In this document: piece after piece, positions 1 through 64,000 of the stretch
Layout: each line of letters opens with the position of its first letter
Position numbering within the stretch: position 1 is the first letter of the stretch
NCBI GenBank assembly: GCA_963758565.1
Contig: CAVWVX010000002.1
Span: 202,186-266,185 of the forward strand
Length of the DNA stretch: 64,000 bases
Source of the DNA: an uncultured Acidobacteriota bacterium
GTDB lineage: Bacteria > Acidobacteriota > Terriglobia > Terriglobales > Acidobacteriaceae
Direction of reading: 5' to 3'
Notes under the pieces: model-generated
What the model saw: the letters and a program-made list of their open reading frames with translations, nothing else
Database searches by the model: none
What the model was told of the DNA's origin: nothing
Program-made: the position numbers and the translations under genes

Positions 1-144
1 TGCCGCCACCACCCCAGCTCCTGTGCCATCAATAACAGCCGCTCTGAACTCCGGAGCCGCCAAAAATCTTCACTGTCCGCAACCCCTCCCCTCCGGCTTC
101 TGACCAGGGAGAAAGCCCGCGGTCAAAACGGTGGGGAACGGCAG

Positions 145-364
145 AGCCCGGGAAAGATAAAGGCTCGGGAAGGGCAAAGCCCGGGAAAGATAAAGACTCG
201 GGAAGGGCACGACTTTAGTCGTGCCGTCAGACGAACGTAGAATTTGGGGCTTTAGCCCCTGAGGGTTTCAGATGTACGCAGCACCAGAAATACCAGCACG
301 ACCGTGGAAGAGCGGCGCTTCAGCGCCGCGTTAGCCGCAAAAAAAATCCGGGGCTTTAGCCCCC
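145..364. repeat. Tandem 33-nt direct repeat (2 copies) followed by short GC-rich hairpin modules of the dispersed palindromic repeat family
   Basis: agcccgggaaagataaagRctcgggaagggca occurs at 145-176 and 178-209. Hairpins: ggcacgacTTTAgtcgtgcc (206-225), ggggcTTTAgcccc (246-259 and 350-363), gcggcgcTTCAgcgccgc (312-329). The same hairpin types recur at 6.6-7.4, 8.1 and 9.2-9.9 kb. Confidence 0.75.
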
Positions 365-464
365 GAAACGCTCTTTGAAACACCCCCGAATCCGTTTCGG
401 GAACCCGATCTCCCCGCCTCCGCCGCGCCGAATCGGGCCTATGTTGAAAAGAATCTAATTATTA

Positions 465-3400
465 ATGGAGAGACCAATGTCCGACCTCAAAACGCCCGAC
501 CTCAAAACGCCCGACCTCAAAACCACCACCGCCAATTCCCCTGCGGCCGCCCCCGTACACCCCGTCACCTCCGATAAAAAGAAGGCCCCCGGCCTCTCCT
601 TCCGCCGCTTCTTCACCAAACCCGGCGTCTCGCCCTACGACGAAGTGGAATGGGAACACCGCCTCGCCCAGATCACCGATGCCAAAGGCAACGTCATCTT
701 CGAACAGAAAGATGTCGAAGTCCCCAAAGATTGGTCCATGACCGCCACCAACATCGTGGCCTCGAAATACCTGCATGGAAAAATCGGTACCTCCGAGCGC
801 GAGACCGGCGTCCGCGCCCTCGTCACCCGCGTCGCCGAAACCATTCGCGATTGGGGATACGCTCAGGGATACTTCAAGACCGCCGAAGACAGCGCCACCT
901 TCCACGACGAACTCGTCCACATCCTCGTCCGCCAGTATGCCGCCTTCAACTCGCCCGTCTGGTTCAACGTGGGCTGCGATCGCATCGAGCCCAACTCTGA
1001 CGCCCGCAACTGGCACTGGAATCCCGCCACCCAGCAAGTTGAATTCGGCATCGCCGGCTACACCAAGCCGCAGTGCTCGGCGTGCTTTATCAACTCCGTA
1101 AAAGATTCGCTGGATTCCATCCTCACTCTGGCCAAGACCGAAGGCATGCTGTTCAAGTGGGGATCCGGCACCGGATCGAATCTCTCTCCGCTGCGCAGCT
1201 CCACCGAAGGCCTCAGCGGAGGAGGAACCGCCAGCGGCCCGCTCAGCTTCATGAAAGGCTTTGATGCCTTCGCCGGAGTCATCAAGTCCGGCGGCAAAAC
1301 CCGCCGCGCCGCCAAGATGGTCATTCTCAACGTCGACCATCCTGACATCATTGACTTCGTCGAGTGCAAACAAAAAGAAGAAGCCAAAGCTCACGCCCTG
1401 GTCGCGCAAGGCTACGACGGATCGCATCCCGATTCCGACGCCTACTCTTCCATCTTCTTCCAGAATGCCAACAACAGCGTCCGCGTCACCGACGACTTCA
1501 TGTACGCCGTCGTTCGCGACACCGATTTCTCTACCAAAAAAGTTCAGGACGGCAGCGTCATGAACACCTACAAAGCGAAAGAGTTGATGCGCAAGATTGC
1601 CGAAGCCACCTGGCACTGCGGCGATCCCGGCATGCAGTACGACACCACGACAAATCGCTGGCACACTTCGAAGAACACCGACCGCATCAACGCCTCGAAT
1701 CCGTGCAGCGAGTACATGTTCCTCGATGACTCCGCCTGCAACCTCGCCAGCCTGAACCTGCTGAAGTTCGCGCCCAACGGCACCTTCGACGTCGAAGCCT
1801 ATCGTCACGCCGTCGATGTCTTAATCACCGCGCAGGAAATCCTCGTCGACAACGCCGGCTACCCAACAGAGATGATCATGCGCAACTCGCATGACTACCG
1901 TCCGCTCGGCCTCGGCTACGCAAACCTCGGAGCGCTGTTGATGGCCGCGGGCCTGCCTTACGACTCCGACAGCGGCCGCGACTATGCCGCCTGCGTCACC
2001 GCTATCATGTGCGGTGAAGCCTATCTGCAATCCAGCAAGATCGCCGAACAATGCCAACCCCTCACTCCTGCAACTGAAACTATCTCCACCCGTCTCGGCG
2101 TCACCGATGCCGACCACATGCCCGGCGGAGCCTGCCCCGGCTGGTACATCAACCGCGAACCTTTCCTCGACGTAATCCGCATGCACCGCGCCTCCGTCAA
2201 CAACATCAACAAATCAAACGTCCCAAGTTCCCTCTACGAATCCAGCAAACAATGCTGGGACGAAGCCCTCGCCCACGGCGAAAAGCACGGCTACCGCAAC
2301 AGCCAAGTAACCGTCCTAGCCCCCACCGGAACCATCGGCTTCATGATGGACTGCGCGACTACCGGGGTGGAGCCGGATTTGGCGTTGGTGAAGTTTAAGA
2401 AGTTGGTCGGCGGAGGCATGATCAAAATCGTCAATCAGACGGTGCCGACGGCGTTGTTTAAGTTGGGGTATGACCACGATCAGACGAATGCGATTGTGAG
2501 TTACATCGATGCGACGGGGACGATTGAGGGGGCTCCGCATATTAAGGATGAAGATCTGGCGGTGTTTGATTGTTCGTTCAAGCCGGCGAAGGGGACTCGG
2601 TCGATTGCGTCCATGGGGCACTTGCGGATGATGGCCGCGGCGCAGCCATTTATCTCCGGGGCTATATCGAAGACGGTGAATCTTCCGGAGAATGCCTCCG
2701 TGGAAGACATCATGGAGGCTTATCTTCAGGCTTGGAAGCTGGGACTGAAGGCGGTTGCCGTGTATCGCGATGGATGCAAGAAGTCGCAGCCATTGTCGGC
2801 GGCGGGGACGAAGACGGCCAACTCTTCGAAGGATGACGCGCGAGTGGCGGTGGTGCGCGAAGAAGAAAATCTGAATGCGCCTCCGCGGGCGGTGCGGCAC
2901 AAGCTGCAGGAGGAGCGCGCGTCGATCACGCACAAGTTCAAGGTCGGCGATCACGAGGGCTACATCACCGTGGGTCTCTATCCCAATGGCGATCCTGGAG
3001 AGTTGTTCGTGACCATGGCCAAAGAAGGTTCGACGGTCAGCGGGTTGATGGACAGCTTTGCGCTGGCGGTTTCGATCGCGCTGCAACATGGCGTGCCGCT
3101 GAAACTGTTCTGCGAAAAGTTCGCGCACACGCGCTTCGAGCCCAGCGGCTGGAGCGGCAACGCCGACATCGGGTACGCCAAGTCGATCATGGACTACATC
3201 TTCCGCTGGCTGCAGTTGCGATTTCTGACTGGGCAGCAGGGGATGTTGTTCGAGAATCTCCGGCTGCGGTCGGGTCCCGAGTCCCGAGCCCTGAGTGCCG
3301 AGGGAATTGGCTCACAGGAATCGCTGGTGACTCGCGACTCGGGAATTCGAACTGGTTCGGTGCATGCCGCCGACAATCTGGCGGGAATCATCGACCTGAG

Positions 3401-3497
3401 CGACGCTCCGAGTTGCAGCTTCTGCGGCAGCATCATGACGCGGAATGGTTCGTGTTATCGCTGCGGGAGTTGCGGGAGCACCAGCGGGTGCTCGTAG
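465..3497 (+). CDS. nrdJ: Class II (adenosylcobalamin-dependent) ribonucleotide reductase
   Basis: 1010-aa ORF with blocks I recognise from B12-dependent RNRs: SACFINSV, NVDHPDIIDFV, ASNPCSEYMFLDDSACNLASLNL, VLAPTGTIGFMMDCATTGVEPD. It ends in a Cys-rich tail (CSFCG..CYRCGSCG). The N-terminus carries a PDLKT x3 repeat. An alternative ATG lies at 477. Confidence 0.93.
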   Translation: MERPMSDLKTPDLKTPDLKTTTANSPAAAPVHPVTSDKKKAPGLSFRRFFTKPGVSPYDEVEWEHRLAQITDAKGNVIFEQKDVEVPKDWSMTATNIVASKYLHGKIGTSERETGVRALVTRVAETIRDWGYAQGYFKTAEDSATFHDELVHILVRQYAAFNSPVWFNVGCDRIEPNSDARNWHWNPATQQVEFGIAGYTKPQCSACFINSVKDSLDSILTLAKTEGMLFKWGSGTGSNLSPLRSSTEGLSGGGTASGPLSFMKGFDAFAGVIKSGGKTRRAAKMVILNVDHPDIIDFVECKQKEEAKAHALVAQGYDGSHPDSDAYSSIFFQNANNSVRVTDDFMYAVVRDTDFSTKKVQDGSVMNTYKAKELMRKIAEATWHCGDPGMQYDTTTNRWHTSKNTDRINASNPCSEYMFLDDSACNLASLNLLKFAPNGTFDVEAYRHAVDVLITAQEILVDNAGYPTEMIMRNSHDYRPLGLGYANLGALLMAAGLPYDSDSGRDYAACVTAIMCGEAYLQSSKIAEQCQPLTPATETISTRLGVTDADHMPGGACPGWYINREPFLDVIRMHRASVNNINKSNVPSSLYESSKQCWDEALAHGEKHGYRNSQVTVLAPTGTIGFMMDCATTGVEPDLALVKFKKLVGGGMIKIVNQTVPTALFKLGYDHDQTNAIVSYIDATGTIEGAPHIKDEDLAVFDCSFKPAKGTRSIASMGHLRMMAAAQPFISGAISKTVNLPENASVEDIMEAYLQAWKLGLKAVAVYRDGCKKSQPLSAAGTKTANSSKDDARVAVVREEENLNAPPRAVRHKLQEERASITHKFKVGDHEGYITVGLYPNGDPGELFVTMAKEGSTVSGLMDSFALAVSIALQHGVPLKLFCEKFAHTRFEPSGWSGNADIGYAKSIMDYIFRWLQLRFLTGQQGMLFENLRLRSGPESRALSAEGIGSQESLVTRDSGIRTGSVHAADNLAGIIDLSDAPSCSFCGSIMTRNGSCYRCGSCGSTSGCS

Positions 3498-3571
3498 CCG
3501 GGTTGAAATGGCACGAAGGTGGTCTTGTAAGCGGCAAGCAGAGGTAATACAAAGTGTCTCGACTGTGAGGG

Positions 3572-3597
3572 GGCCACGGCAATGCCGTGGCCTTTTT
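3572..3597 (+). terminator. Rho-independent terminator downstream of nrdJ
   Basis: Perfect 9-bp stem ggccacggc / gccgtggcc with a 3-nt loop, followed by TTTTT. It lies 75 nt after the nrdJ stop. Confidence 0.8.
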
Positions 3598-3629
3598 CGC
3601 CGAGGGTTCATGGTTTGATGGGTCTTTGA

Positions 3630-4568
3630 ATGAAGCGCCATTACCGACTCCACGAGTTGGAGGACACCGAATTCGAGGACTTGGTGTGCAGGATCTGCAT
3701 GAGGATTCTGGGGATGGGTACGATTGCTTTCTCCTCCGGCAAGGATGGAGGAAGAGATGCTCGTTTCGATGGAACCGCCCAGCATTTTCCAAGTGACGCG
3801 AAGCCAGCGAAAGGCAAATTCGTTGTCCAAGCGAAGCACACATCGCAGCCAGGCGCCTCGTGTTCAGACAGCGCCTTCAAGAGGATTTTCCAGGACGAGT
3901 TACCGAAAATCAGGAAGCTTGCAAAGGCTGGGAACCTCGAACTGTATTTGCTGTTCACGAACCGTGATCTTACTGCGGGCATGGAAAGTTCAATGGTTAA
4001 GCGTCTAGGTAAGGTTAAGGGTCTCTCGGAGGCTTGGATACTCGGTAATGACTCAGTTCGTCAGCGGTTGGACATGCACCCGGACGTGTGGACAAGTATG
4101 CGGTTAGATCGTCATGAGGTGCCCTTTCGGATCTCGCCCGTTGAAATGGTCGAGGTCGTGACGGCGTTCCATGGCGCTGTCACGGACGGTGGCAGTTCCT
4201 TCAACAGTGCACTAAATTTCAATTTTGTTGGGAAGGATCGAAAGAACAGAATTAACCGCCTGTCGAGGCCCTACTATGAGTACATCCAGAGGGATTCACT
4301 ACCCCACTTTCGTCGGATTAAGACCTTCCTGGAAGACCCCCGCAATGACCGGCTTAAGGCTTTGTACCACGACACCGCAGACGAGTTGAAACAGAAAATC
4401 GTTACCTTCAGGGGGGATTTCAGCAGCTTCGACGAGGTTCTCACACACATCCGGGATCTTGTCGTCAGTCACGAGAGCAAACTCTTGGGAAAGAAACGCC
4501 TTGTGAGCCTGTTCCTTCATTACATGTATTGCAACTGCGACATCGGCGACCATGCTAAAGCCAACTAA
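3630..4568 (+). CDS. Mrr-cat-like PD-(D/E)xK restriction-endonuclease-fold effector with a helical C-terminal region (ABC-3C effector / LmuA-like)
   Basis: 312-aa ORF starting 33 nt after the nrdJ terminator. The N-terminal pattern FEDLV..GKDGGRDARF..KFVVQAKH matches the E-D-(Q)xK arrangement of Mrr-type nucleases. Its stop overlaps the next ORF by 17 nt. Confidence 0.7.
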   Translation: MKRHYRLHELEDTEFEDLVCRICMRILGMGTIAFSSGKDGGRDARFDGTAQHFPSDAKPAKGKFVVQAKHTSQPGASCSDSAFKRIFQDELPKIRKLAKAGNLELYLLFTNRDLTAGMESSMVKRLGKVKGLSEAWILGNDSVRQRLDMHPDVWTSMRLDRHEVPFRISPVEMVEVVTAFHGAVTDGGSSFNSALNFNFVGKDRKNRINRLSRPYYEYIQRDSLPHFRRIKTFLEDPRNDRLKALYHDTADELKQKIVTFRGDFSSFDEVLTHIRDLVVSHESKLLGKKRLVSLFLHYMYCNCDIGDHAKAN

Positions 4569-4806
4569 GCACTTGAATCCGGACAAGTCCGTGCTGCACA
4601 CAGCAGCGAGGATATTGCGGCTGCTCAGCAGGTATCGCATTCAGCCATATGACGAATTGTATGACCGCCTGCACAAACAGGCTGGCGATGACCTGCGGGA
4701 GGTTTTTCTCCCGGCCTTGGGTTTCCTGTTCCTCTTGGGAAAGATCGAATACTATGAGAAGACGGACAGCTTCGAGTTCGTAGGAGCGAACCGAGTGACC
4801 GTATGA
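4552..4806 (+). CDS. Small helical middle component of an ABC-3C / Lamassu-like system (LmuC-like)
   Basis: 84-aa ORF. Its ATG lies inside the 3' end of the effector gene, and its stop overlaps the ATPase start (ATGA at 4803-4806). Size, position and predicted helical character fit the middle component. No catalytic motif is visible. Confidence 0.6.
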   Translation: MLKPTKHLNPDKSVLHTAARILRLLSRYRIQPYDELYDRLHKQAGDDLREVFLPALGFLFLLGKIEYYEKTDSFEFVGANRVTV

Positions 4807-6611
4807 AGATCGCAAGAATCTATAGCAACCTAGCGACAGCCTTTCTGCCGATTAGATTGAACGGTATCGATGACGAAAAGTTGAGCGTTGTATTTGCGAG
4901 GATCACTCGCCCCAAGGACAACAGTCGAGACAGTCACAATCTGGGCAAGACCACCCTCATCCATCTTATCGACTTTCTGCTGCTGAGAGATGTGAGCGAC
5001 AAAACAAGTTTCCTTCTTAAGCACGTTGACCGCTTCCGGCAGTTCGTTTTCTACATCGAGCTGCAGTCGCATGCAGGGGGCTTTGTCACAGTTCGGCGAG
5101 CCGTCGAAGAGTCCACAAAAATCTCTCTAAAGCGACATGCGAAGCGTGATCAGGATCTGAGGGATGCGGGGGAGAAGGATTGGGACCATTTCGACGTCCC
5201 TATCGATACTGCGAGGCAGATCCTTGACTCTTATCTTGATTTGCAGGTTGTGAAGCCCTGGAACTATCGCAAGGGCGTGTCGTACTTCCTGCGAACGCAG
5301 GCTGACTATCAGGACTACTTCCAGATCTCAAAATTTCAAAAAGGTCAGGATTCGGAATGGAAGCCGTACCTCGCTCACTTGGTGGGACTCAACTTTGCCC
5401 TATTGGAGAACAAGTATGAATTGGACTCCCAGATAGAGGATCTCGAGAAGAGGAGGGGAGAACGGCAGGCCGAAATACAGATTGACGAGAAGGAGTTCAG
5501 CAAGCTCTCGGTGCAGCTAGACATCGATCGTGCAGAGGTCGCAAGGACGGCGGCCCTCCTCGACGACTTTGATTTCAGGGAGGAGGAGAAAAGGGTCAAC
5601 AAAGAGTTGATTGAGGGCGTGGAGCGTCGAATTTCCGAACTCAACAGCGAGATCTACAAGGTTGGCTATGACCTCGACGAAATGAGAAATTCGCTGGCGC
5701 AGGGGTTCAGCTTTCGAAGTGATTCCGTGCGGCAGATTTTCGAGGAGACCAAGACTTATGTGCCAGAAAACCTGCTCAGGGATTACGACGAACTCGTGGG
5801 GTTCAACCGTAAGCTCACGACAGAGCGGAACAGGTTGCTGAAGGGCCAGATTCGGGACTTGGAGGGGGAACTTGAAAAACTGAATGCGGAGGCTGCAGAG
5901 TTGAATCTCCGGCGGGTCCATTACTTAGAGCTTTTAAGAACTGCTGACGCGTTCAAGAAATTCAAAGCGCTCCAGCGTGAACACGCTGCACAGCGCGCAC
6001 AACTCACGTACCGTGAGACTCAAATGCACCGTTTGTCCCAGGTTAGGGAAATGACACGCGAGTTGCGAGGCCTTGAGATCAAGCGCAAGCAACTGGTTGA
6101 CGAGATCACGGACGAGACCGAGCGCGACAACCCAGTCAAGACAAGGATTGCTCTGGAGTTCCACTCACTTGTCCGGCGCGTGCTTGATCTGAACGGTTCC
6201 TTTTACGTGGCCATGAATCGGAGTGGGAATGTCGAGTTTGTGGTCGAGACTAAGCTTTCGGAGAAGAGTGCCGAGGTGTCGAGCCAATCCGAGGGCACCA
6301 GCTACAAGAAACTCCTTTGCGCGCTGTTCGACATCACCCTCCTCACGACCTACGCTACGCAACCGTTTTATCACTTTGTGTACCATGACGGGATATTTGA
6401 AGGACTCGACACGCGCAAGCGGCGCGTTCTGCTCCTGTTACTTAGGGAGATCGCGGGGAAGTACCGCATCCAATACATCCTTTCAACGATTGATTCCGAC
6501 CTGCCGCGCGATGAGGATGATAAAAAGATTGAGTTTCCTCAAGACGAAATCGTGCTTGAGTTGAGCGATCAGGGGACGAAGGGTCGCCTGTTCCGGATGG
6601 CAGAGTTTTGA
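4803..6611 (+). CDS. Coiled-coil-containing ABC/SMC-like ATPase (DUF2326/YydD-type; ABC-3C ATPase / LmuB-like)
   Basis: 602 aa. P-loop SRDSHNLGKTT (GKT codons at 4944-4952). A long E/K/R/L-rich heptad-like insertion spans roughly residues 195-420. The C-terminus has the signature-like SQSEGTSYKKL followed by the Walker B/D-loop-like FYHFVYHDGIFEGLD. Confidence 0.75.
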   Translation: MKIARIYSNLATAFLPIRLNGIDDEKLSVVFARITRPKDNSRDSHNLGKTTLIHLIDFLLLRDVSDKTSFLLKHVDRFRQFVFYIELQSHAGGFVTVRRAVEESTKISLKRHAKRDQDLRDAGEKDWDHFDVPIDTARQILDSYLDLQVVKPWNYRKGVSYFLRTQADYQDYFQISKFQKGQDSEWKPYLAHLVGLNFALLENKYELDSQIEDLEKRRGERQAEIQIDEKEFSKLSVQLDIDRAEVARTAALLDDFDFREEEKRVNKELIEGVERRISELNSEIYKVGYDLDEMRNSLAQGFSFRSDSVRQIFEETKTYVPENLLRDYDELVGFNRKLTTERNRLLKGQIRDLEGELEKLNAEAAELNLRRVHYLELLRTADAFKKFKALQREHAAQRAQLTYRETQMHRLSQVREMTRELRGLEIKRKQLVDEITDETERDNPVKTRIALEFHSLVRRVLDLNGSFYVAMNRSGNVEFVVETKLSEKSAEVSSQSEGTSYKKLLCALFDITLLTTYATQPFYHFVYHDGIFEGLDTRKRRVLLLLLREIAGKYRIQYILSTIDSDLPRDEDDKKIEFPQDEIVLELSDQGTKGRLFRMAEF

Positions 6612-6639
6612 TTTTTTCCCACGGTGCCGCCCCTGACGG

Positions 6640-7429
6640 GACTCGTTCCTTTTCTTGGTAGCTTTCGGCACGACTGAAGTCGTGCCCTTCCCGGTCGTGG
6701 CGGGGGCGAATTTCAAGAGGGATGGCGGCGGGGTGGCGCAGGCGAACAGCAGGTTCCTCGACTTCGCAAGATCATCCGCTTCGCGGATAATCCTGCTTCG
6801 CTCGGAATGACAAAATTGTTTGGGGGCTTGCGACGGGACTGAGGGCGTGCCCTTCCTGATCGTAGCGCTGCCAAAGTTCAAAACGTCCACGGGGGCTGAA
6901 GCCCGGCTAGCTTTTGGGGGGCTGGACGCGGCGCTGAAGCGCCGCTCTTCCACGGCGGTGCACGGGTTTGGGCGCGGATTGCGGCGGGACTGAGGGCGTG
7001 GCCTTCCTGGGCGTGGCGGTGGCGAATTCCTGGGGATGCGGCCGTGGAATCCCATGTTTCGCAAAGGACGCGAAACATGGGGCACCCGCGGTTCGTGGTG
7101 GCGTGGGAATTTTTCTTTCGCCCCTGCGGGGCTGGGTTATCGTCTCCTGCTTTTACCCACGGCGCGCGCCGTGGGCTGCATTCTTTCGCCGCTTCGCGGC
7201 TTGGTTCCATCTTAGGCGGCGTGCGGCCGATTTCGGCGCGCTTCGCTTGCTGAGGGCAGGCTCAAGAACTGAAGTTGTGCCCTTCGCGGTCGTGGCACTG
7301 CCGAATTCCTAGAAGGATGGGGCCGTGGAATCCCACGTTTCGCAAAGGACGCGAAACATATGGCACCCGCCGTTCGTGGTGGTTCCGGCGGACAGCAGAT
7401 TCCTCGCCGGGCTTTCAACTCCGTTCGGA
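6640..7429. repeat. Array of modular palindromic intergenic repeats (REP/MITE-like family)
   Basis: Hairpin ggcacgacTGAAgtcgtgcc at 6667-6686. Module 'cagcagRttcctc-[hairpin]-tcggaatgaYRa' at 6745-6814 and 7391-7436. A roughly 115-nt unit (..cgaattcct..ggccgtggaatcccaYgtttcgcaaaggacgcgaaacat..ggcacccgc.gttcgtggtgg) occurs at about 6985-7100 and about 7270-7385. Also gcggcgcTGAAgcgccgc and ggggcTGAAgccc hairpins. Confidence 0.85.
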
Positions 7430-8104
7430 ATGATGAAATTTTGTGAGGCTTACGACCCGGTGAGGAATGAGAGCGACTTTGAGCAAAGATATTCGAGGAA
7501 TCGGCCCTATCTGTATCACCTTACGGATCGGTCAAACCTCGATCACATACGAGAAACAAACAACATCTTGCCCGCAGCCAGATTGATGGAGCTTGCTGGA
7601 CGTGTCGATCTTCGTAGGGCCCGGAGACGCGAGCATGAACGGCTTATCATAGGACGGAAATCGATTTTGACTCGCGACCAAGCCCCTCTGCACCAGGGAA
7701 ATGTAGAGTTGATAAACGGGTTCAGCTTCGAGGACCTGGTTGAGAGCATCAATAGAAGAAGTTTTTTTTGGCCGGGGACCGCTGTCGGTCCAATCAGCTG
7801 TGGAGTGCGTCACTTCGAGCGGTATCAAGAGGAACGCCCTATTATTCTTCAGATTGCTTTTCAATCGTTGCTCGACGTGAATCGCGGTGTTGATCCACTT
7901 TATTGCAAGTACAATTCTGGTTCGCCGCGTTGCTCAAATGGAAATAAGAGTCCTCGTGGCCCCGATACCTTCCTGTCGTCAGGGCGTTTCAAGGGAACTC
8001 CAAGCCAGGTCGTCGAGGTGACCTTTGATGTCCCGATCATGCTGCCTGCTGATACGAAAGTTGGAGATCATTCGGCAGGGCCGTGGAGGCTGTTCCGTCG
8101 TTGA
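7430..8104 (+). CDS. Hypothetical protein, tentatively DarT/DUF4433- or DUF7002-like ADP-ribosyltransferase fold
   Basis: The track ORF 7325..8104 is trimmed to the ATG ATG at 7430/7433, because residues 1-35 are translated repeat DNA. Motifs YLYHLTDRSNLDHIRETNNILPA, LTRDQAPL, RRSFFWPG and VVEVTFDVP resemble the H..T..NL / FFW / E pattern I associate with DarT-like ART proteins. This is recognition from memory only. Confidence 0.4.
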   Translation: MMKFCEAYDPVRNESDFEQRYSRNRPYLYHLTDRSNLDHIRETNNILPAARLMELAGRVDLRRARRREHERLIIGRKSILTRDQAPLHQGNVELINGFSFEDLVESINRRSFFWPGTAVGPISCGVRHFERYQEERPIILQIAFQSLLDVNRGVDPLYCKYNSGSPRCSNGNKSPRGPDTFLSSGRFKGTPSQVVEVTFDVPIMLPADTKVGDHSAGPWRLFRR

Positions 8105-8111
8105 GTTGTAA

Positions 8112-8205
8112 TCGCAGCGCTTGATGCGCTGCGCCACTCAAAATCGAGGCGCTTGCGGCACGACTGAAGTCGTGCCCTTTCCGGTCGTGGCGCTACCGAC
8201 CCGCC
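8112..8205. repeat. Palindromic repeat modules (same family)
   Basis: gcagcgcTTGAtgcgctgcgccactcaaaatc, then ggcacgacTGAAgtcgtgcc (8157-8176) and ccggtcgtggcg. These match modules at 6667-6700 and 9810-9842. Confidence 0.8.
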
Positions 8206-8327
8206 CCCCCCGGGAATGGGCCCATGGCGGATCATTACATTTTGGCTTTTAAATTCCCAGTTACTCGGAGTATAGTTGTTGGCCTTCCTCCATCTCGGCC
8301 CCAAATACTTTGACTAAGGAGCTGACT

Positions 8328-9221
8328 ATGGCTGCTGCACCGGTTCCGGAACCGACCAATAAGAATGAAGATAGTTCTGTCTACGTTCTGTTCTACAAGT
8401 TGACTAAGGAGAGTCCGCCTTGGGTTCGCACTGTTGCGGTGCTTCTGATTGCGGGAGGGATCGCACTTGCCTTGTCGGGCAAGGTTTCCGATTGGTTCGG
8501 CAAAACAAAGAAAGCGGATATGCCGAGTGGAGCGGCACAGGTGCAGAATCCGATTTCCATACAGATTCAAAATGGGCCCTACCCAGTGCCGGCCGGAAGC
8601 AAGCAGATCAATGGGCCGGGCAATGCCAATAATGCACCGCAAAACCTGGACGCTACTCATCACTTCGATGAAGATGCGGAGCACTATAAATACCACCAGG
8701 ATCATCCAGAAGACAATCCCGACCTGACGCAGATAGCGAAATTTGATGACAAGAATGACATCAGTTTCAAGTTTTATGCGAAGACAGACAAATGCGTGTG
8801 GGTGCTGCGCCACGAGAATGGCGTGCCGGTTTCCCAATATGTGAAGGATCCAGCTTATCGGGATGGGGTTGCGCTGCCTCCGCATTCGGCCAGCGCTGGG
8901 AAGTTACCAAATTCTGACAGGCCTCCTGAACGGCCTAGTCTGTTCGATGCGCTTGTTCCTACGGCTGAGGCAGCGCAGGTTGAATTTCCGAAGGGGATGG
9001 ATGAGGCCCACCTCCACGAGGTCCAGGCAGGATGCGTCAATGGGCAGCACCCCGGCCCATTTAATTGGTGGTGGGGACCGCCGCAGGATCAGTGCTGGAG
9101 TCCGATGTTCCGGCAGTGGAGGGACGGTTGCACTCACTATCAAATGTTTAACCGTTGCGCGAATGCGTGGGACGGCCGTATTGTCTGGACTGCATGCACC
9201 CCCGGCCCGAATCACTTCTGA
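8328..9221 (+). CDS. Hypothetical single-pass membrane protein with a Cys/Trp-rich C-terminal domain
   Basis: Start moved to the ATG at 8328, which has AAGGAG 7 nt upstream. TM segment WVRTVAVLLIAGGIALALSG. C-terminus GCVNGQHPGPFNWWWGPPQDQCWSPMFRQWRDGCTHYQMFNRCANAWDGRIVWTAC. I recognise no family. Confidence 0.6.
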   Translation: MAAAPVPEPTNKNEDSSVYVLFYKLTKESPPWVRTVAVLLIAGGIALALSGKVSDWFGKTKKADMPSGAAQVQNPISIQIQNGPYPVPAGSKQINGPGNANNAPQNLDATHHFDEDAEHYKYHQDHPEDNPDLTQIAKFDDKNDISFKFYAKTDKCVWVLRHENGVPVSQYVKDPAYRDGVALPPHSASAGKLPNSDRPPERPSLFDALVPTAEAAQVEFPKGMDEAHLHEVQAGCVNGQHPGPFNWWWGPPQDQCWSPMFRQWRDGCTHYQMFNRCANAWDGRIVWTACTPGPNHF

Positions 9222-9239
9222 GGAACATGTTACGGCCTG

Positions 9240-9870
9240 TGGCGCTCTGCACGGTCCGCATTTCCTTGGGTTCGCGCCGCGCTTCGCTTGGTCAGGGCAG
9301 GCTCAAGAGCTGAAGTCGTGGTCTTTCCGGTCGCGGCGTTGGCGAATTCCTGGAGGGATGGAGGCATGGAATTCCCGGTCGTGGAGGCGTCGGCGAAAAG
9401 CAGATTCCTCACCGGCAAAGGACGCCGGTTCGGAATGACAAGGATTTTGGCTGGTTTGAGCTCTCTGTGGCGTCCCTACGGGCCTCGGTTCTATTTCGTG
9501 CGAGCTTACCCAGGATTTACGTCCCTTCGGCAAGCTCAGGGCAGGCTCTGGGCTATCATCTGGCGCCCCTCCGGGGCTTGGGTGTGGTGACGTCGGCTTA
9601 TTCTTCTTCTTCTTCTTCTTCTAACCGCCTTGTGGCTCCTCATTGAGGCTTACGGCAAGCTCGAAATCGTGCTCTTCGGGCGCGTCCGCTGACGAATTCC
9701 TGGAGGCCTGCGGTCATGGTTAGCGTCGGCGAAAAGCAGATTCCTCACCGGCAAGGACGCCGGTTCGGAATGACAAAGAATTTTGGAGGGTTTGAGCGGT
9801 TCGCTGATCGCAGTGCTGAAGCGCTGCGCCACCCAAAATCTCATTCTCTGTAATTCCGAGTTTTCCACAG
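9240..9870. repeat. Second array of modular palindromic repeats
   Basis: Module 'aaaagcagattcctcaccggcaaRggacgccggttcggaatgacaaRg' at 9395-9443 and 9727-9777. '..gaattcctggagg..' units at about 9340-9360 and about 9695-9712. gctcagggcaggctc units. gtgcTGAAgcgctgcgccacccaaaatc at about 9812-9842. Confidence 0.8.
9601..9622. repeat. (TTC)7 microsatellite
   Basis: ttcttcttcttcttcttcttct read directly from the sequence. Confidence 0.95.
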
Positions 9871-9935
9871 GGGAAATTTATTTGGTGTGACGGATGTACG
9901 TGACTCTCGGTTTAGGGGGTGGAAGAGTGGAAGAA

Positions 9936-9998
9936 CAGTGGCCAGTGGGCAGTGGTCAGTGGCCAGTGGAACAGGGGTTAGGGGTTAGGGGGCAGGGG
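9936..9998. repeat. Tandem heptamers (CAGTGGN)x4-5 followed by a G-rich (GGGGTTA)-like tract
   Basis: cagtggc cagtggg cagtggt cagtggc cagtgga, then ggggtta ggggtta gggggca gggg. Confidence 0.9.
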
Positions 9999-10118
9999 CT
10001 CGTAACATCTGGTCTGTGGGACACGCAGGGGTCCTTCGGCGGGCGAAAGGACGTCGCCTCAGGATGAAAAATCTATTTGGTATCGACAAATTGGTATCGA
10101 CGACGGGGAGGAGATTTT

Positions 10119-10734
10119 ATGTGGAGGAAGAAGGATCGGTTGGCGGGTGGGAGGTTGGAGGGGTGCAAGGAGCGGGGGGAGTGGGCGGAGTTGTATTTCA
10201 TGATGCAGGCGGCGGGGAGGGGGTTGAAGGTGTCGCGTCCGTTTGGGCAGGCGGGGAGATATGACGTGGGGGTGGAGAGTTCGGTGGAGGGGGCGGCGGC
10301 GGTCAGGGAGAGTGGGGAGGGGGATGAGTTTGCGATTCCGAGGCGAGCGGCGACGGTGTTGCGGGTGCAGGTGAAGTCGACGATCTACAAGCGGCGGAAT
10401 GAGGAGTACAGCTTGAATGTGATGGGGCCGCAGAGGAAGAAGTATGTTCCGGGGACGGTGGATTTTTTTTGCGATTCTGGTGATACCGATCGATGCGTGG
10501 TACATCATCCCGTTTGATGTGCTGGGGAGGACGAATTCGTCGATTCATTTTACGCCGGCGGCGGTGCGGCAGAAGTATGGGAGGTATCTGGAGGCTTGGG
10601 ATTTGCTGAAGCAGAGCGGGATCACGATTGAGGCTTGTGTGGATGAGGAGTGGGAGGAAGGAGTGGAGGAGGAGGTGGTGATTGAGGTGTTATCGGCCGA
10701 TGGGGACGGTGCGGGGATTGAGGATTTGAGGTAG
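10119..10734 (+). pseudogene. PD-(D/E)XK endonuclease (group-I-intron-associated PDDEXK_5-like family) disrupted by a 1-nt frameshift in a T8 run
   Basis: ORF 10077..10517 reads ..GEWAELYFMMQAAGRGLKVSRPFGQAGRYDVGVE..LRVQVKST..VDFF. ORF 10444..10734 reads FFAILVIPIDAWYIIPFDVL.. These are two frames of one gene. Removing one T from T8 (10463-10470) joins VDFF to AILVIPIDAWYIIP. Confidence 0.65.
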
Positions 10735-10742
10735 TGGGGAGG

Positions 10743-10812
10743 AACAGCAGATTCCTCGGCTGCGAAAGATCGTCCGCGTTGCGAACGATCTTTCTGCGCT
10801 CGGAATGACAAG
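10743..10812. repeat. Palindromic repeat module ('cagcagattcctc..hairpin..cggaatgacaa')
   Basis: aacagcagattcctcggctgc-gaaagatcgtccgcgttgcgaacgatctttc-tgcgctcggaatgacaagg. It lies between the endonuclease pseudogene and the 3' end of moaA. Confidence 0.85.
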
Positions 10813-10893
10813 GGTATTTTTTGGGGGTCGAGAAGGATCTTGTGCGCTCGGAACGACCGAACTATTTTTGCGTTCGAGATGGTGATTGAGGGG

Positions 10894-11898
10894 TTATCCG
10901 CCGATGTGGACCATGGTGCGTGAGGCGGGGACGAAGTCGGGCTCGCCGATGTGGTGGCGGGCTTCTTTTTTCTGGATGACGGAGTGGATGAAGGATTCGA
11001 GTTCGTGGTCGGAGGCGCCGCGGCGCATTTGGGCGTGAAGGTCGTGGTCCCAGATGGAGAAGAGGCAGGTGCGGATTTTGCCGTCGCTGGTGATGCGGAT
11101 GCGGCTGCAGTGTCCGCAAAAAGGGTGGGAGACGGGAGCGATGATGCCGATTTCGCCGAGGCCGTCGTCGAAGCGGTAGCGGCGAGCGGTCTCGGAGTGG
11201 GCGTGAGGGATTTCGACGAGCGGGCGGAATTGCGCCATGCGGTCGAGGATTTCTTCGAGGGGGACGACGGTGTCGGGGGACCAGGTGCGGCCTTCCTCGA
11301 GGGGCATGAATTCGATGAAGCGGACGGTGACGCCTTCGTCGCGGGCGAATTTTCCGAAGGGGATGATTTGGTCTTCGTTGAAGCCGCGCATGAGGACGCA
11401 GTTTACTTTGAGGGGCCAGAGGCCGGCGGTGCGGGCGGCGCGGATGCCGGCGAGGACGTTGTCGTATCCGTTGGAGACGCGGGTGATGCGGGCGAAGCGG
11501 TCGGGGTCGACGGCGTCCATGGAAACGGTGACGCGGGAGAGTCCGGCGGTTTTGAGGGGGGCGGCGAGGTCGGGGAGGAGATGGCCGTTGGTGGTTAGGG
11601 CGATGTCGAGTGGCTGGGCTTCGGCGGAGTTTTCGGTCGGAGGGCGGAGTTGGGAGAGGTTGCGGACGAAATCGACGAGGCCGTTGCGGAGGAGGGGTTC
11701 GCCTCCGGTGAGGCGGATTTTGGTGACGCCCATGCCGACGAGAATGCGGGCCATGCGGAGATAGTCTTCGAAGGGAAGGTCGCCGTAGAGGGCGCCTTCG
11801 TTGCCGGTGCGGCAGTAGACACACTTGTAGTTGCAGCGGTCGGTGACGGAGATCCGCAGGTCGGTGATGGGGCGGCCGAATTTGTCGGAGAGAGGCAA
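10894..11898 (-). CDS. moaA: GTP 3',8-cyclase (molybdenum cofactor biosynthesis protein A), radical SAM
   Basis: 334 aa. N-terminus DKFGRPITDLRISVTDRCNYKCVYC (CxxxCxxC) and C-terminal CGHCSRIRITSDGKIRTCLF cluster motif. It appears to use a TTG start at 11898. Confidence 0.93.
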   Translation of the reverse strand: MPLSDKFGRPITDLRISVTDRCNYKCVYCRTGNEGALYGDLPFEDYLRMARILVGMGVTKIRLTGGEPLLRNGLVDFVRNLSQLRPPTENSAEAQPLDIALTTNGHLLPDLAAPLKTAGLSRVTVSMDAVDPDRFARITRVSNGYDNVLAGIRAARTAGLWPLKVNCVLMRGFNEDQIIPFGKFARDEGVTVRFIEFMPLEEGRTWSPDTVVPLEEILDRMAQFRPLVEIPHAHSETARRYRFDDGLGEIGIIAPVSHPFCGHCSRIRITSDGKIRTCLFSIWDHDLHAQMRRGASDHELESFIHSVIQKKEARHHIGEPDFVPASRTMVHIGG

Positions 11899-11906
11899 GG
11901 TGAACC

Positions 11907-11988
11907 GTCGTTGGTCGTCGGTCGTTGGTCGTTAGTCGTTAGCTTACTTGACCCTGTATGGGCCAACGACTAACGACCATCGGCTAAC
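11907..11988. repeat. Five tandem GTCGTYN heptamers plus an inverted partial copy (long hairpin potential) immediately upstream of moaA
   Basis: gtcgttg gtcgtcg gtcgttg gtcgtta gtcgtta at 11907-11941. The inverted copy caacgac taacgac lies at 11964-11977. Confidence 0.9.
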
Positions 11989-12246
11989 TACTTTTTGGGG
12001 AAAGACAGGCGCAGGCGGAGACTTCCCGGCGGGCGGCTTCCTTTCCAATGCGCTTCTTTCGGAGCGCGGGAGGCGCGAGCATTTCTGCTGGTGCCCTTGG
12101 GAGAATCTTTCTCGCGGAACTCGCGGGAGAAATCCTTCCTTGCCGCTGCGGCCTGGGTATACCCGAAGGCCGTGAGCGGTCGGAAACTCGATTTCATTAT
12201 AGAGCTTAGGAGGAGGGAAAAGGTTCAAAAGTCTGCGATTCAGGTT

Positions 12247-13014
12247 TCAAGGTTTCGGAGTTTCAGGGGCTTTAGTAATCGCGGCTTCCGCGAGTGGGGC
12301 CATGATTTTGTATCCCGCAGCGTTGGGGTGGAGGCCGTCTTCGGCGAGGTCGCGTTTGAGCAGACCTTTGTCGTCGACCATGGGGGTGAAGTAGTCGAGG
12401 TAGATGGTGTCGGGGTGGGCGGAGACGTAGGACTTCATCCAGCGATTGAGTTCGAGGATTTTTTCGGGAGAGCGCTGGGCGAAGAGGTTTTGCGATTGCG
12501 GCGTGTAGTTGTGGACGGGGAGGACCGACGAGAATATGACGCGGATGTTGTTGGCGCGGGCGAGGTCGGCGAAAGAGGCGTAGTTGGCTTCGATGTCTTC
12601 GAGGCGCATGGGGCCGGTGTTGCCGGCGATGTCATTGGTGCCGGCGAGGATGACGACGACTTTGGGGTGAAGGTCGATGACGTCCTGGCGGAAGCGGATG
12701 AGCATTTGCGGCGTGGTCTGGCCTCCGATGCCGCGGTTGATGTAGGGCTTGCCGGGAAAATATTCGTCGAGGTGCCAGATGTCGGTGATGGAGTCGCCGA
12801 AGAAGACGACGCGGTTTTCGCCGGGCGCGGGCGGCTTGAGGGCGGCATTGGCGTCGCGGTAGCGGGCGAGTTCTCCGAAGTCGTCGCGCAGGGTGATGGC
12901 TTTCGAAGCGCGGTAGTTTTGCAGAGCCTGGTCAGGAGTGGGAGTGGGCTGCTGAGAGAACGAGGGTAGAGCCGCTGAAAGTAAAAGCGCGAATACGACG
13001 GCGTGAGGTCGCAT
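12247..13014 (-). CDS. Secreted SGNH/GDSL-family hydrolase
   Basis: Start trimmed to the ATG at 13014 (MRPHAVVFALLLSAALPSFSQQ signal peptide). Motifs VVFFGDSITD, GIGGQTT, ILAGTNDI, DGLHPN. Confidence 0.85.
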   Translation of the reverse strand: MRPHAVVFALLLSAALPSFSQQPTPTPDQALQNYRASKAITLRDDFGELARYRDANAALKPPAPGENRVVFFGDSITDIWHLDEYFPGKPYINRGIGGQTTPQMLIRFRQDVIDLHPKVVVILAGTNDIAGNTGPMRLEDIEANYASFADLARANNIRVIFSSVLPVHNYTPQSQNLFAQRSPEKILELNRWMKSYVSAHPDTIYLDYFTPMVDDKGLLKRDLAEDGLHPNAAGYKIMAPLAEAAITKAPETPKP

Positions 13015-13060
13015 GGCGCAAATGCTAACACGGGGTGGCGGGTGGCTGGCCGTTCTCTGT

Positions 13061-13840
13061 TTAAGGTTGGCTGGCCAGGGCGCGTGCAATTGCTTTCTCG
13101 GCGAGCGGAGCCATTAATTTGTATCCGGCGGGGTTGGGGTGCAAGCCGTCGTCGGATAGATCACGCCGTAACATACCGGTGCTGTCGACTAAAGCTGAAA
13201 AATAGTCCAGGTACACCAGGCCGTTCTTGGCGCAGTAACTTTTCAGCCAGGCGTTCAGCGCGAGAATTCTTTCGCGGGGACGCAGGGCGAAAGATTCTTT
13301 CGACTCGGGTGTGTAATTGTGTGCGGGGAGCAGCGAGGCAAAGACTACGCGGATGTGGTGGGCGCGGGCCAACTCGGCCATGGAACTGTAGTTGGCTTCG
13401 ATATCCTCGTTGCGGGTTGGTCCGGTGACGCCAGCGATGTCGTTGGTTCCGGCGAGGATGATCAAGACTTTAGGATGGAGATTGATTACGTCCTGCTGAA
13501 AGCGGACGAGCATTTGCGGCGTGGTTTGTCCGTCGATGCCACGGTTGATGTAAGGCTTGCCGGGAAAATAGTCGGGAAGCTTCCAGTAGTCGGTGATGGA
13601 GTCGCCCAGAAAGATAACTCGATTCTCTTTCGGGGTCGGCGGCGCGAGTGCGGCGTTGGCGTCGCGGTAGCGCTTGAGTTCTCCGAAGTCGTCGGTGTAG
13701 ATGGCGATACGGGAGACGCGGTATTCGTCGAGATCGGGGTGGCCGGTGGAGGGGATGGAGGGTTGCTGAGCGAGCGCTAAGCAGGGGATAAGCACCAGAA
13801 AGAGGGAGGCAGCGAGACGACGATCGCGCAGGAGGTGCAT
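13061..13840 (-). CDS. Secreted SGNH/GDSL-family hydrolase (tandem paralogue)
   Basis: The ATG at 13840 has GAGG 6 nt upstream (an alternative ATG lies at 13864). Motifs VIFLGDSITD, GIDGQTT, ILAGTNDI, DGLHPN. It is colinear with the adjacent paralogue. Confidence 0.85.
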   Translation of the reverse strand: MHLLRDRRLAASLFLVLIPCLALAQQPSIPSTGHPDLDEYRVSRIAIYTDDFGELKRYRDANAALAPPTPKENRVIFLGDSITDYWKLPDYFPGKPYINRGIDGQTTPQMLVRFQQDVINLHPKVLIILAGTNDIAGVTGPTRNEDIEANYSSMAELARAHHIRVVFASLLPAHNYTPESKESFALRPRERILALNAWLKSYCAKNGLVYLDYFSALVDSTGMLRRDLSDDGLHPNPAGYKLMAPLAEKAIARALASQP

Positions 13841-13948
13841 CGGGTGCCTCGAAAGAAACAGCATAGCTTATAAGCTCGCCGGCGACGCAGGACAAAGACT
13901 GTTCTAGTGGACGCCGGTCGCGGGCGAGGGCGCCCTCGCCACAGAAAC

Positions 13949-15667
13949 TTACATGCCGTCATAGTTCGGGCCGCCCCCGCCTTCGGGGGGGACCCAGGTG
14001 ATGATCTGGTAGGGGTCGGCGATGTCGCAGGTTTTGCAGTGGACGCAGTTCGAGGGATTGAGGCTGATGCGTTTGCCGTTGGGCTGCGAGGGATCGTCCA
14101 GCATTTCGTAGACGTTGGCGGGACAGAAATTCTGGCAGGGGCTGCCGTATTCTTTTACGCAGCGATCGTTGCAAATGTTGGTGTCTGCGATGACGAGGTG
14201 CGCGGGCTGATCTTCTTCGTGACGCGTGCCGGAGTGGTAAAGGTCGGTGAGTTTGTCGAAGGTGAGTTTGCCGTCGCCTTTAGCGGGGCCGATGATGTGG
14301 GCTTCCGCGCCTCCGTTGGCGGGGAGGCCGGCGAGTTTGTGCATGTGCTCGTGCCCTGCCTTGGCGAGGTAGCGGTTGCGGAGGCCGCGGCCGCCGGTGA
14401 TCATCTGCAAGCCGGTGTGGAACATTCCGGCGTACATGCCTTGTTCGAAACCCTGGTGCATGTTGCGAACTTTCCAGAGTTCGTCTTTGATCCAGCTGGA
14501 GTCGACTTTTTTCTGATAAGCGCCAAGCGAGGCGGCGGAGAAATCATCTTTCTTCATCGCGTCGAAGGCGGTTTCGGCGGCGAGCATGCCGCTCTTGATG
14601 GCCAGATGAATTCCTTTGAGGCGTGCGGAGTTTAGGAATCCGGCGGAGTCGCCGAGTATCATCCAACCGTCGCCGGCGACTGGCGGAATCGCCCACCAGC
14701 CGCCGTAGGGCATGGACTTCGCGCCGTAGCGAATCATCTTGCCGCCTTCGAGCAGTTTCGAGACGAGAGGATGTTTCTTGAATTCCTGGAGGACGCGCTG
14801 CGGGTCGAGGCGCGGGTCGGGGTAGTCAAGCCCGGTGACGAAGCCGAGGGAGACGACGTTGTCTTTGCCGCCGTAAATCCAAGCGCCGCCGTATTCTTTG
14901 GTGGTGAGCGGCCAGCCCAGAGTGTAGATGACTTCGCCGGGTGCGATGCGTCCGGCAGGGACTTCCCAGAGTTCTTTGATGCCGACGCCGTAGGTTTGCG
15001 CGTTGGCGTCTTTGGCAAGATCGAATTTGTTTATGAGTTGTTTGGTTAATGATCCGCGGGGGCCCTCGGCGAGGATTGTGATTTTTGCGTTCAGGTCGTA
15101 GCCGGGTTCGAAGTTGGATTTCTGGTTGCCTTCTTTGTCTACGCCCTTGTCGTCAGTGCGGACGCCGGCGACGCGGTTGCCGTCGTATAAAAGTTCGGAG
15201 CCGGCGAATCCGGTGAAGGTGGTGATGCCCGTTTCCTCCACCTTGCCTCCCAGCCACTTCACGAAGCGATTCAACGAGATGACGTAGTTGCCGTGGTCGC
15301 GGAGCGGAGGAGGAGTGATGGGAAGCTTGAACTTGCTTTTTTGAGTGAGGAAATAAACGGCTTCTTTCTCGACCTTGGCATCGAGCGGCGCTTCTTTTTC
15401 AAATTCCGGAAGAAGCTCGCGCATGGAGCGCGGATCGAGCAGCGCACCGGAGAGGCAGTGCTGTCCGATCTCGCGGGCTTTCTCCAGGACGTAGATATTT
15501 TCTTTGCTGAGCTGGGAGTCGGGATTGGCCGCGTTGTGGGCGTCAATGAGCTGCGAGAGACGCAGGGCGCAGGCCATGCCGGCCGGGCCTCCGCCAACGA
15601 TGACGACGTCGGCGGGCATTTGAGGGCGCTCGACGTTGGGGATGGGTTTGCGGAAGATCAAGGTCAT
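13949..15667 (-). CDS. Electron-transfer flavoprotein:ubiquinone oxidoreductase (ETF-QO)
   Basis: 572 aa. FAD-binding VVIVGGGPAGMACA at the N-terminus. C-terminal 4Fe-4S ferredoxin-like CPANVY..NCVHCKTCDI. The overall length is typical of ETF-QO. Confidence 0.9.
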   Translation of the reverse strand: MTLIFRKPIPNVERPQMPADVVIVGGGPAGMACALRLSQLIDAHNAANPDSQLSKENIYVLEKAREIGQHCLSGALLDPRSMRELLPEFEKEAPLDAKVEKEAVYFLTQKSKFKLPITPPPLRDHGNYVISLNRFVKWLGGKVEETGITTFTGFAGSELLYDGNRVAGVRTDDKGVDKEGNQKSNFEPGYDLNAKITILAEGPRGSLTKQLINKFDLAKDANAQTYGVGIKELWEVPAGRIAPGEVIYTLGWPLTTKEYGGAWIYGGKDNVVSLGFVTGLDYPDPRLDPQRVLQEFKKHPLVSKLLEGGKMIRYGAKSMPYGGWWAIPPVAGDGWMILGDSAGFLNSARLKGIHLAIKSGMLAAETAFDAMKKDDFSAASLGAYQKKVDSSWIKDELWKVRNMHQGFEQGMYAGMFHTGLQMITGGRGLRNRYLAKAGHEHMHKLAGLPANGGAEAHIIGPAKGDGKLTFDKLTDLYHSGTRHEEDQPAHLVIADTNICNDRCVKEYGSPCQNFCPANVYEMLDDPSQPNGKRISLNPSNCVHCKTCDIADPYQIITWVPPEGGGGPNYDGM

Positions 15668-15673
15668 AGAAGT

Positions 15674-16060
15674 CTAGCGATTCGCCAAAGTCGCAATTTC
15701 ACCCAAGCCAAGCAATCTCTGATCTGCTGTTACCAAGGTTAACTTCAACACTTTGGCGGTCGCAGCCAAGAATCTGTCAGCTGGGTCGGCCTGTGGTAAT
15801 GGCAGCGCCAGACCGACACTTACGATCTCGCGCGTCAAAGGTGCTTCGCGCATCTGCTCGGCTGCGCGCTCGACCCAGGCAAAAGGATCCTCCATCCGAA
15901 TTCTGCCCTTCTGCATAAGAGTCAGAGCTTCCCAGACGCTAATCGGAGACAACCAGAGTTCGTTGGCCGGATCCGATAATTCCGCATTCACCCGCTTGAC
16001 GAGTCGAGCCGGATTACCTTTAGTCCAAATCCAAATATGGGTATCCAGAAGGAGCTTCAA
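15674..16060 (-). CDS. vapC: Type II toxin, PIN-domain ribonuclease (VapC family)
   Basis: 128 aa with N-terminal MKLLLDTHIWIW and a C-terminal LVTAD acidic motif typical of PIN domains. It overlaps the upstream antitoxin by 4 nt. Confidence 0.85.
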   Translation of the reverse strand: MKLLLDTHIWIWTKGNPARLVKRVNAELSDPANELWLSPISVWEALTLMQKGRIRMEDPFAWVERAAEQMREAPLTREIVSVGLALPLPQADPADRFLAATAKVLKLTLVTADQRLLGLGEIATLANR

Positions 16061-16320
16061 TCGCGGTAGGCCTCGATGTCATCCAAATCGATGATTGGAG
16101 AGACGATGTCGCCAAGAATCTCGATAGTTCCCACCATATCGCCCACAAAATTTCGCTTGCGATCAGGTCCAGTGGGAACAACTTCCGCGACGGGAACGCC
16201 GTGCCGCGTGATGCGTAGTGGCTGGCGTGTTTTCTGAACTTGCTCAATCAGCCCGAGGCACTTGGCCTTGAACTTCGAAATGGGGATGTCTCGCATGACC
16301 ATTATTTTAACCATAGTCAA
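16057..16320 (-). CDS. Type II antitoxin, Phd/YefM family
   Basis: Contains ISKFKAKCLGLIEQVQKTRQPLRITRHGVPVAEVVP, typical of Phd/YefM. The start is ambiguous (TTG at 16320; ATGs at 16314, 16302 and 16296). Confidence 0.8.
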   Translation of the reverse strand: MTMVKIMVMRDIPISKFKAKCLGLIEQVQKTRQPLRITRHGVPVAEVVPTGPDRKRNFVGDMVGTIEILGDIVSPIIDLDDIEAYRD

Positions 16321-16349
16321 TTAAAAGGTCAATCCCGAAGGATGGCGAG

Positions 16350-17345
16350 TTATCCGCCCGCCTTTACCTTCTTAACCTCCTCCGTCAGCGGCGGCACGAT
16401 ATCGAACAAATTTCCCACGATGGCGTAGTCTGCGATTTCGAAGATGGGGGCTTCGGAATCTTTATTGACGGCGATGATGGTGCGCGCGCCTTTCATGCCG
16501 ACGATGTGCTGAATCGCGCCGCTGATGCCGAGGGCGAGGTAGACCTTAGGCGCGACGGTCTGGCCGGAGGAGCCGATCTGGCGGTCCATGGGGAGCCATC
16601 CGTTGTCGCAGATGGGGCGCGAGGCCGCGAGGTCTGCACCGAGGGCGTCGGCGAGTTGCTGGGCGATCTCGATATTCTTTTGTTCTTTGATGCCGCGGCC
16701 GACGGCGACGATTACTTCGGCTTGGGTAAGGTCGACGGCCTGCTTGGCTTCCTTGAAAACTTCTTGTGGCTTGTTGCGGACGACGCCATCGGCGATTTCC
16801 GCATTAATGGTTTCAACGGGCGCGGCGGCGGTTCCGGCTTCCGCTTTATCTCCGCGGAACGCGCCGTTTTGGAAGGTGGCGAACCAGGGAGCGTCGCTGG
16901 CGAAGCTGACATCGGCGGCGAGCTTGCCTTGAAACATCTGACGGGTGAAGAGCAGTTTGCCGTTCTCGTGCTTGAAGCCGATGCAGTCGCTGATCACAGC
17001 GCGGCCCATGGAGGTGGCGAGTTTGGGGACGAAGTCGCGCACCTGATAAGTGTGGGGCATGAGGACGAGTTTCGGCTGCTTCGCGCTGATGAGTTGCTTG
17101 AGCGCGGCGGCGAAGGCGTCGGGAGTGTAGGGTTCGAGCTGGGGAGACTCGACGGCGTAGACCTTCGCGACTTTTTTCGTCGCGACCTCGGCAGCGAAAC
17201 CAGCGGGAGTGGCTCCGGCGACGGCGGCTTCGAGAGTCCATCCGGTGGCGGCGGCGATGGCCTGGCCGGCGGCGATGGTCTCCCATGAGACGCGGTTTAG
17301 TTTGCCTTCGCGTTGTTCGACGATTACTAAGATTGATTCGGACAT
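16350..17345 (-). CDS. etfA: Electron transfer flavoprotein subunit alpha
   Basis: 331 aa. The C-terminal FAD-binding region VGRGI...SRPICDNGWLPMDRQIGSSGQTVAPKVYLALGISGAIQH is diagnostic. Confidence 0.93.
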   Translation of the reverse strand: MSESILVIVEQREGKLNRVSWETIAAGQAIAAATGWTLEAAVAGATPAGFAAEVATKKVAKVYAVESPQLEPYTPDAFAAALKQLISAKQPKLVLMPHTYQVRDFVPKLATSMGRAVISDCIGFKHENGKLLFTRQMFQGKLAADVSFASDAPWFATFQNGAFRGDKAEAGTAAAPVETINAEIADGVVRNKPQEVFKEAKQAVDLTQAEVIVAVGRGIKEQKNIEIAQQLADALGADLAASRPICDNGWLPMDRQIGSSGQTVAPKVYLALGISGAIQHIVGMKGARTIIAVNKDSEAPIFEIADYAIVGNLFDIVPPLTEEVKKVKAGG

Positions 17346-17402
17346 AAAAAGCTTCTAGCTCCTAGCTTCTAGCTCATGAAACAAACCGACGAGACGCCGG
17401 CG

Positions 17403-18173
17403 CTACAGCACGCGCAATTCGTTGCGCAGTTTGTCCACCAGCTTTTTGGCGATTTCGGCTGGTGAGCCTTCGATGTGTTCGGTCTTTTTTGTTTTCTGCG
17501 GGACGTAGAGGCGTTCGATTTTTTGCAGGTTCTCGCCGACTGCCGATTGAACGTCTGCCATGGTCACTTTGCGGATGGGTTTATTTTTCGCCTGTTTGAT
17601 GCCGATCAGTGTGGCGTAGCGCAGCTTGTTGATTCCGGATTGAATGGTGAGTACTGCGGGCAGGGGCATGTCGACGAACTGAAAATATCCGGCTTCGAGT
17701 TCGCGCTTGACGCGGATGCCGGCGTCGTTCTTCTCGATCTGCATAATGATGGTGGCGTGCGGCCAGCCCATCAGTTCGGCAAGGATGACCCCGGTTTGCG
17801 CGTATCCATAGTCGTCAGACTGCAAGCCGGTGAAGATGAGATCGAACTGTTCGTCTTTGATGGCGGCGGCGAAGGCCTTGGCGGTATTGAGGGCGTCGAG
17901 ACCGACGAAGGCATTGTCTTCCAGATGAATGGCGCGGTCCGCGCCCTTGGCCAGGGCTTCTCGCAGAACTTGTTGCGCTCGCGCCGGGCCCGAGGTGATG
18001 ACCACCACTTCGCCTTTATGTTTTTCGCGTTGGCGAAGCGCTTCTTCCAGGGCGAAGGCGTCGGGTTCGTTCACTTCGTAGGAAACGTCTTCGCGGATCC
18101 ACGCGGCGGTTTCGTTCAGTTTGAGCGGTGCATCTTTTTGCGGCACCTGCTTCATGCAAACCAGGATTTTCAA
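17403..18173 (-). CDS. etfB: Electron transfer flavoprotein subunit beta
   Basis: Conserved KILVCMKQVP N-terminus. I prefer the TTG at 18173 (GAGGAG 6 nt upstream) over the track start at 18197, which is also TTG. Confidence 0.9.
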   Translation of the reverse strand: MKILVCMKQVPQKDAPLKLNETAAWIREDVSYEVNEPDAFALEEALRQREKHKGEVVVITSGPARAQQVLREALAKGADRAIHLEDNAFVGLDALNTAKAFAAAIKDEQFDLIFTGLQSDDYGYAQTGVILAELMGWPHATIIMQIEKNDAGIRVKRELEAGYFQFVDMPLPAVLTIQSGINKLRYATLIGIKQAKNKPIRKVTMADVQSAVGENLQKIERLYVPQKTKKTEHIEGSPAEIAKKLVDKLRNELRVL

Positions 18174-18329
18174 AACGTCACTCCTCGGCAAAGGCAATAA
18201 TTAGGGAGAGCCAAACCGGTAAGTATAAATGAGTTTCAATCCTGGGGGCGATATCAGTCTTTGAGCAAGGGGCCTTGCGGGTACGAATAGCGCTTGTCGG
18301 CCAATACCCTCCGGCCCCCGAGCCTAACC

Positions 18330-18722
18330 CTAGTGTTTGCTGGATTCGATGGGTTGCACGAAAACCCAAACGCTTCGGTTGCGGTCGCTATAGAACAAAG
18401 TGACAGTCACGTCGATGGGATTACGTTTAAAAGAGAAATGGTAACGGAATTTGCAATGGAGTTTACCGGCTGCGACTCCCTCGCGGAAGCGGCCGTAGAA
18501 TTCCTGAACGTCAGTGCAGGGAGCAACCTGCTTGAAGAAATTCTTGCCGAGGACGGTTTCGCGGTTCAGGCCGGCCAGGTTCGCTTCATACGAGTTGTAT
18601 TTGAGAATGGTGCCGTGGGCATCGAGTTCAATGACTCCCTGGGGAAGTGCATCTAACTCCGCTTGCGACATGGAATCGATGGTCTGAAAAAGTTGCGGCG
18701 TAGCGAGGGCGGCAGCTTGCAT
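18330..18722 (-). CDS. pyp: Photoactive yellow protein (PYP) homologue, PAS-fold photoreceptor
   Basis: 130 aa, colinear with Halorhodospira halophila PYP as I recall it. GKNFFKQVAPCTDVQEFYGRFREGVAAGKL aligns with [30 protein letters not shown]. Tyr42, Glu46 and Cys69 fall at identical numbering. Thr50 and Arg52 are replaced by Ala and Leu. Confidence 0.85.
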   Translation of the reverse strand: MQAAALATPQLFQTIDSMSQAELDALPQGVIELDAHGTILKYNSYEANLAGLNRETVLGKNFFKQVAPCTDVQEFYGRFREGVAAGKLHCKFRYHFSFKRNPIDVTVTLFYSDRNRSVWVFVQPIESSKH

Positions 18723-18897
18723 GAATCGTCTCCTAAAGCGATTGATGTTAAATAAATAAAACCGTTCACGATCATCCGCATTTCGAGAGCGGGCCGCAAG
18801 AGGAGCGGCAGGGGCTGGGCAAACTTCCGTAATCGTAGAATTTATTTTTTATGCTTAAGAGAAAAATTGGCGGAAAATTTTGAATAAGCAGCAACAG

Positions 18898-19173
18898 CTA
18901 GTCGGTGAAGACGACGGATTGCAGGCCGGATATTTCGAAGCGCTTGCGGCAGCGCATGTTCTTGCAGGCCATCTGGTCGTCTTTGCGCAGCATATAGGAG
19001 CGGGCTTTGGCGAAGCGGGCGCGGTCGCGGTCGTCGGCGCGTCCAGCCAGTTGACGCTTCTTGGTGCGCACCACCCAAGTGACCTCATACTCGCCAGCTT
19101 GATGGCAGTGCGGACAGTTCAGGGTCGCGGGTTTCTTTTGCGTGCTCTCGTCGAAAAAATCGCGTTCTTCCAT
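18898..19173 (-). CDS. Small zinc-ribbon-like hypothetical protein
   Basis: 91 aa with CPHC..(41 aa)..CKNMRC. Basic central region. No family recognised. Confidence 0.5.
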   Translation of the reverse strand: MEERDFFDESTQKKPATLNCPHCHQAGEYEVTWVVRTKKRQLAGRADDRDRARFAKARSYMLRKDDQMACKNMRCRKRFEISGLQSVVFTD

Positions 19174-19186
19174 GGGAGAAAAGTTG

Positions 19187-19214
19187 GTGTTGGTCGTCGG
19201 TCGTTAGTCGTTGG
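19187..19214. repeat. GTCGTYN heptamer array (same unit as at 11907-11941) in the 5' leader of the zinc-ribbon gene
   Basis: ggtgttg gtcgtcg gtcgtta gtcgttg, located 14-41 nt upstream of the ATG at 19173 (minus strand). Confidence 0.85.
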
Positions 19215-19327
19215 CCGGTTTAGTTGAGAAATTCAACCCGAGCCTTCAACCAAAACCGCGAAAGCGATTATTACATGTTCGATAGCGAACATGCTATGGC
19301 AAGATGTGGGAGCGGGGGAAACCAGGG

Positions 19328-19495
19328 ATGGCGCGCAAGAAAAAAGTGAAGCGGTTTCGGGCAGTGCAAGCGGTAAAAGAGTTGGCCCGCGAGCGTTTGG
19401 GCGCGCCTCCGGCGGAGAAGGTGGTTCCGCATAAGAACAAGGATGACGCCAAGCATAAAGCTACGTTGGCCAAACTTTTGAATGACGGTGAGTAG
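19328..19495 (+). CDS. Small basic hypothetical protein
   Basis: MARKKKVKRFRAVQAVKELARERLGAPP.. (55 aa counted from the ATG at 19328). No homology recognised. Coding status is uncertain. Confidence 0.3.
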   Translation: MARKKKVKRFRAVQAVKELARERLGAPPAEKVVPHKNKDDAKHKATLAKLLNDGE

Positions 19496-19506
19496 CGCGG
19501 GCAACG

Positions 19507-20124
19507 TTACTGGAAAGTGGCCATCACTGACCGGTTGGTGGTGAGCGCGAGGGTGCAGCCCGTCGCCGTGCTGGTATCACACCCAACCCAGGTCACCGTG
19601 GTTGCGCCGGTACCGATGCTGGCACTCAGCGTGACAGTCGAATCCAACGCAAAGAGCGCAGAACAACTACCCGGGCAAGTGATTCCGCTGGGCGAACTGC
19701 TTACCGTTCCATTGCCGGTGACTCCCACGGTTAAGGCCGCCTGATTGCAAGCGGAGGTGCCAATCCCTGACCCTGTAAGAAAAGCGGATCCGGTTATGTA
19801 ATTCGGAGGAGCGTTCAAACTCGCCGTCAAGTTTCCGCTGCCGCAAATGCTGGTGGAGGTCACCAGACCTGAACTGGTGACAGTCGCCAGGTTCTGCGAA
19901 TCAATTGCCCATTGCACCTGGCTGCTGATGTCTTTGGTTTCGGGTGGGTGGATGTACGTGCCAACGGCCGTGAACTGTATTTGCGCGCCCACTCCTTCGA
20001 AGGTCGCACCGGGGGGACTGACCTTAATCGAAACCAGATGCTGGTTATAGCCGCAGCTGGACACAGTCATCAAAAACGACGCAACGGTGATAAGGGCAAC
20101 AACGCTGAACCACTTCCAGCTCAT
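19507..20124 (-). CDS. Lipoprotein with bacterial Ig-like (Big_2-type) domain
   Basis: Signal peptide plus lipobox (..FLMTVSSC). VSIKVSPPGATFEGVGAQIQFTAVGTY resembles Big_2. The remainder is Ser/Thr/Gly-rich. Confidence 0.6.
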   Translation of the reverse strand: MSWKWFSVVALITVASFLMTVSSCGYNQHLVSIKVSPPGATFEGVGAQIQFTAVGTYIHPPETKDISSQVQWAIDSQNLATVTSSGLVTSTSICGSGNLTASLNAPPNYITGSAFLTGSGIGTSACNQAALTVGVTGNGTVSSSPSGITCPGSCSALFALDSTVTLSASIGTGATTVTWVGCDTSTATGCTLALTTNRSVMATFQ

Positions 20125-20238
20125 CGACGGCTCCTGGGATTAAAACGGCCCGGCTGAGGGCTGAATCGGGGATGGGCCAATTTAGTCAAAAGCGGCGAAA
20201 AAAGCAAACGCAATAACCACGAGGATAGCAGGGAAGTG

Positions 20239-21291
20239 CTAGGCCAGTTCTACGGCCTCCGCCACTACCGCCACAAACTCGCGGATATCGTCTTCCGTGG
20301 TATCGAAGGAGCACATCCAGCGCACGATGGATTCTTCTTCGATCCAGGTATAAAAAAAGTATTGCGACTTGATTTTTTCCACGGCGTGCCGGGGAATTTG
20401 CGCGAAGACGCCATTGGCTTCGACTTTCCAGACAATCCGGATCTGGGGAATTTTTCTGAGTTCGCGCTCGAGCAGCAAGGCCATGCGGTTGGCGTGGCCG
20501 GCGCTGCGCTTCCAAAGATCGTTGGTGAGCAGGGCCTCAAACTGGGCGGCGGTGAAGCGCATCTTCGAAGCTAACTGCATCGACTGCTTGCGAAGATAGA
20601 GAAAATCTTCGCTCTGTTCGGGATGGAAGAAAACGATGGCTTCGCCACCGAGGATTCCATTCTTAGTGCCGCCGAAGGAGAGCACGTCCACGCCGAGATC
20701 GCGGGTGGACTGGCGCAGGGTCTGGCCGAGCGAGGCGGCGGCATTGGCCAGGCGGGCACCATCCATATGCAGGAACATATTGTGCTGGTGGGCGAAGGTG
20801 GCGAGAGCTTTCACTTCATCTGGTTGGTATATGGTGCCCATCTCGGTGGACTGCGTAATTGAAATCACGCGGGGCTGGGCGTGATGTTCGTCGCCAATGC
20901 CGTGATAGGCATGGCGGACGGAGTCCAGCGTAATCTTGCCGTCCTGATGGGGAAGCGGAATGAGTTTGCATCCGGTGTGCTTTTCGGGAGCGCCGCATTC
21001 GTCGGTGTAGATATGAGCGAAGTCGCTGCACAGCACCGAGTGGAAGGAGCGGGTGAGGGCCTGCAGGCTGAGGACGTTCGCGCCCGTGCCGTTGAAGGTG
21101 AAAAAGACTGCGATGCCGGGACCGAAGTGCTCTTCGAACTTCTTCACCGCCGAGCGGGTATAGGGGTCATCGCCGTAAGCGACTACGTGGCCTTGGTTTA
21201 CGCGCGCGAAGGCAGCGAGTATTTCAGGGTGAACGCCGGCATTGTTGTCGCTGGCAAAGCCGCGACGAGGCTGGTCGGGCAGGGATGGCAT
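20239..21291 (-). CDS. ltaE: Low-specificity L-threonine aldolase (PLP-dependent beta-eliminating lyase family)
   Basis: Motifs FASDNNAGVHPEIL, YGDDPYT, and GGTKNG (PLP lysine). Start set at the ATG at 21291; the track ORF extends to 21339. Confidence 0.8.
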   Translation of the reverse strand: MPSLPDQPRRGFASDNNAGVHPEILAAFARVNQGHVVAYGDDPYTRSAVKKFEEHFGPGIAVFFTFNGTGANVLSLQALTRSFHSVLCSDFAHIYTDECGAPEKHTGCKLIPLPHQDGKITLDSVRHAYHGIGDEHHAQPRVISITQSTEMGTIYQPDEVKALATFAHQHNMFLHMDGARLANAAASLGQTLRQSTRDLGVDVLSFGGTKNGILGGEAIVFFHPEQSEDFLYLRKQSMQLASKMRFTAAQFEALLTNDLWKRSAGHANRMALLLERELRKIPQIRIVWKVEANGVFAQIPRHAVEKIKSQYFFYTWIEEESIVRWMCSFDTTEDDIREFVAVVAEAVELA

Positions 21292-21633
21292 ATCGCTTAA
21301 TCTAGCAGACCGGGGGGTTGCGAGCCCGACTTGGGGCAAGTTTGAGGATCGGCCTCAGAAAAAGGCGGACCTATTCAAAAAAATTGTTAAACTCGGTCTT
21401 TTTTGCCGACTCTGGTTCGTCTAAGGGAGGAAGTCCCAAGTCCGGCGAACGCTTAGAGGCCTGAATATGACATGCGCGCAATTTTTTTCACGGTGGGGAT
21501 GAAATCTACAGTTGCGGGGTTGTGAATCTTTTGGACTCTCGGTTCAATCAATAGTTAGAATGTTCGGGCGTGGGGCGTCCGGTTTTCACTGTCAGTAGCA
21601 TCCCCAGTTTATAGTTGTTGACCGGGAGAATGT

Positions 21634-22764
21634 ATGGCGAAAAGATTTTTTATTGTGATTTTGTTGATGGTCGTCTTGATTGGCGGGCTGGCCTTTGTGA
21701 AATACCGGCAGGTAGAAGCCGCCATCGCGATGGGTTCCAGTTTTCAAATGCCGGCCACGTCGGTGACGACGGTGGTCGCCAAACGGGAGACGTGGCCTTC
21801 CACGTTGTCGGTAATCGGAACGGCGGCGGCGGTTCAGGGCGTCACCGTGGGCGCAGATTTGCCGGGGGTGGTGGAGAAGATCCACTTTGAATCCGGGCAA
21901 ACGGTGCATGAAGGGGACGTTCTGGTGGAACTGGATATTCGCCAGGAAAAAGCGCAACTCGCCACTATTGAAGCGCAACGCGATCTGGCTCACGTTCAGT
22001 TTGGCCGTTCGGAGCAACTTTCGAAGGCCGGGGTGATCTCGAAGGCGGATTATGACAACGCGGCCTCGCAGCAGAAAACGACGGATGCGCAGGTCAGTGA
22101 GGTTAAGTCCACCATCGCGCGCAAAACGATTCATGCGCCCTTTACCGGGGTTCTGGGGCTTCGCCAGATCAGCGTTGGGCAATATCTGGCGGCGGGGCAG
22201 GCGATTGTCACGCTGGAGTCGCGCAATCCAATCTACGTGAATTTCGGCGTACCGCAGCAGGATACGCCGAAGATGAAGCTTGGCCGCAGCGTACGGGTGA
22301 GCAGCCAGGATCTTCCGGGCGTGAAGTTTAACGGGAAGATCACCGCGCTTGATTCCGTGATCAACGAGCAGACGCGCAACATCCAGATTCAAGCCACGCT
22401 GGAAAATCCGGGCGGGAAACTGCGTCCCGGAATGTACCTTGATGTGGAGTTGCCGCTGGGCGAGTCTCGCGATGTGATTCCTCTGCCCGCATCCGCCATC
22501 AACTACGCGCCATCGGGCGATTCCGTATTTGTGGTGAGCGACATGAAGGACGAAAAGACGGGTAAGAGTTACAAGGGTGTGCGCCAGCAGATCGTGAAGA
22601 TTGACGGCACCAAGGGCGATCAAGTCGCAATCGTTTCGGGCTTGAATCCTGGGGACGAGGTGGTGAGCGCGGGAGCTTTCCGCCTGCGCAATGCCGCGCC
22701 AGTGCAAGTGAACAACTCGGTGCAGCCGTCGAATAGTCCGAAGCCGAATCCGGAAGAGAGTTAA
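21634..22764 (+). CDS. RND efflux membrane-fusion (periplasmic adaptor) protein
   Basis: 376 aa. N-terminal TM, then lipoyl/hairpin/beta-barrel pattern (GDVLVELD.., coiled-coil QLATIEAQRDLA.., IHAPFTGVLG). GGGAGA RBS. Confidence 0.9.
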   Translation: MAKRFFIVILLMVVLIGGLAFVKYRQVEAAIAMGSSFQMPATSVTTVVAKRETWPSTLSVIGTAAAVQGVTVGADLPGVVEKIHFESGQTVHEGDVLVELDIRQEKAQLATIEAQRDLAHVQFGRSEQLSKAGVISKADYDNAASQQKTTDAQVSEVKSTIARKTIHAPFTGVLGLRQISVGQYLAAGQAIVTLESRNPIYVNFGVPQQDTPKMKLGRSVRVSSQDLPGVKFNGKITALDSVINEQTRNIQIQATLENPGGKLRPGMYLDVELPLGESRDVIPLPASAINYAPSGDSVFVVSDMKDEKTGKSYKGVRQQIVKIDGTKGDQVAIVSGLNPGDEVVSAGAFRLRNAAPVQVNNSVQPSNSPKPNPEES

Positions 22765-22770
22765 ACGGGC

Positions 22771-22820
22771 GAACAGCAGATTCCTCATTGGCAAGGAACG
22801 CCGGTTCGGAATGACAAAAG
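22771..22820. repeat. Solitary palindromic repeat module in the intercistronic spacer of the RND operon
   Basis: gaacagcagattcctcattggcaaggaacgccggttcggaatgacaaaag. This is the same module as at 9395-9443 and 9727-9777. Confidence 0.85.
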
Positions 22821-22864
22821 CCGGGCGAGGCCCTACTCCATGATTAAAGGTAGGAGATGCAGCA

Positions 22865-25800
22865 ATGAAGTTCACTGACTTATTTGTAAGGCGTCCGGTA
22901 TTGGCGATGGTGGTGAACCTCGTGATACTGATCGCGGGGCTGCAGGCGGTGCGTTCGTTGAGCGTACGCCAGTATCCGCGTAGCGATATTTCGGTGATCT
23001 CCGTGACCACGGTGTACGTGGGCGCCAACGCCGATCTGGTGCGTGGTTTTATCACGACGCCGCTGGAGAGGGTGATTGCGAGCGCGGACGGCATCGACTA
23101 CATGGAGTCGAACAGCGCGCAGAGCCTGAGCACGATTACCGTCCACCTGAAGCTGAACTACGACACCAACGCGGCCTTGACGCAGATTCAGGCGAAGGTG
23201 GCGCAGGTAAAGAACGATCTGCCGCCGGAGTCGCAGGTTCCGGTGATCGATTTGCAAACGGCGGATCAGCAGTTTGCCGCAATGTACATCGGGTTTGGAG
23301 CGAAGGACCTCGACGAGAACCAGATCACCGACTACCTGACGCGCGTAGTGCAGCCGAAGTTAAGCGCGGTGAGCGGGGTGCAGCGCGCCGATATCCTGGG
23401 CAATCGAACCTTCGCCATGCGCATCTGGCTGAAGCCGGATGAGATGGCGGCGCGTGGCGTTTCTCCCTCCGACGTGCGCGACGTGCTCTCCAAGAACAAT
23501 TATCTTTCTGCGCTCGGAAGCACCAAGGGCTCCATGGTTTCGGTGAACCTGGTGGCGAATACGGATCTGCGCACGCCCGATGATTTCAAGCAGATGGTGG
23601 TGAAACAGTCGAATGGTGTTGTGGTCCGGCTGGGCGAAATTTCGGATGTGCAACTGGGCGCGGAAAACTACGATCAGGACGTCCGCTTCAACGGTCAAAC
23701 CGCAACCTTCATGGGCATCTGGGTTTTGCCGACGGCCAACTCGCTGGATGTAATCAAGGAAGTGCGCCAGCAAATTCCGGCGATTCAGGCGCAGCTGCCC
23801 GCGGGTATGACCGTAGGCATTCCGTACGACTCCACGGCATACATTCAAGATGCCATCAACGAAGTGCTTCATACGCTGGTGGAGACGTTGCTGATCGTGA
23901 TCGTCGTGATCTTCCTCTTTCTGGGATCGTTCCGTTCAGTACTGATTCCAGTGGTGGCGATTCCGGTTTCTCTGATCGGCGCAGTTTTCCTGATGCTGGT
24001 AGCCGGCTTCACGATCAACCTGCTGACGCTGCTGGCGATCGTTCTCTCTGTGGGATTGGTGGTGGATGACGCCATCGTGATGGTGGAAAACGTGGAACGC
24101 CATTTGCAGATGGGCAAAACGCCGTTCCATGCGGCGCAGGATGCGGCCCGCGAGTTGGTGGGCCCGATTATTTCGATGACGATTACGCTGGCCGCCGTGT
24201 ACGCGCCGATCGGCATTCAAGGCGGACTGACGGGTTCGCTGTTTCGCGAATTCGCCTTCACCCTGGCGGGCGCGGTAACGGTTTCCGGCATCGTGGCGCT
24301 GACCTTATCGCCAATGATGGGTTCGAAGTTGTTGCGCGCTGGAGATGCCGAAAAGGGATTCGCGGGCATCGTGAACCGCCGCTTCGAGTGGGTACGCAGT
24401 TTGTACACCCGCACGCTGACCGGAACCTTGAAATACCGTCCGATTGTCCTGACGGTGTGGGTGTTGGTTGCGGTGCTGGCGGTTCCGTTCTACATGTTCT
24501 CGTCGCGGGAACTGGCGCCCCAGGAGGATCAGGGAGTAGTTTTCGGCGTCATCCAGGCTTCAGCGAACTCTACGCTCGATCAAACCAATTTGTTTGCCAA
24601 CCAGGTATACGACGTTTACCACTCGTTTCCGGAGAGCGACAGCTTGTTTCAAATCACCAGTCCTGGTGGGGGTTTCGGAGGCATGGTGGTGAAGCCCTGG
24701 AGCCAGCGTACCAAGACCACGCAACAATTACTGGTGGAGTCTTCGGCAAAGCTGTCGAAGATTGCCGGTGTGCGCGTGATTCCACTGACGCCGCCACCCC
24801 TGCCGGGCGGCGGTAATTTTCCGGTCGACTTCGTAATCATGTCGGCCGCCGAACCGCAGCAAGTGAGCCAACTCGCCGAAAAACTGGTGCAGAAGGCGAT
24901 GACCAGCGGCATGTTCATCTACGCTGACACGGACGTGAAGTTTGACCAGCCGCAGACGGAAGTGGTGTTTGATCGCGACAAGCTGCGCTCGCAGGGCGTG
25001 GATTTGAGCCAGGCCGGCCAGGATCTCTCCACCATGCTGGGGGGGAACTACGTCAACCGTTTCAGCATTCAGGGCCGCAGCTATAAGGTGATTCCGCAAG
25101 TACAGCGCTCGGAGCGCTTGACCGCCGACCAGCTTTCGCACATTTACGTGAAGGGCTCAGCCGACAAACTTGTCCCGCTCTCCACGTTTGCCACGTTGAA
25201 GACGACCACTGAGCCGCGTTCGCTGAATAAATTTCAGCAATTGAATGCAGTGCGAATTCAGGGTGTGATTCCTCCCAACGTGCCACTGGATAAGGCGCTC
25301 ACGTTCCTGGAAGATCAGGCCAAACAAATTTTGCCGCAGGGATTCACAGTGGATTACGCCGGTGAATCGCGGCAGCTGCGGGTGGAAGGCAGCAAGTTTC
25401 TGGGAACGTTTTTGCTCTCGGCCATCCTGATATACCTGGTGCTGGCGGCGCAATTCGAAAGTTTCCGCGATCCCTTTATCATTCTCGCCGGGTCGGTCCC
25501 CTTGGCGCTCTCTGGCGCACTGATGTTCTCCTTCCTCGGCTTCACCACGCTGAACATCTACAGTCAAGTGGGATTGATTACGCTGGTAGGACTGATCGCG
25601 AAGAACGGAATCCTGATTGTGGAGTTTGCCAACCACTTGCAGGAATCTGGCAAGAGTAAACTCGAAGCGATTATCGGCGCGGCCAATACCCGGCTGCGTC
25701 CCATTTTGATGACCACCGCAGCCACGGTTTTCGGACACTTCCCGCTGGTGTTGGCGCGAGGGCCGGGAGCAGGCGCCCGGAACAGCATCGGTATCATGCT

Positions 25801-25945
25801 GGTGAGCGGCATGATCATCGGCACCATCTTCACTTTGTTCGTGGTGCCTTCGATCTACATGCTGGTAGCCAAGACCCACACCGCGTTCAAGGAAGAAGCG
25901 GAAGAGAAAATTGATATGGGCGAACCGGTGGGTGCGGGAGTATAG
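22865..25945 (+). CDS. RND-family multidrug/efflux transporter permease (AcrB/MexB-like)
   Basis: 1026 aa with the typical N-terminus MKFTDLFVRRPVLAMVVNLVILIAG, 12-TM architecture, and VVDDAIVMVENVERH. Confidence 0.93.
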   Translation: MKFTDLFVRRPVLAMVVNLVILIAGLQAVRSLSVRQYPRSDISVISVTTVYVGANADLVRGFITTPLERVIASADGIDYMESNSAQSLSTITVHLKLNYDTNAALTQIQAKVAQVKNDLPPESQVPVIDLQTADQQFAAMYIGFGAKDLDENQITDYLTRVVQPKLSAVSGVQRADILGNRTFAMRIWLKPDEMAARGVSPSDVRDVLSKNNYLSALGSTKGSMVSVNLVANTDLRTPDDFKQMVVKQSNGVVVRLGEISDVQLGAENYDQDVRFNGQTATFMGIWVLPTANSLDVIKEVRQQIPAIQAQLPAGMTVGIPYDSTAYIQDAINEVLHTLVETLLIVIVVIFLFLGSFRSVLIPVVAIPVSLIGAVFLMLVAGFTINLLTLLAIVLSVGLVVDDAIVMVENVERHLQMGKTPFHAAQDAARELVGPIISMTITLAAVYAPIGIQGGLTGSLFREFAFTLAGAVTVSGIVALTLSPMMGSKLLRAGDAEKGFAGIVNRRFEWVRSLYTRTLTGTLKYRPIVLTVWVLVAVLAVPFYMFSSRELAPQEDQGVVFGVIQASANSTLDQTNLFANQVYDVYHSFPESDSLFQITSPGGGFGGMVVKPWSQRTKTTQQLLVESSAKLSKIAGVRVIPLTPPPLPGGGNFPVDFVIMSAAEPQQVSQLAEKLVQKAMTSGMFIYADTDVKFDQPQTEVVFDRDKLRSQGVDLSQAGQDLSTMLGGNYVNRFSIQGRSYKVIPQVQRSERLTADQLSHIYVKGSADKLVPLSTFATLKTTTEPRSLNKFQQLNAVRIQGVIPPNVPLDKALTFLEDQAKQILPQGFTVDYAGESRQLRVEGSKFLGTFLLSAILIYLVLAAQFESFRDPFIILAGSVPLALSGALMFSFLGFTTLNIYSQVGLITLVGLIAKNGILIVEFANHLQESGKSKLEAIIGAANTRLRPILMTTAATVFGHFPLVLARGPGAGARNSIGIMLVSGMIIGTIFTLFVVPSIYMLVAKTHTAFKEEAEEKIDMGEPVGAGV

Positions 25946-25983
25946 CTCGGGACCAGAACGATGCGAAGAACGGGGAAAATGAA

Positions 25984-26021
25984 GAGGCGCGGAAATCCTG
26001 ATTCCGGCGCCTCGGTTTTTT
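25984..26021 (+). terminator. Probable rho-independent terminator of the RND operon
   Basis: gaggcgcgg..ccggcgcctc imperfect stem followed by ggTTTTTT. It overlaps the 3' end of the convergent SET gene. Confidence 0.55.
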
Positions 26022-26475
26022 ACCGGGCCTTTTTTCGTGCCTTCTTTCGTGCTGCCTTGCGCCGAAGTTTCGCCATCCACTCGCGCGAATACATTGTGCC
26101 GCGGCATTTGGGCGAGCCGCAATGGCAGGGCGCGGGATCGTCATCGTCATACAGGTTGTAATCCCAGAGCAATTCTTCTCCGGCCGCGATGTCGCGCAAG
26201 GCGAAGATGTAAGCGCGGTTTTTGACCTCATCGATCTCGCAATTGGGATCGCAGGAATGATTCAGGAAAGCTGCGATGCCAACTCCGTCGATCACAGTTT
26301 TGCCGTCCTCCAGCCCATAGAGATACGTCTTGGGCGCGTTGAGGTAAAGCCGGTCGGCCTCTTCCGGCGTTATACGCGGTCCATCGTATTCGACAATGCG
26401 CGTGCCTTTACGGATGGGAGCATTAGTGAACACTCCGGTCGAATGAATTTTTGAGGGACGGACGGCCAAGGGCAT
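26020..26475 (-). CDS. SET-domain protein-lysine methyltransferase with a Lys/Arg-rich tail
   Basis: Motifs GTRIVEYDG, FLNHSCDPNC, ELLWDYN, post-SET-like CHCGSPKCRG, then the C-terminal AKLRRKAARKKARKKAR. Confidence 0.85.
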   Translation of the reverse strand: MPLAVRPSKIHSTGVFTNAPIRKGTRIVEYDGPRITPEEADRLYLNAPKTYLYGLEDGKTVIDGVGIAAFLNHSCDPNCEIDEVKNRAYIFALRDIAAGEELLWDYNLYDDDDPAPCHCGSPKCRGTMYSREWMAKLRRKAARKKARKKAR

Positions 26476-26710
26476 ACAACTAATTTCGCACGGTTCCCCG
26501 GTTTGTAGGAAGGCGAAAAGGAAAAAATATTCTCTGCCGCGGCGAGTTTCATGCGTCCGGCTGGATTCGAAGCTGCCGATCTGCGAAAACGCCCGCCGGA
26601 TAAGGCTTTCCGGTGAAAAGATTCTTTGCAGCCGATCCCTTCGTGGTAGACTCTCAGTCCGTTGACATTGCTTGCGAATTTTGCGGCGCTAACCTGAGGG
26701 GGAGACAAAC

Positions 26711-27298
26711 ATGCGGATCATTCGTAAAAGACTTGGATTATTAGCAGCTTTGATTTTCTGTGGAGTATTGTTCAGCGCGGCCCAGAGTACAACCAGGAAA
26801 TCCAGCGCGGCTGAGGATTACTGCACCAGCACCGGAGGAGCGGTGGAAATTCGCGTTCCTTCTTATGGTACGAACGGCCCGCCGAATACCTGGCTGAAGC
26901 TCGCCGGACGGCAGGAGTTCTGCCGCTATACCGCTTCAGACCATTCGCACATTCATCTGAATCTGGAAACTCTGTTCACGCCGCAGCCTACGCTGGCGGC
27001 GCTGGCTTACTACGCAGAGATTCCGTGGAATGGTCAGGGGAATGGGAGTCCAGCTTCGTACTATTGCACGCAGCTTGGTGGAACCGATCTCTTCGGCGGG
27101 GTGAATGCCGCGGGCGGCGGATGGGTGGCTCTGGGCACGGTCGACGAAGTTCTCGACTCCTGCATCTTTCCCGACAATTCCACCATTGATTCGTGGGGAC
27201 TGTTCTATCACTCGGACGCCATCATCCGTGGCATCGATCTTTCAACAGTGCTGAAGTATGCGAATCCTTACGCCCCGGCCAAGGGCGGTTCAAAATAA
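26711..27298 (+). CDS. Secreted hypothetical protein, possibly two DUF333-like repeats
   Basis: Signal peptide MRIIRKRLGLLAALIFCGVLFSAAQS. Repeated ..YCTxxGG.. segments (EDYCTSTGGAVE; SYYCTQLGGTDL) and C.FPDNSTIDSW resemble DUF333 as I remember it. Confidence 0.5.
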   Translation: MRIIRKRLGLLAALIFCGVLFSAAQSTTRKSSAAEDYCTSTGGAVEIRVPSYGTNGPPNTWLKLAGRQEFCRYTASDHSHIHLNLETLFTPQPTLAALAYYAEIPWNGQGNGSPASYYCTQLGGTDLFGGVNAAGGGWVALGTVDEVLDSCIFPDNSTIDSWGLFYHSDAIIRGIDLSTVLKYANPYAPAKGGSK

Positions 27299-27323
27299 TA
27301 TTTTGCCGCACGTAAAATAAAAT

Positions 27324-27361
27324 GCCGCCCCGGCTGCGCTGGCAGGGGCGGCAATTTTTTT
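27324..27361. terminator. Bidirectional rho-independent terminator between convergent genes
   Basis: gccgcccc / ggggcggc stem flanked by AAAATAAAAT upstream and AATTTTTTT downstream. T-runs therefore follow the hairpin on both strands. Confidence 0.8.
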
Positions 27362-27373
27362 GTTGAGGCAGGT

Positions 27374-27919
27374 TTACTTGGTCACATCCGGTTCGTAGAC
27401 CGAGTTGCCAAAACCCTGTCTGCGGGCTGACTCCTGCGCTTGCTCGAGAGCCTTCTTCTTTGTATCGAGTTCCGCTTGCATGCGTTCGACCTGCTGCTGC
27501 TTTTGCCGCTGCCGCTCATTCCACTCGACGCAACGAGGTCCGTTACACGGGTGCGAAGCAAAGCGAATCGACTGGTTGAGCTGGTCAATTTGTTTTTGCA
27601 GATTTGCGATCTGGCTCTTTTGCGTCTGAATCTGAGACCTCCAACGTTCGCCGGATTGCTTCATTGCATTTGAACGCGCGGACACATTGCCATGTTTGGT
27701 CGATGGATTTGCCGGCGGTTGCGGAGGGGAGTTCTCCGGGATTTCCTCGTTGGTCACAACGTTGGGAGCGTCGGGATCTTTCGTCCCGGCAGCGGCTCTC
27801 TGCAATCGTTGCTGGCGCGCAACGTCGCCAAGAGAGGGAGAATCCTGACCGGCGGCGAGGGATGAGAATACCGAAATCGCGGCGACGGCAATCAAGATGA
27901 GCTTGCACTTTCTGGGCAT
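27374..27919 (-). CDS. Secreted coiled-coil hypothetical protein
   Basis: Start set to the ATG at 27919 (MPRKCKLILIAVAAISVFSSLAAGQ signal). The C-terminal half is Q/R/K-rich heptad-like (QIANLQKQIDQLNQSIRF..QQQVERMQAELDTKKKALEQAQ). Confidence 0.6.
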   Translation of the reverse strand: MPRKCKLILIAVAAISVFSSLAAGQDSPSLGDVARQQRLQRAAAGTKDPDAPNVVTNEEIPENSPPQPPANPSTKHGNVSARSNAMKQSGERWRSQIQTQKSQIANLQKQIDQLNQSIRFASHPCNGPRCVEWNERQRQKQQQVERMQAELDTKKKALEQAQESARRQGFGNSVYEPDVTK

Positions 27920-28016
27920 GGAAAAGCCCTCCGCCATCAATGCTAGTGGCAAAGAGCGCCGCAGCTCGCATTACCAACGGACCGTCGAAGGTCGGGCGCT
28001 AGGCCAATGCCCAGGG

Positions 28017-29054
28017 TCACGACAGATGTTCTGCGATCAAGGCGTCAAGCTTGGCCAGCAGGGCGTTGTTGCCCTGCCGGGGATAATTGGCCAGCTTTTC
28101 CTGATAGTGCGGCAAATTGTAGAGGAAGGAATCGACGCGCTCTTTTTCCAGCTCTTCCCAGTAAGCGCCGTAACCAGTTTTCTGCAACCAGTAGGCGTTA
28201 AAGATTTGTTCAAACTGGTGCTCGACCGGCACAGCGAGATATGGCTTGGCCAGATGCAAGGCTTCGGTGACCAGTGAAAATCCGGAGTTGGCTACGATAG
28301 CCTTCGCGTTTGTGAGGTCGTGCAAGAATCCGTCAACGGAGGGCTTCTTGTAAACGATCTTTCCCTCTTTGCCGTCCTTACCGAATCCGTAGGCGACGAA
28401 ATCGGCGCGCACCGAGCTCAGTATTTTCGCCAGAGCGGGAGCAGGAGATGTGACGTAAACCAGAATGCTTTCTCCCTGCGCCGGCCGCGCCTCAAGAATT
28501 TCCTGGCGCAGCAATGGCGGGAAGAGGAATGTGTTGCGCTTCTTCACTGGCGCGGTAAAAAAAGAAATGACCAGATAGACGTCGGCGTGTGGGGTCATGA
28601 GCCGGGTGACGAGCTTGGCGGCCGCTGCGTCGTTGCGATACTGCCGCGGATAAGACACCGTCGTGTTGGTCAGGCAATGCTGATTGTCGATGGAGATGAC
28701 CGGCAGCCCCAGGCTGCGCCCTACGTGGCAGGTTAACGGCTCGAAGTCCGTGATTACCAGATCGATCTTCCAATCGGTGGCCAGCCGCTTGAGTTGGTGG
28801 GCGCTCTTTGCCGCCTTGCCCGCGGTCAGCACGTTTTTTGCCAGCGTGCGTTCGTAGCGCACACGATTATTCACGTAGGTCAGGCGGAAGCCGAAAATTT
28901 CGGTGACCTCGAAGTCGCTGAGGTTACGCAATCCGCGGTCGAAGGAGGCGACGTGCAGCGTATGGCTTTGCTGGCGGAGGTGAGTGAGAACTTCCCGGGC
29001 GCGGGTTGAGTGCCCAGCGCCTTCGCCGTTCACACCGTAGAGAATATTTGCCAT
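28017..29054 (-). CDS. Glycosyltransferase (GT-B, MJ1255/TIGR00661-like family)
   Basis: The N-terminus MANILYGVNGEGAGHSTRAREV is characteristic of this GT family. 345 aa. It starts 33 nt downstream of the radical SAM gene on the same strand. Confidence 0.7.
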   Translation of the reverse strand: MANILYGVNGEGAGHSTRAREVLTHLRQQSHTLHVASFDRGLRNLSDFEVTEIFGFRLTYVNNRVRYERTLAKNVLTAGKAAKSAHQLKRLATDWKIDLVITDFEPLTCHVGRSLGLPVISIDNQHCLTNTTVSYPRQYRNDAAAAKLVTRLMTPHADVYLVISFFTAPVKKRNTFLFPPLLRQEILEARPAQGESILVYVTSPAPALAKILSSVRADFVAYGFGKDGKEGKIVYKKPSVDGFLHDLTNAKAIVANSGFSLVTEALHLAKPYLAVPVEHQFEQIFNAYWLQKTGYGAYWEELEKERVDSFLYNLPHYQEKLANYPRQGNNALLAKLDALIAEHLS

Positions 29055-29087
29055 GGTCGAAGCAGTATACGGCAGGCGAGATGCCAG

Positions 29088-30239
29088 CTAAGCTGAAAGC
29101 GCAGTGGCGGCGTGGTCCAGGGCTGAGAGTCTGCGGCCTGTAATCGCGGGCACAAGTTGAATCTGTACCAGGCGCGGCGCGGGAGCATTATCTTTTTTCG
29201 CCAGCAGGTTTTTTGAGGGGATGCCGGTCCGGGCGAAGGATTTTTCGCAGTCGGATGTAGATGGTCCTCGCATATTGCCTTCCAGAAAAGCTACGCCCGG
29301 GCAGCGGGTGCAGGTGGCGCCATGGGCGCATTGCGAGCAGCCGGAAAGATCGCGCAGGCGGATGGAGCGCACATCTTTCAATTGCTCGGAATTGCGCCAG
29401 ATGTCGATGAAACTTTGCTGCCTCACATTGCCGCACGATAAAGGGAAAGCCACGCAGGGATAAAACTCTCCGTAGGGGGAGACGTAACATCCGGTGTGGC
29501 CGGCACTGCAGGGCAACGAATCCATGATCTCTTCGGTGGGTGCGGGCGGAGGCGCGCAAAATTCTTCGGCGTTACCCACATAACTCTCGTCGCGAAATAG
29601 AGTCTGGAGTTCGGAGACGCCGGTTTTCAAGTCGAGGATGGAGCGGTCGCCGTCCATCATCGGAGTGATGGTCGGATCCAGCGTGTATCTGACGCCGAGT
29701 TCTTCGGCCAGCGCGCCAACGCCGCGATGGTCGTGCAAGTTCGCGGTCATGAGCACATTGGCGATCACCACTTTTAAGCCTTGCGCTTTCAGAAACCGAA
29801 TGGCGTCGACGGAGCGCTGCAGGGAGCCAGCAATTTTCGTGATGGCATCGTGCACTTCCGGGCGGTGAGAATAGATGCTGATCTGAATGGATTCCACGCC
29901 GAGATCGCGGAGGCGCGCGGCCTGCGGTTCGCGAATCAGCACGGCGTTCGTTTTCAACTTGATGCAGAAGGTGAGAGCGCGCGCGTGCTCCAGTATTTCA
30001 AAAAAATCCTTGCGCATGAAGATCTCACCGCCACTCAGGGTGAGAATGAAAACGCCGGCCTCGGCCATTTCCGACAGCAGGTTCTTGATTTCAAGCGTGC
30101 TCATTTCGCCATGATCGTCGTGATCGAGATAACAGTGAACGCACTGCTCATTGCAGCGGTAGGTGAGATCGAGTTGCGCGCTCAAAGGCACGCCCAGCTT
30201 CAGGGCCCGGTTGCTCATCTCCTGCAGCAGGGCGCTCAT
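29088..30239 (-). CDS. Radical SAM / SPASM-domain peptide-modifying enzyme
   Basis: CNEQCVHCY (CxxxCxxC) near the N-terminus. C-terminal SPASM-type Cys pattern CSAGHTGCYVSPYGEFYPCV..SGCSQCAHGATCTRCPG. ATGA overlap with the upstream PqqD gene. Confidence 0.88.
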   Translation of the reverse strand: MSALLQEMSNRALKLGVPLSAQLDLTYRCNEQCVHCYLDHDDHGEMSTLEIKNLLSEMAEAGVFILTLSGGEIFMRKDFFEILEHARALTFCIKLKTNAVLIREPQAARLRDLGVESIQISIYSHRPEVHDAITKIAGSLQRSVDAIRFLKAQGLKVVIANVLMTANLHDHRGVGALAEELGVRYTLDPTITPMMDGDRSILDLKTGVSELQTLFRDESYVGNAEEFCAPPPAPTEEIMDSLPCSAGHTGCYVSPYGEFYPCVAFPLSCGNVRQQSFIDIWRNSEQLKDVRSIRLRDLSGCSQCAHGATCTRCPGVAFLEGNMRGPSTSDCEKSFARTGIPSKNLLAKKDNAPAPRLVQIQLVPAITGRRLSALDHAATALSA

Positions 30240-30556
30240 CGAGACTCCTGTCGAGGTGCGGTGGATTGCCCAATGGGTTGCTCGGAGAGCAACAGAATCC
30301 CGTGCTCAGCGAGGTCCTTGGCCAGGGCGGAAGCGTCCTGTAAAGCTTCTTGCGGCTGAACGTCGAACGCGGAACAAATCTTATGCTCAACGATTTCATC
30401 GAGCGGGGTGGAGCCATCGGCAGCCTGCCACAGAATGGTTGCCGTAGGATTCAGCGTGAACAGCGTAGAACCCTGTGCCGACATGACCAGCATTTCTTCG
30501 CCCAGCTTTCGTGCGGCAATGCGCGGACTGCGAGCGATATAAAGTTTCTTGGTCAT
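30236..30556 (-). CDS. PqqD-family RiPP recognition element / peptide chaperone
   Basis: ARKLGEEMLVMSAQGSTLFTLNPTATILWQAADGSTPLDEIVEHK.. matches the PqqD pattern. I prefer the ATG at 30556, which forms ATGA with the kinase stop; an alternative GTG lies at 30571. Confidence 0.8.
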   Translation of the reverse strand: MTKKLYIARSPRIAARKLGEEMLVMSAQGSTLFTLNPTATILWQAADGSTPLDEIVEHKICSAFDVQPQEALQDASALAKDLAEHGILLLSEQPIGQSTAPRQESR

Positions 30557-31368
30557 CGAATCATCTCCCACACCCGCGCGTCAGGAACAAACGTGAGCCG
30601 GTAGGTTGGAACACGCTGCACGAAATCGCAGGCAGTTTGAAATACATGCTGAACCAACTCGGGGTCGCTGGCAAAAAATAAAACGTTCGTTAATAGTTCG
30701 CGGCCAGCCTCCGTAACAGGAATTGGATCGATCCGATTCTCATTCCCTTTTGCCAGCAGGTACAGCGCCGCAATGGGTGCTGAAGTGTTCTCTCCCAGCT
30801 TTGTGAGCTCTCCAACGAAGGGCGTGCCGAAGGCGATGTAACCCTCGCCCCGCTCGCGCACGTAGGACATCTCATCGGTTAAAAGGGTGGCGTCAGGGGG
30901 AGCGAAGCGGGAAATGGTCGTCTTCCCGGCCCCAGAAACACCGGCAAATAAAAATGCCCTTCCGTTCCGGATCGCGCTGGCGGCGTGAAGCAAAAATCCC
31001 CCCTGCTGTGCCAGTGCCAGGGTATGGACGATGCGCAATACGCAGTCCATGGAGTAGGGATTCGCAAGCTGCTCAATTGTCGCGATGCGCGAAGCTGGAT
31101 CCCATTCGGCGCGAAAATCAGCGCGCTGCATCAGCCAGCGCCCGGCTTCGCGACGGACGGTGACCTCGGTATGCCGCTCGGCGAAGGTGGATTGCACGAG
31201 TTCAATGTTGAATTCAAATTCAGCCGTGGTTTCCGCCGTCACGAACCCGGCGTATCGTTCTTGCAGCAGTGCAAGAAAGTCCGAGGAGGCCGTGTTCACC
31301 TTAACGGCAACGCCACCCACGGCGACCACGACGCTGTAGCGTTCGACCTGGAGTTCTACTGCGGGCAC
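30553..31368 (-). CDS. HPr kinase-related (HprK-like) P-loop kinase
   Basis: LLHAASAIRNGRAFLFAGVSGAGKTTISRF P-loop region, typical of the HprK-related kinases found next to PqqD/radical SAM genes. GTG start overlapping the upstream gene by 13 nt. Confidence 0.7.
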   Translation of the reverse strand: MPAVELQVERYSVVVAVGGVAVKVNTASSDFLALLQERYAGFVTAETTAEFEFNIELVQSTFAERHTEVTVRREAGRWLMQRADFRAEWDPASRIATIEQLANPYSMDCVLRIVHTLALAQQGGFLLHAASAIRNGRAFLFAGVSGAGKTTISRFAPPDATLLTDEMSYVRERGEGYIAFGTPFVGELTKLGENTSAPIAALYLLAKGNENRIDPIPVTEAGRELLTNVLFFASDPELVQHVFQTACDFVQRVPTYRLTFVPDARVWEMIR

Positions 31369-31874
31369 GAAATTTCCTTGGAGTTCAATTTTCGGCTGAA
31401 TCGTAGTATGCGATGGGCAAACACCATGGCCCGCGCAGCCGGAACCGCATGCCGGATAATTGTCGCCGTCATTCCTTGAAAAAAGGTCAACGCGGCCGGG
31501 ATTGGAATCAGTCTTCCCGCCCGCACCACATAGGCGACGCGTCCCATCAATTCACTGGCAAACACCGGAGGATCTGGATCTGGCAGGGCATCCCCTTGCG
31601 TGATCCAGTGCCGATTGTTCTCCTTGCCCTTCACTGCCACAACCCGGTGGGCACACAGTGTGCCATGCCGCCCGACAACTACCACTTGGCCGGGAAGAAT
31701 GTCGTCCGGCAAGACTCTCTCGACGATCAGAGTGTCTTCCGGCCAAATGGCCGGCAACATGCTGCGTCCTGTCGCGCTAAGGCGCAACGAACCGGCCGAG
31801 CGCAAAACCTCGCCGGCAAGATCGCATTTCACGACGGAGGCAGGTTCAACCGTCGAGTAAATAGTTTGCCTCAT
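31356..31874 (-). CDS. S24/S26-family (LexA / signal-peptidase-like) serine peptidase, candidate leader peptidase
   Basis: ATGRSMLPAIWPEDTLIVERV (Ser nucleophile context G-x-S-M-x-P..GD) and WITQGDALPDPD. Hydrophobic C-terminal segment. Its ATG overlaps the stop of the precursor ORF (ATGA). Confidence 0.65.
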   Translation of the reverse strand: MRQTIYSTVEPASVVKCDLAGEVLRSAGSLRLSATGRSMLPAIWPEDTLIVERVLPDDILPGQVVVVGRHGTLCAHRVVAVKGKENNRHWITQGDALPDPDPPVFASELMGRVAYVVRAGRLIPIPAALTFFQGMTATIIRHAVPAARAMVFAHRILRFSRKLNSKEISCPQ

Positions 31875-32038
31875 GACCTCGAAACGATGTTGCAGCCGCT
31901 GGAGGTAGGATCGGTTTTCCCGCAGTTCAGCGCAGAAGTAACAAAGACTTGTTCGTAGCGAAAGCTGGGCTTGTCGTAGGGCTTCTTCTCGCTTGCCGCG
32001 GTGCGCGGGTTTTCGTCGAATGATTGATTTGCAGCCAT
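31871..32038 (-). CDS. Candidate RiPP precursor peptide (55 aa), not in the supplied ORF track
   Basis: Manual reverse-complement translation gives MAANQSFDENPRTAASEKKPYDKPSFRYEQVFVTSALNCGKTDPTSSGCNIVSRS*. GAGGAA lies 8-9 nt upstream of the ATG at 32038. The TGA overlaps the ATG of the peptidase gene. It lies 16 nt downstream of the 712-aa gene. Confidence 0.6.
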   Translation of the reverse strand: MAANQSFDENPRTAASEKKPYDKPSFRYEQVFVTSALNCGKTDPTSSGCNIVSRS

Positions 32039-32054
32039 GGTTATTATTCCTCGC

Positions 32055-34193
32055 TTACTTTAAACCAGCTTGTGACGCTTGAATCGCACATCCCCCGGCA
32101 CCCGACGTCCCACAAGGCTGGTTGCCCAAGGTAGAGAAGTAGACTTGGGAACCGCCCGCCGAAGTCACGGTATTATCGATGATCACGGCACTGGCGCCGC
32201 CGCTCACGGGCAGAGCCGCAGTGCTCAGCAATCCCACGTTCGTCCACTGCAGACCCGAGGAACCATCGTTGGTCACCACGCCAGCCGTCGTACTAAAAGT
32301 GGGAATGGACCCGCCGGAGGTTCCGTGTGCTGTTACCAACTGAACGTAATTATTGGCATCAAGAATCTTGGTGTTAAGCGCGTAGGCATGATTGGCCTGC
32401 CAGGCGGCGGGCGTGAAAGCCGATTGCGGTCCCTGATTCAGCCACTGTACCGAGCCATCGCTAGTGGTGCCGCCAAGGCTCGCGGTCCAGGTGGGAACGG
32501 ACGATCCAGAGGTTCCTGCAACGCTTACTACCTCAATCTGGAAGTGGCTATCGAGAACTTCCTGGCCTACTGTATATGCATTGGAGGGTTGCCAGGGCGT
32601 GTTCTTAAAATTGAAGATGCATCCGCCTGATGCGCACGACGAGGCAGCTCCAAGGTTCTGCACGCTCATGAAAATCCATTCCGTCGGTCCGCCAGAGACA
32701 TTCGGATTCAGAAAATCAGTGACTGGAGAGCATGCCGGGCTTCCACTGCTCGCAAGCACTGGTCCAGCTGTGCCGAAACCGCTTAAAGAACTGGCAGCAA
32801 TGGGCACGCGATAAAGAATTGGGGGGCCGCCCGTGTTTCCGCAAACGTAAATATCTCCCGTCGCATTTAAAGAAGTTCGATAGGCGCTGTCAAAGCCCGC
32901 TAAATAGAGTGGATTCGGCTTTGTAGGAGAAATCGAACTGGCACCCACAATGGCTTTCTGTCCGGTATTGCCGGCTGGAAAATCCGCAACCAGCGCATAC
33001 ACGGCCGAGCAGTCAGATCCGCCCGTGCAACCGGCGCTGCCGTCGCTCGTGGCAAAGGCATAAACCAGTTCAGCCGCCGGATCAACCGCCGGGCCATCGA
33101 TCATTCCGGGCCCGCCATCCAGTGACTTGGAGAAATCCAGTTGGCCGGAAGCGGCCACAAAGGCAGTGTCAGGTCCGACCCGGTACAACAAGCCCCCGCG
33201 GTCCGAGACAAAGGCGAGTCCTGAAGTTGGGTCATACGCCGGACTGGAAAGCGGCGTGGGCAGCAACGCGTTCACCTGGACCGGCCAACCGGCGCTGCCT
33301 ACTTCAGCGGGCACGCCATCGAAAACCGGCGTAATTTTGTGCAGCCACCCGGCATCATCCCCCACAAAAGCAATATCGAGACCGTAAACATAGAAGACGG
33401 AGGATCCCGTATCGGCGTTCGGATTTCCGCTCGAGTCTTTCAGCGGCTCGGTGGTCATGCAAGGGGCGCTGCACGTGGGGTACTGCGCGTTGGTGACTCG
33501 CGCTAGAGTCATGGGATTGCTGACGGTCTCCGAGGTGGAAGCGGCCCATTTCAGCAAAACCAAGGTGGCATTGCCGGAGGGATCGCTCTGCACAAATGCC
33601 ACTTGGGTTCCGTCCATCGAGAGAACGGGCGAAGTGGTGACGGTTCCGCCAGCGGTGTTGTAGGCCCAATAAACTGAAGGCACCGTGCCGCTGCAGCTGG
33701 AGTACAGATTGTCGTACGCGACTATATTAGCCTGGGTTGACGATCCCGCCAGTCCAGTTCCGTAAACCACGAAATCCGGTTGCGCCGCGCTGGCGCAATT
33801 GGCGCTGGTAATGGTGAACGCGAACTTTGCTGGATAATTTCCCGCGCCCACACTTGCGCCGGAGTTCATGTTCTCGGCCCAGTCGCGCTTAAGTTTCTTT
33901 TTGCCAGATAAGCTCGCCCGCTGCAGCTCTTCAGTTACTGCTCGGTCTACCGCTTGCGGCGACTTGGCTGACATGCGCAACTGTTGCTGCCGGTAGCGGA
34001 AATCCCGCTCCAGCAACTTTGCCCGCTCCGCATTGGCTGGCTTGGAGAAGATCACGCGGTTCTGGCTCCAATCGCTGATCACCGGGGTGGTATTTTTCAA
34101 ATCAGGCGAAGTTTGCGCAAAAACTGCCCCACTAAAAACGAACGTTGCAAGCAGCCAGACTCCCAGCCGGAGCTGGCGTTGCTGGTTTCTCAT
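32055..34193 (-). CDS. Large secreted hypothetical protein (beta-rich, Ser/Gly/Thr/Ala-rich) with two C-terminal ~40-aa repeats
   Basis: Signal peptide MRNQQRQLRLGVWLLATFVFSGAVFAQ. Repeats GTSGSSVPTWTASLGGTTSDGSVQW and GTSGGSIPTFSTTAGVVTNDGSSGLQW. No enzymatic motif recognised. Confidence 0.7.
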   Translation of the reverse strand: MRNQQRQLRLGVWLLATFVFSGAVFAQTSPDLKNTTPVISDWSQNRVIFSKPANAERAKLLERDFRYRQQQLRMSAKSPQAVDRAVTEELQRASLSGKKKLKRDWAENMNSGASVGAGNYPAKFAFTITSANCASAAQPDFVVYGTGLAGSSTQANIVAYDNLYSSCSGTVPSVYWAYNTAGGTVTTSPVLSMDGTQVAFVQSDPSGNATLVLLKWAASTSETVSNPMTLARVTNAQYPTCSAPCMTTEPLKDSSGNPNADTGSSVFYVYGLDIAFVGDDAGWLHKITPVFDGVPAEVGSAGWPVQVNALLPTPLSSPAYDPTSGLAFVSDRGGLLYRVGPDTAFVAASGQLDFSKSLDGGPGMIDGPAVDPAAELVYAFATSDGSAGCTGGSDCSAVYALVADFPAGNTGQKAIVGASSISPTKPNPLYLAGFDSAYRTSLNATGDIYVCGNTGGPPILYRVPIAASSLSGFGTAGPVLASSGSPACSPVTDFLNPNVSGGPTEWIFMSVQNLGAASSCASGGCIFNFKNTPWQPSNAYTVGQEVLDSHFQIEVVSVAGTSGSSVPTWTASLGGTTSDGSVQWLNQGPQSAFTPAAWQANHAYALNTKILDANNYVQLVTAHGTSGGSIPTFSTTAGVVTNDGSSGLQWTNVGLLSTAALPVSGGASAVIIDNTVTSAGGSQVYFSTLGNQPCGTSGAGGCAIQASQAGLK

Positions 34194-34466
34194 CGGTTCT
34201 CTCCTGATGCCTCGGCCCCAAACAAATCGAGCGCCCAGATTCTCATGCTTGCTGGCTGGTTCTCACCTTAGCGATCGAGCGGAAAATAATCATACACCCG
34301 GGCCTCAGGAGTAATTTCTGAAATTTCGCAGTTTAATTGGAGTTTTCCACAGGAATTCCGCACGTGAAAACCTGCTGCGGGAGGTCGATCCCACACGCAG
34401 CTTCCGGCGCTTTTCGTCGTGCCGGGAACCTCTCCTCGGCCTAAGTGCTTGTGCTCACCCCGAGTT

Positions 34467-35438
34467 TCACGCCGGGATCGCCGAGGTTGGAATCTGCTGC
34501 GCTTTATTCCTAAGTTCTTCAAAGAGGATCGTGCTCAGGTAGCGTTCTCCGAACGAGGGCAATACCACCACAATCAGCTTCCCGGCATTCTCCGCCCGGC
34601 GCGCCACTTGCAATGCCGCCGTCACCGCAGCGCCTGAAGATATTCCGACAAACAATCCTTCTTCCAGTGGAAGACGTCGCGCCATGCGAATGGCTTCATC
34701 GTTCGTGACCGTGATGACTTCATCAATGTAGTCGCGCCGCAAGATGCTGGGAACAAAGCCCGCGCCAATTCCCTGGATTTTATGCGGCGATGGTTTTCCT
34801 CCCGAAAGCACGGCGCTGTCAGCGGGCTCTACCGCAATCGCCTTGAACGACGGTTTCTTCGGCTTGATGTATTCGCAAACCCCGGTGATGGTTCCCCCGG
34901 TGCCGACGCCGGAAATCAGAATATCGACACGCCCGTCAGTGTCGTTCCAGATTTCAGGACCGGTGGTTTCGAAGTGTATCTTGGGATTGGCGGCGTTATC
35001 GAACTGTTGCAGCATGTAGCTATTGGGAGTGTTTCCTAACAACTCCTGCGCTTTGGCTATGGCACCCTTCATTCCGTTGGGACCAGGTGTAAGAACGATC
35101 TCTGCACCGAAAGCCAGCAGCAGCACGCGCCGCTCCATGCTCATGGTTTCCGGCATCACCAGGATGAGCCGGTAACCTTTCACCGCTGCTACAAAGGCCA
35201 GGCCGATTCCGGTATTGCCGCTGGTAGGCTCAATCAGCACGGTTTTTCCCGGGGCAATTTTCCCCGCCCGCTCCGCCTCGGTAACCATGCTTACGCCGAT
35301 GCGGTCTTTCACGCTGCCCACTGGATTCTGACTTTCCAGCTTGGCCACCACTTCCGCCACGCAGCCGCCGGTCACTTTGTTCAGCCGTACCAGCGGAGTG
35401 TGCCCGATCAGTTCGGTAACGTCTTTGGCAATCTTCAT
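34467..35438 (-). CDS. cysK: Cysteine synthase A (O-acetylserine sulfhydrylase)
   Basis: Start trimmed to the ATG at 35438 ([22 protein letters not shown]). PLP-lysine context [11 protein letters not shown]. Also [18 protein letters not shown] and GTGGTITG. Confidence 0.92.
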
Positions 35439-35473
35439 GGCGAGTGCTCTCCCTTCATCGCTTCGATCCCGGC

Positions 35474-36028
35474 TTACTTTGTCATGACGGTCTTCGCTGC
35501 CTCGTCGGTGCGAAGCGGCAATGCCAGAGCATCCTGCACAGACTTCGGCAGCTTGTCGGCCTGCGCCACCAACAAACTTACCTGCCACATCTGAGTATCG
35601 GATAGCACGGGCTTGAAGCCGGGCATCCCCGTGAGGCGAATACCATTCGCCACTTTCCAGTAGCTTTCACCCGGCTCGTCGTCGGTGACGCCCCGGCCTT
35701 CCATCAATTTTGGCGGCCGCGGAAACATTCCGGTCGCAATCAGCGTCTCTTTTTGCGCCGGAAGTCCGTGGCATACGGCACAATGCTCGCGGTAGATTTG
35801 CGCTCCCGCGGCCAGATTGGATTCATCTCCTTGAATGGGAACTGTCTTCGGCATCTCGCGCTGCACTCGCGCGTTCAGTGCTTGATGCGCCAGCTTCTTT
35901 TCAAATGGCATGGCCTGGGCAGAAGTCGCCACTGGAGCCTGCCCCGTCGCAAAGTAAAAATAAACGCCGGCCAGAACCCCAACCACCCCCAAAATGATTC
36001 CGAAAACCAGCGTGCCGAACATGCGCAT
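35474..36028 (-). CDS. Membrane-anchored monohaem c-type cytochrome
   Basis: N-terminal [25 protein letters not shown]. Single CAVCHG haem-binding motif. Distal Met candidates are present downstream. Confidence 0.8.
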
Positions 36029-36299
36029 GCAAAGCTCCTTGCCTGGGTCAGAACCGGTAAAAGTATGAAACCGGAGATGTGATTCTAGCTGATTTGATCG
36101 TCAAGGCGCATTTTTGCCGGATTGAATTACGCGATAGGAAAGATCGAGAGAAAGCCCCGGAAATCATGCGGAGGGGCTGATTTCTGGGGCGAGGAGCCGG
36201 AACACGTATCTCCCGATCAGACTGGGTTTGAAGCAGCAAGCCATCGACCAAGAAACCCGCCAAGGCGTACGAGCAGCGGGACGGTGCTCGTCGAACTTG

Positions 36300-39155
36300 C
36301 TACACCCCGACCGTCTCTTCCCGCGGTTTCCCCGCCAGCAACTGCCTCAACACGTACTGCAGAATCCCGCCGTTAGCGTAGTACAGCGCCTCCTGCGGAG
36401 TATCGATGCGCACCAGCGCTTCAAACTCTTTGGGCTGGTCTTTGCCGCCTCCGCCGCTGTTGGCTGCTGACGATGCGCGAACTTTCACTTTCTGTCCCGC
36501 CGCGTAACGGTCGATCAGCCCGCGGATGCCGGTGATCTCAAACACTTCTTCGCCGGTCAGGCCATGGGTTTCGGCATTCTCTCCCGCAAGAAATTGCAAC
36601 GGCAGCACTCCCATTCCCACCAGGTTCGAGCGGTGAATGCGTTCGTAGCTTTCGGCGATCACGGCGGAGACGCCCAGCAGGCGCGGCCCCTTCGCTGCCC
36701 AGTCACGAGATGAGCCCGAGCCGTATTCTTTGCCCGCCAGAATGATCAGCGGCGTGCCCTCCGCAATATATTTCTCCGACGCGTCGAAGATCGACATCTC
36801 CTGATTGGTCGGCAGATGGCGGGTGTAGCCGCCTTCCACACTCACTAGCTTATTTCGTAAGCGGACGTTGGCGAACGTTCCCCGCACCATCACTTCGTGA
36901 TTGCCGCGCCGCGAGCCGTACGAGTTAAAGTCTGCCGGCTTTACGCCATGCTCCTGCAAGTATTTTCCTGCCGGTCCATCCTTCTTGATCGAGCCTGCGG
37001 GAGAAATGTGGTCGGTGGTCACGCTGTCGCCCAGTACCGCCAGCACCCGCGCGCCTTTAATCTCGTTTACAGCCGAAGGCTGGATCTTCATGTCATCGAA
37101 ATAAGGCGCGCGCCGAATGTAGGTGGAATCTTCTTCCCACTCGTAAGTTTCGCCCTTGGGCACCGAGAGTCCGCGCCAGCGCTCGTCGCCGTCGAAGACT
37201 CCGGCGTAACTCTTGGTAAACATTTCGGCGGTCACTGATTTCTCCACCGCTTGTTCCACTTCACTTTGCGTTGGCCAGATGTCCTTGAGATAAACCGGCT
37301 TGCCATCCTTACCTTTGCCGATCGCGTCTTTGCGCAGGTCAATATCGATACGCCCCGCCAGCGCGAAGGCCACCACCAGCGGCGGCGACATCAAATAATT
37401 TGCCCGCACCTCGGAGTTGATGCGTCCTTCAAAGTTGCGATTGCCCGAAAGCACCGAAGCCACCACCAGCTCTTTTTCTTCAATCGCCTCCGAAACTTCT
37501 GTGGGCAGCGGCCCCGAGTTGCCGATGCACGTGGTGCATCCGTAGCCGACGATATTGAACTTGAGTTCGTCCAGATAAGGACGCAGTCCGGCATTCTCCA
37601 GATAATCGCGAACCACTTTTGACCCCGGCGCCAGCGATGCCTTCACCCAGGCCGGCAGCGATAGTCCTTTCTCGACAGCTTTTTTGGCCAGAAGTCCCGC
37701 GGCCATCATGACCGAAGGATTCGAAGTGTTCGTGCACGATGTGATCGCCGCGATCACCACGCTGCCATGCTTCAACGACTTCTTCACGCTGACCGGGACG
37801 TGTTCCGCCACACTGTCATCCTGTACCCCAACCGCCGTGGGGCTACCGCCTTCCTGCTCCCAGCGATCCATCTGCCGCGGCGCGCTGCCTGGAGACGCAT
37901 TTCCTGAAGCAGCTGGAATCGCCACATTCGCCGCCGCTGCCGTCTTCGGCTTGATCAACGAGGGCAACGCTTTGTTGAACGATTCTCCCGCCTGCGACAG
38001 AAGGACGCGATCCTGCGGACGCTTCGGCCCCGCCAGGCTCGGTTCAACTGTGCCGAGATCAAGCGACAGCAGCTCGGAGTACTCCGCCTCCGGCGTGTGC
38101 TCGTCATGGAACAATCCCTGCTCGCGGCAGTAAGCCTCCACCAACGCAACTTGCTCCGCGCTCCGCCCGCTGAGTTTCAAATACTTCAACGTCTCTTTAT
38201 CTACCGGAAAGATTCCACATGTCGCCCCGTACTCCGGAGACATATTTGCAATCGTCGCCCGATCCGCCAGCGGCAAATCGCGCAGTCCGGGTCCAAAGTA
38301 TTCAACAAACTTGCCGACCACGCCATGCTTCCGCAACATCTCCGTAATAGTCAGGACCAAATCCGTAGCAGTCGCGCCTTCGGGCAGTTTCCCCGTCAAC
38401 TTCACCCCCACCACCAGCGGAATCAACATGGAAACCGGCTGCCCCAACATCGCCGCCTCCGCCTCAATCCCCCCCACTCCCCACCCCAAAACCCCCACCC
38501 CATTTATCATTGTCGAATGTGAGTCGGTGCCGACTAACGTGTCGGGGCTGGCGACGGGTTTGCCGTTTTCATCTTTTACGAAGACGACGCGGGCGAGGTA
38601 TTCGAGGTTCACCTGGTGGACGATGCCGGTGTCGGGGGGGACGATGGCGAGGTTGCGGAATCCGGTTTGGCCCCAGCGGAGGAAGGAGTAACGCTCTTTA
38701 TTGCGCTGGAATTCGAGCAGGGCGTTCATGTCGAAAGCTGAAGAGGTGCCGAACTCATCCACTTGCACGGAGTGGTCGATGACTAACTCGACCGGCTGCA
38801 GAGGATTGATGAGGGTGGGGTCGCCGCCGAGTTGCTGCATGGCATCGCGCATGGCGGCCAAGTCGACCACGCACGGAACGCCGGTGAAATCCTGCAGGAG
38901 GACGCGGCTGGGAGTGAAGGCGATTTCTTTATCCGGCTTGGAATTTTTGTTCCACGCGGCCATGGAGCGCACGTCTTCTTTCTTGACGTTGCGGCCATCT
39001 TCGGTGCGCAGAAGGTTCTCCAGCAGTATGCGCAGGGAGTAGGGAAGATGTTTGGTGGAGATGCCTTGCTTATCGAGGGCGTCGAGGCGATAAATTTCGT
39101 ATTCTTTGTTGCCGACTTTGAGGGTGGCGCGGGAGTTAAAACTATTCAGCGACAT
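36300..39155 (-). CDS. acnA: Aconitate hydratase A
   Basis: 951 aa. MSLNSFNSRATLKVGNKEYEIYRL.. N-terminus, Fe-S ligand contexts ITSCTNTSNP and GCTTCIGNSG, and the C-terminal swivel domain. Confidence 0.95.
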   Translation of the reverse strand: MSLNSFNSRATLKVGNKEYEIYRLDALDKQGISTKHLPYSLRILLENLLRTEDGRNVKKEDVRSMAAWNKNSKPDKEIAFTPSRVLLQDFTGVPCVVDLAAMRDAMQQLGGDPTLINPLQPVELVIDHSVQVDEFGTSSAFDMNALLEFQRNKERYSFLRWGQTGFRNLAIVPPDTGIVHQVNLEYLARVVFVKDENGKPVASPDTLVGTDSHSTMINGVGVLGWGVGGIEAEAAMLGQPVSMLIPLVVGVKLTGKLPEGATATDLVLTITEMLRKHGVVGKFVEYFGPGLRDLPLADRATIANMSPEYGATCGIFPVDKETLKYLKLSGRSAEQVALVEAYCREQGLFHDEHTPEAEYSELLSLDLGTVEPSLAGPKRPQDRVLLSQAGESFNKALPSLIKPKTAAAANVAIPAASGNASPGSAPRQMDRWEQEGGSPTAVGVQDDSVAEHVPVSVKKSLKHGSVVIAAITSCTNTSNPSVMMAAGLLAKKAVEKGLSLPAWVKASLAPGSKVVRDYLENAGLRPYLDELKFNIVGYGCTTCIGNSGPLPTEVSEAIEEKELVVASVLSGNRNFEGRINSEVRANYLMSPPLVVAFALAGRIDIDLRKDAIGKGKDGKPVYLKDIWPTQSEVEQAVEKSVTAEMFTKSYAGVFDGDERWRGLSVPKGETYEWEEDSTYIRRAPYFDDMKIQPSAVNEIKGARVLAVLGDSVTTDHISPAGSIKKDGPAGKYLQEHGVKPADFNSYGSRRGNHEVMVRGTFANVRLRNKLVSVEGGYTRHLPTNQEMSIFDASEKYIAEGTPLIILAGKEYGSGSSRDWAAKGPRLLGVSAVIAESYERIHRSNLVGMGVLPLQFLAGENAETHGLTGEEVFEITGIRGLIDRYAAGQKVKVRASSAANSGGGGKDQPKEFEALVRIDTPQEALYYANGGILQYVLRQLLAGKPREETVGV

Positions 39156-39582
39156 GATGGCCTTCTTTGCGATGAGAGATGCCGCACTGTCTGAGGGGCG
39201 GGAGTGGGTGAGGATCTCCGGCCTGGGGATCAGAGCGGAACACCGGAACTTATAAGTTTAGCTGGTTTGGGGAGGAAAGCGTAGGGGAGTGGGGCGATGT
39301 CGAGATTTTGGTTCCGGAAAATAAATGGGGCCAGTTCCGTCTGTCCCCGGTTTATTCCTCGCGCATCGATACCAGTTCCCCTAGGGTATGTGAGCTGGGG
39401 TTGGTCGGGTACTGCCACGTACACTCCGGGCCAGTGTGCTTCGACTTCTAACTGGTGCTTGACCTCGCCCAGCGTAACCACGCCTTCGTGGAGGCCAGGA
39501 AGCTCATATCCCACCTGGGCGGATTTGGTGCCTTTTAACGGGCAGATCTCGTGCCACTAGTTTTGTGAATGTGAGGATACTA

Positions 39583-40047
39583 ATGCGACTGATCAGATAT
39601 GCCCTTGTTGTCGTCCTTATCGCCTCAAACGCGAGCGCAGGTGATACTGCGGCGCTGTCCCTCAAGCTGACTGCGCTTGACTATGTGGTGAAGAGCGGAT
39701 CCAAGATTATGATTCAGGTGACTACTACCAACCGGTCCGATCACCCGATCACCTATCATAATACGAATCGCTGCGATTACTCGGTTAAGGTCCTATCGGG
39801 CAATGGCGCACCGGCTCCCGAAACACCGTTCAAGAAACAGCTGGACTGCAGCGGCGGCGAATTGAGAACTACCGGCAGAGATATCGTGGTGACTCTGAAG
39901 AGCGGCGAATCTGATCGGGAGCAGATCGAGATCACAGAGTTATACAATATGTCCGCTCCCGGTGATTATATAGTTCAGGTAGAGCGGACATTCCCTGAGA
40001 TTGGCCACTTTCGCTCCAATGCCGTAAATGTAAGGCTCAAACAATGA
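39583..40047 (+). CDS. Secreted hypothetical protein
   Basis: ATG at 39583 with GAGGA 7 nt upstream (the track ORF starts at the GTG at 39565). Signal peptide MRLIRYALVVVLIASNASAGD. No family recognised. Confidence 0.55.
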   Translation: MRLIRYALVVVLIASNASAGDTAALSLKLTALDYVVKSGSKIMIQVTTTNRSDHPITYHNTNRCDYSVKVLSGNGAPAPETPFKKQLDCSGGELRTTGRDIVVTLKSGESDREQIEITELYNMSAPGDYIVQVERTFPEIGHFRSNAVNVRLKQ

Positions 40048-40062
40048 ATTTAAGCATCGCCC

Positions 40063-41595
40063 TTGGGGGCGAATAGCGTCAGAAGCACAGGTTGCCGGGA
40101 ACGAGCAGTGAATCGTAGAATCGCATCTCTCTTAGCTTCTCAGATGCTCCTTGTCGGAATGCGCTCCGCCGCCGAGCTAACGCCCGTCTCACCAGACTTC
40201 GCGGTTCAATGGAACTCCGCCACCCTCCAGGGCATCCGCGATGCCAAGCTTGGCGCGCCCGTGGTCGCCCGCGCCCTAGCTATCGTCCACACTTGCATGT
40301 ATGACGCCTGGGCGGCCTACGATGAGCGCGCCATCGGACTCATCTGGGCGGGGCGCTGCGGCGTCCGGCGTCCGAGCGAACGCTGGCCAACAAAGAGCAA
40401 GCCGTCAGCTATGCTGCGTACCGCGCGTTGGTGGACGTGCTGCCCGTCGATACCAATGCGGTTTACATTCCGCTGATGAAGCAGCTCGGCTACGATCCGG
40501 GCGACGATTCCACCGACATTGAGACGCCCACCGGCATTGGCAATGTCGCCTGCGCCGCCGTGCTTGAATACCGCCATCACGATAAGTCGAACCAGCTGGG
40601 CGATCTGGCGCAAGGGCCTTATTCCGATTGGACGGGCTACGCCTCCCTAAACACGGCCAGCCCGGTGCCGTCGCGAACGCCGCCAGCCGACCCTAACCAT
40701 TGGCAGCCGCTGACCTACGTGAACTCCACCGGCGACCTGATGGCGCAACGATTCGTCGGAGCCCAGTGGTGCTACGTGACTCCGTTCGCGCTTACCGGCG
40801 GAGACCAATATCGCTGGCTCATGCGCCTTTTCGGTCCGGCCAAGGATGGCTCGAAGGAATATCAGCGAAGAGTTGGTGGCGATGAGCGCGGGGCTGACCG
40901 ACCGGCAAAAGATGATCGCCGAATACTGGTCGGATGGGCCGAACTCCGAGCAGCCTCCCGGCCACTGGGCACTATTCGCGCAGATCGTCTCCGAGCGCGA
41001 CCACCACACGCTGGATGATGATGTGAAGATGTTTTTCGCATTATCGAACGCCATGTTCGACGCCAGCATTGCGGTGTGGGATGCGAAGCGGGAATATGAT
41101 TCGGTGCGTCCGGTGACCGCGATTCCATTTCTGTTCCGCGGCAAGACGATCCGCTCCTGGGGCGGTCCGGGCAAGGGAACGGTGGAGATGGATGGTTCGC
41201 AGTGGATTCCGTATCAGGCGGTAACCTTTCCGACGCCGCCGTTTCCGGACTATGTTTCCGGACACAGCGCTTATAGCGCAGCGGCGGCGCGAATCCTTGA
41301 ACTGTGGAGCGGCAGCGACCGGTTCGGGTATTCCGTCACTGTTACTGCAGGGAGTTCGAAGATTGAGCCGGGGATCACGCCAGCGCGGCCGGTGACTTTG
41401 CGATGGGAGACATTTAGTGCTGGCGCGAACGAAGCTGGCATGTCACGGCGGTATGGCGGAATCCACTTTCGCGCGGCTGACCTGGCGGGGCGATTATTGG
41501 GGCGCGTGGTGGCCTTCGATGCCTGGAAGAAGGTGCAGGGGTATTTCGATGGAAGCGCTGGGGAACGCGTCAGTGCGATCGTCGGTGCCGAGTAG
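40063..41595 (+). pseudogene. Vanadium-dependent haloperoxidase / PAP2-superfamily protein disrupted by two 1-nt frameshifts
   Basis: Three overlapping ORFs (40063.., 40428.., 40846..) in frames 1/0/1 read through as one protein. The junctions are ..MYDAWAAYDERAIG | LGGALRRPASERTLANKEQAVSYAAYRALVDVLP.. and ..AKDGSKEYQ | EELVAMSAGLTDRQKMIAEYWSDGP..PPGHW.. PAP2 motifs: KREYDSVRP, YVSGHSAY, SRRYGGIHFRAAD. Confidence 0.7.
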
Positions 41596-41803
41596 GTTCA
41601 GGATCTCCTCTGCTCGCTGACTCGGCAATTCATCCCAAGCAGCCGAGCGCGGCCGCCTTCATCGTCACCAAAATAATGAGTGAGCACTATTGAGCAGCCT
41701 TGCAGCCTTGCCTCGCCCTACCATCGTCGCAAGGTAAATATCCATGACAACCGCAGTGCTCGAAGCCTCCACTCCTCTCGTCACTTACAACAGCAAAGCC
41801 ATC

Positions 41804-42856
41804 ATGAAAGCGCTGGTCTATCACGGACCGGGCAAATACGGCTGGGAGGACAAGCCGCGACCCACGATCATGGAGGCAGCCGACGCCATCGTGCGAGTTA
41901 CGACGTCCACGATCTGCGGAACCGATCTGCACATTCTTAAAGGCGATCTGCCTGCCGTAACCGACGGACGCATTCTCGGCCACGAGGCTATCGGCGTGAT
42001 CGAAGAAGTCGGCACGGGGGTCTAGGAGTTTCACGCCGGCGACAAGGTGATTGTCTCCTGCGTCACCGCTTGCCTGAAGTGCGACTTCTGCAAGCGAGGC
42101 ATGTATTCGCATTGCCGCCACGGCGGTTGGATTCTGGGCTACACCCTCGACGGAACTCAGGCGGAGTACGTACGCATCCCGCAAGCCGATGGCAGCTTGT
42201 ACCACTTTCCGGCTGGCGCCGACGAAGAAGCCATGGTCATGCTCAGCGACATTCTGCCCACCGGCTTCGAGTGCGGCGCCCTGAACGGCCAGGTGAAGCC
42301 AGGAGACTCCATTGCGATTGTGGGAGCGGGACCGGTGGGACTGGCGGTTCTGCTGACCGCGCAATTCTATTCGCCGGCGGCGATCTTCATGATCGACCTC
42401 GACCAGAAGCGGCTGGCGGTGGCCAGGACGTTAGGCGCGACCAATCTCGTCAATAGTTCTGACGGACACGCTGCGCAGGAGGTGATGAAACTCACCGAAG
42501 GCGCCGGCGTCGATGTGGCCATTGAAGCCGTCGGGCTGCCCGCTACTTTTGCCATCTGCCAGGACATTGTAGGACCCGGCGGCCGCATCGCCAACGTAGG
42601 CGTTCACGGGAAGCCTGTGGAACTCCATCTGGAAAAGCTTTGGGACCGCAATATTGCCATCACCAATGCCCTGGTGGATGCGGTGACTACTCCGATGCTG
42701 CTCAAGGTCGTGCGTTCGGGCAAGCTGCAGCCCGCCAAGCTGGTGACTCACCGCTTTGCCATGAACGACATCCTGAAGGCATACGACACATTCGCCAACG
42801 CAGCCAGAGAGAGCGCACTGAAGGTGGTGCTCACGAATGGCGGGGCGCGCGGGTGA
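41804..42856 (+). pseudogene. Zinc-dependent (MDR-family) alcohol dehydrogenase interrupted by an in-frame TAG
   Basis: ORFs 41744..42025 and 42047..42856 share one frame. The sequence reads ..ICGTDLHILKG..GHEAIGVIEEVGTGV-TAG(42023-42025)-EFHAGDKVIVSCVTACLKCDFCKRG.. NAD-binding motif IVGAGPVGL. The likely true start is MKALVYHGPG at 41804. Confidence 0.7.
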
Positions 42857-43023
42857 GTAGGCGCGATTTCAGGACTCAAAACGGGAATCGGATCGCCACA
42901 CTTTAGGGCCCCCTCTGCAGTTCTGGCTTGTGGTTCTGCGCCTCACTGCCGAAAGATTAATTACAGGCACTGGACCAAAAAATTTCGGACGATTGATCAA
43001 CCTTATCCAGGGAGGGCACGCTC

Positions 43024-43977
43024 ATGCGGACGCCAGAATATTTCAGGGCCTCTCAAGTTCTATTGTTCTCGACTTTATTTCTTTGCTGCGTGGCTGATGT
43101 TTCGGGACAGGCCAAGCCGGCGGCTCCCGCCAACCATGCTCAGTCCTCCAGCGCAGGCGTGCCCTCCGCCGATGCTTCCAAGTATGTGGGTGTGGAAACC
43201 TGTAAGGGCTGTCACGAAGAAATCTACACGGCATGGGAGAAGACTCCGCACTGGAAGACCACTCTCAATACAAAGGGTGGTCCGGGGCAGCAGGGTTGCG
43301 AAGGCTGCCATGGTGCCGGCGCCGAGCACGTGGCCGGAGGCGGGGACAAGAGTAAGATTTACATTTTTAAGGACCACTCGCGGGAAGAAACCAGCGCCCG
43401 CTGTTTAACCTGTCACGGCGAGGGTCGCCAACAATCTCACTACTCGCAGTCCGCCCATGCCGGCAGCGCAGTCGGTTGCCTGGATTGCCACTCTCCGCAT
43501 CACGCCAAAGAGCCGGAGCACCTTCTGGTGCAGAGCCAGCCCCAGTTATGTTATGGCTGCCACACGGCCGCCAAAGCCGATTTCGCCAAGCCCTTTCATC
43601 ACCGGGTGAATGAAGGTCTGGTGCAATGCGCCGACTGCCACAATCCGCACGGCACCGCGACGGTGAGGCAAGTACGCACCCTGCCCAGCGGAGATGCCGT
43701 CTGCTACAAGTGCCACGTCGATAAGCAGGGACCATTTGTTTACGAGCATGTGCCGGTCAAGACGGAGGGTTGCACCAGCTGCCATTCGCCCCACGGCTCG
43801 ACCAACCCGCGGCTTCTAAAGGTGGGCTTGGTCAACATGATGTGCCTGCAGTGCCACACCGCCCCGACGCAAGGGCCAGCCGGGCCGGCGCACAATCAGT
43901 CGGCGAAATATCAAGCCTGCACCATGTGCCACAACCAGATTCACGGCTCGAACTTCAGCGCTGTCTTTTTCAAATGA
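43024..43977 (+). CDS. Periplasmic decahaem c-type cytochrome (MtrA/DmsE/PioA family-like)
   Basis: 317 aa with a signal peptide and ten CxxCH motifs: CKGCH, CEGCH, CLTCH, CLDCH, CYGCH, CADCH, CYKCH, CTSCH, CLQCH, CTMCH. Confidence 0.88.
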   Translation: MRTPEYFRASQVLLFSTLFLCCVADVSGQAKPAAPANHAQSSSAGVPSADASKYVGVETCKGCHEEIYTAWEKTPHWKTTLNTKGGPGQQGCEGCHGAGAEHVAGGGDKSKIYIFKDHSREETSARCLTCHGEGRQQSHYSQSAHAGSAVGCLDCHSPHHAKEPEHLLVQSQPQLCYGCHTAAKADFAKPFHHRVNEGLVQCADCHNPHGTATVRQVRTLPSGDAVCYKCHVDKQGPFVYEHVPVKTEGCTSCHSPHGSTNPRLLKVGLVNMMCLQCHTAPTQGPAGPAHNQSAKYQACTMCHNQIHGSNFSAVFFK

Positions 43978-43985
43978 GGATTTAT

Positions 43986-46307
43986 ATGACTTTATCCAAG
44001 AAGAACAACTCTGCGACTTCGCCTCCATGGCAACGGTCCGGGTCGAGCAAATCCTTCGCTACTCACGCCTTGGTCTTGAGTGTGCTTTGCGGGTTGATCT
44101 TCGCCTGCCCGCCGTGCCTCATTGCCCAATCCAACCCGGGCCAGCCCGCCAGCGACGATGGCGCGATTCGCGGCGGGTATCTGGTGCACTCTTCCGTGGA
44201 AGTCGGGTATCGCTCCACCGATGTGGATGGCAGTAGCGCAATGTACGACACTCTGGTGAATCTGCAAACCGGTCCGCGCCTTCTGGAGCAGACCCTCTCC
44301 ATGCATGCGCTCGATCATCAGGGCTTCCTGTTTGACGATCTGTCGCTGAACAGCTTTGGCTGGGGCGGCGATCCTAACAATGCCTTGCGTCTACGCGTCG
44401 GCAAGAACAAGTGGTATAAACTGCAGAGCAGTTTTCGACGCGACCAGTATTTCTCCGATTTCGATTTGCTGGCCAACCCGCTGAATCCGCCGCCGCCCCC
44501 GGCGATCGGGGGCTCCACTCCGTCGATACCGGTGCTGAACTCCCCCGCCGAATTCGCCACAACGCGGCGCATGAGCGATGTCGACCTCACTTTGCTGCCG
44601 CAGTCCCGCCTAAGCTTTCGACTGGGCTACTCGCACAACAACATGACCGGTCCGGTTTACACCAGCGTCCACGAGGGCACCGAGGGATTGCTCTTGCAGC
44701 CGTGGAACACAACCATGGATTCCTACCGGATGGGGGCGGATTTTAGAATCGCGCCGCGCACTGTTCTCAGCTATGACCAATTTCTCGATTACTACCGTGG
44801 AGACACCAATACGCAACTCACTTCGTTCGCCCCGGCGCTGTTGCCGGGCGGCTCTCCGGTGGAGCTGGGATTGTCGATTGACACCGCGAACAAGATACCC
44901 TGTGCCGTAAAGGCTCCGGCGACCAGCCTGATCGATTCCACTGGAACCCTTACCAACACTACGTGCAGCGCCTATTTCGACTACTCCCGGGTGCAGCGGA
45001 TACGCACTTCTGCTCCCACTGAGCGCCTCAGCTTTCGCAGCAATTACTTCCAGCGCGTCGATTTGACCGCTTCGTTCTCCTACAGTGACGCGGAGATGAC
45101 CACTCCGTTGACCGAATCCTTCAACGGACTGCTCACCCGCACCAATACGCTGGCGTTCCTGGGCACTGGAACGGCGGCAGCGAGCCGAATCTCCGACACG
45201 TTCGATCTTGGGGCCACGGTGCACTTGACCCCGCATCTTCGGCTGATAGAGAAATTTTATTTCTGGGCTTACCGCATTCCGGAGAACGCGAATTTCAACG
45301 AACTCGACTATAGCTGCGCTGTGGCGCCGTGCAACCTTTTAAGCACGCCGCTGGCCGTGCCGGAGGTGCCGGGTGGAACCCCCACGGTAACTACATCTTC
45401 TTTTAATCAGGACTGGAAGAGAAACCAGACCGAACTGGCCTGGGACATTTCAAAAAAAGTCGGTGCCCGCATCGGCTACCGCTGGGGTGATCGCGAATTT
45501 AATCACTTCAACGACTTTCTGCCGGGAGACCAGGACCATTTCGTAGCCATCGAGAAGACTGCCTTGCTCGGCCTGTGGGCGCGGCCCATTCATACCTTGC
45601 GATTGAATTTCGACTACGAGCACAGCAACTACAACGCTGTCTTCGTCCGCATCTCACCGCGCAAAGAAGCCCGCTACCGCTTTCAGGCCAGCTACACGCC
45701 GCGGCCTTGGGCCATTCTGGGTGGCTCGATCAATCTTCAGCAGGATTCCAATGCCGACATACTCACGGCGTACAAGGCACATAACCAGAACTACGGCATC
45801 ACCGCTTCGCTCGCGCCCCGCCAGCGCTTTAGTCTTGATGTTGCCTATAACTACAACAGCGTTTTGCAGAACGCCCTGATCTGTTTTGCCGACACCGTGC
45901 CCGTTGGAGCGGTGCTGCCCTTCGTCAGCGGCGCCAGCAACAACAATTGCGCGGGCGCCGACATGTCGAACAACCTGATGGCGAATTCGTTCTACAACGC
46001 CCGTACGAATTTCGGCATGACCACCATCCGTTTCAAGTTTGACAAGCGGACCACAGTGAACGCGGGTGGCAGCGTCACCAGTGTTGACGGCAGTATGCCG
46101 CAATTTAATATTCTGCAACCGCAAGGCTCCGCCCAATACAAGTTTTACCAGCCGGTAGCCGGGTTGAGCGTTGATCTGGGTCACAAGCTGGCATGGAACA
46201 GCGGCTGGAACTATTCTCAGTACAACGAAGGTTCGTTTATTGGTCCCACCGCACCGCGTTATTTCCATGCCAACTTGTTGACAGAGTCGCTGCGCTACGC
46301 TTTCTAG
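43986..46307 (+). CDS. Outer-membrane beta-barrel protein, MtrB/PioB-like partner of the decahaem cytochrome
   Basis: Track ORF 43770..46307 trimmed to the ATG at 43986 (GAGGA 6 nt upstream; an alternative ATG at 43974 overlaps the cytochrome stop). Signal peptide. About 770 aa with alternating aromatic/polar beta-strand texture and a C-terminal ..SLRYAF (terminal Phe). Confidence 0.65.
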   Translation: MTLSKKNNSATSPPWQRSGSSKSFATHALVLSVLCGLIFACPPCLIAQSNPGQPASDDGAIRGGYLVHSSVEVGYRSTDVDGSSAMYDTLVNLQTGPRLLEQTLSMHALDHQGFLFDDLSLNSFGWGGDPNNALRLRVGKNKWYKLQSSFRRDQYFSDFDLLANPLNPPPPPAIGGSTPSIPVLNSPAEFATTRRMSDVDLTLLPQSRLSFRLGYSHNNMTGPVYTSVHEGTEGLLLQPWNTTMDSYRMGADFRIAPRTVLSYDQFLDYYRGDTNTQLTSFAPALLPGGSPVELGLSIDTANKIPCAVKAPATSLIDSTGTLTNTTCSAYFDYSRVQRIRTSAPTERLSFRSNYFQRVDLTASFSYSDAEMTTPLTESFNGLLTRTNTLAFLGTGTAAASRISDTFDLGATVHLTPHLRLIEKFYFWAYRIPENANFNELDYSCAVAPCNLLSTPLAVPEVPGGTPTVTTSSFNQDWKRNQTELAWDISKKVGARIGYRWGDREFNHFNDFLPGDQDHFVAIEKTALLGLWARPIHTLRLNFDYEHSNYNAVFVRISPRKEARYRFQASYTPRPWAILGGSINLQQDSNADILTAYKAHNQNYGITASLAPRQRFSLDVAYNYNSVLQNALICFADTVPVGAVLPFVSGASNNNCAGADMSNNLMANSFYNARTNFGMTTIRFKFDKRTTVNAGGSVTSVDGSMPQFNILQPQGSAQYKFYQPVAGLSVDLGHKLAWNSGWNYSQYNEGSFIGPTAPRYFHANLLTESLRYAF

Positions 46308-46566
46308 GTTTCCTGCAATGCCTGGGTGACGTGCCGCTAAAACCTTGTGTCACGCCGTTTCGTCCTGCGTTTCGGCTATGGCGCACTACTGTCATCCGCC
46401 GCTGGTTGCGAAAGATTGTCTGCGCCCAGGGTTTGGCTCTGCGGGAGCACGACATGGCGGACCCGCCGGCAGTGATGGTATTGACGCGAGCGTTGTCGCG
46501 CTTCCACTGATTTCCTCGCTTCTTCCGAACCCGCCCGCATCTTCCAACTTTAATTCAACGAGAACG

Positions 46567-47928
46567 CTATACACCCCAGAGGTAGTCCTCCTGTTGCTGG
46601 TCGTGATGATCGGTCGGAATGGGAAGAGGGAGATTGAAGGTCTGGGTTTGCGCAGCCATGGGGAAAGGCCGGTGCGGCTCCGGCGAAGCTACGGAGTTGG
46701 AAGCTGCGGCAGAGGCCGTGGCGGCGGCGGGCAGCGGTTCGAACAGCGGTGTAGCGGAAGCTGCGGGCTTGTGCGTATCGCGGATCAATTCGAGCAAGTG
46801 GTGATCTTCGACGTGCTTGATCTTGTCGGCGAGCCGGACGAAGCGACGGTAGATATCGTCGAGAGCGCGGCGGTCGAATTCGTACCCCAGCTGCCCGCAG
46901 CGGATGGCGAGCGCGTGGCGTCCGGAGTGTTTGCCCAGCACCAGTTTTGAGTCCGGCACGCCCACCGATTTTGGAGTCATGATCTCGTAGGTGAGCGGAT
47001 TTTTCAACATGCCATCCTGATGAATGCCGGCTTCGTGGGCGAAGGCGTTCCGTCCGATAATAGCTTTATTCGGCTGTACCGGGACGCCAGTAATTTCGCT
47101 GAGCAACTGGCTGGCGGGAAAAAGATGTTCGGCGGCTACGCCCGTTTCGTAGGGGTAGCGATCGTGGCGGACGCGCATGGCCATGACCAGTTCTTCAAGC
47201 GAGGCATTTCCCGCACGCTCGCCGATCCCATTGATGGTGCATTCGACCTGGCGGGCTCCAGCGGCGACGGCAGCCATGGTATTGGCGACAGCCATGCCTA
47301 GGTCGTTATGGCAGTGAGCCGAGATAGTAACGTTCTCGATTCCCTTCACGCGGCGGCGGATCGTGGTGATGAGTTCGCCGAACTCAGAGGGAATGGTATA
47401 GCCAACGGTGTCGGGAATATTGAGCGTGGTGGCCCCGGCGGAGATGACCGCCTCGAGCACATGGCAAAGAAAGTCTGGATCGGTGCGGGTGGCGTCTTCG
47501 GGGGAAAATTCAACGTCGTCGCACAGCGATTTCGCGAATGCCACAGCTTCGCGGGCCTGGGCCAGACACTCTTCCCGGCTGATGCGCAGCTTATGTTGCA
47601 GGTGAATGTCGGAAGTGGCCAGGAATACGTGAATACGAGGGCGGGCGGCGTGCTTCAAAGCTTCCCAGGCCCGCTCAATGTCGGGGCGGCAGGCACGGGC
47701 CAGACCGGCAATAATAGGGCGGCGGATGACGGCAGATATGGCTTTGACTGCGGCGAAATCGCCGTCGGAGGCAATGGGAAATCCGGCTTCAATCACATCG
47801 ACGCCAAGGCGGTCGAGTTGGTGAGCCAGGCGCAGCTTTTCCTGATGGTTCATGCTGCAACCGGGAGACTGTTCTCCATCGCGGAGAGTGGTATCGAAGA
47901 CGGTAACGCGAACCTGATCCGTAGCCAT
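46567..47928 (-). CDS. 2-isopropylmalate synthase / homocitrate synthase-family enzyme lacking the usual C-terminal regulatory domain
   Basis: The N-terminus [36 protein letters not shown] and GIGERAGNA form the HMGL-like TIM barrel. The last ~70 aa are a low-complexity Ala/Pro/Ser/Gln tail. Confidence 0.8.
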
Positions 47929-48065
47929 GAGATTTCTTGATTCCTTCGTAGTCTCAATGGTACGGGGTTACTGTGGTTAAGCAAAACTTATAATTCTTAA
48001 ATGACCATTAGTTTTGCTACTATGATAAGATATTCTAATTGACAATGAAGTTATTATAAGGGTGA
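47929..48065. promoter_or_regulatory. AT-rich divergent promoter / LysR-operator region
   Basis: Markedly AT-rich 137-nt spacer between divergent genes. The 8-nt inverted repeat cttataat (47987-47994) / attataag (48053-48060) places a TATAAT hexamer in each orientation. TTGACA at 48039-48044. Confidence 0.35.
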
Positions 48066-48986
48066 ATGATGGAGCTTTCGCAGCTGGAAGTGTTCCTGGC
48101 AGTGGCGCGCGAGCATCGCTTCTCGCGGGCGGCTGAAAAACTGCATCGCACGCAATCGGCCGTGAGCCAGACCATCCGCAAGCTCGAAGACGAGCTCGGA
48201 GAGGCTTTATTTGACCGTTCGTCTCGGGAAGGTGCGCTGACCGACGCGGGAACCGTGCTTTACGAATACGCCGAGAAGTTGTTGAATTTGCGGCATGACG
48301 CGCAGGAGTCGCTGACCGAACTGCGGGAGTTGCACAAGGGTAAGCTGGTGATCGCGGCCAATGAATTCACCGCGCTGTATCTTTTGCCGGTGCTGGCGGA
48401 ATACCGCAGGCTGCATCCCATGATCAAGATTACGGTGCAGCGGGCTTTGGGCAGCAGGATTCCGGACGACGTGTTGCAGCACACCGCCGAACTGGGGGTG
48501 TTGTCGTATAAGCCAGAAGAGCCTCGGCTGCACTCGGTGGTGACTTATCTGGACGAACTCGTGCTGGTGGTCCCGCCAAAACATCCACTGGCGACGGCGA
48601 AGCAGGTAAGCATTCGCCAGTTGGGGGCTGAATCTTTTGTGGCGCACATTGTGTCTTCGCCGTACCGCGAAAAAGTCTTGCAAACATTTCATAAATACAA
48701 AACCCCGCTCCATATGGATTTGGAATTGCCGACGCTGCAGGCGATCAAGCAATTTGTTGCTCTGGGAAACGGCGTCGCCTTCATGCCGGAAATTGGTGTG
48801 GAAGCGGAACTGGCTCGCGGTGAGTTGGTGCGAATTCCGGTGCGGGAGTTGAGAGTGCAGCGGAAGTTGCGGCTGATTTATCGCAAAGAGGCAGGATTGT
48901 CCCATGCGGCGCGCGCGTTTATGAAAGTGGCGGAAGCGGTGGCCGTGGAGCGGGCGGGGCGCTATCGGTTCCAGCGGGAAAGTTGA
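48066..48986 (+). CDS. LysR-family transcriptional regulator
   Basis: N-terminal wHTH LSQLEVFLAVAREHRFSRAAEKLHRTQSAVSQTIRKLEDELG. About 300 aa with a typical LysR substrate-binding domain. Confidence 0.92.
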   Translation: MMELSQLEVFLAVAREHRFSRAAEKLHRTQSAVSQTIRKLEDELGEALFDRSSREGALTDAGTVLYEYAEKLLNLRHDAQESLTELRELHKGKLVIAANEFTALYLLPVLAEYRRLHPMIKITVQRALGSRIPDDVLQHTAELGVLSYKPEEPRLHSVVTYLDELVLVVPPKHPLATAKQVSIRQLGAESFVAHIVSSPYREKVLQTFHKYKTPLHMDLELPTLQAIKQFVALGNGVAFMPEIGVEAELARGELVRIPVRELRVQRKLRLIYRKEAGLSHAARAFMKVAEAVAVERAGRYRFQRES

Positions 48987-49046
48987 CTGCTGCAACACCA
49001 GGCTATGCCGGAGCCAGCGGTCTCCCCCGCATTCAAAGGATGTGTC

Positions 49047-49412
49047 TTAGCAGTCGGCGCAAGCTTCGGAGGGCTGCAAAGCCGCCAGCGCTTCGCCCAG
49101 GGTGGAATGAATATCGAGAACAGAATTTACATGAGTAATCCGGAGCAGGGTATGCACCAGGGGCGTGGGATTGGCGCACTTAAGCTCCGCGTTGCGCGAA
49201 CGTGCCCAGGTTTGAAGAAAAACTAACTCACCAATGCCAGCACTGTCGATGGATGTGACGCCGTTAAGGTCGAGCACGACTTTGCCGCCCTGATCGAGAA
49301 TTTCGCCGACCAGGCGCGAAAGAGAAGCGGCCTCTTCGCGATAGACGATGCGGCCCTGGCAGTGAACGATCATTACATCACCGCGATTGCGAGTTTCCAA
49401 ACTGAGTTTCAA
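49047..49412 (-). CDS. STAS-domain anti-sigma-factor antagonist (SpoIIAA-like)
   Basis: VVLDLNGVTSIDSAGIGELV motif with the phosphorylatable Ser context. TTG start with AAGGAG 6 nt upstream. Confidence 0.8.
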   Translation of the reverse strand: MKLSLETRNRGDVMIVHCQGRIVYREEAASLSRLVGEILDQGGKVVLDLNGVTSIDSAGIGELVFLQTWARSRNAELKCANPTPLVHTLLRITHVNSVLDIHSTLGEALAALQPSEACADC

Positions 49413-49709
49413 CGTTGACTCCTTGTAGGGTGCTGCCAGAACGGCCCAAGGTTGCGGTTGCGAGGATGATGGCTAATTTGTGTTTGAGAATTCCATGCTA
49501 CCTGATAGACGCGTGAAAATGGGTTTCGGAATCATGAAAAACACATAATTTCTCGCACAGAGGTTCTAGTTCTGCACTGCCATGATTTTAAAAGGCATGG
49601 GCATCCTGCGAGGGCGTTCGGCCGCATCCAAGCAATAGTCGCTAAAGTATTTCGTACATTCAGGTAGAATTTGCTGCTGGCACTTATTTGCCGGGGAGGA
49701 TTCATCTTC

Positions 49710-50240
49710 GTGTTGAAAACCGTTGCCGTAGTTCTGGCATTCCTGACCTTAATGCTGGTCTCAGCAAATTCCAAAGCCCAACTTATTCCCAGCGGAAACC
49801 TTTATGCCGGGGCGGCGTATGCGTCTTCTGAAGACGTCGTGAACCGGCTGGCCTTCCGGGGATGGGATGGTTCGGTGGAAGCATTTCCATTTCACCATGC
49901 CGCTTATGTGGGTATTGTGCTGGATGGCAGCGGTCTTTATACGAAAGGTGCGGCCAACTCGGGCACCATTCAACAGTACAACCTGGTGCTGGGTCCGCGG
50001 GTATCGATGAACTACGGAAAGTGGCGTCCATTTGCGCACGTGATGGGCGGGATACAACAGACCAAGTCTGGCGGAAACAACTATCATCCGGCTGCCCTCG
50101 ACTTCGGCGGCGGCGTCGACCGCAAACTGACCTTCAAGAATTTCTCCTGGCGATTGCAATTCGACTACGTGCATACCCACCTGCTCAGCCAGAGCCAGAA
50201 CGAATATCGGGGCTCAACCGGAATTGTCTGGCGCTTCTGA
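49710..50240 (+). CDS. Small outer-membrane beta-barrel protein (paralogue 1 of 3)
   Basis: GTG at 49710 with GGAGGA 9 nt upstream. Signal peptide ..LVSANSKAQ. Shared motifs IPSGN.., GWDGSVE, FGPRVS..GKWRPFAH, GGGVD.K, C-terminal STGIVWRF. Confidence 0.7.
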   Translation: MLKTVAVVLAFLTLMLVSANSKAQLIPSGNLYAGAAYASSEDVVNRLAFRGWDGSVEAFPFHHAAYVGIVLDGSGLYTKGAANSGTIQQYNLVLGPRVSMNYGKWRPFAHVMGGIQQTKSGGNNYHPAALDFGGGVDRKLTFKNFSWRLQFDYVHTHLLSQSQNEYRGSTGIVWRF

Positions 50241-50346
50241 GAGAGAAGCGGTTTAAACATAAAACGTTTCACGCATCCGAAACTTCCGGCAACGATCTGG
50301 GTTGGTGGAGTTGTCCACGTTCGAACTCGAACTCCGGAGGGACTCT

Positions 50347-50964
50347 ATGCGGCTGCCCGGAACCACAACGGCGCGCCTGCGCCGATCGCTAGCAATTGCC
50401 ATCGTGAGTTTGGTCTCTTGTGTGGCGAACGCACAAGTTCCCACCAGCGGAAACGTTTTCTTCGGCTACTCCTATCTCAATACGACACCCCTCACTTTCG
50501 TCGGGATCACCAGCCGGCAGGGCCTGAATGGATGGGAAGGGTCAGTCGAGGGCAAGGTGTTTCGTTATGTCGGAGTGGTGGCTGACTTCAGCGGAAATTA
50601 TGGCTCGCAGACACTGCCGATCGCCGTTGGAACCTGTGCAATTGGAGTGGTGTGCTCGCCCATCCGGACGAACACCCACATCCAGAACTTTCTCTTTGGG
50701 CCACGAGTGTCAGCCAACTTTGGGAAGGTACGCCCGTTTGGCGAATTCTTGGTGGGCGCCGGACATGCGGATGCGACTTCGCCTGGGCCTGATTCCATAG
50801 TGTCGAACGACACGACGTTTGCCCTGGCTGTCGGGGGTGGCCTGGATTACAAAATCATCCGACCCATCGCTGCACGCTTTCAGGCTGATTACATTCAGAC
50901 ACATCTCTTCGGAACGAATCAGAACAATATTCGGTTGTCGACGGGCATCGTGCTGAGATTTTAG
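50347..50964 (+). CDS. Small outer-membrane beta-barrel protein (paralogue 2 of 3)
   Basis: ATG at 50347 after GGAGGGA. Signal ..VSCVANAQ. VPTSGNVFFGYSY, NGWEGSVEGKV, LFGPRVSANFGKVRPFGE, GGGLDYKIIRP, STGIVLRF. Confidence 0.7.
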   Translation: MRLPGTTTARLRRSLAIAIVSLVSCVANAQVPTSGNVFFGYSYLNTTPLTFVGITSRQGLNGWEGSVEGKVFRYVGVVADFSGNYGSQTLPIAVGTCAIGVVCSPIRTNTHIQNFLFGPRVSANFGKVRPFGEFLVGAGHADATSPGPDSIVSNDTTFALAVGGGLDYKIIRPIAARFQADYIQTHLFGTNQNNIRLSTGIVLRF

Positions 50965-51096
50965 CTGTTGTGTGCGATGCCGGACGCATAGAAAAACTGG
51001 CCAGCATTCGTGTTAATGCTTCCCTACTCAAGGGCATCCAAACGGTTATTGCATCCTCGTGCAAATCAAGTTAGAGAGTTGAGGTTGAATGTTGCT

Positions 51097-51642
51097 ATGC
51101 GAAAAGTTGGAATCACTCTTGCTCTTCTACTATTTGCTGGACTGGCAAGCGCACAAATTCCGACCAGCGGGAATGTGTCTTTTGGCTATACCTATTACAG
51201 TGCCGACGTCACGTCACTGGGTCGCACCAGTTTCAACGGCTGGAACGGATCGCTGGAGGGCAAGGTCCTCCCTTTCATCGGAATGGTCGCAGATATAAGC
51301 AGTGTCTACGGTTCCGCCAATGAACTAATTTTGTGTCCCGAGATTGTTTGTCCCACACAGAGCATCAGCGCGCACGAGCAGAATTTTCTATTCGGCCCGC
51401 GGGTGTCGGCATCGGTGGGCAAGTTTCGTCCTTTTGCCGAAGCGTTATTTGGAGCGGGCCACGTGAACGTGAATGGCTATTCTTCCGATACGTCGTTTGC
51501 GACGGCAGTCGGCGGCGGGCTTGATTACAAAATCATACGACCCCTCGCGTGGCGGTTTGAGGGGGACTACGTTCAAACTCGCTTCTTTGGCACGACCCAG
51601 AACAATGTGCGGATCTCTACGGGAATCGTGTTGCGCTTTTAG
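51097..51642 (+). CDS. Small outer-membrane beta-barrel protein (paralogue 3 of 3)
   Basis: ATG at 51097. Signal MRKVGITLALLLFAGLASAQ. IPTSGNVSFGYTY, NGWNGSLEGKV, LFGPRVSASVGKFRPFAE, GGGLDYKIIRP, STGIVLRF. Confidence 0.7.
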   Translation: MRKVGITLALLLFAGLASAQIPTSGNVSFGYTYYSADVTSLGRTSFNGWNGSLEGKVLPFIGMVADISSVYGSANELILCPEIVCPTQSISAHEQNFLFGPRVSASVGKFRPFAEALFGAGHVNVNGYSSDTSFATAVGGGLDYKIIRPLAWRFEGDYVQTRFFGTTQNNVRISTGIVLRF

Positions 51643-51654
51643 CGGCGCTTCGTT

Positions 51655-52410
51655 TTAAGTCTGCCAGTATTTGTGATCGCGTAAGAAGTAGTTTTCGTTC
51701 CAGTAGTTCATTGCCGTCTTCAGGAAGAGCCATCCCACGCGCATGTGTCCCATCTTCTGGAAGCGGCGGTTGGTGGTGTAGACGCCGCCGCGCACGATGC
51801 CGAAGCGCTTGCGTTCTACTTGTTGGCTGAGCCGATAATCCTCGGCAAAAAGAACTTGTTCGTGAAATCCGCGGAGCTCGCGAAATTTCTTCAGGTCGAA
51901 AAGCATGAACATCCCAGTGGCGAAGGGATGATGCAGCCGCGAGAGATGCTGGAATAGATCGTTGCCAACATAGAACAATTTGTCGACCCAGTTGCCGCCC
52001 TGGCACAGAATATTTGTCGTCACGCAATGAAGTTTCTTGCCTTGCGCCAGTTCCACCGCACGGCGGATGACCGAGGGATGCGCCAGTTCAATATCGGCGT
52101 CGAGAAAGAGAACGTAGGTGCTCTCGGCGTGTGCCGCACCCAGATTGCGCCCCACGGATGGCATGCCGCCGCGAATCACGCTGACGTTCAGGCGGTCGCG
52201 AAAGCCAAGAACAATTTCAGGAGTGCCGTCGGTCGAATTGGCGTCAGCGACCAACACTCTCGTACTCGACATCTTCGAGTAGTCCTGATTCGTCAGCGAA
52301 GTCAGCAGGCGCGGAATCAGTTTCGCCTCGTTCTTGGCCGGAATCACGATCGTCAGTTCGCTCGTGGTATTGATGCTCATCGTATTCATGGATTTGAACT
52401 CCCTGTTCAT
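51655..52410 (-). CDS. Family 2 glycosyltransferase
   Basis: LTIVIPAKNEAKLIPRLLTSLTNQDY.. and FLDADIE (DxD). The start is ambiguous (52410, 52389 or 52380). Confidence 0.85.
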   Translation of the reverse strand: MNREFKSMNTMSINTTSELTIVIPAKNEAKLIPRLLTSLTNQDYSKMSSTRVLVADANSTDGTPEIVLGFRDRLNVSVIRGGMPSVGRNLGAAHAESTYVLFLDADIELAHPSVIRRAVELAQGKKLHCVTTNILCQGGNWVDKLFYVGNDLFQHLSRLHHPFATGMFMLFDLKKFRELRGFHEQVLFAEDYRLSQQVERKRFGIVRGGVYTTNRRFQKMGHMRVGWLFLKTAMNYWNENYFLRDHKYWQT

Positions 52411-53068
52411 CGATTGTCAGATACGTCATGCGCGAATCGACCCAGCCGCCTGAGTTGTAATAATGAATTTCGTTTTCATGCACATGAACCGCCTGGTGAG
52501 TATGCCCGCAGAAAATACGATCAGCGCCCTGCTGGTGCGCATAGTGCACCGCACCGGAAGAAACTTTCGACGACATGCGCAGCCAGCGCGTATTGAGCCG
52601 GTCAATCAGCCGGACGATGGGCTTGTTCTTGAAATCCATCTTCTGCAGGGCGAGATAGAGCGATGTCCCAAACTTGCTCAGGCGCACGTTATTCACTTGA
52701 AAGCCATCGAACTGGTGCCCGTGGATCGCCACGTGACGCAGGCCGCCATAGTCCCACGTGTAATCTTGATAAACGCGCACCCCGACCAGGTGCGACATGA
52801 TATCGGTGAGCCCGTGGTCGTGATTGCCTTCCACCCAAACGACTTCGACGCTGCGCTTAGGGTTCGAGAGCTTGCGAATGTAGCCGAGAAACTTCCAATG
52901 ATCTTTGGTGAGGCGGGCAAAGTTGAGGTCGGCGAAAATGTCGCCCAGCAAAATCAGCCGCCGAAAACGGTTTTCCTTCAGCACGCGCGTGGCTTCGCGG
53001 GCATGGCTCGTCTCTGCACCGAGGTGCAGGTCGGAAAGGATCAGCGTGTTGTACACGGGCAGATCCAC
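52244..53068 (-). CDS. Calcineurin-type metallophosphoesterase (LpxH-like)
   Basis: LILSDLHLG, LLGDIFAD, VEGNHDHG, AIHGHQFD, CGHTHQ. An acidic ~45-aa C-terminal tail overlaps the downstream GT2 gene. Confidence 0.75.
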   Translation of the reverse strand: MDLPVYNTLILSDLHLGAETSHAREATRVLKENRFRRLILLGDIFADLNFARLTKDHWKFLGYIRKLSNPKRSVEVVWVEGNHDHGLTDIMSHLVGVRVYQDYTWDYGGLRHVAIHGHQFDGFQVNNVRLSKFGTSLYLALQKMDFKNKPIVRLIDRLNTRWLRMSSKVSSGAVHYAHQQGADRIFCGHTHQAVHVHENEIHYYNSGGWVDSRMTYLTIDEQGVQIHEYDEHQYHERTDDRDSGQERGETDSAPADFADESGLLEDVEYESVGR

Positions 53069-53251
53069 AGTTCAGTTATAGCCTTGGAATGTTACGGCCC
53101 GGTTAAATGTGCATCAAAATTGGTGCAGTGGTATCGGGCGGGTAACCCGCAGTAGCTGCAACTAAACAAAGGATTTGGCGGAACCCGATCTCGGAAATGT
53201 TTCAGCTGTGTGAATCAGTAGCGGCCTTTTCACGTAGACTGAATTTCCCTT

Positions 53252-53875
53252 TTGAAAACTATCGGACACATTCTGGCGAAATACACGGCGTGGATCCTGC
53301 ACCTGCTCACGCCACTGGGGATGTGGGGCGTGTTCGCCATCGCGTTCGCCGACTCCGCTCTGCTGGGGATGCCGGTGGATGCCATCGTAGCGCTCTACGT
53401 CTTCCAGAATCACGGCCGGCTGCTGCTGTACGTGCTGATGGCCGCGCTGGGTTCGGTGTTGGGCAGCATTCCGCTTTACATCGTGGGATATCTGGGCGGC
53501 GAGAAGGTTCTACGCAAACGCATTTCTGAAGAGCGCTTTCAGCGCATTCATCGCTCGTTCGAAGAGCATGAATTCTGGGCGCTGATGTTTCCCGCCATGA
53601 TGCCGCCGCCGATCCCCTTCAAAATATTTGTGCTGGGCGCGGCAGTATTTGAGATGCGTTTCCGCGATTTTGTCGCTGCCATGTTCGCGGGACGATGCGT
53701 GCGCTTCCTCGTGCTCTCTCTGCTGGTGCTGTGGTTCGGTCCGCAGATTGTGGGCTTAATGGGGACGGTGGTGCGGCAGCACTTTGGCGGGCTACTGGGA
53801 GCGATTGCGGGCGGAGTGCTTGTCTGGCTTGTGATGCGGCGGAACAAGCGGCGCAAGGCTTTGCGTGCTGAATAA
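53252..53875 (+). CDS. DedA/YqaA-family (SNARE-associated) membrane protein
   Basis: FAIAFADSALLGMPVDAIV.., ..GYLGGEKVLRKRI.., and multiple TM segments. TTG start. Confidence 0.7.
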   Translation: MKTIGHILAKYTAWILHLLTPLGMWGVFAIAFADSALLGMPVDAIVALYVFQNHGRLLLYVLMAALGSVLGSIPLYIVGYLGGEKVLRKRISEERFQRIHRSFEEHEFWALMFPAMMPPPIPFKIFVLGAAVFEMRFRDFVAAMFAGRCVRFLVLSLLVLWFGPQIVGLMGTVVRQHFGGLLGAIAGGVLVWLVMRRNKRRKALRAE

Positions 53876-53922
53876 CTGAAGCGCGAGGGCGGACAGCCGG
53901 GAGCGGCTGTCCGAAATTTTTC

Positions 53923-54486
53923 CTACGCTGCGGCGACGTGATCGCCGGAATGTTTCTGCATCCATCCCGAGAGCGCGTGCAGAAAAACTGGCGTTCCAAA
54001 AAACGCGACCGAGAAGAACAGATCGCTCTCAACCGTTCCGCGGAAAAATGGAATGCCCGCAGCATAGGACATCATCAGGCCGTTCAGGCCTCGCGGATAC
54101 ATTGCCGGCCATGCCGCCCACACCGCGAAATTGCTGATCAGGAAAAACGAAACGGAACTGGCCAGCGCCGCGCCGATTACACGCACCGGGCCGGATTTCT
54201 GGCGCAGGTTTGTTCCCAGCCATAGGATTGCCGCGTACCACGCCCACGTGACCAGATGATCCCAAGAGAAGGCGTAGGAGTAAATGAATCTGGTCAGGAT
54301 CACGTCGGTCGCCATCAGCAACGCGAGAGGTATCCACATCTGACGCTTTTGGCCGCGGGCTCCGAAGAAAAGCAGCGAGGCCGCCAGCGGCGTGAAGTGC
54401 CAGGCGTGGGGAAGTACATTCAACGACCCTGCGAAGGGCAGGAAGCGCACCGCGATGACTAGAAGGATGAATAGATAGGGCAGCAT
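53923..54486 (-). CDS. Polytopic membrane protein (DUF6580-like)
   Basis: About 187 aa and highly hydrophobic. The pattern NFTPLAA..FFGA and SNFAVW resembles DUF6580 as I recall it. ATG at 54486 (the track start at 54492 is GTG). Confidence 0.55.
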   Translation of the reverse strand: MLPYLFILLVIAVRFLPFAGSLNVLPHAWHFTPLAASLLFFGARGQKRQMWIPLALLMATDVILTRFIYSYAFSWDHLVTWAWYAAILWLGTNLRQKSGPVRVIGAALASSVSFFLISNFAVWAAWPAMYPRGLNGLMMSYAAGIPFFRGTVESDLFFSVAFFGTPVFLHALSGWMQKHSGDHVAAA

Positions 54487-54578
54487 GAGCACCTCAGGAC
54501 TGAACTATTATTCTGGGCGTTGCGGGCGAGAACGTCAAGCGGCGGGGTGGCTGCTGCCCGATCTAAAAGGCGAAACTC

Positions 54579-55652
54579 TCAGCGTGGTTCTGGATAAGCT
54601 TTTTGATTTTCCCCCGAACCGTAGATATCGGCGACCACATGCAAATCTTTGTCCAGTTGAACGCCAGCGCCCAAGGCGCGGCGCCCTTGATTCCGCCGGC
54701 CGAGAGGACTCGGCAGTTGCACGAAGCGCAAATCCTGAAAGTTCACAATGTAGCCGCCTGGCGAGGAATTAATCGTTTCCGTTTCGGTGATGGGATACTT
54801 TGCCCAATCAAGGTAGACGCGCCCGAGATACGATTTCTTCGCGGCCAGCGTGACCGCAGTCTCTTCCGGCTTATAGCGGATGGTCTGGCTGTATTGAGGA
54901 TCGGCATCTGGTTGCAACAGATTCACCGGAGCGAGAACAAAGAACGCGGGTGTCTCCACCACTCCGTACCACTGAAACGGATCTGTCAGCGCAGGATAAG
55001 CCGATACGCGAAGCGGTTCCGCATCTTGATACGTGCGTGCGGCCAGCGCATTCACCGCGCGCCGATGCTCGTAGTCGCGCAGCCCCCACATAAAGACCAC
55101 GCCGGCCAGCGCGACCGTCGCGGCAATGCGCCCTTTAGGTCCATCCCGTCGAGCGCCCACTTCTTTATCTATCAGGGAGAACAACGAGGGAACGATCAAG
55201 CCCAGCAAGAGGATTCCAAACATGATCGGTTCGAAAATAAAGACGATGTCCCAGGAATACCACTTCTCGGAAAATGGCCAGAACGGGCGGACGCCGTAGT
55301 TGTTGGTAAAGTCGAGCAGAATGTGACTCACTCCGGCGAGGCAGGCATAGAAGAAGAGCAATCCCCAACGCGGCGGCAAGTCAGGATTGTTGGTCTTGCG
55401 TCCGCGCAGCCGCCAGATGAGGTAAACGAAACCGACGACCGCAGGCGCGTCGATTGGAAGCCCAAGAAAAGAGTGGGTAAATCCGCGGTGATGGGCAAAT
55501 CCGAACGCCGGGCCACCGAAAGTTCTGCCGAGGACGTCGAGATCCGGCGCCTCCGCCGCTAAGGTAAGCGTCAGCGTGGCCAGAGCGGTCTTGCGATTGA
55601 GGCCGGCGCGGCCCAGGCATGCGCCCGTCAGAAAGTGGGTTATGGGTTCCAA
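54579..55652 (-). CDS. Membrane-bound metal-dependent hydrolase (YdjM/DUF457 family)
   Basis: The N-terminus EPITHFLTGACLGRAGL and HRGFTHS are characteristic. TTG start. Confidence 0.75.
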   Translation of the reverse strand: MEPITHFLTGACLGRAGLNRKTALATLTLTLAAEAPDLDVLGRTFGGPAFGFAHHRGFTHSFLGLPIDAPAVVGFVYLIWRLRGRKTNNPDLPPRWGLLFFYACLAGVSHILLDFTNNYGVRPFWPFSEKWYSWDIVFIFEPIMFGILLLGLIVPSLFSLIDKEVGARRDGPKGRIAATVALAGVVFMWGLRDYEHRRAVNALAARTYQDAEPLRVSAYPALTDPFQWYGVVETPAFFVLAPVNLLQPDADPQYSQTIRYKPEETAVTLAAKKSYLGRVYLDWAKYPITETETINSSPGGYIVNFQDLRFVQLPSPLGRRNQGRRALGAGVQLDKDLHVVADIYGSGENQKAYPEPR

Positions 55653-55713
55653 GGTTTGAAGATTCTATTTGGATATGGCTGCAATTGCCATTGGGCTGGG
55701 AGGTTCGGCAAAA

Positions 55714-56679
55714 TTATCTGCGAGGAGCCAGCAGCGTCAGGGCGTCCCGTACCACGGTGATTTCTGCCGGCAAGGTTCCCACTAGTTCGCCATCGGTCTC
55801 CAGGTAAATCTTCTGTCGCTTCACCGCGGACGAATTTTCATCCGCATAATTGCACGACACCTTCTCGCTGCTGACGAGTTCAATTCCCTTAACCTTCCAC
55901 GTTTGCCGCAAGAGGCCGCGAGTCACATAGAGAAGATAAGACCAGCGGCTTGCCGTACTGCAAATAACAACCCGCACATCGTCGCGATCAAGCGACGCTC
56001 CAGGAGCCAGTTCCTGCAACACTCCGCCAAAATGTTGGATTCTGATAGCCATCAGTTCCGTGACGAGAGACGAATTTATCTTTCTCGTTCCGACCTCGTG
56101 CACTTCCGCGCGAAATCGCGTCATGGCATAGCTGAACCACAACTGCCATGCCTTCGCGTAGTAGGCGCCCATGCCCATGCGCTGCTTGGTGCCACTGTGG
56201 AGCTTATAGAAAAGATGCGCATCTACTCCGGCCCCGGCCGCGACAATAAAAAATCTAGAGCCGGGATTACCTTTAAGATCGCTGAAATCAACTTTTCCTA
56301 GCGCAACCCGGCGAGTGCTTCCTTGCAATGCAGCCTGAGCCGCGTCTTTGATTTTCATGGGCAGCCGCAGGTCGTGCGCTAAAGCATTGGCTGTCCCCAT
56401 GGGCAAGATTGCTAGAGCCACTTGCGTGTTTGCCAACTCCTGGATCACGGTGTGGATGGTGCCGTCCCCGCCGCAGGCGAAGACTGTATCGCACCCTGAT
56501 TGCACGGCCAACTGCGCCTGGCGCTGGGCTTCCTCGGCGGAATCACAGAGCGCCAGTTCAGCATCCACTTTGGCGTCTCGGAGCAAGGCCACCGCGGACT
56601 CAACCTCGGCGCGGCGTCTCGCTTGCTTGCCTCCTGTTCCTCCGGAGTTCGGATTGTAGAGTAGCGCTGCCTTCCGCAT
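55714..56679 (-). CDS. Diacylglycerol/lipid kinase family protein (YegS/BmrU-like)
   Basis: LLYNPNSGG, VFACGGDGTIHTV, LPMGTANALA. Start set to the ATG at 56679 (the track start at 56706 is TTG). Confidence 0.85.
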   Translation of the reverse strand: MRKAALLYNPNSGGTGGKQARRRAEVESAVALLRDAKVDAELALCDSAEEAQRQAQLAVQSGCDTVFACGGDGTIHTVIQELANTQVALAILPMGTANALAHDLRLPMKIKDAAQAALQGSTRRVALGKVDFSDLKGNPGSRFFIVAAGAGVDAHLFYKLHSGTKQRMGMGAYYAKAWQLWFSYAMTRFRAEVHEVGTRKINSSLVTELMAIRIQHFGGVLQELAPGASLDRDDVRVVICSTASRWSYLLYVTRGLLRQTWKVKGIELVSSEKVSCNYADENSSAVKRQKIYLETDGELVGTLPAEITVVRDALTLLAPRR

Positions 56680-56724
56680 GGACGGTTGAAACCGGATCGT
56701 CTTCAAGCTTAATTCAGATGCGTT

Positions 56725-57243
56725 TCAGCGCGTGCCCCACTCCCACATTCCGAAAATTATTTTCTGTGGTAAGGGATGGCACAACTGTCTGGTCAGCATA
56801 GCAATTTGCCCGCGGTGGTGAGCGTCGTGAGCAATGAGGTAAGCGAGAAAGCCGGCCACGTTGGGACGAAAACCCTTTATTCTGCCGTTTGTTTCCAGCG
56901 CGTGTCCAATCAGTTCACCGAGAGCTTTGCAACTTTGTTCCAGCGCCTGAGAGGCCTGCGCGGGGGTCACCGTGGTGCGATCCAACTGTTCTGGAATCTC
57001 GCTCCCTTTGGCCGAGGCCTTCAGCCACATCACGCGCACGTTATGCATGTGAGCCACGATGGCGGAAATGGTGCGTCCCTTGCCATCCGGCGGCTTCGCT
57101 TTCCACATCTCCACATCGACGCTTTCGATCAGATACTGGTTGATCCGGTTGTTGGTGTTAAAAGCGTCAAGCAGCGCTCGCGGAAGGTCGCCCACGAACA
57201 TTCCGGCAACCGGCGCGCTTGCCGGAACTGTCATTTTCTTCAT
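56725..57243 (-). CDS. DinB-family (DinB_2) metal-binding protein
   Basis: IVAHMHNVRVMW.. and LIAHDAHHRGQI His-triad context. The start is ambiguous (57243 or 57234 ATG; 57261 TTG). Confidence 0.75.
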   Translation of the reverse strand: MKKMTVPASAPVAGMFVGDLPRALLDAFNTNNRINQYLIESVDVEMWKAKPPDGKGRTISAIVAHMHNVRVMWLKASAKGSEIPEQLDRTTVTPAQASQALEQSCKALGELIGHALETNGRIKGFRPNVAGFLAYLIAHDAHHRGQIAMLTRQLCHPLPQKIIFGMWEWGTR

Positions 57244-57377
57244 GGTCTTCTGGCTTGGCAAGGACCTTCAATTTGGCATAAGCTTGGCATCGCTTGCAAG
57301 GGGTGATGGCTGCAAGCTCCGTTCCGGAATTTTGCTGCTGGGTATCGTTAAAAATCAATTTCAGGAGGATCGTCCAG

Positions 57378-59024
57378 ATGAAAGTTCTGGCCCACGTTCT
57401 CTGTGGAATGCTTCTTTGCCTGGGTCTGCCGGCTCAGGAACACGCTGCTCACACTCAATCCCATCCGGTCACGCTGGTGACAGGACTGGGGGATCTTCAT
57501 CACCCGGTTTCCACGAAAAATCCGCAGGCGCAGGAGTTCTTCGATCAGGGCCTGCGATTTATATATGCCTTCAACCACGATGAAGCGGCGCGCTCCTTTC
57601 AACGCGCGGCCGAGCTCGACCCGAAGCTGGCGATGGCGTATTGGGGTGTTGCCGAGGCGGTTGGCCCGAACTATAACGATCCTGCCGATCCTGACCGGTA
57701 CAAGCATGCGCACGATTCAGTCCAGAAGGCGGTCGATCTGTCGGCCGACGCTTCGCCCAGCGATCAGGCCTACATCCAGGCTCTCGCCAAGCGCTTTCCT
57801 GCCGATCCCAAGTCTGATTTGAGGAAGGCAGCAGAAGATTATCGCGACGCCATGCGTCAGGTGGTCAGCGAGTTTCCCGACGATCTGGACGCCGCCACGC
57901 TCTTCGCCGAGGCCGCAATGAATTTGCATCCGTGGGGATTGTGGCATGTCGATGGCACGCCCGAGGCTGGCACCGATGAAATCGTCTCCACCCTGGAGTC
58001 AGTGATGCGGCGCGATCCTAATCATCTGGGCGCCGTCCACTATTACATCCATGCAGTGGAAGCATCAGCATCTCCTGAGCGCGCGCTCGCCGGAGCTAAC
58101 CGGTTGGCCGCCCTGGCGCCGGGCGCCGGACACATTGTCCACATGCCCGCCCATGTTTACATCCGAACCGGTGACTATGAAGCCGCGGTGAAGACGAATG
58201 AGAAAGCCGCTGAAGTCGATCGTGCCTATATCAAAGCGACCGGAGCGCAGGGCCTTTATCCCATGATGTATTACAGCCACAACCTGCATTTCATCGCTAT
58301 GTGCGGCGCCATGAATGGCAGCTATGCCGAGTCGCGAAAGAACGCGGATCTGCTGGTCGAAAATGTGGGCCCGCACGTAAAAGACATGCCGCCACTCGAA
58401 GGTTTTATGACAATTCCCGTGGCAGTGGAAATTCGTTTTCATCACTGGAATGAAATACTGAAAATGCCGCAGCCCGCCGCAGAGATGAAAGTCGCCACCA
58501 TCTTCTGGCACTTCGGCCGTGGTCTGGCGCTGGCAGGTACGGGCAAACTGCCCGAGGCGGAAGCGGAATACAAAATCGTGTCCGATGCTGAAGCGGCTAC
58601 CCCTCCTGACGTAATTTTTCAAATGCCCATCAACAACAAGGCGAAAGACATTATGAAGATCGCGAAGGATGTTCTGGGCGCCAAAATTGCCGTCGCGAAG
58701 AAAGACAACAACGGGGCGATTGCCATGCTGCGGGATGCAGTCGCCATCCAGGACACACTCAAGTATGGCGAACCTCCCGACTGGTTCTATCCCGTTCGCG
58801 AATCCCTGGGTGGAGTGCTGCTGCTGAGTGGCGATGCCGCCGGAGCGGAGAAAGTATTTCGTGATGACCTGGAACGGAACCTGCGCAATCCCCGGTCGCT
58901 GTGGGGACTGCATCTGGCCTTGCTCGAGCAGAAGCGGAGCTACGATGCCGGGTTCGTTCAGAAACAATTCGACGCCTCCTGGAAAGGTGGTACGCAGGTG
59001 TTGAAGCTGGAAGACTTGGTATAG
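57378..59024 (+). CDS. Secreted TPR-repeat protein
   Basis: ATG at 57378 with AGGAGGA 8 nt upstream. Signal MKVLAHVLCGMLLCLGLPAQE. TPR-like helices (AARSFQRAAELDPKLAMAYWG..). Confidence 0.7.
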   Translation: MKVLAHVLCGMLLCLGLPAQEHAAHTQSHPVTLVTGLGDLHHPVSTKNPQAQEFFDQGLRFIYAFNHDEAARSFQRAAELDPKLAMAYWGVAEAVGPNYNDPADPDRYKHAHDSVQKAVDLSADASPSDQAYIQALAKRFPADPKSDLRKAAEDYRDAMRQVVSEFPDDLDAATLFAEAAMNLHPWGLWHVDGTPEAGTDEIVSTLESVMRRDPNHLGAVHYYIHAVEASASPERALAGANRLAALAPGAGHIVHMPAHVYIRTGDYEAAVKTNEKAAEVDRAYIKATGAQGLYPMMYYSHNLHFIAMCGAMNGSYAESRKNADLLVENVGPHVKDMPPLEGFMTIPVAVEIRFHHWNEILKMPQPAAEMKVATIFWHFGRGLALAGTGKLPEAEAEYKIVSDAEAATPPDVIFQMPINNKAKDIMKIAKDVLGAKIAVAKKDNNGAIAMLRDAVAIQDTLKYGEPPDWFYPVRESLGGVLLLSGDAAGAEKVFRDDLERNLRNPRSLWGLHLALLEQKRSYDAGFVQKQFDASWKGGTQVLKLEDLV

Positions 59025-59083
59025 AGATTCGTGGAGGGGGCAGCCATCCCGGCTGCCCCTGCCTTATTCATTCCCGCCTATAA

Positions 59084-61156
<2,073 letters not shown>

Positions 61157-61291
61157 TCCCAGGAGTTGCTTACAGTTTGTTCCACCCTTCGGAATGCATG
61201 ACAAACCTTCAGGGGCATCCGGCATCGAAGCTATTGCTTTTCCAAAGACCATTCGATGAGGGGACATATGAGCCAAAAGAGTAGATTTTCT

Positions 61292-61588
61292 ATGAACGTT
61301 AAATCGTTGCTTTCCGGAGCGGTGCTGACGGGAGCGCTCTTTTTCACCGCAGTCCCGCGCCTCCACGCCGAAAGTTATGAACATTGCCAGCGAAGAATCG
61401 TTCATGCCGACCATGAATTGCACGAGGCTATCGAAAGGCACGGACGGCACAGCGTTCAGGCCGACCGCAAGCGCCAGGTATTACGCGAAGTCCGCGAGCG
61501 CTGCTGGAGCGAATATCATCGCTGGTGGGATGAAGACGAGCACCGCTGGCACACCGAGCGCGACTGGAATGAACACGACCACGATTAG
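61292..61588 (+). CDS. Small secreted His/Arg/Trp-rich hypothetical protein
   Basis: Signal MNVKSLLSGAVLTGALFFTAVPRLHA, then ESYEHCQRRIVHADHELHEAIERHGRH..RWWDEDEHRWHTERDWNEHDHD. Confidence 0.5.
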   Translation: MNVKSLLSGAVLTGALFFTAVPRLHAESYEHCQRRIVHADHELHEAIERHGRHSVQADRKRQVLREVRERCWSEYHRWWDEDEHRWHTERDWNEHDHD

Positions 61589-61599
61589 TTCTCGGTTTC

Positions 61600-62214
61600 G
61601 TGCTTGCCATTCCGCGGGGTAGAGATACCGTGCTCCCAATTTGGGAAAACAAACGAATTCCCGCTTGTTTTATTCCACGAACCAGATCGATTCGAAGCGC
61701 TGAAGGGCTACAGTTTACGCTGGAGCCCTTTGTGCTTTCCCCCCGCGCCCTCTATTGCCGTGCATTCTCCGGACGTCCAACGCAGGCGGCGCTGCGGTTC
61801 CTGGATTGGCTGGCGCAACACACCTTGCCTCCCGAGCAGAAAGCCCAGCACCACCGCACCGGCCGCCGCGGAGAAGAAGCTGCTTACTTCCACTTGCGCC
61901 GCCTCGGCTACACCATGGTGGCCCGCAACTTCCGCTCCCCGCGCTGCCGGGGTGAGATCGATTTGATCGGATGGGAAGAGGATGTTCTCTGCTTTATCGA
62001 AGTCAAGACTCGCACCACCCGCGACGTCAAGCCAGGAGAAGCGGCGGTCGACCGCTACAAACGAAAACTGCTGGCCATGGTGATTCGCGAGTACCTGCGG
62101 CGGCTTCCCCCTTTATGCCAGTGGCGCTTCGATGTGGTCAGCGTATACTATGGCTCGTCCCAAGCCGGCCAGCCCCAGATTGAAGTATTTCGCAATTCCT
62201 CACTGACGGCTTAG
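61600..62214 (+). CDS. yraN: YraN-family (UPF0102) PD-(D/E)xK endonuclease with a long N-terminal extension
   Basis: GRRGEEAAYFHLRRLGYTMVARNFR..GEIDLIGWEEDVLCFIEVKTR is the YraN core. About 85 aa precede it. The start (GTG at 61600) is uncertain. Confidence 0.75.
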   Translation: MLAIPRGRDTVLPIWENKRIPACFIPRTRSIRSAEGLQFTLEPFVLSPRALYCRAFSGRPTQAALRFLDWLAQHTLPPEQKAQHHRTGRRGEEAAYFHLRRLGYTMVARNFRSPRCRGEIDLIGWEEDVLCFIEVKTRTTRDVKPGEAAVDRYKRKLLAMVIREYLRRLPPLCQWRFDVVSVYYGSSQAGQPQIEVFRNSSLTA

Positions 62215-62255
62215 AATGAGAAAAATCGTTATTCTAATCACAGAGGTCTAGTCGA

Positions 62256-63296
62256 GTGCCTGAGCTGAGAAAAGATCCGATCGTGGGGCGCTGGGTGATT
62301 ATTTCCACCGATCGAGCCAAGCGTCCCACCGATTTCGCGCGCGAAAATGTGAAGTTGAAGGGCGGCTTCTGCCCCTTCTGTTACGGAAATGAAAGCAAGA
62401 CCCCGCCCGAGATTCAAGCCTACCGCCCGGGTGCAAATGGCGGTCCGGCATCGCAGCGCGATACCCCGGGCTGGACGGTCCGGGTCGTCCCCAATAAGTT
62501 CCCCGCGCTGGGGATTGAAGGCACTCTGAACCGCCAGGCGGAAGGGATGTTCGACCGCATGAACGGGATCGGGGCGCACGAAGTGATTATCGAAACCCCG
62601 GATCACACCGCCAGCCTGGCCACGCTACCTCCCAAGCGTATTGAAGACGTGCTTTGGACCTTTCGCGATCGTATTCTCGACCTAAAAAAAGACCGGCGCT
62701 TCAAATATATTTTGCTGTTTAAGAATCATGGCGAGGCAGCGGGAGCCTCCCTCGAGCATGCCCATTCGCAACTCATCGCGCTTCCCATCTTGCCGATCAA
62801 TGTAGTGCAGGAAATCGAAGGCGCGAAACAATATTTTCTCTACAAAGAGCGCTGCGTTTTTTGCGACATCATCCGGCAGGAAACAGAAAGCGGCAGCCGC
62901 GTGGTGGCGGAGAACGAAAACTTCCTGACCATCGCCCCCTACGCGCCCCGTTTCCCCTTCGAAACCTGGATCCTGCCGAAACAACATGAATCGGCCTTCG
63001 AGAATTCATCCTCGCACATGTTCGAAAATCTCGCCAAGGCGCTCAAGACCTTGCTCATCAAAGCCGATCGCGTGCTGGATAATCCTCCCTACAATCTGGT
63101 GATCCACACCTCTCCCGCGCAGGATCCCACCAACGACCACTATCACTGGCACATGGAATTCATGCCGAAGCTGACTAAGACCGCAGGTTTCGAATGGGGC
63201 ACCGGTTTCTACATCAACCCTACGCCACCCGAGGAATCGGCAAAATTTCTGCGAGAGGCCAGCGTGGAAGATCCGGTCCCAGCAACCATGGTTTAG
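62256..63296 (+). CDS. galT: Galactose-1-phosphate uridylyltransferase-family nucleotidyltransferase (HIT superfamily)
   Basis: ELRKDPIVGRWVIISTDRAKRP, Zn site CPFCYGNE, active-site HAHSQLIA. GTG start. Confidence 0.85.
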   Translation: MPELRKDPIVGRWVIISTDRAKRPTDFARENVKLKGGFCPFCYGNESKTPPEIQAYRPGANGGPASQRDTPGWTVRVVPNKFPALGIEGTLNRQAEGMFDRMNGIGAHEVIIETPDHTASLATLPPKRIEDVLWTFRDRILDLKKDRRFKYILLFKNHGEAAGASLEHAHSQLIALPILPINVVQEIEGAKQYFLYKERCVFCDIIRQETESGSRVVAENENFLTIAPYAPRFPFETWILPKQHESAFENSSSHMFENLAKALKTLLIKADRVLDNPPYNLVIHTSPAQDPTNDHYHWHMEFMPKLTKTAGFEWGTGFYINPTPPEESAKFLREASVEDPVPATMV

Positions 63297-63317
63297 CACG
63301 TTCGACATCCCATTACC

Positions 63318-63349
63318 AAAAAATAGGGCACAGCTCACAAGCTGTGCCC
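63318..63349 (-). terminator. Probable rho-independent terminator (minus-strand orientation)
   Basis: gggcacagc / gctgtgccc 9-bp stem (63326-63349) preceded on the plus strand by AAAAAATA, which reads as a T-run after the hairpin on the minus strand. It lies about 230 nt downstream of iscX. Confidence 0.45.
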
Positions 63350-63579
63350 TTCGCAGTTGGACTGAGCGAGGTTGATGGTCGAAGGCGGTTCTTGGAAAGC
63401 CTCGCCTCAACGCTTCGGCATAAGGCTAAGCCGAGGTTACTCGAGAAATGTCACGAAATTGTAAAATCACCTGAAAAGCGAGACTGCGCACGAACCTGCC
63501 ATGCCGGGCAAAAACTATTGTCAATCCCAGATAGCCGTTGGGCCCTTCAGGAATCTGCTATCGTTCACCGCGTCCTGCT

Positions 63580-63801
63580 CTAACCAATCGTGCGGTCCTG
63601 AAACTCCTCATGCCACGCCATCTGAATCGCTTCGAGTTTTCCTTCGTTCGAGGCCGCCGGATCGCCCTTGAAGTCAGGCAGTGCGGTGACATAGCGATGC
63701 AGGTCAGTGAACCGGACAGTGAGGGGTTCGAGCTGAGGATGAGTCTCCGACAGCAGAATGCCGATGTCTTCGGCGTCGTCCCAGGTAAGAGATTTCGGCA
63801 T
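63580..63801 (-). CDS. iscX: Fe-S cluster assembly protein IscX
   Basis: 73 aa. LTWDDAEDIGILLSETHPQLEPLTVRFTDLHRYVTALPDF is typical of IscX/YfhJ. Confidence 0.88.
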   Translation of the reverse strand: MPKSLTWDDAEDIGILLSETHPQLEPLTVRFTDLHRYVTALPDFKGDPAASNEGKLEAIQMAWHEEFQDRTIG

Positions 63802-63813
63802 AAAATAATTTCC

Positions 63814-64000
63814 TTAGTGATGTTCTTCTGAAATGTAATTTCGGTTCCAGGCGGGAATCTCAACCACGACTTTCCCCGGCTTCACAATCTGCACCTGGCA
63901 GCCGAGACGAGAGTTTAACTGCAAATCGGCAGCCATGTCGAGGCGGTCGGCCTCATCGTCTTCCATCGGCGAAAGATTCTCCGCTCCTTCTTTCACCCAG
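63814..64000 (-). CDS. fdx: ISC-type [2Fe-2S] ferredoxin, C-terminal part (gene continues beyond the window)
   Basis: ..WVKEGAENLSPMEDDEADRLDMAADLQLNSRLGCQVQIVKPGKVVVEIPAWNRNYISEEHH matches the C-terminal half of Fdx. The reading frame is open to the window edge. Confidence 0.8.
   Translation of the reverse strand, partial: WVKEGAENLSPMEDDEADRLDMAADLQLNSRLGCQVQIVKPGKVVVEIPAWNRNYISEEHH

Follow-up and report, generated by a model that had tools for sequence, protein, structure and literature searches.

A predicted three-gene ABC-3C (Lamassu) cassette of the DUF2326/YydD branch in an uncultured Acidobacteriota bacterium

Locus organisation and gene boundaries

The window, i.e. the whole 64,000-nucleotide stretch of acidobacterial DNA that was analysed, contains three co-directional open reading frames (Table 1), of which the first two overlap by 17 nt and the second and third are joined by an ATGA overlap at 4803-4806; coordinates, lengths and both overlaps are exactly as stated in the initial annotation of this DNA, which was made from the sequence alone. 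Similarity to 83%-identical relatives covers exactly 3629-6611, i.e. it breaks off where the operon begins and ends, beyond which the relatives have different neighbouring genes. The cassette is intact, sharply delimited and 2,983 bp in size. A boundary feature outside it is a strongly folding hairpin (dG -29.7 kcal/mol, z = -4.05) situated approximately 30 nt upstream of ORF1; no recognisable promoter for the cassette was found.

Table 1. Coordinates of the cassette genes, their predicted domains and motifs, and the upstream boundary feature
Feature	Position	Strand	Description
GC-rich hairpin and T-run	3571..3597	+	boundary feature outside the cassette; terminator of the upstream class II ribonucleotide reductase gene
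ORF1	3630..4568	+	312 aa; predicted effector, LmuA-like: N-terminal Mrr-type PD-(D/E)xK nuclease domain and C-terminal ABC-3C CTD12
Putative REase-like catalytic domain	3630..4100	+	ORF1 residues ~1-157; candidate catalytic E16, D39/D43, Q67-x-K69
CTD12 domain	4113..4547	+	ORF1 residues 162-306; all-helical; terminal conserved motif FLHYMYxxCDIG
ORF2	4552..4806	+	84 aa; predicted ABC-3C middle component (LmuC-like adaptor)
ORF3	4803..6611	+	602 aa; predicted SMC/Rad50-like ABC ATPase, DUF2326/YydD family (short-LmuB-like sensor)
Walker A / P-loop	4932..4955	+	S44-H-N-L-G-K49-T-T51
Antiparallel coiled-coil hairpin	5394..6185	+	ORF3 residues ~198-461; DSSP on model: helices 198-299 and 322-461
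C-terminal head motifs	6282..6410	+	signature-like S494-Q-S-E-G498-T-S-Y501; Walker B H524-F-V-Y-H-D529 and G530; E533; D-loop G-L-D536

Relative to a 77%-identical relative, dN/dS was 0.073 for ORF2 and 0.058 for ORF3, with off-frame controls above 1, and pN/pS for ORF1 was 0.094/0.78; these substitution patterns show purifying selection on each of the three genes. Given the low dN/dS, the off-frame controls and the presence of the complete triad in 77/80 independent loci from highly diverse taxa, the ORFs stand far above chance.

Predicted components

ORF1 matches the Pfam family CTD12 over the full length of the model (positions 1-144 of 144; 110.2 bits against a cut-off of 25, E 1.5e-31), and on its own scores 19.9 bits against Mrr_cat (PF04471), below the 21-bit cut-off (E 8e-4). 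Across its family (n=32), a CTD12 match was found in every member and an Mrr_cat match in 26 at E <= 0.01 (best E 2.9e-7), in keeping with the earlier description of an Mrr-type nuclease pattern fused to a helical region. The motifs quoted in that description are present and conserved in the family alignments, namely FEDLV (E16), GKDGGRD (D39 and D43, nt 3744-3758) and VVQAKH (Q67 and K69, the Q67-x-K69 codons at nt 3828-3836), and among homologs from 80 loci D39 and D43 are retained in 57/57 and E16, Q67 and K69 in 56/57 each. The AF2 model of ORF1 (pLDDT 84.4) has an alpha-beta-beta-beta-alpha-beta core, with secondary-structure elements in the order H12-26, E42-49, E61-69, H81-99 and E105-110, and the PD-(D/E)xK constellation is present as an acidic residue in helix 1, a D in strand 2 and an (E/Q)xK in strand 3. 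Foldseek matches were all weak and included YydB (the best, E 1.6e-3), LmuA, the Avs4 nuclease, SfsA, EcoT38I and MUS81; the N-terminal module was also matched by the PADLOC models PDC-S73 and Aga REase/TIR. Within CTD12, residues H297, Y300, C303, D304 and G306 are near-invariant in the family alignment, and this domain presumably acts as the docking and oligomerisation module of ORF1. The effector end is modular: on a constant CTD12, an HNH domain takes the place of the REase domain in four sister loci, and in one the effector domain is absent.

ORF2, previously described as a small middle protein, matches the Pfam families MC8 (49.7 bits, cut-off 25, E 4e-13), MC6 (41.3 bits, cut-off 27.2, E 1.6e-10) and MC7 (28.6 bits, cut-off 27, E 1.5e-6). 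By tblastn, at least 70 of the 80 loci have a homolog placed between the effector and ATPase genes, and ORF inspection adds several others; Y67 and D72 are invariant in the family alignment.

The assignment of ORF3 to the SMC/ABC ATPases of the DUF2326/YydD kind is borne out by Pfam DUF2326 (87.7 bits, cut-off 28.7, E 7.5e-25) and by an AF2 model (pLDDT 85.5) consisting of a split ABC head and a coiled-coil hairpin. Foldseek ranked YydD first (1.9e-19), then LmuB (7e-12 to 1e-9; chains 9uxh_F 7e-12, 9hqu_A 6.6e-10 and 9hqx_B 1e-9, with 9ux7_A at 2.6e-7), and then SMC, Rad50 and JetC. The helical insertion noted earlier is present, although at approximately 264 aa in the model it is larger than the estimate of roughly 220 aa. 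It has no CxxC zinc hook, the translation containing a single Cys (C506), and its apex carries the motif YxxLVxFNxxLTxERN (residues 328-343), in which Y328, L331, F334 and R342 are invariant. In the P-loop, where GxxxxGK[ST] is usual, Asp/Ser stands in for the first Gly while GK[ST] is invariant, and H-N-L-G-K is retained in 73/74 homologs and invariant in family alignment A1. The remaining head motifs, including the previously quoted SEGTS (within 494-500) and FVYHDG..EGLD (524-536), are similarly conserved, with G498, D529, G530 and D536 each kept in 72/74 homologs and Y501 and E533 each in 70/74. The earlier residue numbering of K49 in Walker A and of D43 and K69 in the nuclease is correct. 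The Walker B sequence is of the form hhhhD-G, i.e. it has no catalytic Glu or Gln, and there is no obvious H-loop His, which suggests that ORF3 is a slow ATPase acting as a nucleotide-dependent switch.

Conservation, distribution and genomic context

The order of effector, middle component and ATPase is conserved across loci, as the initial annotation had proposed for ABC-3C and Lamassu systems. All ORF2-to-ORF3 junctions that could be measured range from 14 nt of overlap to 10 nt of spacing, with a 4-nt overlap in 38/77, and the divergence of ORF1 covaries with that of ORF3 (r = 0.83). The system ranges taxonomically from Acidobacteriota through to an archaeon, and was found on 36 plasmids, 25 of them conjugative and 20 from Agrobacterium, in integrase-linked cassettes; the parts form a co-evolving, mobile unit. 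The family is well populated, common in nature and already named, orthologous triads being labelled by PGAP as 'ABC-three component system protein / middle component 8 / DUF2326 domain-containing protein' and ORF3 homologs by JGI as 'YydD (DUF2326 family)'.

The copy in the window sits alone among housekeeping genes, with no defence island, and its GC content (0.51-0.53) is lower than that of its flanks (0.58-0.62); this lower-GC solo insertion is horizontally acquired. Defence genes adjoin the cassette in some relatives (a type ISP R-M enzyme, CHAT, TrlF, RelE/ParE), and copies elsewhere lie beside integrases, RelE/ParE toxins and IS elements. Such neighbours, together with the plasmid carriage, would fit a cassette whose main service is to its host mobile elements, through addiction or stabilisation or as a weapon in competition between elements, with host immunity secondary. 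However, the window copy and its close relatives are chromosomal, with no adjacent integrase or mobile-element genes, no antitoxin-like labile partner is present, a co-evolving trio that includes an ATPase sensor is atypical of addiction modules, and 0/50,697 phage records carry the cassette, making this a very improbable primary role.

The housekeeping surroundings, the fold matches of ORF3 to Rad50, SbcC and SMC heads, its weak NCBIfam matches to Rad50 and TrlF, and the frameshifts in copies at other loci (L008, L014, L042, L050 and L083) could alternatively indicate an SMC/Rad50-like repair or chromosome-maintenance complex (SbcCD- or RecN-like), or a decaying non-functional remnant. Both are hardly credible given that presence is patchy (e.g. 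8/5,426 E. coli genomes), flanks differ even among 83%-identical copies, cassette GC is below that of the flanks, copies are carried on plasmids, the effector is swappable and no Mre11/SbcD-type partner is found, and that the copy in the window remains intact, retaining every motif at a dN/dS of about 0.06.

Relationship to known systems

The ABC-3C architecture was reportedly predicted in a 2020 study. The profile-HMM searches proposed with the initial annotation placed CTD12, MC8/MC6 and DUF2326 all above their Pfam thresholds, in the same gene order as in the Pfam/Krishnan definition of ABC-3C: ORF3 is an SMC/Rad50-like ABC ATPase with a coiled-coil insertion, ORF2 is a middle component between effector and ATPase, and ORF1 joins a variable N-terminal enzymatic domain, REase in most loci, to a family CTD. 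There is no substantive difference from ABC-3C, of which the cassette is a straightforward member, and a review places ABC-3C within the Lamassu superfamily.

The three-gene order is shared with short type II Lamassu (V. cholerae DdmABC, Salmonella enterica LmuACB and the E. coli SE15 Lamassu-Mrr), as is the effector layout of an N-terminal nuclease with a helical CTD. ORF3 resembles LmuB in fold and in its size of about 600 aa, with a Walker A and a deviant Walker B, and LmuB of V. cholerae likewise lacks a zinc hook. Short and long Lamassu are both listed with Mrr among their effectors (PMC12663957). As for differences, VcLmuA has CTD7 and VcLmuC MC3 whereas the cassette has CTD12 and MC8, an Mrr-type REase effector in place of Cap4, and D-G in the Walker B in place of the hhhhD[Q/S/T/E] pattern of short LmuB; given the latter, the ATPase chemistry of ORF3 may differ from that of short LmuB. 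No direct sequence similarity linked ORF1-3 to the solved LmuA, LmuB and LmuC chains, even with family profiles, and any mechanistic transfer from Lamassu therefore rests on fold and architecture.

A PADLOC search, also proposed at the outset, was run with v2.0.0, which includes LmuB and LmuA models that both fire on remoter relatives. It identified ORF3 as PDC-M68B (4.9e-55, full length, its sole PADLOC match), but ORF1 matched neither LmuA nor PDC-M68A, ORF2 none of the Lmu models and ORF3 not LmuB. Remoter PDC-M68B members do match PADLOC LmuB (~1e-11) and LmuA (2.7e-4), such that membership of ORF3 in PDC-M68B provides a transitive sequence bridge to Lamassu. PDC-M68 itself (A, an HNH-CTD effector; B, a DUF2326 ATPase), found for example on the Sinorhizobium plasmid pSinA, has the same architecture with a small MC gene between; it differs in that the ORF1 effector is REase rather than HNH with a diverged CTD, the adaptor is MC8 rather than MC6, and ORF3 is only 23-25% identical to the pSinA and Phaeobacter ATPases. 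The ORF3 branch is labelled candidate only (PDC-M68B) in the 2023 PADLOC release, and no published validation of PDC-M68 was found in the literature searched.

The best structural match for ORF3 (YydD), and weakly for ORF1 (YydB), is Bacillus subtilis YydB-YydD (PDB 9a6c). This entry is an integrative model, built with cross-linking MS and deep learning, in which an ATPase and an effector-like partner form a complex. B. subtilis 168 appears to carry a cousin of the DUF2326/YydD branch, although sequence identity to the cassette is only 11-14% and YydB is 481 aa, its non-CTD portion therefore being unlike the ORF1 REase domain; no functional study of YydB/YydD was found in the literature searched.

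The initial annotation had regarded this REase variant as uncharacterised. That does not hold for the effector type, the Mrr-effector Lamassu of E. coli O150:H5 SE15 having been validated by ATPase and effector mutants and an lmuC deletion, with an abortive-infection phenotype (Millman et al., 10.1101/2022.05.11.491447). It does hold for the DUF2326/CTD12/MC8 branch, for which no experiment, including phage defence, was found in the literature searched and of which SE15 carries no close DNA-level copy. Taken together, the locus is most probably an anti-phage/anti-plasmid cassette that is self-contained, was acquired horizontally and belongs to the 'short' DUF2326/YydD branch of the ABC-3C (Lamassu) superfamily.

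Proposed mechanism and alternatives

What triggers the system and what the middle component does, both listed earlier as open questions, are not fully open at the superfamily level: cryo-EM of the V. cholerae, Salmonella and B. cellulasensis Lamassu systems describes an LmuA1B2C1 apo complex, effector sequestration by LmuB2-LmuC, DNA-end sensing, and activation via LmuA tetramerisation. By analogy, the cassette nuclease is likely sequestered by the adaptor and an ATPase dimer, pending detection of DNA ends. Two ORF3 protomers, each with a short coiled coil, and one ORF2 adaptor would hold one ORF1 monomer via CTD12, keeping its Mrr-type nuclease domain inactive, while the ORF3 heads would engage DNA and detect the free ends or replication intermediates that an invading phage or plasmid produces, modulated by ATP state. 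Released ORF1 would then oligomerise through CTD12, joining PD-(D/E)xK domains into a competent active site, and the resulting non-specific DNA cleavage would abort the infection or eliminate the plasmid.

Modification-dependent type IV enzymes have Mrr_cat as their catalytic domain, and the Pfam match to it lends some plausibility to a different outcome for the same complex, namely direct, non-abortive restriction or plasmid elimination, in which an ATPase-licensed Mrr-type domain selectively cuts foreign DNA (e.g. modified DNA or small multicopy replicons) and the host survives. The related DdmABC eliminates plasmids in addition to defending against phage, and the cassette often resides on large conjugative plasmids, a setting in which replicon competition would matter. 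However, validated Lamassu systems, Mrr-type included, show abortive infection and non-specific DNA cleavage, and ORF1 has no recognisable domain for reading DNA modifications, the Pfam matches and AF2 model showing just the nuclease domain and CTD12; selective restriction is considered unlikely.

The invariant D-G Walker B, the lack of an obvious H-loop His and of a zinc hook, the invariant YxxLVxFN...ERN apex motif and the absence of sequence reach to LmuA/B/C are the grounds for viewing the DUF2326/YydD branch as a mechanistically distinct Lamassu offshoot rather than a diverged copy, with an ATP-binding-only switch or a signal other than DNA ends, which could license selective, possibly modification-dependent, non-abortive Mrr-type cleavage. 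This reading is quite doubtful.

The cassette adds little conceptually, as the architecture had been predicted, Pfam families and PGAP names exist and mechanisms from cryo-EM are available for the superfamily. It is of modest value in representing the DUF2326/YydD branch by a compact, intact copy with clear limits, which bears on whether the most diverged short Lamassu ATPases also work by sequestration and release, on ATP hydrolysis by a D-G Walker B, and on oligomerisation-driven activation of an Mrr-type PD-(D/E)xK domain as opposed to Cap4.

Components and coding status of the cassette

The cassette consists of a predicted Mrr-type nuclease effector (ORF1), a middle component (ORF2) and an SMC/Rad50-like ATPase (ORF3), and the positions, strand and overlaps assigned to them in the initial annotation match exactly the coordinates found. 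All motifs quoted there occur in the ORF translations, and the numbering of the mutant residues proposed (ORF3 K49; ORF1 D43 and K69) is right; ORF3 does have the helical insertion described, at a modelled length of ~264 aa (residues 198-461) rather than ~220 aa. Against a relative with an ungapped operon alignment at 76.9% DNA identity, dN/dS was 0.073 for ORF2 and 0.058 for ORF3, ORF1 gave a pN of 0.094 and a saturated pS of 0.78, and an out-of-frame reading of ORF3 gave, as a control, ratios >1. The three ORFs are, as judged from their sequences, real genes.

The identity of each component is established by Pfam matches above the curated thresholds: CTD12 in ORF1 (residues 162-306, 1.5e-31), MC8 in ORF2 (4e-13, with MC6 and MC7 also matched) and DUF2326 in ORF3 (7.5e-25). 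As a single sequence, the N-terminal half of ORF1 scored 19.9 bits against Mrr_cat, for which the cut-off is 21; Mrr_cat was matched by 26 of the 32 family members (best 2.9e-7) and CTD12 by all 32. Of 57 homologs, drawn from phylogenetically distant loci, 56-57 retain the Mrr-type constellation of E16, G-x-D39-G-G-x-D43 and Q67-x-K69. In the ORF1 model (pLDDT 84.4) a nuclease core of alpha-beta-beta-beta-alpha-beta order precedes a C-terminal domain made up of helices only, and Foldseek gave weak but coherent matches to YydB, LmuA, the N-terminal nuclease of Avs4, SfsA, EcoT38I and MUS81. In four homologous loci (L031, L040, L046, L047) the N-terminal partner of CTD12 is HNH, and L067 encodes a CTD12 protein with no N-terminal effector domain; going by these domain combinations, the effector carried on CTD12 is swappable. 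Such modularity is, according to the literature, a signature of ABC-3C/Lamassu systems, and the effector-less proteins of L067 and L089 recall the effector-less short-Lamassu clade O of Haudiquet et al. (PMC12663957).

The ORF3 model (pLDDT 85.5, pTM 0.70) has a split ABC head and an antiparallel coiled-coil hairpin. Its top PDB match by Foldseek was Bacillus subtilis YydD in the YydD-YydB integrative model 9a6c (1.9e-19), followed by the Lamassu LmuB chains 9uxh_F (7e-12), 9hqu_A and 9hqx_B (both ~1e-9) and 9ux7_A (2.6e-7), and then by the heads of SMC, Rad50, Smc5/6 and JetC. Across 74 full-length homologs the predicted nucleotide-site motifs are essentially invariant by alignment-based counts: H-N-L-G-K49 in 73, Q166, G498, D529-G530, D536 and Q557 in 72 each, and Y501 and E533 in 70 each. 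The Walker B motif is followed by an invariant Gly, not Glu or Gln, and no obvious H-loop His was seen. This D-G arrangement suggests slow or no ATP hydrolysis, which stays only a suggestion because LmuB proteins with a 'naturally deviant' Walker B still hydrolyse ATP moderately. Since the translation contains a single Cys, ORF3 lacks a CxxC zinc hook, and for this reason the coiled-coil apex, with invariant Y328, L331, F334 and R342, may instead provide the dimerisation or elbow element. The invariant motif at the predicted apex reads YxxLVxFNxxLTxERN (residues 328-343, window 5784-5831), at a low model pLDDT of 53-65.

Features of the cassette, its surroundings and selected homologous loci (L0xx; coordinates of each locus are its own)
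Feature	Position	Strand	Details
ORF1	3630-4568	+	312 aa
ORF2	4552-4806	+	84 aa; 17-nt overlap with ORF1
ORF3	4803-6611	+	602 aa; ATGA overlap with ORF2
Dispersed GC-rich repeat family	6639-7382, 8145-8206, 9275-9415, 9687-9792		core GACTGAAGTCGTGCCCTTCCCGGTCGTGGC
Acido-Lenti-1 sRNA motif (RF01687)	7156-7201	+	Rfam 47 bits
DUF7002 protein gene	7325-8104, likely start 7460	+	Pfam 7.9e-23; same lower-GC stretch as cassette
303-aa protein gene	8310-9221	+	no Pfam or PADLOC match; same lower-GC stretch as cassette
Acido-Lenti-1 sRNA motif (RF01687)	9535-9578	+	Rfam 37.2 bits
Truncated PDDEXK_5-like ORF	10077-10517	+	146 aa; residues 31-67 vs Pfam positions 4-40/138, 4.5e-7
Effector-less CTD12 protein	L067:5178-5747		189 aa; partner DUF2326 ATPase intact
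Effector-less CTD12 protein	L089 (NZ_CP132066.1), locus 3230-3781		183 aa; partner DUF2326 ATPase intact
XRE-type HTH gene	L081:4497-4820		immediately 5' of effector gene; overlaps it by 4 nt
XRE-type HTH gene	L082:4462-4782		immediately 5' of effector gene
XRE-type HTH gene	L050:4376-4792		immediately 5' of effector gene

Family distribution and co-occurrence

Scanning a single genome for each species yielded 164 confirmed relatives, from which 80 loci were kept, distributed across Alphaproteobacteria, Acidobacteriota, Bacteroidota, Planctomycetota, Chloroflexota, Bdellovibrionota, CPR, Mycobacterium, Haemophilus and one Thermoplasmatales archaeon. Among 1.84 billion representatives clustered at 50% identity, the family comprised 317 clusters at E <= 1e-30 and 1,141 at E <= 1e-3. 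An ORF1 homolog lay directly upstream of the ATPase in 77 of the 80 loci and an ORF2 homolog was detected between effector and ATPase by tblastn in at least 70, with the small gene present on ORF inspection in several of the loci that tblastn missed. All measurable ORF2-to-ORF3 junctions ranged from a 14-nt overlap to a 10-nt gap, 38 of 77 being 4-nt overlaps, and the majority of ORF1-to-ORF2 junctions overlapped. The three genes co-evolve, with the divergence of ORF1 covarying with that of ORF3 (r = 0.83, Spearman 0.76, p = 2e-12), and behave as one unit; frameshifts occurred in several copies among the relatives' loci.

An XRE-type HTH gene was rejected as a fourth core gene, as just 5 of 73 loci carry one upstream and the window has none. 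Possibly it provides optional transcriptional control of the cassette; the copy on the Citrobacter plasmid itself follows a RelE/ParE toxin gene.

Genomic setting and mobility

The operon has a GC content of 0.51-0.53 versus 0.58-0.62 in the flanks, and starts ~30 nt past a strong terminator hairpin (dG -29.7 kcal/mol, z = -4.05) of the upstream class II ribonucleotide reductase (NrdJ) gene, which was spotted by eye and confirmed by folding; a promoter and terminator scan gave no more matches than expected from shuffled sequence. Alignment to 83%-identical relatives covered exactly 3629-6611 (2,983 nt) without gaps, with no similarity outside; in those relatives the cassette is flanked by a Peptidase_M49 gene on one side and the arginine operon on the other, in the window by NrdJ and MoaA. 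In another relative the ATPase is found among IS elements with its upstream partners degraded. The cassette is therefore mobile, and its patchy distribution and non-conserved flanks contradict a role as a housekeeping repair complex, a reading that we consider highly improbable.

The ATPase was found on 36 plasmids, of which 25 were conjugative and 20 came from Agrobacterium, the rest including an IncC plasmid of Citrobacter and one plasmid of Burkholderia, and in none of 50,697 phage records. The plasmid-borne triads are located in integrase-linked cassettes, and PGAP names them 'ABC-three component system protein / ABC-three component system middle component 8 / DUF2326 domain-containing protein'. 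A role of the cassette in plasmid addiction or competition is regarded as improbable. With the Citrobacter plasmid ortholog as a bridge query, the family was present in 8 of 5,426 complete E. coli genomes.

A defence-island setting was rejected for the window, in which the cassette is solitary, its neighbours being housekeeping genes and the remainder of the 64 kb encoding housekeeping functions; two adjacent low-GC ORFs had no defence match. Remoter relatives adjoin a type ISP R-M enzyme, a CHAT protein and a TrlF ATPase. The DUF7002 and 303-aa protein genes, which were absent at the relatives' loci, may have arrived with or beside the cassette, and the PDDEXK_5-like ORF next to the MoaA gene looks like what is left of a truncated PD-(D/E)xK endonuclease.

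The GC-rich repeat occurs in at least six copies, with units of ~60-100 nt and one 68-nt pair at 93% identity (7034-7101 / 7315-7382), and gives many spurious overlapping ORFs in its region. At up to three mismatches its core was found only within 6.6-8.2 kb of the 64-kb window, where the chance expectation was 0, and the family resembles a REP/MITE-like element that occupies the spaces between low-GC genes. Both RF01687 matches reach the gathering score of 37 bits; they lie downstream of the cassette in intergenic stretches rich in repeats and fit an acidobacterial host, and the nearest relatives at the protein level carry the label Terriglobales.

Relation to Lamassu systems

ABC-3C systems are counted within the Lamassu superfamily by reviews and primary papers. 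Haudiquet et al. (PMC12663957) distinguish a short type of Lamassu (~600 aa LmuB) from a long one (~800 aa), include Mrr and HNH in their list of effectors and describe one clade without an effector domain; all of these features, namely size type, both effectors and the effector-less form, are reproduced in the DUF2326 branch. BcLmuA is also reported to carry CTD12. Searches of all PDB chains with ORF3 and ORF1 (phmmer) and with the family alignments A1 (the ORF3 family), A2 and A3 as hmmsearch profiles gave coiled-coil or chance matches only, placing the solved LmuA, LmuB and LmuC chains beyond the reach of the single ORF1, ORF2 and ORF3 sequences or the family profiles. PADLOC v2.0.0, which includes LmuA and LmuB models, assigned ORF3 to the candidate family PDC-M68B only (4.9e-55) and returned nothing Lamassu-like for ORF1 or ORF2. 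The pSinA and Phaeobacter ATPases, at 23-25% identity to ORF3, are near-seed PDC-M68B members (2.4e-224 and 6.7e-167) that also match LmuB at ~1e-11, and so provide a transitive bridge from ORF3 through PDC-M68B to LmuB; the Phaeobacter effector matches LmuA (2.7e-4).

Because of the Pfam matches and this bridge, the locus is filed by its sequence as a definite ABC-3C member and, by predicted fold, architecture and transitive homology, as a member of the Lamassu superfamily, membership by sequence being indirect. Pfam, fold and architecture thus support the initial reading of an ABC-3C/Lamassu-like system with an Mrr-type effector. The DUF2326 branch is diverged and is listed as a mere candidate in 2023-era defence annotation.

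Proposed mechanism and significance

By analogy with cryo-EM studies of the V. cholerae, Salmonella and B. cellulasensis Lamassu systems, we infer steps of sequestration, DNA-end sensing and release for the cassette. An ORF3 dimer and ORF2 would hold one ORF1 sequestered via CTD12 until the ORF3 heads detect an invader's DNA ends or replication intermediates; the freed ORF1 would then oligomerise via CTD12 to assemble an active PD-(D/E)xK site, and indiscriminate DNA cleavage would abort the infection. In the Mrr-type Lamassu of E. coli SE15, the ATPase, effector and lmuC are all needed and an abortive-infection growth phenotype was reported (10.1101/2022.05.11.491447). Non-abortive, type-IV-like restriction or plasmid elimination by the cassette is the less likely outcome, although not a negligible one.

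The proposal that this REase variant is uncharacterised does not hold for Mrr-type Lamassu as such, already validated in SE15, and stands for the DUF2326/CTD12/MC8 branch, on which a literature search (DUF2326, PDC-M68, YydD, YydB) found no experiment; SE15 had no close DNA-level copy of this branch in the Citrobacter plasmid ortholog query of the 5,426 E. coli genomes. Cassettes of this type are common, annotation pipelines already have names for them and their mechanistic template is well supported; this cassette is a clean minimal representative for testing the Lamassu mechanism in its most diverged short branch.

Follow-up and report, generated by a model that had tools for sequence, protein, structure and literature searches.

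The question raised by this locus is whether seven minus-strand genes packed between positions 28017 and 34193 of the window (the whole stretch of 64,000 nucleotides that was analysed) belong to one peptide maturation pathway and, if so, what that pathway would make. The first-pass annotation had described a seven-gene RiPP-like operon with a 55-aa open reading frame (ORF) as the precursor. In an ORF check of this interval, all seven ORFs were present at the coordinates given by that annotation and every junction was reproduced: from the 712-aa ORF to the glycosyltransferase (GT) gene, a gap of 16 nt is followed by overlaps of 4, 13, 4 and 4 nt and a gap of 33 nt, with the kinase/PqqD overlap being 4 nt with an ATG start and 19 nt with a GTG start. 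The genes are as follows:

32055-34193, minus strand: secreted beta-propeller protein, 712 aa, with C-terminal beta repeats (AF2 model); a frequent, non-obligatory neighbour
31871-32038, minus strand: predicted precursor gene, 55 aa, MAANQSFDENPRTAASEKKPYDKPSFRYEQVFVTSALNCGKTDPTSSGCNIVSRS (ORF, ribosome-binding site, homologues, codon-position signature)
31356-31874, minus strand: S26B (SipW/Sec11-type) Ser/His peptidase, 172 aa, predicted leader peptidase (weak HMM matches, PDB matches, invariant motifs)
30553-31368, minus strand: HprK/PEPCK-like P-loop protein of the ScmC family (PF27840), 271 aa, predicted peptide kinase (Pfam, NCBIfam, motifs)
30236-30571, minus strand: discrete PqqD-type RiPP recognition element (RRE), 111 aa from the GTG start, 106 aa from the ATG at 30556 (PF05402, 49 bits)
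29088-30239, minus strand: radical SAM (rSAM)/SPASM peptide maturase, 383 aa (PF04055 and PF13186)
28017-29054, minus strand: GT-B glycosyltransferase (PF13528, MJ1255/VC2487 family; 429 bits), 345 aa, accessory or mere neighbour

These domain matches uphold the earlier kinase, PqqD, rSAM/SPASM and GT-B assignments.

To determine which genes are conserved together, a set of 160 related loci was compared, 80 from genomes and 80 from metagenomes, and presence was counted over the 66 evaluable genome loci. The five central genes occur in the same order, precursor-peptidase-kinase-PqqD-rSAM, in essentially all loci, and kinase identity ranges from 50 to 77% among syntenic loci while the flanking genes vary. 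A homologue of the small ORF adjoins the kinase, PqqD and rSAM genes in 63/66 evaluable genome loci, in agreement with the proposed RiPP-like operon and its precursor. The 55-aa precursor, S26B peptidase, ScmC-family kinase, PqqD and rSAM/SPASM genes thus constitute a conserved core, a strongly conserved cassette of soil Acidobacteria and a real gene unit. The proposal of a seven-gene operon stands for this core but not for the GT gene, present in 10/66 loci (~15%), or the 712-aa gene, located upstream of the precursor in 41/66 (~60%). Overall, the locus is probably best explained as a cassette of five genes for RiPP maturation, accompanied by two variable genes. Neither a lasso cyclase nor a B2 protease is found at the locus, as the first-pass annotation had noted. 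Genes for an exporter, for immunity or for a regulator are likewise missing from the cassette, an atypical situation for an antimicrobial RiPP that is secreted. The locus is inherited vertically, amid the housekeeping genes PALP, aconitase and SET.

The 55-aa ORF is preceded by a GAGGA ribosome-binding site and exhibits a coding signature, with nucleotide entropies of 0.45 / 0.37 / 1.18 at the three codon positions. Homologues are present in 76 genome loci and in more than 50 metagenome loci, and invariance was counted over the 117 unique homologues matching the core pattern. Y, P, F, A, C, K, a second C and a C-terminal S are invariant at fixed positions in 117/117, and the N-terminus and loops are variable. 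From these sequence features, the ORF is most likely a genuine RiPP precursor that yields a small modified peptide, and it can be divided as follows:

31967-31978, minus strand: leader recognition motif Y21-D-K-P24 (YxxP), inside KKPYxKPxFRxExVF (Y and P invariant in 117/117)
31931-31945, minus strand: predicted leader/core junction F32-V33-T34-S35-A36 (F32 and A36 invariant, T34 in 105/117)
31874-31924, minus strand: predicted core peptide, with C39-G-K41, T45, C49 and C-terminal S55 (C, K, C and terminal S invariant in 117/117)

The YxxP of the precursor matches [Y/W]xxP, the motif bound by the RREs of lasso and linear polyphosphorylated peptides (LPPs; PMC13381572), and the leader is in register with the LPP motif YxxPxVLxHQxIxFET. 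Leader cleavage would fall after T34, by homology to the F-E-T| site of LppA (PMC13381572), or after the invariant A36, by the -1/-3 rule of S26 peptidases. Spacing from Y to Cys1, the Cys of Cys-Gly-Lys, is constant at 18 residues, the inter-Cys loop measures 8-10 residues and the tail 6-9; position -4 from Cys2 is Thr in 92/117 and position -3 is Gln or Glu in 96/117.

The kinase exhibits weak NCBIfam matches to ScmC (53 bits), HprK_rel_A (E 6e-7) and HprK_rel_B, PF07475 is missing from its Pfam matches at E <= 0.01, and its structure model, of low confidence (pLDDT 52.7), matches PEPCK structures; the protein is HprK-like at a distance only. One motif can be placed exactly:

30916-30942, minus strand: kinase Walker A, G143-T151 (GVSGAGKTT, invariant)

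H128, K149 and D165-E166 are also invariant across orthologues and correspond to the catalytic His-Lys-Asp-Asp of lasso kinases (PMC9266682). HprK-like kinases of lasso clusters phosphorylate the 'extremely conserved' C-terminal Ser of their precursors (PMC9266682; PMC6993621), and by analogy the chances that the ScmC-family kinase phosphorylates the C-terminal Ser here are evenly balanced. An alternative of low probability is that the kinase does not phosphorylate the end of the peptide but activates an internal Ser or Thr for elimination and Cys addition, in a lanthionine-like manner, or acts as an ATP-dependent rSAM scaffold or chaperone, with the C-terminal Ser serving, for example, in recognition by the rSAM enzyme or peptidase. 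This would suit the Thr four residues before Cys2, the internal target (Ser3 rather than the C-terminus) of the LPP kinase and the remoteness of the kinase from HprK-type lasso kinases. The last residue of one sister-family precursor is Thr instead of Ser, which likewise suits this alternative and counts against C-terminal Ser phosphorylation. Against this alternative, a lyase or cyclase is absent, lanthionine formation would not need the rSAM enzyme, enzymes that decorate phosphates (PF14907) are found with the cassette, and a C-terminal Ser in 117/117 is the exact signature of kinase-associated lasso precursors.

The PqqD protein, for which the ATG at 30556 is the more likely start, has the lasso B1 proteins TfuB1 and TbiB1 as its best PDB matches, and its family profile also matches the RREs of LPPs and of SSN cluster 3. 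Its neighbour, the rSAM enzyme, carries the expected cluster-binding motif:

30132-30155, minus strand: rSAM CX3CX2C motif, C29-C36 (C29/C33/C36 conserved)

Across 76 orthologues, these three residues and ten C-terminal Cys are conserved, and the SPASM Cys set is full. Among solved structures, the best match is SkfB (E 2.8e-13), which forms thioethers, and the enzyme aligns along its whole length with MftC (129 bits), AlbA and StsB. Its scores fall under the cut-off of every NCBIfam equivalog, including PqqE and MftC, and therefore the reaction is not assignable to a family. It is highly likely that the product is a RiPP with an RRE-guided rSAM modification; that the cross-link is a thioether, as the match to SkfB suggests, is a more tentative assignment, with chances just short of even.

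The co-occurrence of PqqD with a PqqE/MftC-like rSAM enzyme also fits a cassette whose product is a small metabolite or a cofactor derived from the peptide, comparable to PQQ or mycofactocin, in which few core residues are kept and the role is a housekeeping one. The vertical inheritance amid housekeeping genes, the absence of an exporter and immunity gene, and the periplasmic beta-propeller that often adjoins the cassette are in line with this idea, given that quinoprotein dehydrogenases are propellers. Unlike cofactor precursors, however, this precursor has loops that vary, a constant C-terminal Ser and invariant positions across ~17 core residues, and the oxidoreductase/glycosyltransferase/peptidase set typical of PQQ or mycofactocin pathways is not seen downstream. 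Furthermore, ~40% of loci lack the propeller, whose paralogues occur in EPS loci, and the curated PqqE and MftC cut-offs are all missed, making a cofactor pathway quite improbable.

The two companion genes vary in presence and position. The GT gene lies 3' of the rSAM gene, and remnants of 17-19 aa are present in loci L004 and L071. A PF14907 nucleotidyltransferase adjoins the cassette in 18/66 genome loci and takes the position of the GT in other lineages. Most loci of the window's own lineage lack both enzymes, and glycosylation is therefore optional at best. NTP transferases, to which the PF14907 type is comparable, typically serve as tailoring genes in paeninodin-like and LPP clusters (PMC13381572), and PsmN is needed for hexose addition to phospho-Ser, with a recognisable GT replacing PsmN in a cyanobacterial cluster (PMC6993621). 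Participation of the GT in the pathway is nevertheless doubtful. The 712-aa protein possesses a hydrophobic, signal-peptide-like N-terminal segment and has no Pfam match; its AF2 model (pLDDT 81.9) has generic propellers as its only structural matches. Several metagenome loci carry its gene downstream of rSAM, and its paralogues, 56% identical, are in EPS/exosortase loci.

The peptidase shows weak matches to archaeal-type signal peptidase I (TIGR02228, 36.7 bits) and Peptidase_S24, and its best PDB matches are SEC11A/C, with the SM-P and HRV motifs aligning. A set of 68 orthologues shows no variation in G-x-S-M-x-P, H-R, G-D and D101, and the catalytic residues lie at these positions:

31761-31763, minus strand: peptidase catalytic S38
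31647-31649, minus strand: peptidase catalytic H76

The earlier description of a LexA/signal-peptidase-like Ser peptidase is retained as to a Ser peptidase of the signal-peptidase kind, of S26B Ser/His, SipW/Sec11 type, but not as to LexA. The peptidase has no N-terminal transmembrane anchor of the type present in SipW and Sec11, and an HMM of its family scores LppS, the proven RRE-dependent leader peptidase of LPPs (PMC13381572), at 76 bits, peptidases of SSN cluster 3 at 92-106 bits and SipW at 33-41 bits. It is likely that this SpI-like peptidase removes the leader. That it is instead a dedicated SipW-like signal peptidase for the 712-aa protein, with the small ORF incidental or regulatory, is very improbable. 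In favour of such a role, the enzyme is S26B-type, SipW genes adjoin those of their substrates, and 16 nt separate the end of the 712-aa gene from the small ORF, in a linkage that survives gene-order change. Against it, the peptidase lacks the anchor and is nearer to LppS than to SipW, ~40% of loci have an intact cassette but no 712-aa gene, the signal peptide of the 712-aa protein is ordinary, and the small ORF, which carries an RRE-binding motif, evolves under strong purifying selection. A fortuitous juxtaposition of genes around a non-coding small ORF, which only the weak peptidase and kinase HMM scores would favour, is ruled out by the synteny over ~160 loci, the codon-position signature and the invariant peptide features.

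From the genes observed and their synteny, the conserved precursor and catalytic motifs, and the homology to LppS and lasso-type RREs, we infer the chemical steps of a pathway, their order and the cleavage site. The PqqD element would first bind the 55-aa precursor via the KKPYxKP leader motif. The rSAM/SPASM enzyme would then modify the core, the likeliest modification being one or two Cys thioether cross-links at Cys39 and/or Cys49, for which the invariant Lys41 and the near-invariant Thr at position -4 from Cys2 are candidate acceptors. In a third step, the ScmC-family HprK-like kinase would (poly)phosphorylate Ser55, in the way that PadeK and PsmK act on lasso precursors, and in some lineages the PF14907 nucleotidyltransferase would add a sugar to the phosphate, a role that the adjacent GT-B may have here. 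Finally, the cytoplasmic SpI-like Ser/His peptidase, the LppS homologue, would cut the leader at the F-V-T-S-A junction, leaving a modified peptide of ~19-21 residues. The product is most likely a leader-cleaved RiPP with Cys cross-linked by the rSAM enzyme, a phosphorylated C-terminal Ser and, sometimes, a sugar, and the cross-linked, phosphorylated and/or glycosylated peptide originally proposed remains the best reading.

The closest characterised systems are the LPPs and the paeninodin-type lasso peptides, neither of which has a radical SAM enzyme. The first-pass annotation had regarded the gene combination as undescribed; this does not hold for the S26-type peptidase, RRE and HprK-like kinase, which define the LPP family (lppA-K-B-S-D-N of Paenibacillus alginolyticus; Popov 2026, Nat Commun, PMC13381572), but it does for the radical-SAM-containing version and its product, which are undescribed so far. 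Both the LPPs and the cassette possess leader motifs resembling KKxYxxP...F-E-T, and the PF14907-type nucleotidyltransferase of sister lineages resembles the NTP transferase of LPP clusters. However, the LPP phosphosite is core Ser3, where the cassette has Cys or Leu; the MsbA-like exporter and nucleotidyltransferase LppN are core in LPPs and absent from this window; and LPP cores are long, Gly/Asn/Pro-rich and without the CGK...C...S pattern. LPPs are found in Bacillota and are patchy and prone to horizontal transfer, whereas this locus is syntenic and vertical in Acidobacteriota. With the paeninodin and pseudomycoidin lasso systems (PadeK, ThcoK, PsmK; PsmN), the cassette shares a YxxP-type leader, a PqqD-like B1 binder, an HprK-like kinase acting on a linear precursor with a strictly conserved C-terminal Ser, and a phosphate optionally glycosylated by a nucleotidyltransferase-like enzyme or GT, but it lacks the cyclase (C) and B2 cysteine protease and instead has a predicted Ser/His leader peptidase and an rSAM/SPASM core modifier.

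The SynChlorMet (SCM) cassette, an in silico TIGRFAMs/NCBIfam definition (ScmC TIGR04249, ScmD TIGR04248, ScmE/ScmF TIGR04250/04251), also contains a ScmC-family protein, PqqD homologue and rSAM/SPASM trio, and ScmC and ScmD are the best NCBIfam matches of the kinase and PqqD protein, respectively. The scores nevertheless lie far under the curated cut-offs (53 vs 125, 24 vs 100 and 98 vs 400 bits), and the cassette has a single rSAM gene, compared with two in SCM, plus the SpI-like peptidase. Sactipeptide and ranthipeptide systems (SkfB, AlbA, PapB, CteB) likewise combine an rSAM/SPASM maturase, an RRE and a Cys-containing core, but the rSAM enzyme here is in none of their curated maturase families, its RRE is discrete and not fused, and the kinase and SpI-like peptidase are unknown in those classes. 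A sister cassette (L167-L169) is built from the same components in another gene order, and its precursors likewise have YxxP, a C-K motif, additional Cys and either Ser or Thr at the C-terminus. The SpI-like peptidases of 'SSN cluster 3', associated with 'other RREs', come from Acidobacteriota, Myxococcota, Chloroflexota and others (Supplementary Data 1, PMC13381572), in a study that did not analyse these loci or mention radical SAM. They are the closest relatives of the cassette's peptidase (92-106 bits). Their loci have the gene order PqqD-rSAM-precursor-kinase-peptidase, with a larger rSAM enzyme (~420 aa) and kinase (~300 aa) than here, longer cores with three Cys, and an ABC transporter and a giant Peptidase_C25 protein nearby. 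The precursors there show the YxxP, C-K, additional Cys and C-terminal Ser or Thr of the sister cassette, and the other genes present are PqqD, Radical_SAM, ScmC, the peptidase and NTP_transf_5, next to the small ORF.

The seven minus-strand open reading frames (ORFs) that the first-pass annotation had assigned to the cassette were recovered by an ORF check at the positions claimed and with the same junctions: a 16-nt gap, overlaps of 4, 13, 4 (19 with the GTG start) and 4 nt, and a 33-nt gap. The flanking genes are housekeeping genes, encoding a cysteine-synthase-like PALP enzyme, aconitase, cytochrome c, a SET-domain protein, an AcrB pump, MoaA, DNA ligase and ribonucleotide reductase, and the relatives come from metagenome-assembled genomes of Candidatus Sulfotelmatobacter, Acidoferrum, Solibacter and Bryobacteraceae, which identifies the window as core chromosome of an acidobacterium. 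No Rfam element was found in 26000-36500, and promoter and terminator scans gave counts not above shuffle expectation.

Features of the window in and around the cassette
10894-11898, minus strand: second radical SAM gene, an ordinary MoaA (Radical_SAM and Mob_synth_C), unrelated to the cassette
26711-27298, plus strand: small secreted Cys-rich protein with DUF333
27374-27952, minus strand: small secreted protein with a signal peptide and a coiled coil, weak OmpH-like match
28017-34193, minus strand: cassette, in the order 712-aa secreted protein, 55-aa small ORF, peptidase, kinase, PqqD, radical SAM/SPASM enzyme, GT-B glycosyltransferase
32349-32377, minus strand: sigma-70-like match TTAACA-17-AATAAT (10/12) within the gene for the 712-aa protein, towards its 3' end, and ~310 nt upstream of where the precursor starts

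The two small secreted proteins are conserved between the cassette and the SET-domain gene within the lineage of the window, and the sigma-70-like match could be an internal promoter for the cassette.

To determine gene content, the window proteins were mapped onto 80 loci of species-representative genomes, with kinases 55-71% identical to that of the window, and onto a second set of 80 metagenome loci. The evaluable set comprised those 66 genome loci that extend 2.6 kb or more to both sides; the radical SAM (rSAM) gene is present in all of them because it was used to define the set.

Occurrence of cassette genes and companions in the 66 evaluable genome loci
PqqD: 66/66
Peptidase: 65/66
Small ORF: 63/66
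712-aa protein: 41/66, always directly upstream
PF14907 nucleotidyltransferase: 18/66
M48 metallopeptidase: 18/66
Glycosyltransferase: 10/66

These counts define a core of five genes, namely the precursor, peptidase, kinase, PqqD and rSAM genes, so that of the seven-gene operon first proposed all seven ORFs are real but the glycosyltransferase and the 712-aa protein are variable. At least 80 species-representative genomes carry the syntenic cassette, and the protein collection contains over 6,000 homologues of its kinase. A distant high-GC variant with kinases 35-39% identical (L102 3154-4673 and L113 6553-9959) has the order peptidase-kinase-PqqD-rSAM(-NTP_transf_5) and no recognisable precursor ORF upstream of the cassette; a divergently transcribed methyltransferase lies upstream of this variant. 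One locus (L048 7983-8798 and upstream) holds a decayed cassette, in which the precursor and peptidase are lost, a large oppositely oriented gene stands in their place and a Gly-to-Glu change turns the Walker A of the kinase into GVSEAGKTT.

The 55-aa ORF was proposed as the precursor of a RiPP-like operon, a central reading that conservation and synteny across the loci bear out: a homologous small ORF, expected never to neighbour homologous rSAM, PqqD and kinase genes had this reading been wrong, accompanies them in 63 of the evaluable loci. The ORF has a GAGGA ribosome-binding site, and in 74 distinct orthologous DNA sequences the nucleotide entropy by codon position is 0.45, 0.37 and 1.18, as is characteristic of translated genes under purifying selection. 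On sequence grounds, the small ORF is judged to be a genuine precursor. Among 117 unique peptide sequences fitting the core pattern, a variable N-terminus of ~15 residues precedes the leader consensus K-K-P-Y-x-K-P-x-F-R-x-E-x-V-F-[VE]-T-x-A-L-x, in which Y, P, F and A are invariant. A C-G-K motif follows, with invariant C and K and the Cys always 18 residues after the Tyr; an inter-Cys loop of 8-10 residues, usually with Thr-[Gln/Glu] four residues before the second Cys, leads to that invariant Cys and a tail of 6-9 residues, which ends in Ser in 117/117. The key positions in the window peptide are Y21, P24, F32, A36, C39, K41, T45, C49 and S55.

Two cleavage sites are compatible with these data. 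Cleavage after T34 would follow from F32-V33-T34 corresponding to the F-E-T after which LppA, the precursor of linear polyphosphorylated peptides (LPPs), is cleaved; Glu occupies the V33 position in 47/117 homologues (~40%), most of which therefore read F-E-T literally. Cleavage after the invariant A36 would fit the S26 -1/-3 rule; at 12 residues, A36 is as far from the YxxP proline as the LppA cleavage site is. The alignment yields precise, testable predictions for the end of the leader and for the important Cys, Lys, Thr and Ser residues, which makes heterologous reconstitution straightforward.

The peptidase shows weak matches to archaeal-type signal peptidase I and Peptidase_S24. Its motifs G36-x-S38-M-x-P41, H76-R77, G94-D95 and D101 are invariant in 68 orthologues and line up with the catalytic motifs in human SEC11A and SEC11C, which makes the protein an S26B Ser/His enzyme of the SipW/Sec11 type; the LexA-like (S24, Ser/Lys) peptidase first suggested was rejected. 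Unlike true signal peptidases, it has no N-terminal membrane anchor. A profile HMM built for the acidobacterial peptidase family was scored against the sequences of PMC13381572 Supplementary Data 1.

Scores of the acidobacterial peptidase HMM
'SSN cluster 3' (Acidobacteriota, Myxococcota, Chloroflexota): 92-106 bits
LppS, the LPP leader peptidase, and the two other cluster-1 (LPP-type) peptidases tested: 56-76 bits (LppS 75.9)
Housekeeping SipW: 33-41 bits

The domain assignments first made for the PqqD, rSAM/SPASM, glycosyltransferase and kinase-like proteins were all retained after profile searches. Precomputed annotation places the kinase-like protein in Pfam PF27840 'ScmC', and it matches ScmC, HprK_rel_A, HprK_rel_B and the PEPCK P-loop weakly. 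It keeps H128, the Walker A G143-VSGAGKT-T151 and D165-E166, and these H/K/D/E residues match the His-Lys-Asp-Asp motif of lasso-peptide kinases, for which a catalytic role has been shown (PMC9266682). An AlphaFold2 model reached a mean pLDDT of only 52.7; the underlying alignment was shallow, with 41 sequences of at least 66% identity. The best Foldseek matches of the model are ATP-dependent PEPCKs, which share the HprK fold and, given the poor model, lend weak support to an HprK-like fold. Sequence and profile searches of the PDB with the kinase gave marginal PEPCK P-loop matches and no HprK/P entry, a profile of six distant kinases retrieved mostly the same family, and cluster look-ups of the distant kinases gave no informative names. 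The cassette provides a first functional hypothesis for the ScmC protein family (PF27840).

PqqD (PF05402, 49 bits) is most similar among solved structures to the lasso B1 proteins TfuB1 and TbiB1, and its family profile scores LppB at 18 bits and another LPP RiPP recognition element (RRE) at 23 bits. The rSAM enzyme possesses PF04055 (Radical_SAM) and PF13186 (SPASM), with CX3CX2C and ten conserved C-terminal Cys, including C-x2-C-x5-C-x2-C. Among solved structures the thioether-forming SkfB is the nearest (E 2.8e-13), and the enzyme scores under the curated cut-offs of all NCBIfam families, ScmE, GeoRSP, MftC, PqqE, AlbA, StsB and WgkB among them.

The companions of the core vary by lineage. 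The glycosyltransferase (PF13528, 429 bits; MJ1255/VC2487 family) is an accessory gene or mere neighbour: remnants that match the N-terminus of the window enzyme perfectly (100% identity) over 17-19 aa directly follow the rSAM gene in two loci (L004 10336-10386 and L071 2128-2184), indicating that it has been repeatedly lost. Divergent lineages carry PF14907 'NTP_transf_5' in the slot after rSAM (E 2e-58), fused in one locus directly downstream of rSAM (L063 10447-12192) to a SAM-dependent methyltransferase domain, a hint that tailoring goes further in some lineages, for example by methylation. By tblastn no PF14907 homologue exists anywhere in the 64-kb window, and the family is present only in sister lineages. 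A Ste24-like M48 metallopeptidase, a membrane protein of ~460-500 aa, is encoded at L022 10462-11850 and about 18 other genome loci, often between the rSAM or glycosyltransferase gene and the p192/SET genes, and is absent from the window.

The 712-aa protein lies downstream of rSAM in the metagenome loci L093, L106, L136, L147, L161 and L162, and so stays linked to the cassette despite a changed position. Its AlphaFold model (pLDDT 81.9) shows a beta-propeller followed by beta-rich repeats, with structural matches to generic propellers only. Paralogues 56% identical occur in exopolysaccharide/exosortase loci of genomes without the 712-aa gene at the cassette (L084 and L085, 7001-9142; L086, 7001-9166), where the neighbours are GT2, EpsH, EpsI and UDP-GlcNAc 2-epimerase. 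With these paralogues, and presence in 41 of 66 loci, the protein was downgraded from part of the machinery to a frequent neighbour. Some family members of 900 aa or more carry an ice-binding-like domain (PF11999).

We infer every chemical step of the following pathway. PqqD would bind the YxKP leader, and the rSAM/SPASM enzyme would cross-link the core via Cys39 and/or Cys49, with Thr45 and Lys41 as conserved candidate acceptors. The ScmC-family kinase would phosphorylate Ser55, the phosphate would optionally receive a sugar, from PF14907 enzymes in some lineages and in the window perhaps from the glycosyltransferase, and the signal-peptidase-I-like enzyme would remove the leader. The cassette may typify, as a tentative proposal held at somewhat under even chances, a widespread, largely Acidobacteriota RiPP class, in which rSAM/SPASM cross-links a short Cys-Gly-Lys...Thr-Gln..Cys core, the C-terminal Ser is (poly)phosphorylated by an HprK-like kinase, some lineages add a sugar and a cytoplasmic signal-peptidase-like Ser/His enzyme cleaves the leader.

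Unlikely, given the constant C-terminal Ser, is that the kinase acts on an internal residue or has a non-kinase role. Production of a cofactor like PQQ or mycofactocin, for which the pairing of PqqD with an rSAM enzyme could speak, is improbable beside the sub-threshold PqqE and MftC scores. That the peptidase is a SipW-like signal peptidase dedicated to the neighbouring propeller protein is very improbable, with SipW the lowest-scoring group and the peptidase gene present in many loci lacking the propeller. Chance juxtaposition of tightly packed genes is already refuted by their synteny.

For the proposed RiPP class, the fixed chromosomal position and the absence of an exporter, immunity gene or regulator from the cassette favour a physiological role over an antibiotic driven by horizontal gene transfer. 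Together with the recurring link to a secreted propeller and the propeller paralogues in exopolysaccharide loci, this suggests that the product is a conserved physiological or cell-envelope factor and not an antibiotic. For a connection with the cell envelope or exopolysaccharide there are only hints, namely the propeller neighbour and speculation of the LPP authors (PMC13381572). With more than 6,000 kinase homologues and the cassette in so many genomes, any product would be environmentally widespread, and in a dominant soil phylum. Acidobacteriota rank with the most abundant bacteria of soils, and to our knowledge very little is known of their peptide chemistry.

Three cluster-3-type peptidases were looked up and all lie in a sister cassette with another gene order: PqqD, Radical_SAM, small ORF, ScmC (PF27840), peptidase.

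Sister cassettes (Radical_SAM ~420 aa, ScmC ~300 aa)
L167: 5112-8423
L168: 5043-8471
L169: 5318-8429

L167 and L168 have NTP_transf_5 nearby and a giant Peptidase_C25 protein after the peptidase gene; L167 also has an ABC transporter nearby. The small ORFs possess a YxxP leader, an AVLGxCK (Cys-Lys) motif, two to three Cys and a C-terminal Ser or Thr, as in ...KKLYVKPKMRRIELRPQEAVLGACKANSSTVGGGAGGQCNPVSCQAHGS. The in-silico SynChlorMet (SCM) cassette has two rSAM/SPASM genes, whereas the present cassette has one, and the SCM equivalog cut-offs were not reached: ScmC 53.2 (125), ScmD 24.4 (100), ScmE 98.2 (400) and ScmF 59.1 (400).

As first claimed, no lasso cyclase or B2 protease is present: none of the seven genes, all otherwise assigned, matches the Asn-synthetase-like C or transglutaminase-like B2 family. 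Kinase-bearing lasso clusters and the cassette share a YxxP leader, a PqqD-like B1-type RRE and a conserved C-terminal precursor Ser. In paeninodin-type clusters, HprK-like kinases phosphorylate the C-terminal Ser side chain of the linear precursor, and this Ser is 'extremely conserved' (PMC9266682); the nucleotidyltransferase-like PsmN is required to add hexose(s) to the Ser phosphate, a job that a recognisable glycosyltransferase may do in a cyanobacterial cluster (PMC6993621). An rSAM/SPASM maturase with CX3CX2C and auxiliary-cluster Cys and a Cys-containing core with two invariant Cys resemble sacti- and ranthipeptide systems, of which the curated maturase families score AlbA 82 (cut-off 850), StsB 100 (625) and SkfB 69 (300).

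The LPPs of Bacillota (Popov et al., Nat Commun 2026; PMC13381572) offer the nearest characterised comparison. LppS is an RRE-dependent leader peptidase, LppK polyphosphorylates core Ser3, and the leader consensus is YxxPxVLxHQxIxFET/xxS, with the slash marking cleavage; radical SAM enzymes are not mentioned (PMC13381572). Both systems possess an LppS-homologous peptidase and a discrete PqqD-like RRE, and the cassette leader shares YxxP and the F-[VE]-T triad. The cassette kinase, a candidate counterpart of LppK, is an ScmC-family P-loop protein with weak HprK_rel_A/B matches and the H/K/D/E motif. LPP clusters have the NTP transferase LppN and an MsbA-like exporter, whereas the window has neither, with no ABC exporter among the 20 larger flanking ORFs scanned against Pfam. 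The LPP phospho-Ser stands at core position 3, where cassette precursors have Cys or Leu and no conserved Ser, and LPP clusters have no other primary modification enzyme, whereas rSAM/SPASM is a core gene here. The literature searched contains no rSAM-containing version and no CGK...C...S precursor or product beyond unstudied supplementary-table accession rows and the SCM cassette, nothing on SynChlorMet and nothing relevant on ScmC, and a review of leader proteases is silent on S26/S24 peptidases.

The finding is real, and LPPs already supply characterised precedent for three of the parts, the S26-type peptidase, RRE and HprK-like kinase, so the combination, which as far as the first-pass annotation knew was not a described RiPP class, is new in its rSAM-containing version, its stereotyped CGK...C...S-COOH precursor and its product, all uncharacterised. 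The cassette joins two RiPP logics so far studied separately, RRE-guided radical-SAM cross-linking and the HprK-type phosphorylation with signal-peptidase-like leader removal described in 2026 for LPPs, and, if the pathway is as proposed, radical-SAM peptide chemistry would here be merged for the first time with the LPP/paeninodin phosphorylation and processing module.

What the first reader, a model, noticed from the sequence alone, without database searches (positions are those of the whole stretch)
31871..32038. Unannotated 55-aa ORF as candidate precursor peptide (two-Cys core)
Reverse-complement translation gives MAANQSFDENPRTAASEKKPYDKPSFRYEQVFVTSALNCGKTDPTSSGCNIVSRS. The ORF has a GAGGAA Shine-Dalgarno 8-9 nt upstream. 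It begins 16 nt after the stop of the 712-aa gene, and its TGA overlaps the ATG of the peptidase gene. That placement is exactly where a precursor is expected. The N-terminal ~35 residues are charged and leader-like (KPSFRYEQVF could be the PqqD-binding segment). The C-terminal ~20 residues are rich in Ser/Thr/Cys/Asp/Asn (CGKTDPTSSGC). These residues would suit thioether (sacti/ranthipeptide-type) cross-links, phosphorylation or glycosylation.
Basis: seen in the sequence. Interest (0 to 1): 0.75.

Follow-up and report, generated by a model that had tools for sequence, protein, structure and literature searches.

The report
Conserved acidobacterial radical-SAM peptide precursor gene
The 55-codon ORF is a real, protein-coding gene that always travels with a peptide-modifying enzyme set (peptidase, kinase-like protein, PqqD chaperone, radical SAM enzyme) in soil Acidobacteria. 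It is almost certainly the precursor of an uncharacterised modified peptide whose family is in no curated library.

Summary
ORF 31871..32038 (-) encodes the stated 55 aa, with GAGGAA 8 nt upstream, 16 nt after the 712-aa gene's stop and an ATGA overlap with the next gene.

An ORF this short is common by chance; comparison with relatives makes it real. Relatives lie in 119 species-level genomes, nearly all Acidobacteriaceae or Ca. Sulfotelmatobacter MAGs, and in 426 clusters at 50% identity. Across 74 distinct coding sequences variation is mostly third-position. In residues 18-41 pS is 0.64 and pN 0.07.

- Of 80 peptide-anchored loci, 72 carry S26-type peptidase, ScmC/PEPCK-like P-loop protein, PqqD and rSAM/SPASM directly downstream.
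- All 60 enzyme-anchored metagenome loci with enough upstream sequence carry the peptide.
- One relative fuses a full PqqD domain to the peptide.

Family signature: variable N-terminus, block KKPYxKPxFRxExVF(V/E)TxALxCGK, variable 7-10-residue loop, second Cys, 6-9-residue tail, invariant C-terminal Ser (119/119).

Most likely it is a RiPP precursor: PqqD binds the conserved block, the rSAM acts on the two-Cys core, the peptidase removes the leader, and the kinase-like protein may phosphorylate the terminal Ser. The chemistry is inferred. No Pfam, NCBIfam or paper match was found.

The parts
31871..32038 (-). Precursor peptide gene (55 aa plus TGA).
   Evidence: ORF and translation. There are 17 close homologues, 119 genome loci and 426 clusters at 50% identity. 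Purifying selection: codon-position entropy 0.74/0.62/1.24, pooled pS 0.61 and pN 0.26.
32047..32052 (-). Shine-Dalgarno-like GAGGAA, 8 nt before the ATG.
   Evidence: GAGG/GGGA-type purine runs are seen at the same place upstream of most of the 74 homologous CDS. Function is inferred.
31916..31987 (-). Conserved recognition block, residues 18-41 (KKPYDKPSFRYEQVFVTSALNCGK). It is the putative RRE/enzyme-binding part of the leader and runs to the CGK that opens the core.
   Evidence: pS 0.64 against pN 0.068 over 74 CDS. The motif is kept in the 50%-identity representatives. Y21-x-x-P24-x-F26 resembles the YxxPxL leader motif of lasso precursors (PMC10368454). The binding role is inferred.
31874..31924 (-). 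Putative core, residues 39-55 (CGKTDPTSSGCNIVSRS): Cys39, a variable loop, Cys49, a variable tail and the invariant C-terminal Ser55.
   Evidence: Over 119 unique sequences there are exactly two Cys in 118, a Cys-Cys spacing of 7-10 (mode 9), a tail of 6-9 residues and a last residue of Ser in 119/119. After K41 pN is 0.46 against pS 0.62. The exact leader/core boundary is not determined.
31356..31874 (-). S26-family peptidase (172 aa), cytoplasmic ER/archaeal type. Candidate leader peptidase.
   Evidence: TIGR02228 sigpep_I_arch scores 36.7 bits, below the cut-off of 51.85; Peptidase_S24 and the SodX protease are weak hits. It aligns to human SEC11A/C with Ser38, His76 and Asp94 at the catalytic positions. 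These motifs are conserved in 76 homologues. ATGA overlap with the peptide stop.
30553..31368 (-). ScmC-like / PEPCK-HprK-like P-loop protein (271 aa, GTG start). Candidate ATP-dependent kinase acting on the peptide.
   Evidence: TIGR04249 ScmC 53 bits and TIGR04352 HprK_rel_A 29 bits, both below cut-off. Precomputed PF27840 ScmC hit. The P-loop GVSGAGKTT and LLTDE are conserved. Foldseek on a low-confidence model returns only ATP-PEPCK, then HprK/P.
30236..30571 (-). PqqD-family RRE protein (111 aa from the first ATG). The likely true start is Met6 at 30556, whose ATG overlaps the ScmC-like stop.
   Evidence: PF05402 scores 49.3 bits, above the cut-off of 23.4. Junction sequence. Another pipeline called a 106-aa product.
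29088..30239 (-). Radical SAM/SPASM maturase (383 aa). Its ATG overlaps the PqqD stop.
   Evidence: PF04055 and PF13186 hit. The best NCBIfam hits (AhbD, NirJ2, MftC, WgkB, GeoRSP, StsB) are all below cut-off. PDB: SkfB, then PqqE. It is 66-85% identical across loci. CNEQCVHC and the SPASM cysteines are visible in the translation.
32055..34193 (-). 712-aa secreted beta-propeller protein of unknown function. A frequent but not obligatory upstream neighbour.
   Evidence: No Pfam or NCBIfam hit. Signal-peptide-like N-terminus. The AF2 model has pLDDT 73.9 and is all-beta. Foldseek gives only generic propellers. It is upstream in 47 of 80 genome loci. A 27%-identical relative lies convergent to three orphan peptide copies.
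28017..29054 (-). MJ1255/VC2487-family glycosyltransferase. It follows the rSAM gene here; its link to the system is doubtful.
   Evidence: PF13528 scores 429 bits. It is present downstream in only 9 of 80 genome loci. Other loci have an M48 peptidase there.

Best explanation
The ORF is the precursor gene of a ribosomally made, post-translationally modified peptide. It is the first gene of a translationally coupled five-gene operon: peptide, S26-type peptidase, ScmC/PEPCK-like P-loop protein, PqqD, rSAM/SPASM.

Proposed mechanism:
1. The nearly invariant block KKPYxKPxFRxExVF(V/E)TxAL serves as the recognition sequence bound by the PqqD-type RRE. This presents the peptide to the rSAM/SPASM enzyme.
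2. The rSAM enzyme modifies the short core, CGK - variable loop - C - variable tail - S. The most plausible reaction makes one or two cross-links that involve the invariant cysteines (thioether type).
3. The P-loop protein uses ATP to modify a hydroxyl. The invariant C-terminal Ser is the obvious candidate, by analogy with the HprK-family kinases of phosphorylated lasso peptides.
4. The cytoplasmic Ser-His-Asp S26 peptidase removes the leader near the small-residue stretch T-S-A-L-S.

Shown: the gene is real and under purifying selection, the family signature, strict co-occurrence and coupling with the enzymes, and intact catalytic motifs in the enzymes.

Inferred: every chemical step, the leader/core boundary and the biological role.
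For: Coding and conserved:
- 17 close homologues with 20 invariant columns.
- 74 distinct CDS with third-position-biased variation; residues 18-41 have pS 0.64 and pN 0.068.
- 426 clusters at 50% identity keep the motif, the two Cys and the terminal Ser.

Linkage to the enzymes:
- 72 of 80 peptide-anchored genome loci have all four enzyme genes directly downstream, and 3 more are cut by a contig end.
- 60 of 60 ScmC-anchored metagenome loci with at least 760 nt of upstream sequence have the peptide.
- Start and stop codons overlap at all four junctions in the window.
- One representative (P0401) carries a full PqqD domain, 46% identical to the window's and scoring 47.6 bits on PF05402, in one ORF with the peptide.

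Enzymes look active:
- rSAM plus SPASM domains.
- PqqD above the Pfam cut-off.
- S26 Ser/His/Asp aligned to SEC11 and conserved.
- P-loop and acidic motif conserved.

Precedents:
- HprK-family kinases phosphorylate the C-terminal Ser of lasso precursors (PMC6993621).
- The YxxPxL leader motif of lasso precursors (PMC10368454).
- An S26 protease (SodX) trims an N-terminal propeptide; this is an NCBIfam family description, with a weak hit.
Against: - No modification, binding or cleavage has been observed; all chemistry is by analogy.
- No exporter, immunity gene or regulator is conserved in the operon. That is unusual for a secreted bioactive RiPP.
- The locus looks vertically inherited, next to housekeeping genes (cysK, aconitase). 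This fits a cellular role as well as a natural product.
- All family-specific NCBIfam models for the enzymes score below their cut-offs, so nothing can be transferred from a characterised orthologue.
- The ScmC-like model is of low confidence (pLDDT 57). It resembles PEPCK more than HprK, so a protein or peptide kinase role is not established.
- Five peptide copies have no enzymes within 10 kb.
Confidence: 0.85

Rival explanations
1. The peptide is matured by the same enzymes, but its end use is as a cross-linked small partner or subunit of the secreted 712-aa beta-propeller protein, possibly with the nearby cytochrome c. The analogy is the gamma subunit QhpC of quinohemoprotein amine dehydrogenase, or the light chain of methylamine dehydrogenase. 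It would not be a free natural product.
For: - The 712-aa family sits directly upstream of the peptide in 47 of 80 genome loci and in 27 of 36 enzyme-anchored metagenome loci with enough room.
- A 27%-identical relative is the only shared neighbour of three orphan peptide copies.
- The protein has a signal-peptide-like N-terminus and a beta-propeller model. Methylamine dehydrogenase heavy chain is among the generic propeller hits (rank 5).
- A c-type cytochrome gene lies upstream here and in about 15 loci.
- QHNDH precedent: QhpD is an rSAM enzyme that makes Cys-Asp/Glu thioethers in the small subunit QhpC, whose 28-residue leader is then cut by a dedicated serine protease (PMC7876137).
- No exporter or immunity gene is present.
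Against: - About 40% of loci lack the propeller gene next to the peptide.
- The Foldseek hits are generic propellers with TM 0.2-0.5 and no specific dehydrogenase signal. There are no PQQ or other cofactor domains.
- The peptide has no Trp (none in the core), so a CTQ/TTQ-type cofactor is impossible.
- Asp or Glu is absent from many loops.
- The mature core would be only about 17-19 residues and hypervariable, which is odd for a structural subunit.
- No ABC exporter like QhpF is in the operon.
- The three orphan loci are closely related, so they count as roughly one evolutionary event.
Confidence: 0.08
2. The peptide is the sacrificial precursor of a small peptide-derived cofactor or metabolite, like PqqA to PQQ or MftA to mycofactocin. 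Only a few conserved residues (for example the CGK, or the C-terminal Ser) would end up in the product.
For: - The gene content parallels PQQ and mycofactocin systems: a small peptide, a PqqD chaperone, an rSAM/SPASM enzyme and a peptidase.
- The rSAM enzyme's best full-length NCBIfam alignment is to the mycofactocin maturase MftC (129 bits, residues 15-331).
- The locus is single-copy, looks vertically inherited, has no exporter and sits among housekeeping genes.
- An invariant C-terminal residue recalls MftA, whose C-terminal residues are the ones modified (established knowledge).
Against: - MftC and PqqE models score far below their cut-offs: 129 against 265 and 96 against 381.
- No homologues of the downstream cofactor-tailoring enzymes (MftD, PqqB/C) are in the conserved set.
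- The second Cys and the loop and tail lengths are conserved although the loop sequence is free. That suggests a macrocyclic peptide whose whole core matters, rather than a two-residue fragment.
Confidence: 0.05
3. The ORF encodes an unmodified small protein, such as a regulator, an assembly factor or an inhibitor of the neighbouring enzymes. Alternatively it is a chance ORF over a conserved non-coding element.
For: - ORFs of this size are frequent by chance.
- No experimental evidence of modification exists.
Against: - The chance-ORF or non-coding reading is excluded by frame-specific, synonymous-biased conservation over 74 sequences and by conserved start, stop and length.
- An unmodified-protein role does not explain the strict coupling to a PqqD RRE and an rSAM/SPASM enzyme, the PqqD-peptide fusion, or the leader-like plus hypervariable-core architecture with invariant Cys and a terminal Ser.
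Confidence: 0.02

Closest known systems
rSAM/SPASM plus PqqD-RRE dependent RiPPs (sactipeptides and ranthipeptides such as subtilosin/AlbA, SkfA/SkfB, SCIFF)
   Same: A small precursor next to a PqqD-type recognition element and an rSAM enzyme with a SPASM domain. The leader block is conserved and the core is variable with invariant Cys. SkfB is the best PDB sequence match. AlbA, StsB and SkfB models are among the NCBIfam hits.
   Different: - All those models are far below their cut-offs.
- The RRE is a separate protein here, not fused to the rSAM enzyme.
- There are only two Cys, and no conserved acceptor residue can be seen in the loop.
- An S26 peptidase and a P-loop kinase-like protein are obligatory partners.
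- There is no exporter.
SynChlorMet (SCM) cassette of NCBIfam/TIGRFAMs (ScmC, ScmD, ScmE, ScmF). It was defined bioinformatically and has no characterised product, to my knowledge.
   Same: The same pairing of an ScmC-type P-loop protein, a PqqD homologue and rSAM/SPASM enzyme(s). ScmC and ScmD are the top NCBIfam hits for the two proteins. The PF27840 ScmC hit is precomputed.
   Different: - Scores are 53 against 125 for ScmC, 24 against 100 for ScmD, and 98 and 59 against 400 for ScmE and ScmF. This is a sister system, not a member.
- There is one rSAM gene rather than two.
- An S26 peptidase is added.
- I found no paper on the cassette in the searchable library.
Phosphorylated lasso peptides (paeninodin/PadeK, pseudomycoidin/PsmK)
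   Same: A PqqD-type RRE, a YxxPxL-like leader motif, an HprK/PEPCK-fold P-loop protein in the cluster, and a precursor that ends in Ser, the residue those kinases phosphorylate (PMC6993621; PMC10368454).
   Different: - No lasso cyclase (Asn-synthetase-like C) and no B2 transglutaminase-type protease are in the operon.
- An rSAM enzyme and an S26 peptidase take their place.
- HprK_rel_A scores 29 against 200.
Mycofactocin (MftA/B/C/E) and PQQ (PqqA/D/E) systems
   Same: The same peptide, PqqD chaperone and rSAM/SPASM logic, with a peptidase. The genes are chromosomal, without an exporter, and look vertically inherited. MftC is the best full-length rSAM alignment.
   Different: - Scores are below cut-off.
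- There is no C-terminal Gly-Val-Tyr and no Glu/Tyr pair.
- There are no downstream tailoring enzymes.
- The two-Cys loop architecture is conserved.
Quinohemoprotein amine dehydrogenase biogenesis (QhpC/QhpD/QhpE)
   Same: An rSAM enzyme that cross-links Cys in a small leader-bearing polypeptide, a dedicated serine protease that removes the leader, and propeller and cytochrome c genes nearby (PMC7876137).
   Different: - There is no Trp, so no CTQ.
- The core is much shorter.
- There is no ABC exporter.
- The propeller gene is absent from about 40% of loci.
- The peptidase is S26, not subtilisin-like.

Membership tests
RiPP precursor served by a PqqD-type RRE and an rSAM/SPASM maturase (generic class) | A small ORF genetically linked to the RRE and maturase genes across many genomes. 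| tested here: met
   72 of 80 peptide-anchored loci and 60 of 60 enzyme-anchored loci. Overlapping start and stop codons. PqqD-peptide fusion P0401.
RiPP precursor served by a PqqD-type RRE and an rSAM/SPASM maturase (generic class) | The ORF is translated, shown by amino-acid-level purifying selection. | tested here: met
   Third-position-biased variation. Overall pS is 0.61 and pN 0.26; in residues 18-41 pS is 0.64 and pN 0.068.
RiPP precursor served by a PqqD-type RRE and an rSAM/SPASM maturase (generic class) | A bipartite precursor: a conserved recognition (leader) segment and a core with a few fixed, modifiable residues. | tested here: met
   Conserved block at residues 18-41, followed by a variable loop and tail with invariant C39, C49 and a terminal Ser.
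RiPP precursor served by a PqqD-type RRE and an rSAM/SPASM maturase (generic class) | The leader physically binds the RRE, and enzymes modify the core and remove the leader. | not testable with these tools
   This needs binding assays, in vitro reconstitution or MS of the product.
SynChlorMet cassette (NCBIfam TIGR04248-04251) | Each protein scores above the curated equivalog cut-off. | tested here: not met
   ScmC 53.2 against 125, ScmD 24.4 against 100, ScmE 98.2 against 400, ScmF 59.1 against 400. The broader Pfam PF27840 ScmC hit is on record.
HprK-family precursor kinases of lasso clusters (HprK_rel_A, PadeK/PsmK) | Membership score in TIGR04352. | tested here: not met
   28.8 bits against a cut-off of 200.
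HprK-family precursor kinases of lasso clusters (HprK_rel_A, PadeK/PsmK) | A Walker-A P-loop, a following acidic metal-binding pair and the PEPCK/HprK fold. | tested here: inconclusive
   GVSGAGKTT and LLTDE are conserved in 76 homologues. Foldseek hits are ATP-PEPCK (E 1e-5) then HprK/P (E 0.08), but the model has pLDDT of only 57.
HprK-family precursor kinases of lasso clusters (HprK_rel_A, PadeK/PsmK) | The substrate precursor ends in Ser, and lasso cyclase and B-protease genes are in the cluster. | tested here: not met
   The terminal Ser is invariant (119/119). No cyclase or B-type protease is among the operon genes.
Sactipeptide / ranthipeptide | An rSAM maturase with a SPASM domain, and Cys donors in the core. 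| tested here: met
   PF04055 and PF13186 hit. There are two invariant Cys.
Sactipeptide / ranthipeptide | Cys-S to C-alpha, C-beta or C-gamma thioether bonds in the product. | not testable with these tools
   This requires MS/NMR of the product. The maturase models (AlbA 82 against 850, StsB 100 against 625, SkfB 69 against 300) are all below cut-off.
Mycofactocin | An MftC-equivalog rSAM enzyme and a precursor ending in Gly-Val-Tyr. | tested here: not met
   TIGR03962 scores 129 against 265. The precursor ends in Ser and has no terminal Tyr.
QHNDH gamma subunit (QhpC) | A Trp that becomes CTQ, and Cys-Asp/Glu thioether partners. | tested here: not met
   No Trp is in the core of any of 119 sequences, and Asp or Glu is absent from many loops.
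Signal peptidase I, ER/archaeal type (S26B) | A Ser-His(-Asp) catalytic set in the GxSMxP, HR and GD motifs. | tested here: met
   Alignment to SEC11A/C places S38, H76 and D94 at those motifs. They are conserved in 76 homologues.
Signal peptidase I, ER/archaeal type (S26B) | A score above the TIGR02228 cut-off and an N-terminal membrane anchor. | tested here: not met
   36.7 bits against 51.85. The N-terminal 30 residues are hydrophilic. It is therefore a divergent, probably cytoplasmic S26 relative.

The most novel reading that the evidence does not exclude
The operon would not make a secreted antibiotic. It would make a short, cysteine-cross-linked, C-terminally phosphorylated peptide with a conserved cellular job in Acidobacteriaceae. 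That job could be as a covalently constrained partner, ligand or cofactor-bearing piece of the secreted 712-aa beta-propeller protein and its cytochrome c. Alternatively it could be a new peptide-derived cofactor or metal-binding peptide. Either way it would be a new QHNDH-, PQQ- or mycofactocin-like class found in one of the most abundant soil lineages.
Probability: 0.13. Interest if true: 0.85.

Novelty: new variant of a known kind. Interest (0 to 1): 0.6.

Why it matters
Acidobacteriaceae and Sulfotelmatobacter-like bacteria dominate many acidic soils and peatlands, yet almost none of their peptide chemistry is known.

This work identifies the substrate gene for a widespread, apparently vertically inherited rSAM/PqqD operon. 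The peptide family spans 426 clusters at 50% identity, and the kinase-like partner has more than 6,000 clusters at 90% identity. The enzymes match no characterised orthologue.

With the precursor defined, the system becomes directly testable by co-expressing five small genes and running MS. The testable features are the recognition block, the two-Cys loop and the invariant terminal Ser.

The enzyme mix is not one of the characterised RiPP classes. It combines an rSAM/SPASM enzyme, a PEPCK/HprK-fold P-loop protein and a soluble Sec11-type serine peptidase used as a leader peptidase. New cross-link or C-terminal chemistry is therefore plausible.

The family also deserves a curated model. At least one public gene call truncates the peptidase and removes its catalytic Ser.

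Tried and rejected
- **Curated families for the peptide.** Pfam, NCBIfam and PADLOC returned nothing, even at E<=1 and with distant members.
- **Literature.** 'SynChlorMet' and the combinations HPr kinase + radical SAM + PqqD + precursor peptide, and Acidobacteria + RiPP + radical SAM + HPr kinase, returned no paper; a first search that also included 'ScmC' and 'HprK-related kinase' returned only unrelated 'SCMC' acronyms. The only paper holding Acidobacteria, radical SAM, precursor peptide, RiPP and SPASM together concerns thioamidated RiPPs. The 2011 Haft and Basu paper is not held.
- **Distant ScmC-like relatives.** The protein search listed only hits of at least 66% identity, so deep relatives of the enzyme set could not be inspected in context.
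- **ScmC-like structure.** The model was poor (pLDDT 57). I use its Foldseek result only as weak support.
- **Shared substrate tail between the 712-aa protein and the peptide.** The C-terminus CGTSGAGGC...AGLK looked similar to the peptide's. Rejected: the big protein's tail is a conserved C-x6-8-C AVQASQSALQ motif unrelated in sequence, and the orphan-locus relatives lack it.
- **Second precursor copy in the window.** None found.
- **Promoter and terminator scan of the operon.** Nothing above the shuffle expectation.
- **Rfam.** No RNA element in the operon.
- **Other maturases near orphan peptide copies.** Only housekeeping genes were found.
Full report
**1. The observation**

- The ORF is 31871..32038 (-), starts with ATG and encodes 55 aa: MAANQSFDENPRTAASEKKPYDKPSFRYEQVFVTSALNCGKTDPTSSGCNIVSRS.
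- GAGGAA lies at 32052..32047, 8 nt before the ATG.
- The TAA of the 712-aa ORF is at 32057..32055, 16 nt upstream.
- The peptide's TGA shares ATGA with the start of the 172-aa ORF (31356..31874).

By itself this means little. One search lists 158 ORFs of at least 40 aa in the surrounding 18 kb, so the question is whether the ORF is conserved as a coding sequence.

**2. The neighbourhood**

Domain searches give the following order on the minus strand:
- aconitase (36300..39155);
- a c-type cytochrome (35474..36028);
- cysteine synthase CysK (34467..35588);
- a 712-aa protein with no family hit (32055..34193);
- the peptide;
- a 172-aa S24/S26-like peptidase;
- a 271-aa protein whose best hits are ScmC of the 'SynChlorMet cassette', HprK-related kinase A/B and the PEPCK P-loop region;
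- a PqqD protein, above the Pfam cut-off;
- an rSAM/SPASM enzyme;
- an MJ1255/VC2487-type glycosyltransferase.

Every family-specific NCBIfam model scores below its curated cut-off.

The five genes from the peptide to the rSAM enzyme are translationally coupled:
- ATGA at peptide/peptidase;
- a 13-nt overlap at peptidase/ScmC-like;
- ATGA at ScmC-like/PqqD, using Met6 of the PqqD ORF;
- ATGA at PqqD/rSAM.

**3. Is the ORF a gene?**

A protein search found 17 small proteins of 55-74 aa at 58-80% identity. They share 20 invariant columns, including both Cys.

A scan of one genome per species found 119 loci that encode a relative. Nearly all are from Acidobacteriaceae, Ca. Sulfotelmatobacter or Ca. 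Acidoferrum MAGs. Two Acido-Lenti-1 RNAs elsewhere in the window agree with that origin.

I extracted 74 homologous coding sequences, all different at the DNA level. Most have a purine-rich SD-like run at the same distance. In the codon alignment:
- mean column entropy is 0.74, 0.62 and 1.24 for codon positions 1, 2 and 3;
- pooled pS is 0.61 and pN 0.26;
- in residues 18-41 pS is 0.64 and pN only 0.068;
- after K41 pN rises to 0.46, except at the invariant second Cys and the last residue.

This is the signature of a translated gene with a strongly constrained N-proximal block and a nearly free C-terminal part. No other conserved small ORF occupies the position. The window holds no second copy.

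**4. Linkage to the enzymes**

In the 80 peptide-anchored genome loci:
- 72 carry peptidase, ScmC-like, PqqD and rSAM genes in that order directly downstream;
- 3 more are cut by a contig end;
- 5 are orphan copies.

For the reverse test I scanned metagenome contigs with the ScmC-like protein. Sixty loci have at least 760 nt upstream of that gene, and all 60 carry the peptide ORF. A strict motif found 47. The other 13 differ only at Q30 and were found by inspection.

A profile of the peptide family searched against 1.84 billion representatives found 426 clusters at 50% identity. Almost all are 48-160 aa with the match at the C-terminus. One of them, P0401, is a single ORF. It has a complete PqqD domain, 46% identical to the window's and scoring 47.6 bits on PF05402. 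About 25 linker residues follow, and then the peptide. A second, truncated protein shows the same arrangement. This fusion is independent evidence that PqqD and the peptide work together.

**5. Family signature**

Over 147 loci (119 unique sequences) and the distant representatives, the pattern is as follows.
- The N-terminus varies in length and sequence.
- A block (K/R)KPYxKPxFRxExVF(V/E)TxALxCGK follows.
- Then comes a loop rich in Thr, Gly, Ser and Gln, without Trp, Tyr, Lys or Arg.
- The Cys-Cys spacing is 7-10 residues (mode 9).
- The tail after the second Cys is 6-9 residues.
- The last residue is Ser in 119 of 119 unique sequences, and in 101 of 105 motif-bearing distant representatives. 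The exceptions look like truncated or frameshifted calls.

Y21-x-x-P24-x-F26 resembles the YxxPxL motif that lies at -17 to -12 of lasso leaders (PMC10368454). By that ruler the core would start near residue 38, where conservation ends. This is an analogy, not a measurement.

**6. The enzymes look functional**

- **Peptidase.** It aligns to the human signal-peptidase catalytic subunits SEC11A/C, with S38 (GRSMLP), H76 (AHRV) and D94 (QGDA) at the catalytic motifs. These are conserved in 76 homologues. It has no hydrophobic N-terminus, so it is probably soluble and cytoplasmic. It resembles the S26 protease that trims NiSOD, which is a weak NCBIfam hit. One public gene call starts at Met39 and so deletes the catalytic Ser.
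- **ScmC-like protein.** It keeps a Walker-A loop (GVSGAGKTT) and the following LLTDE, which aligns to the GDD of PEPCK. Its AF2 model is poor (pLDDT 57). Even so, the only significant structural neighbours are ATP-dependent PEPCKs, followed weakly by HprK/P.
- **rSAM enzyme.** It has CNEQCVHC and a full set of SPASM cysteines. It is the most conserved protein of the set, at 66-85% identity. Its closest solved relatives are SkfB and PqqE.

**7. Mechanism proposed**

The shown and inferred parts are kept apart.

Shown:
- the gene is real and conserved;
- it has a bipartite architecture;
- it is strictly linked to a PqqD RRE, an rSAM/SPASM enzyme, an S26 peptidase and a P-loop protein, and is translationally coupled with them;
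- the enzymes retain their catalytic motifs.

Inferred:
- PqqD binds the conserved block and delivers the peptide to the rSAM enzyme.
- The rSAM enzyme cross-links or otherwise modifies the core through C39 and C49.
- The P-loop protein phosphorylates a hydroxyl. The invariant terminal Ser is the best candidate, because HprK-family kinases of lasso clusters do exactly this (PMC6993621).
- The S26 peptidase removes the leader near the small-residue stretch T-S-A-L-S.

The glycosyltransferase is present in only 9 of 80 loci and is replaced by an M48 peptidase elsewhere. It is at best a lineage-specific accessory.

**8. The 712-aa protein**

- It has a signal-peptide-like N-terminus and no family hit. 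It has 1,669 homologues, all 'hypothetical', and some carry an added ice-binding-like domain.
- With a 48-sequence alignment AF2 gives an all-beta model (pLDDT 73.9, pTM 0.77).
- The structural neighbours are generic beta-propellers: S9 peptidase, WD40 proteins, TolB and methylamine dehydrogenase heavy chain (TM 0.2-0.5).
- It precedes the peptide in 47 of 80 genome loci and in 27 of 36 enzyme-anchored loci with room.
- A 27%-identical relative lies convergent to three orphan peptide copies whose other neighbours are housekeeping genes.

This recurrent pairing, the cytochrome c gene and the lack of any exporter suggest a rival reading. The matured peptide could serve the propeller protein, as QhpC serves QHNDH after cross-linking by the rSAM enzyme QhpD and leader removal by QhpE (PMC7876137).

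Several points argue against this:
- 40% of loci lack the propeller gene;
- the peptide has no Trp;
- many loops have no Asp or Glu;
- the core is hypervariable;
- the structural match is generic.

I keep it as a minority hypothesis, together with a PQQ/mycofactocin-like cofactor role.

**9. Comparison with known systems**

The system works like an RRE-dependent rSAM/SPASM RiPP pathway. Its nearest curated relative is the SynChlorMet cassette, but it is not a member: all four models score below cut-off. It is also not a lasso system (no cyclase or B protease), not mycofactocin or PQQ (scores below cut-off, wrong C-terminus), and not QHNDH (no Trp).

No Pfam, NCBIfam or PADLOC model recognises the peptide. 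I found no paper on this cluster type in the searchable library. That library lacks most subscription journals, so prior description cannot be excluded.

**10. Verdict**

- It is a genuine precursor-peptide gene of a widespread, uncharacterised acidobacterial rSAM operon.
- I rate it a new variant of a known kind, because the enzyme combination and the invariant C-terminal Ser are unusual.
- Interest is moderate to high (0.6). RiPP discovery by genome mining is routine. But this family is abundant in a poorly understood major soil lineage, looks vertically inherited without exporter or immunity genes, and is now directly testable.

Noticed in passing
window 7156-7201 (+) and 9535-9578 (+): Two matches to the Rfam sRNA family Acido-Lenti-1 (47 and 37.2 bits; gathering score 37). 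They are consistent with an acidobacterial origin of the window.
   Followed up: no
window 31356-31874 (-): A public gene call for the peptidase (NCBI/ENA sources) is 134 aa and starts at Met39. This cuts off the catalytic Ser38 of the GRSMLP motif. The 172-aa version, with the ATGA overlap to the peptide stop, is the one supported by homologues.
   Followed up: partly
L060 3167-3355, L071 9944-10120, L079 9944-10120 (peptide copies). p712-like genes on the opposite strand at L060 3419-5590, L071 10184-12298, L079 10156-12228.: These are orphan peptide copies with a distinct, longer N-terminus (MVNGNPKPDDKE...). No maturase genes lie within 10 kb. Each is convergent with a 690-723-aa distant relative (27% identity) of the 712-aa protein. 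Other neighbours are housekeeping genes (PheT, Mfd, GH31).
   Followed up: partly
protein P0401 (154 aa) and P0347 (88 aa), from the representative library: A single ORF joins a complete PqqD domain to a precursor-like peptide (…RRPYEKPSFRYERAFETMALSCGKATAGQGQCQTNRKVS). It may be a natural RRE-precursor fusion or a lost stop codon. Its genomic context could not be fetched.
   Followed up: partly
window 32055-32140 (-), the C-terminus of the 712-aa protein: The family ends in a conserved C-x6-8-C loop followed by AVQASQSALQ/K. This looks superficially like the peptide's C...C tail but is not related in sequence. The orphan-locus relatives lack the Cys pair.
   Followed up: yes
homologues of the 712-aa protein (e.g. 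P0171, P0174, P0250): About 10% of the listed homologues are 906-932 aa and carry an extra PF11999 ice-binding-like domain.
   Followed up: no
L026, L057, L062, L077 (genome loci): These loci have the typical operon and 66-74% peptide identity. They sit in MAGs labelled Dormiibacterota, Verrucomicrobiia, Binatia and Deferrimicrobiaceae. Mis-binned acidobacterial contigs seem more likely than transfer, but this was not tested.
   Followed up: no
L020 and L029 (same MAG); L037 and L040 (same MAG): Two loci of the system from one MAG each: two complete operons in L020/L029; in L037/L040, one locus cut by the contig end and one complete. This may reflect real duplication or strain mixtures in the bins.
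   Followed up: no
L067 10001-11601: About 1 kb separates the peptide gene from the S26 peptidase gene, against 0-60 nt elsewhere. This suggests an insertion in the operon.
   Followed up: no
window 27374-27952 (-): A 192-aa ORF with a hydrophobic N-terminus and a Gln/Lys-rich, coiled-coil-like C-terminal half. It recurs 0.1-3 kb downstream of the rSAM gene in about half of the loci at 42-60% identity. Its relation to the system is unknown.
   Followed up: no
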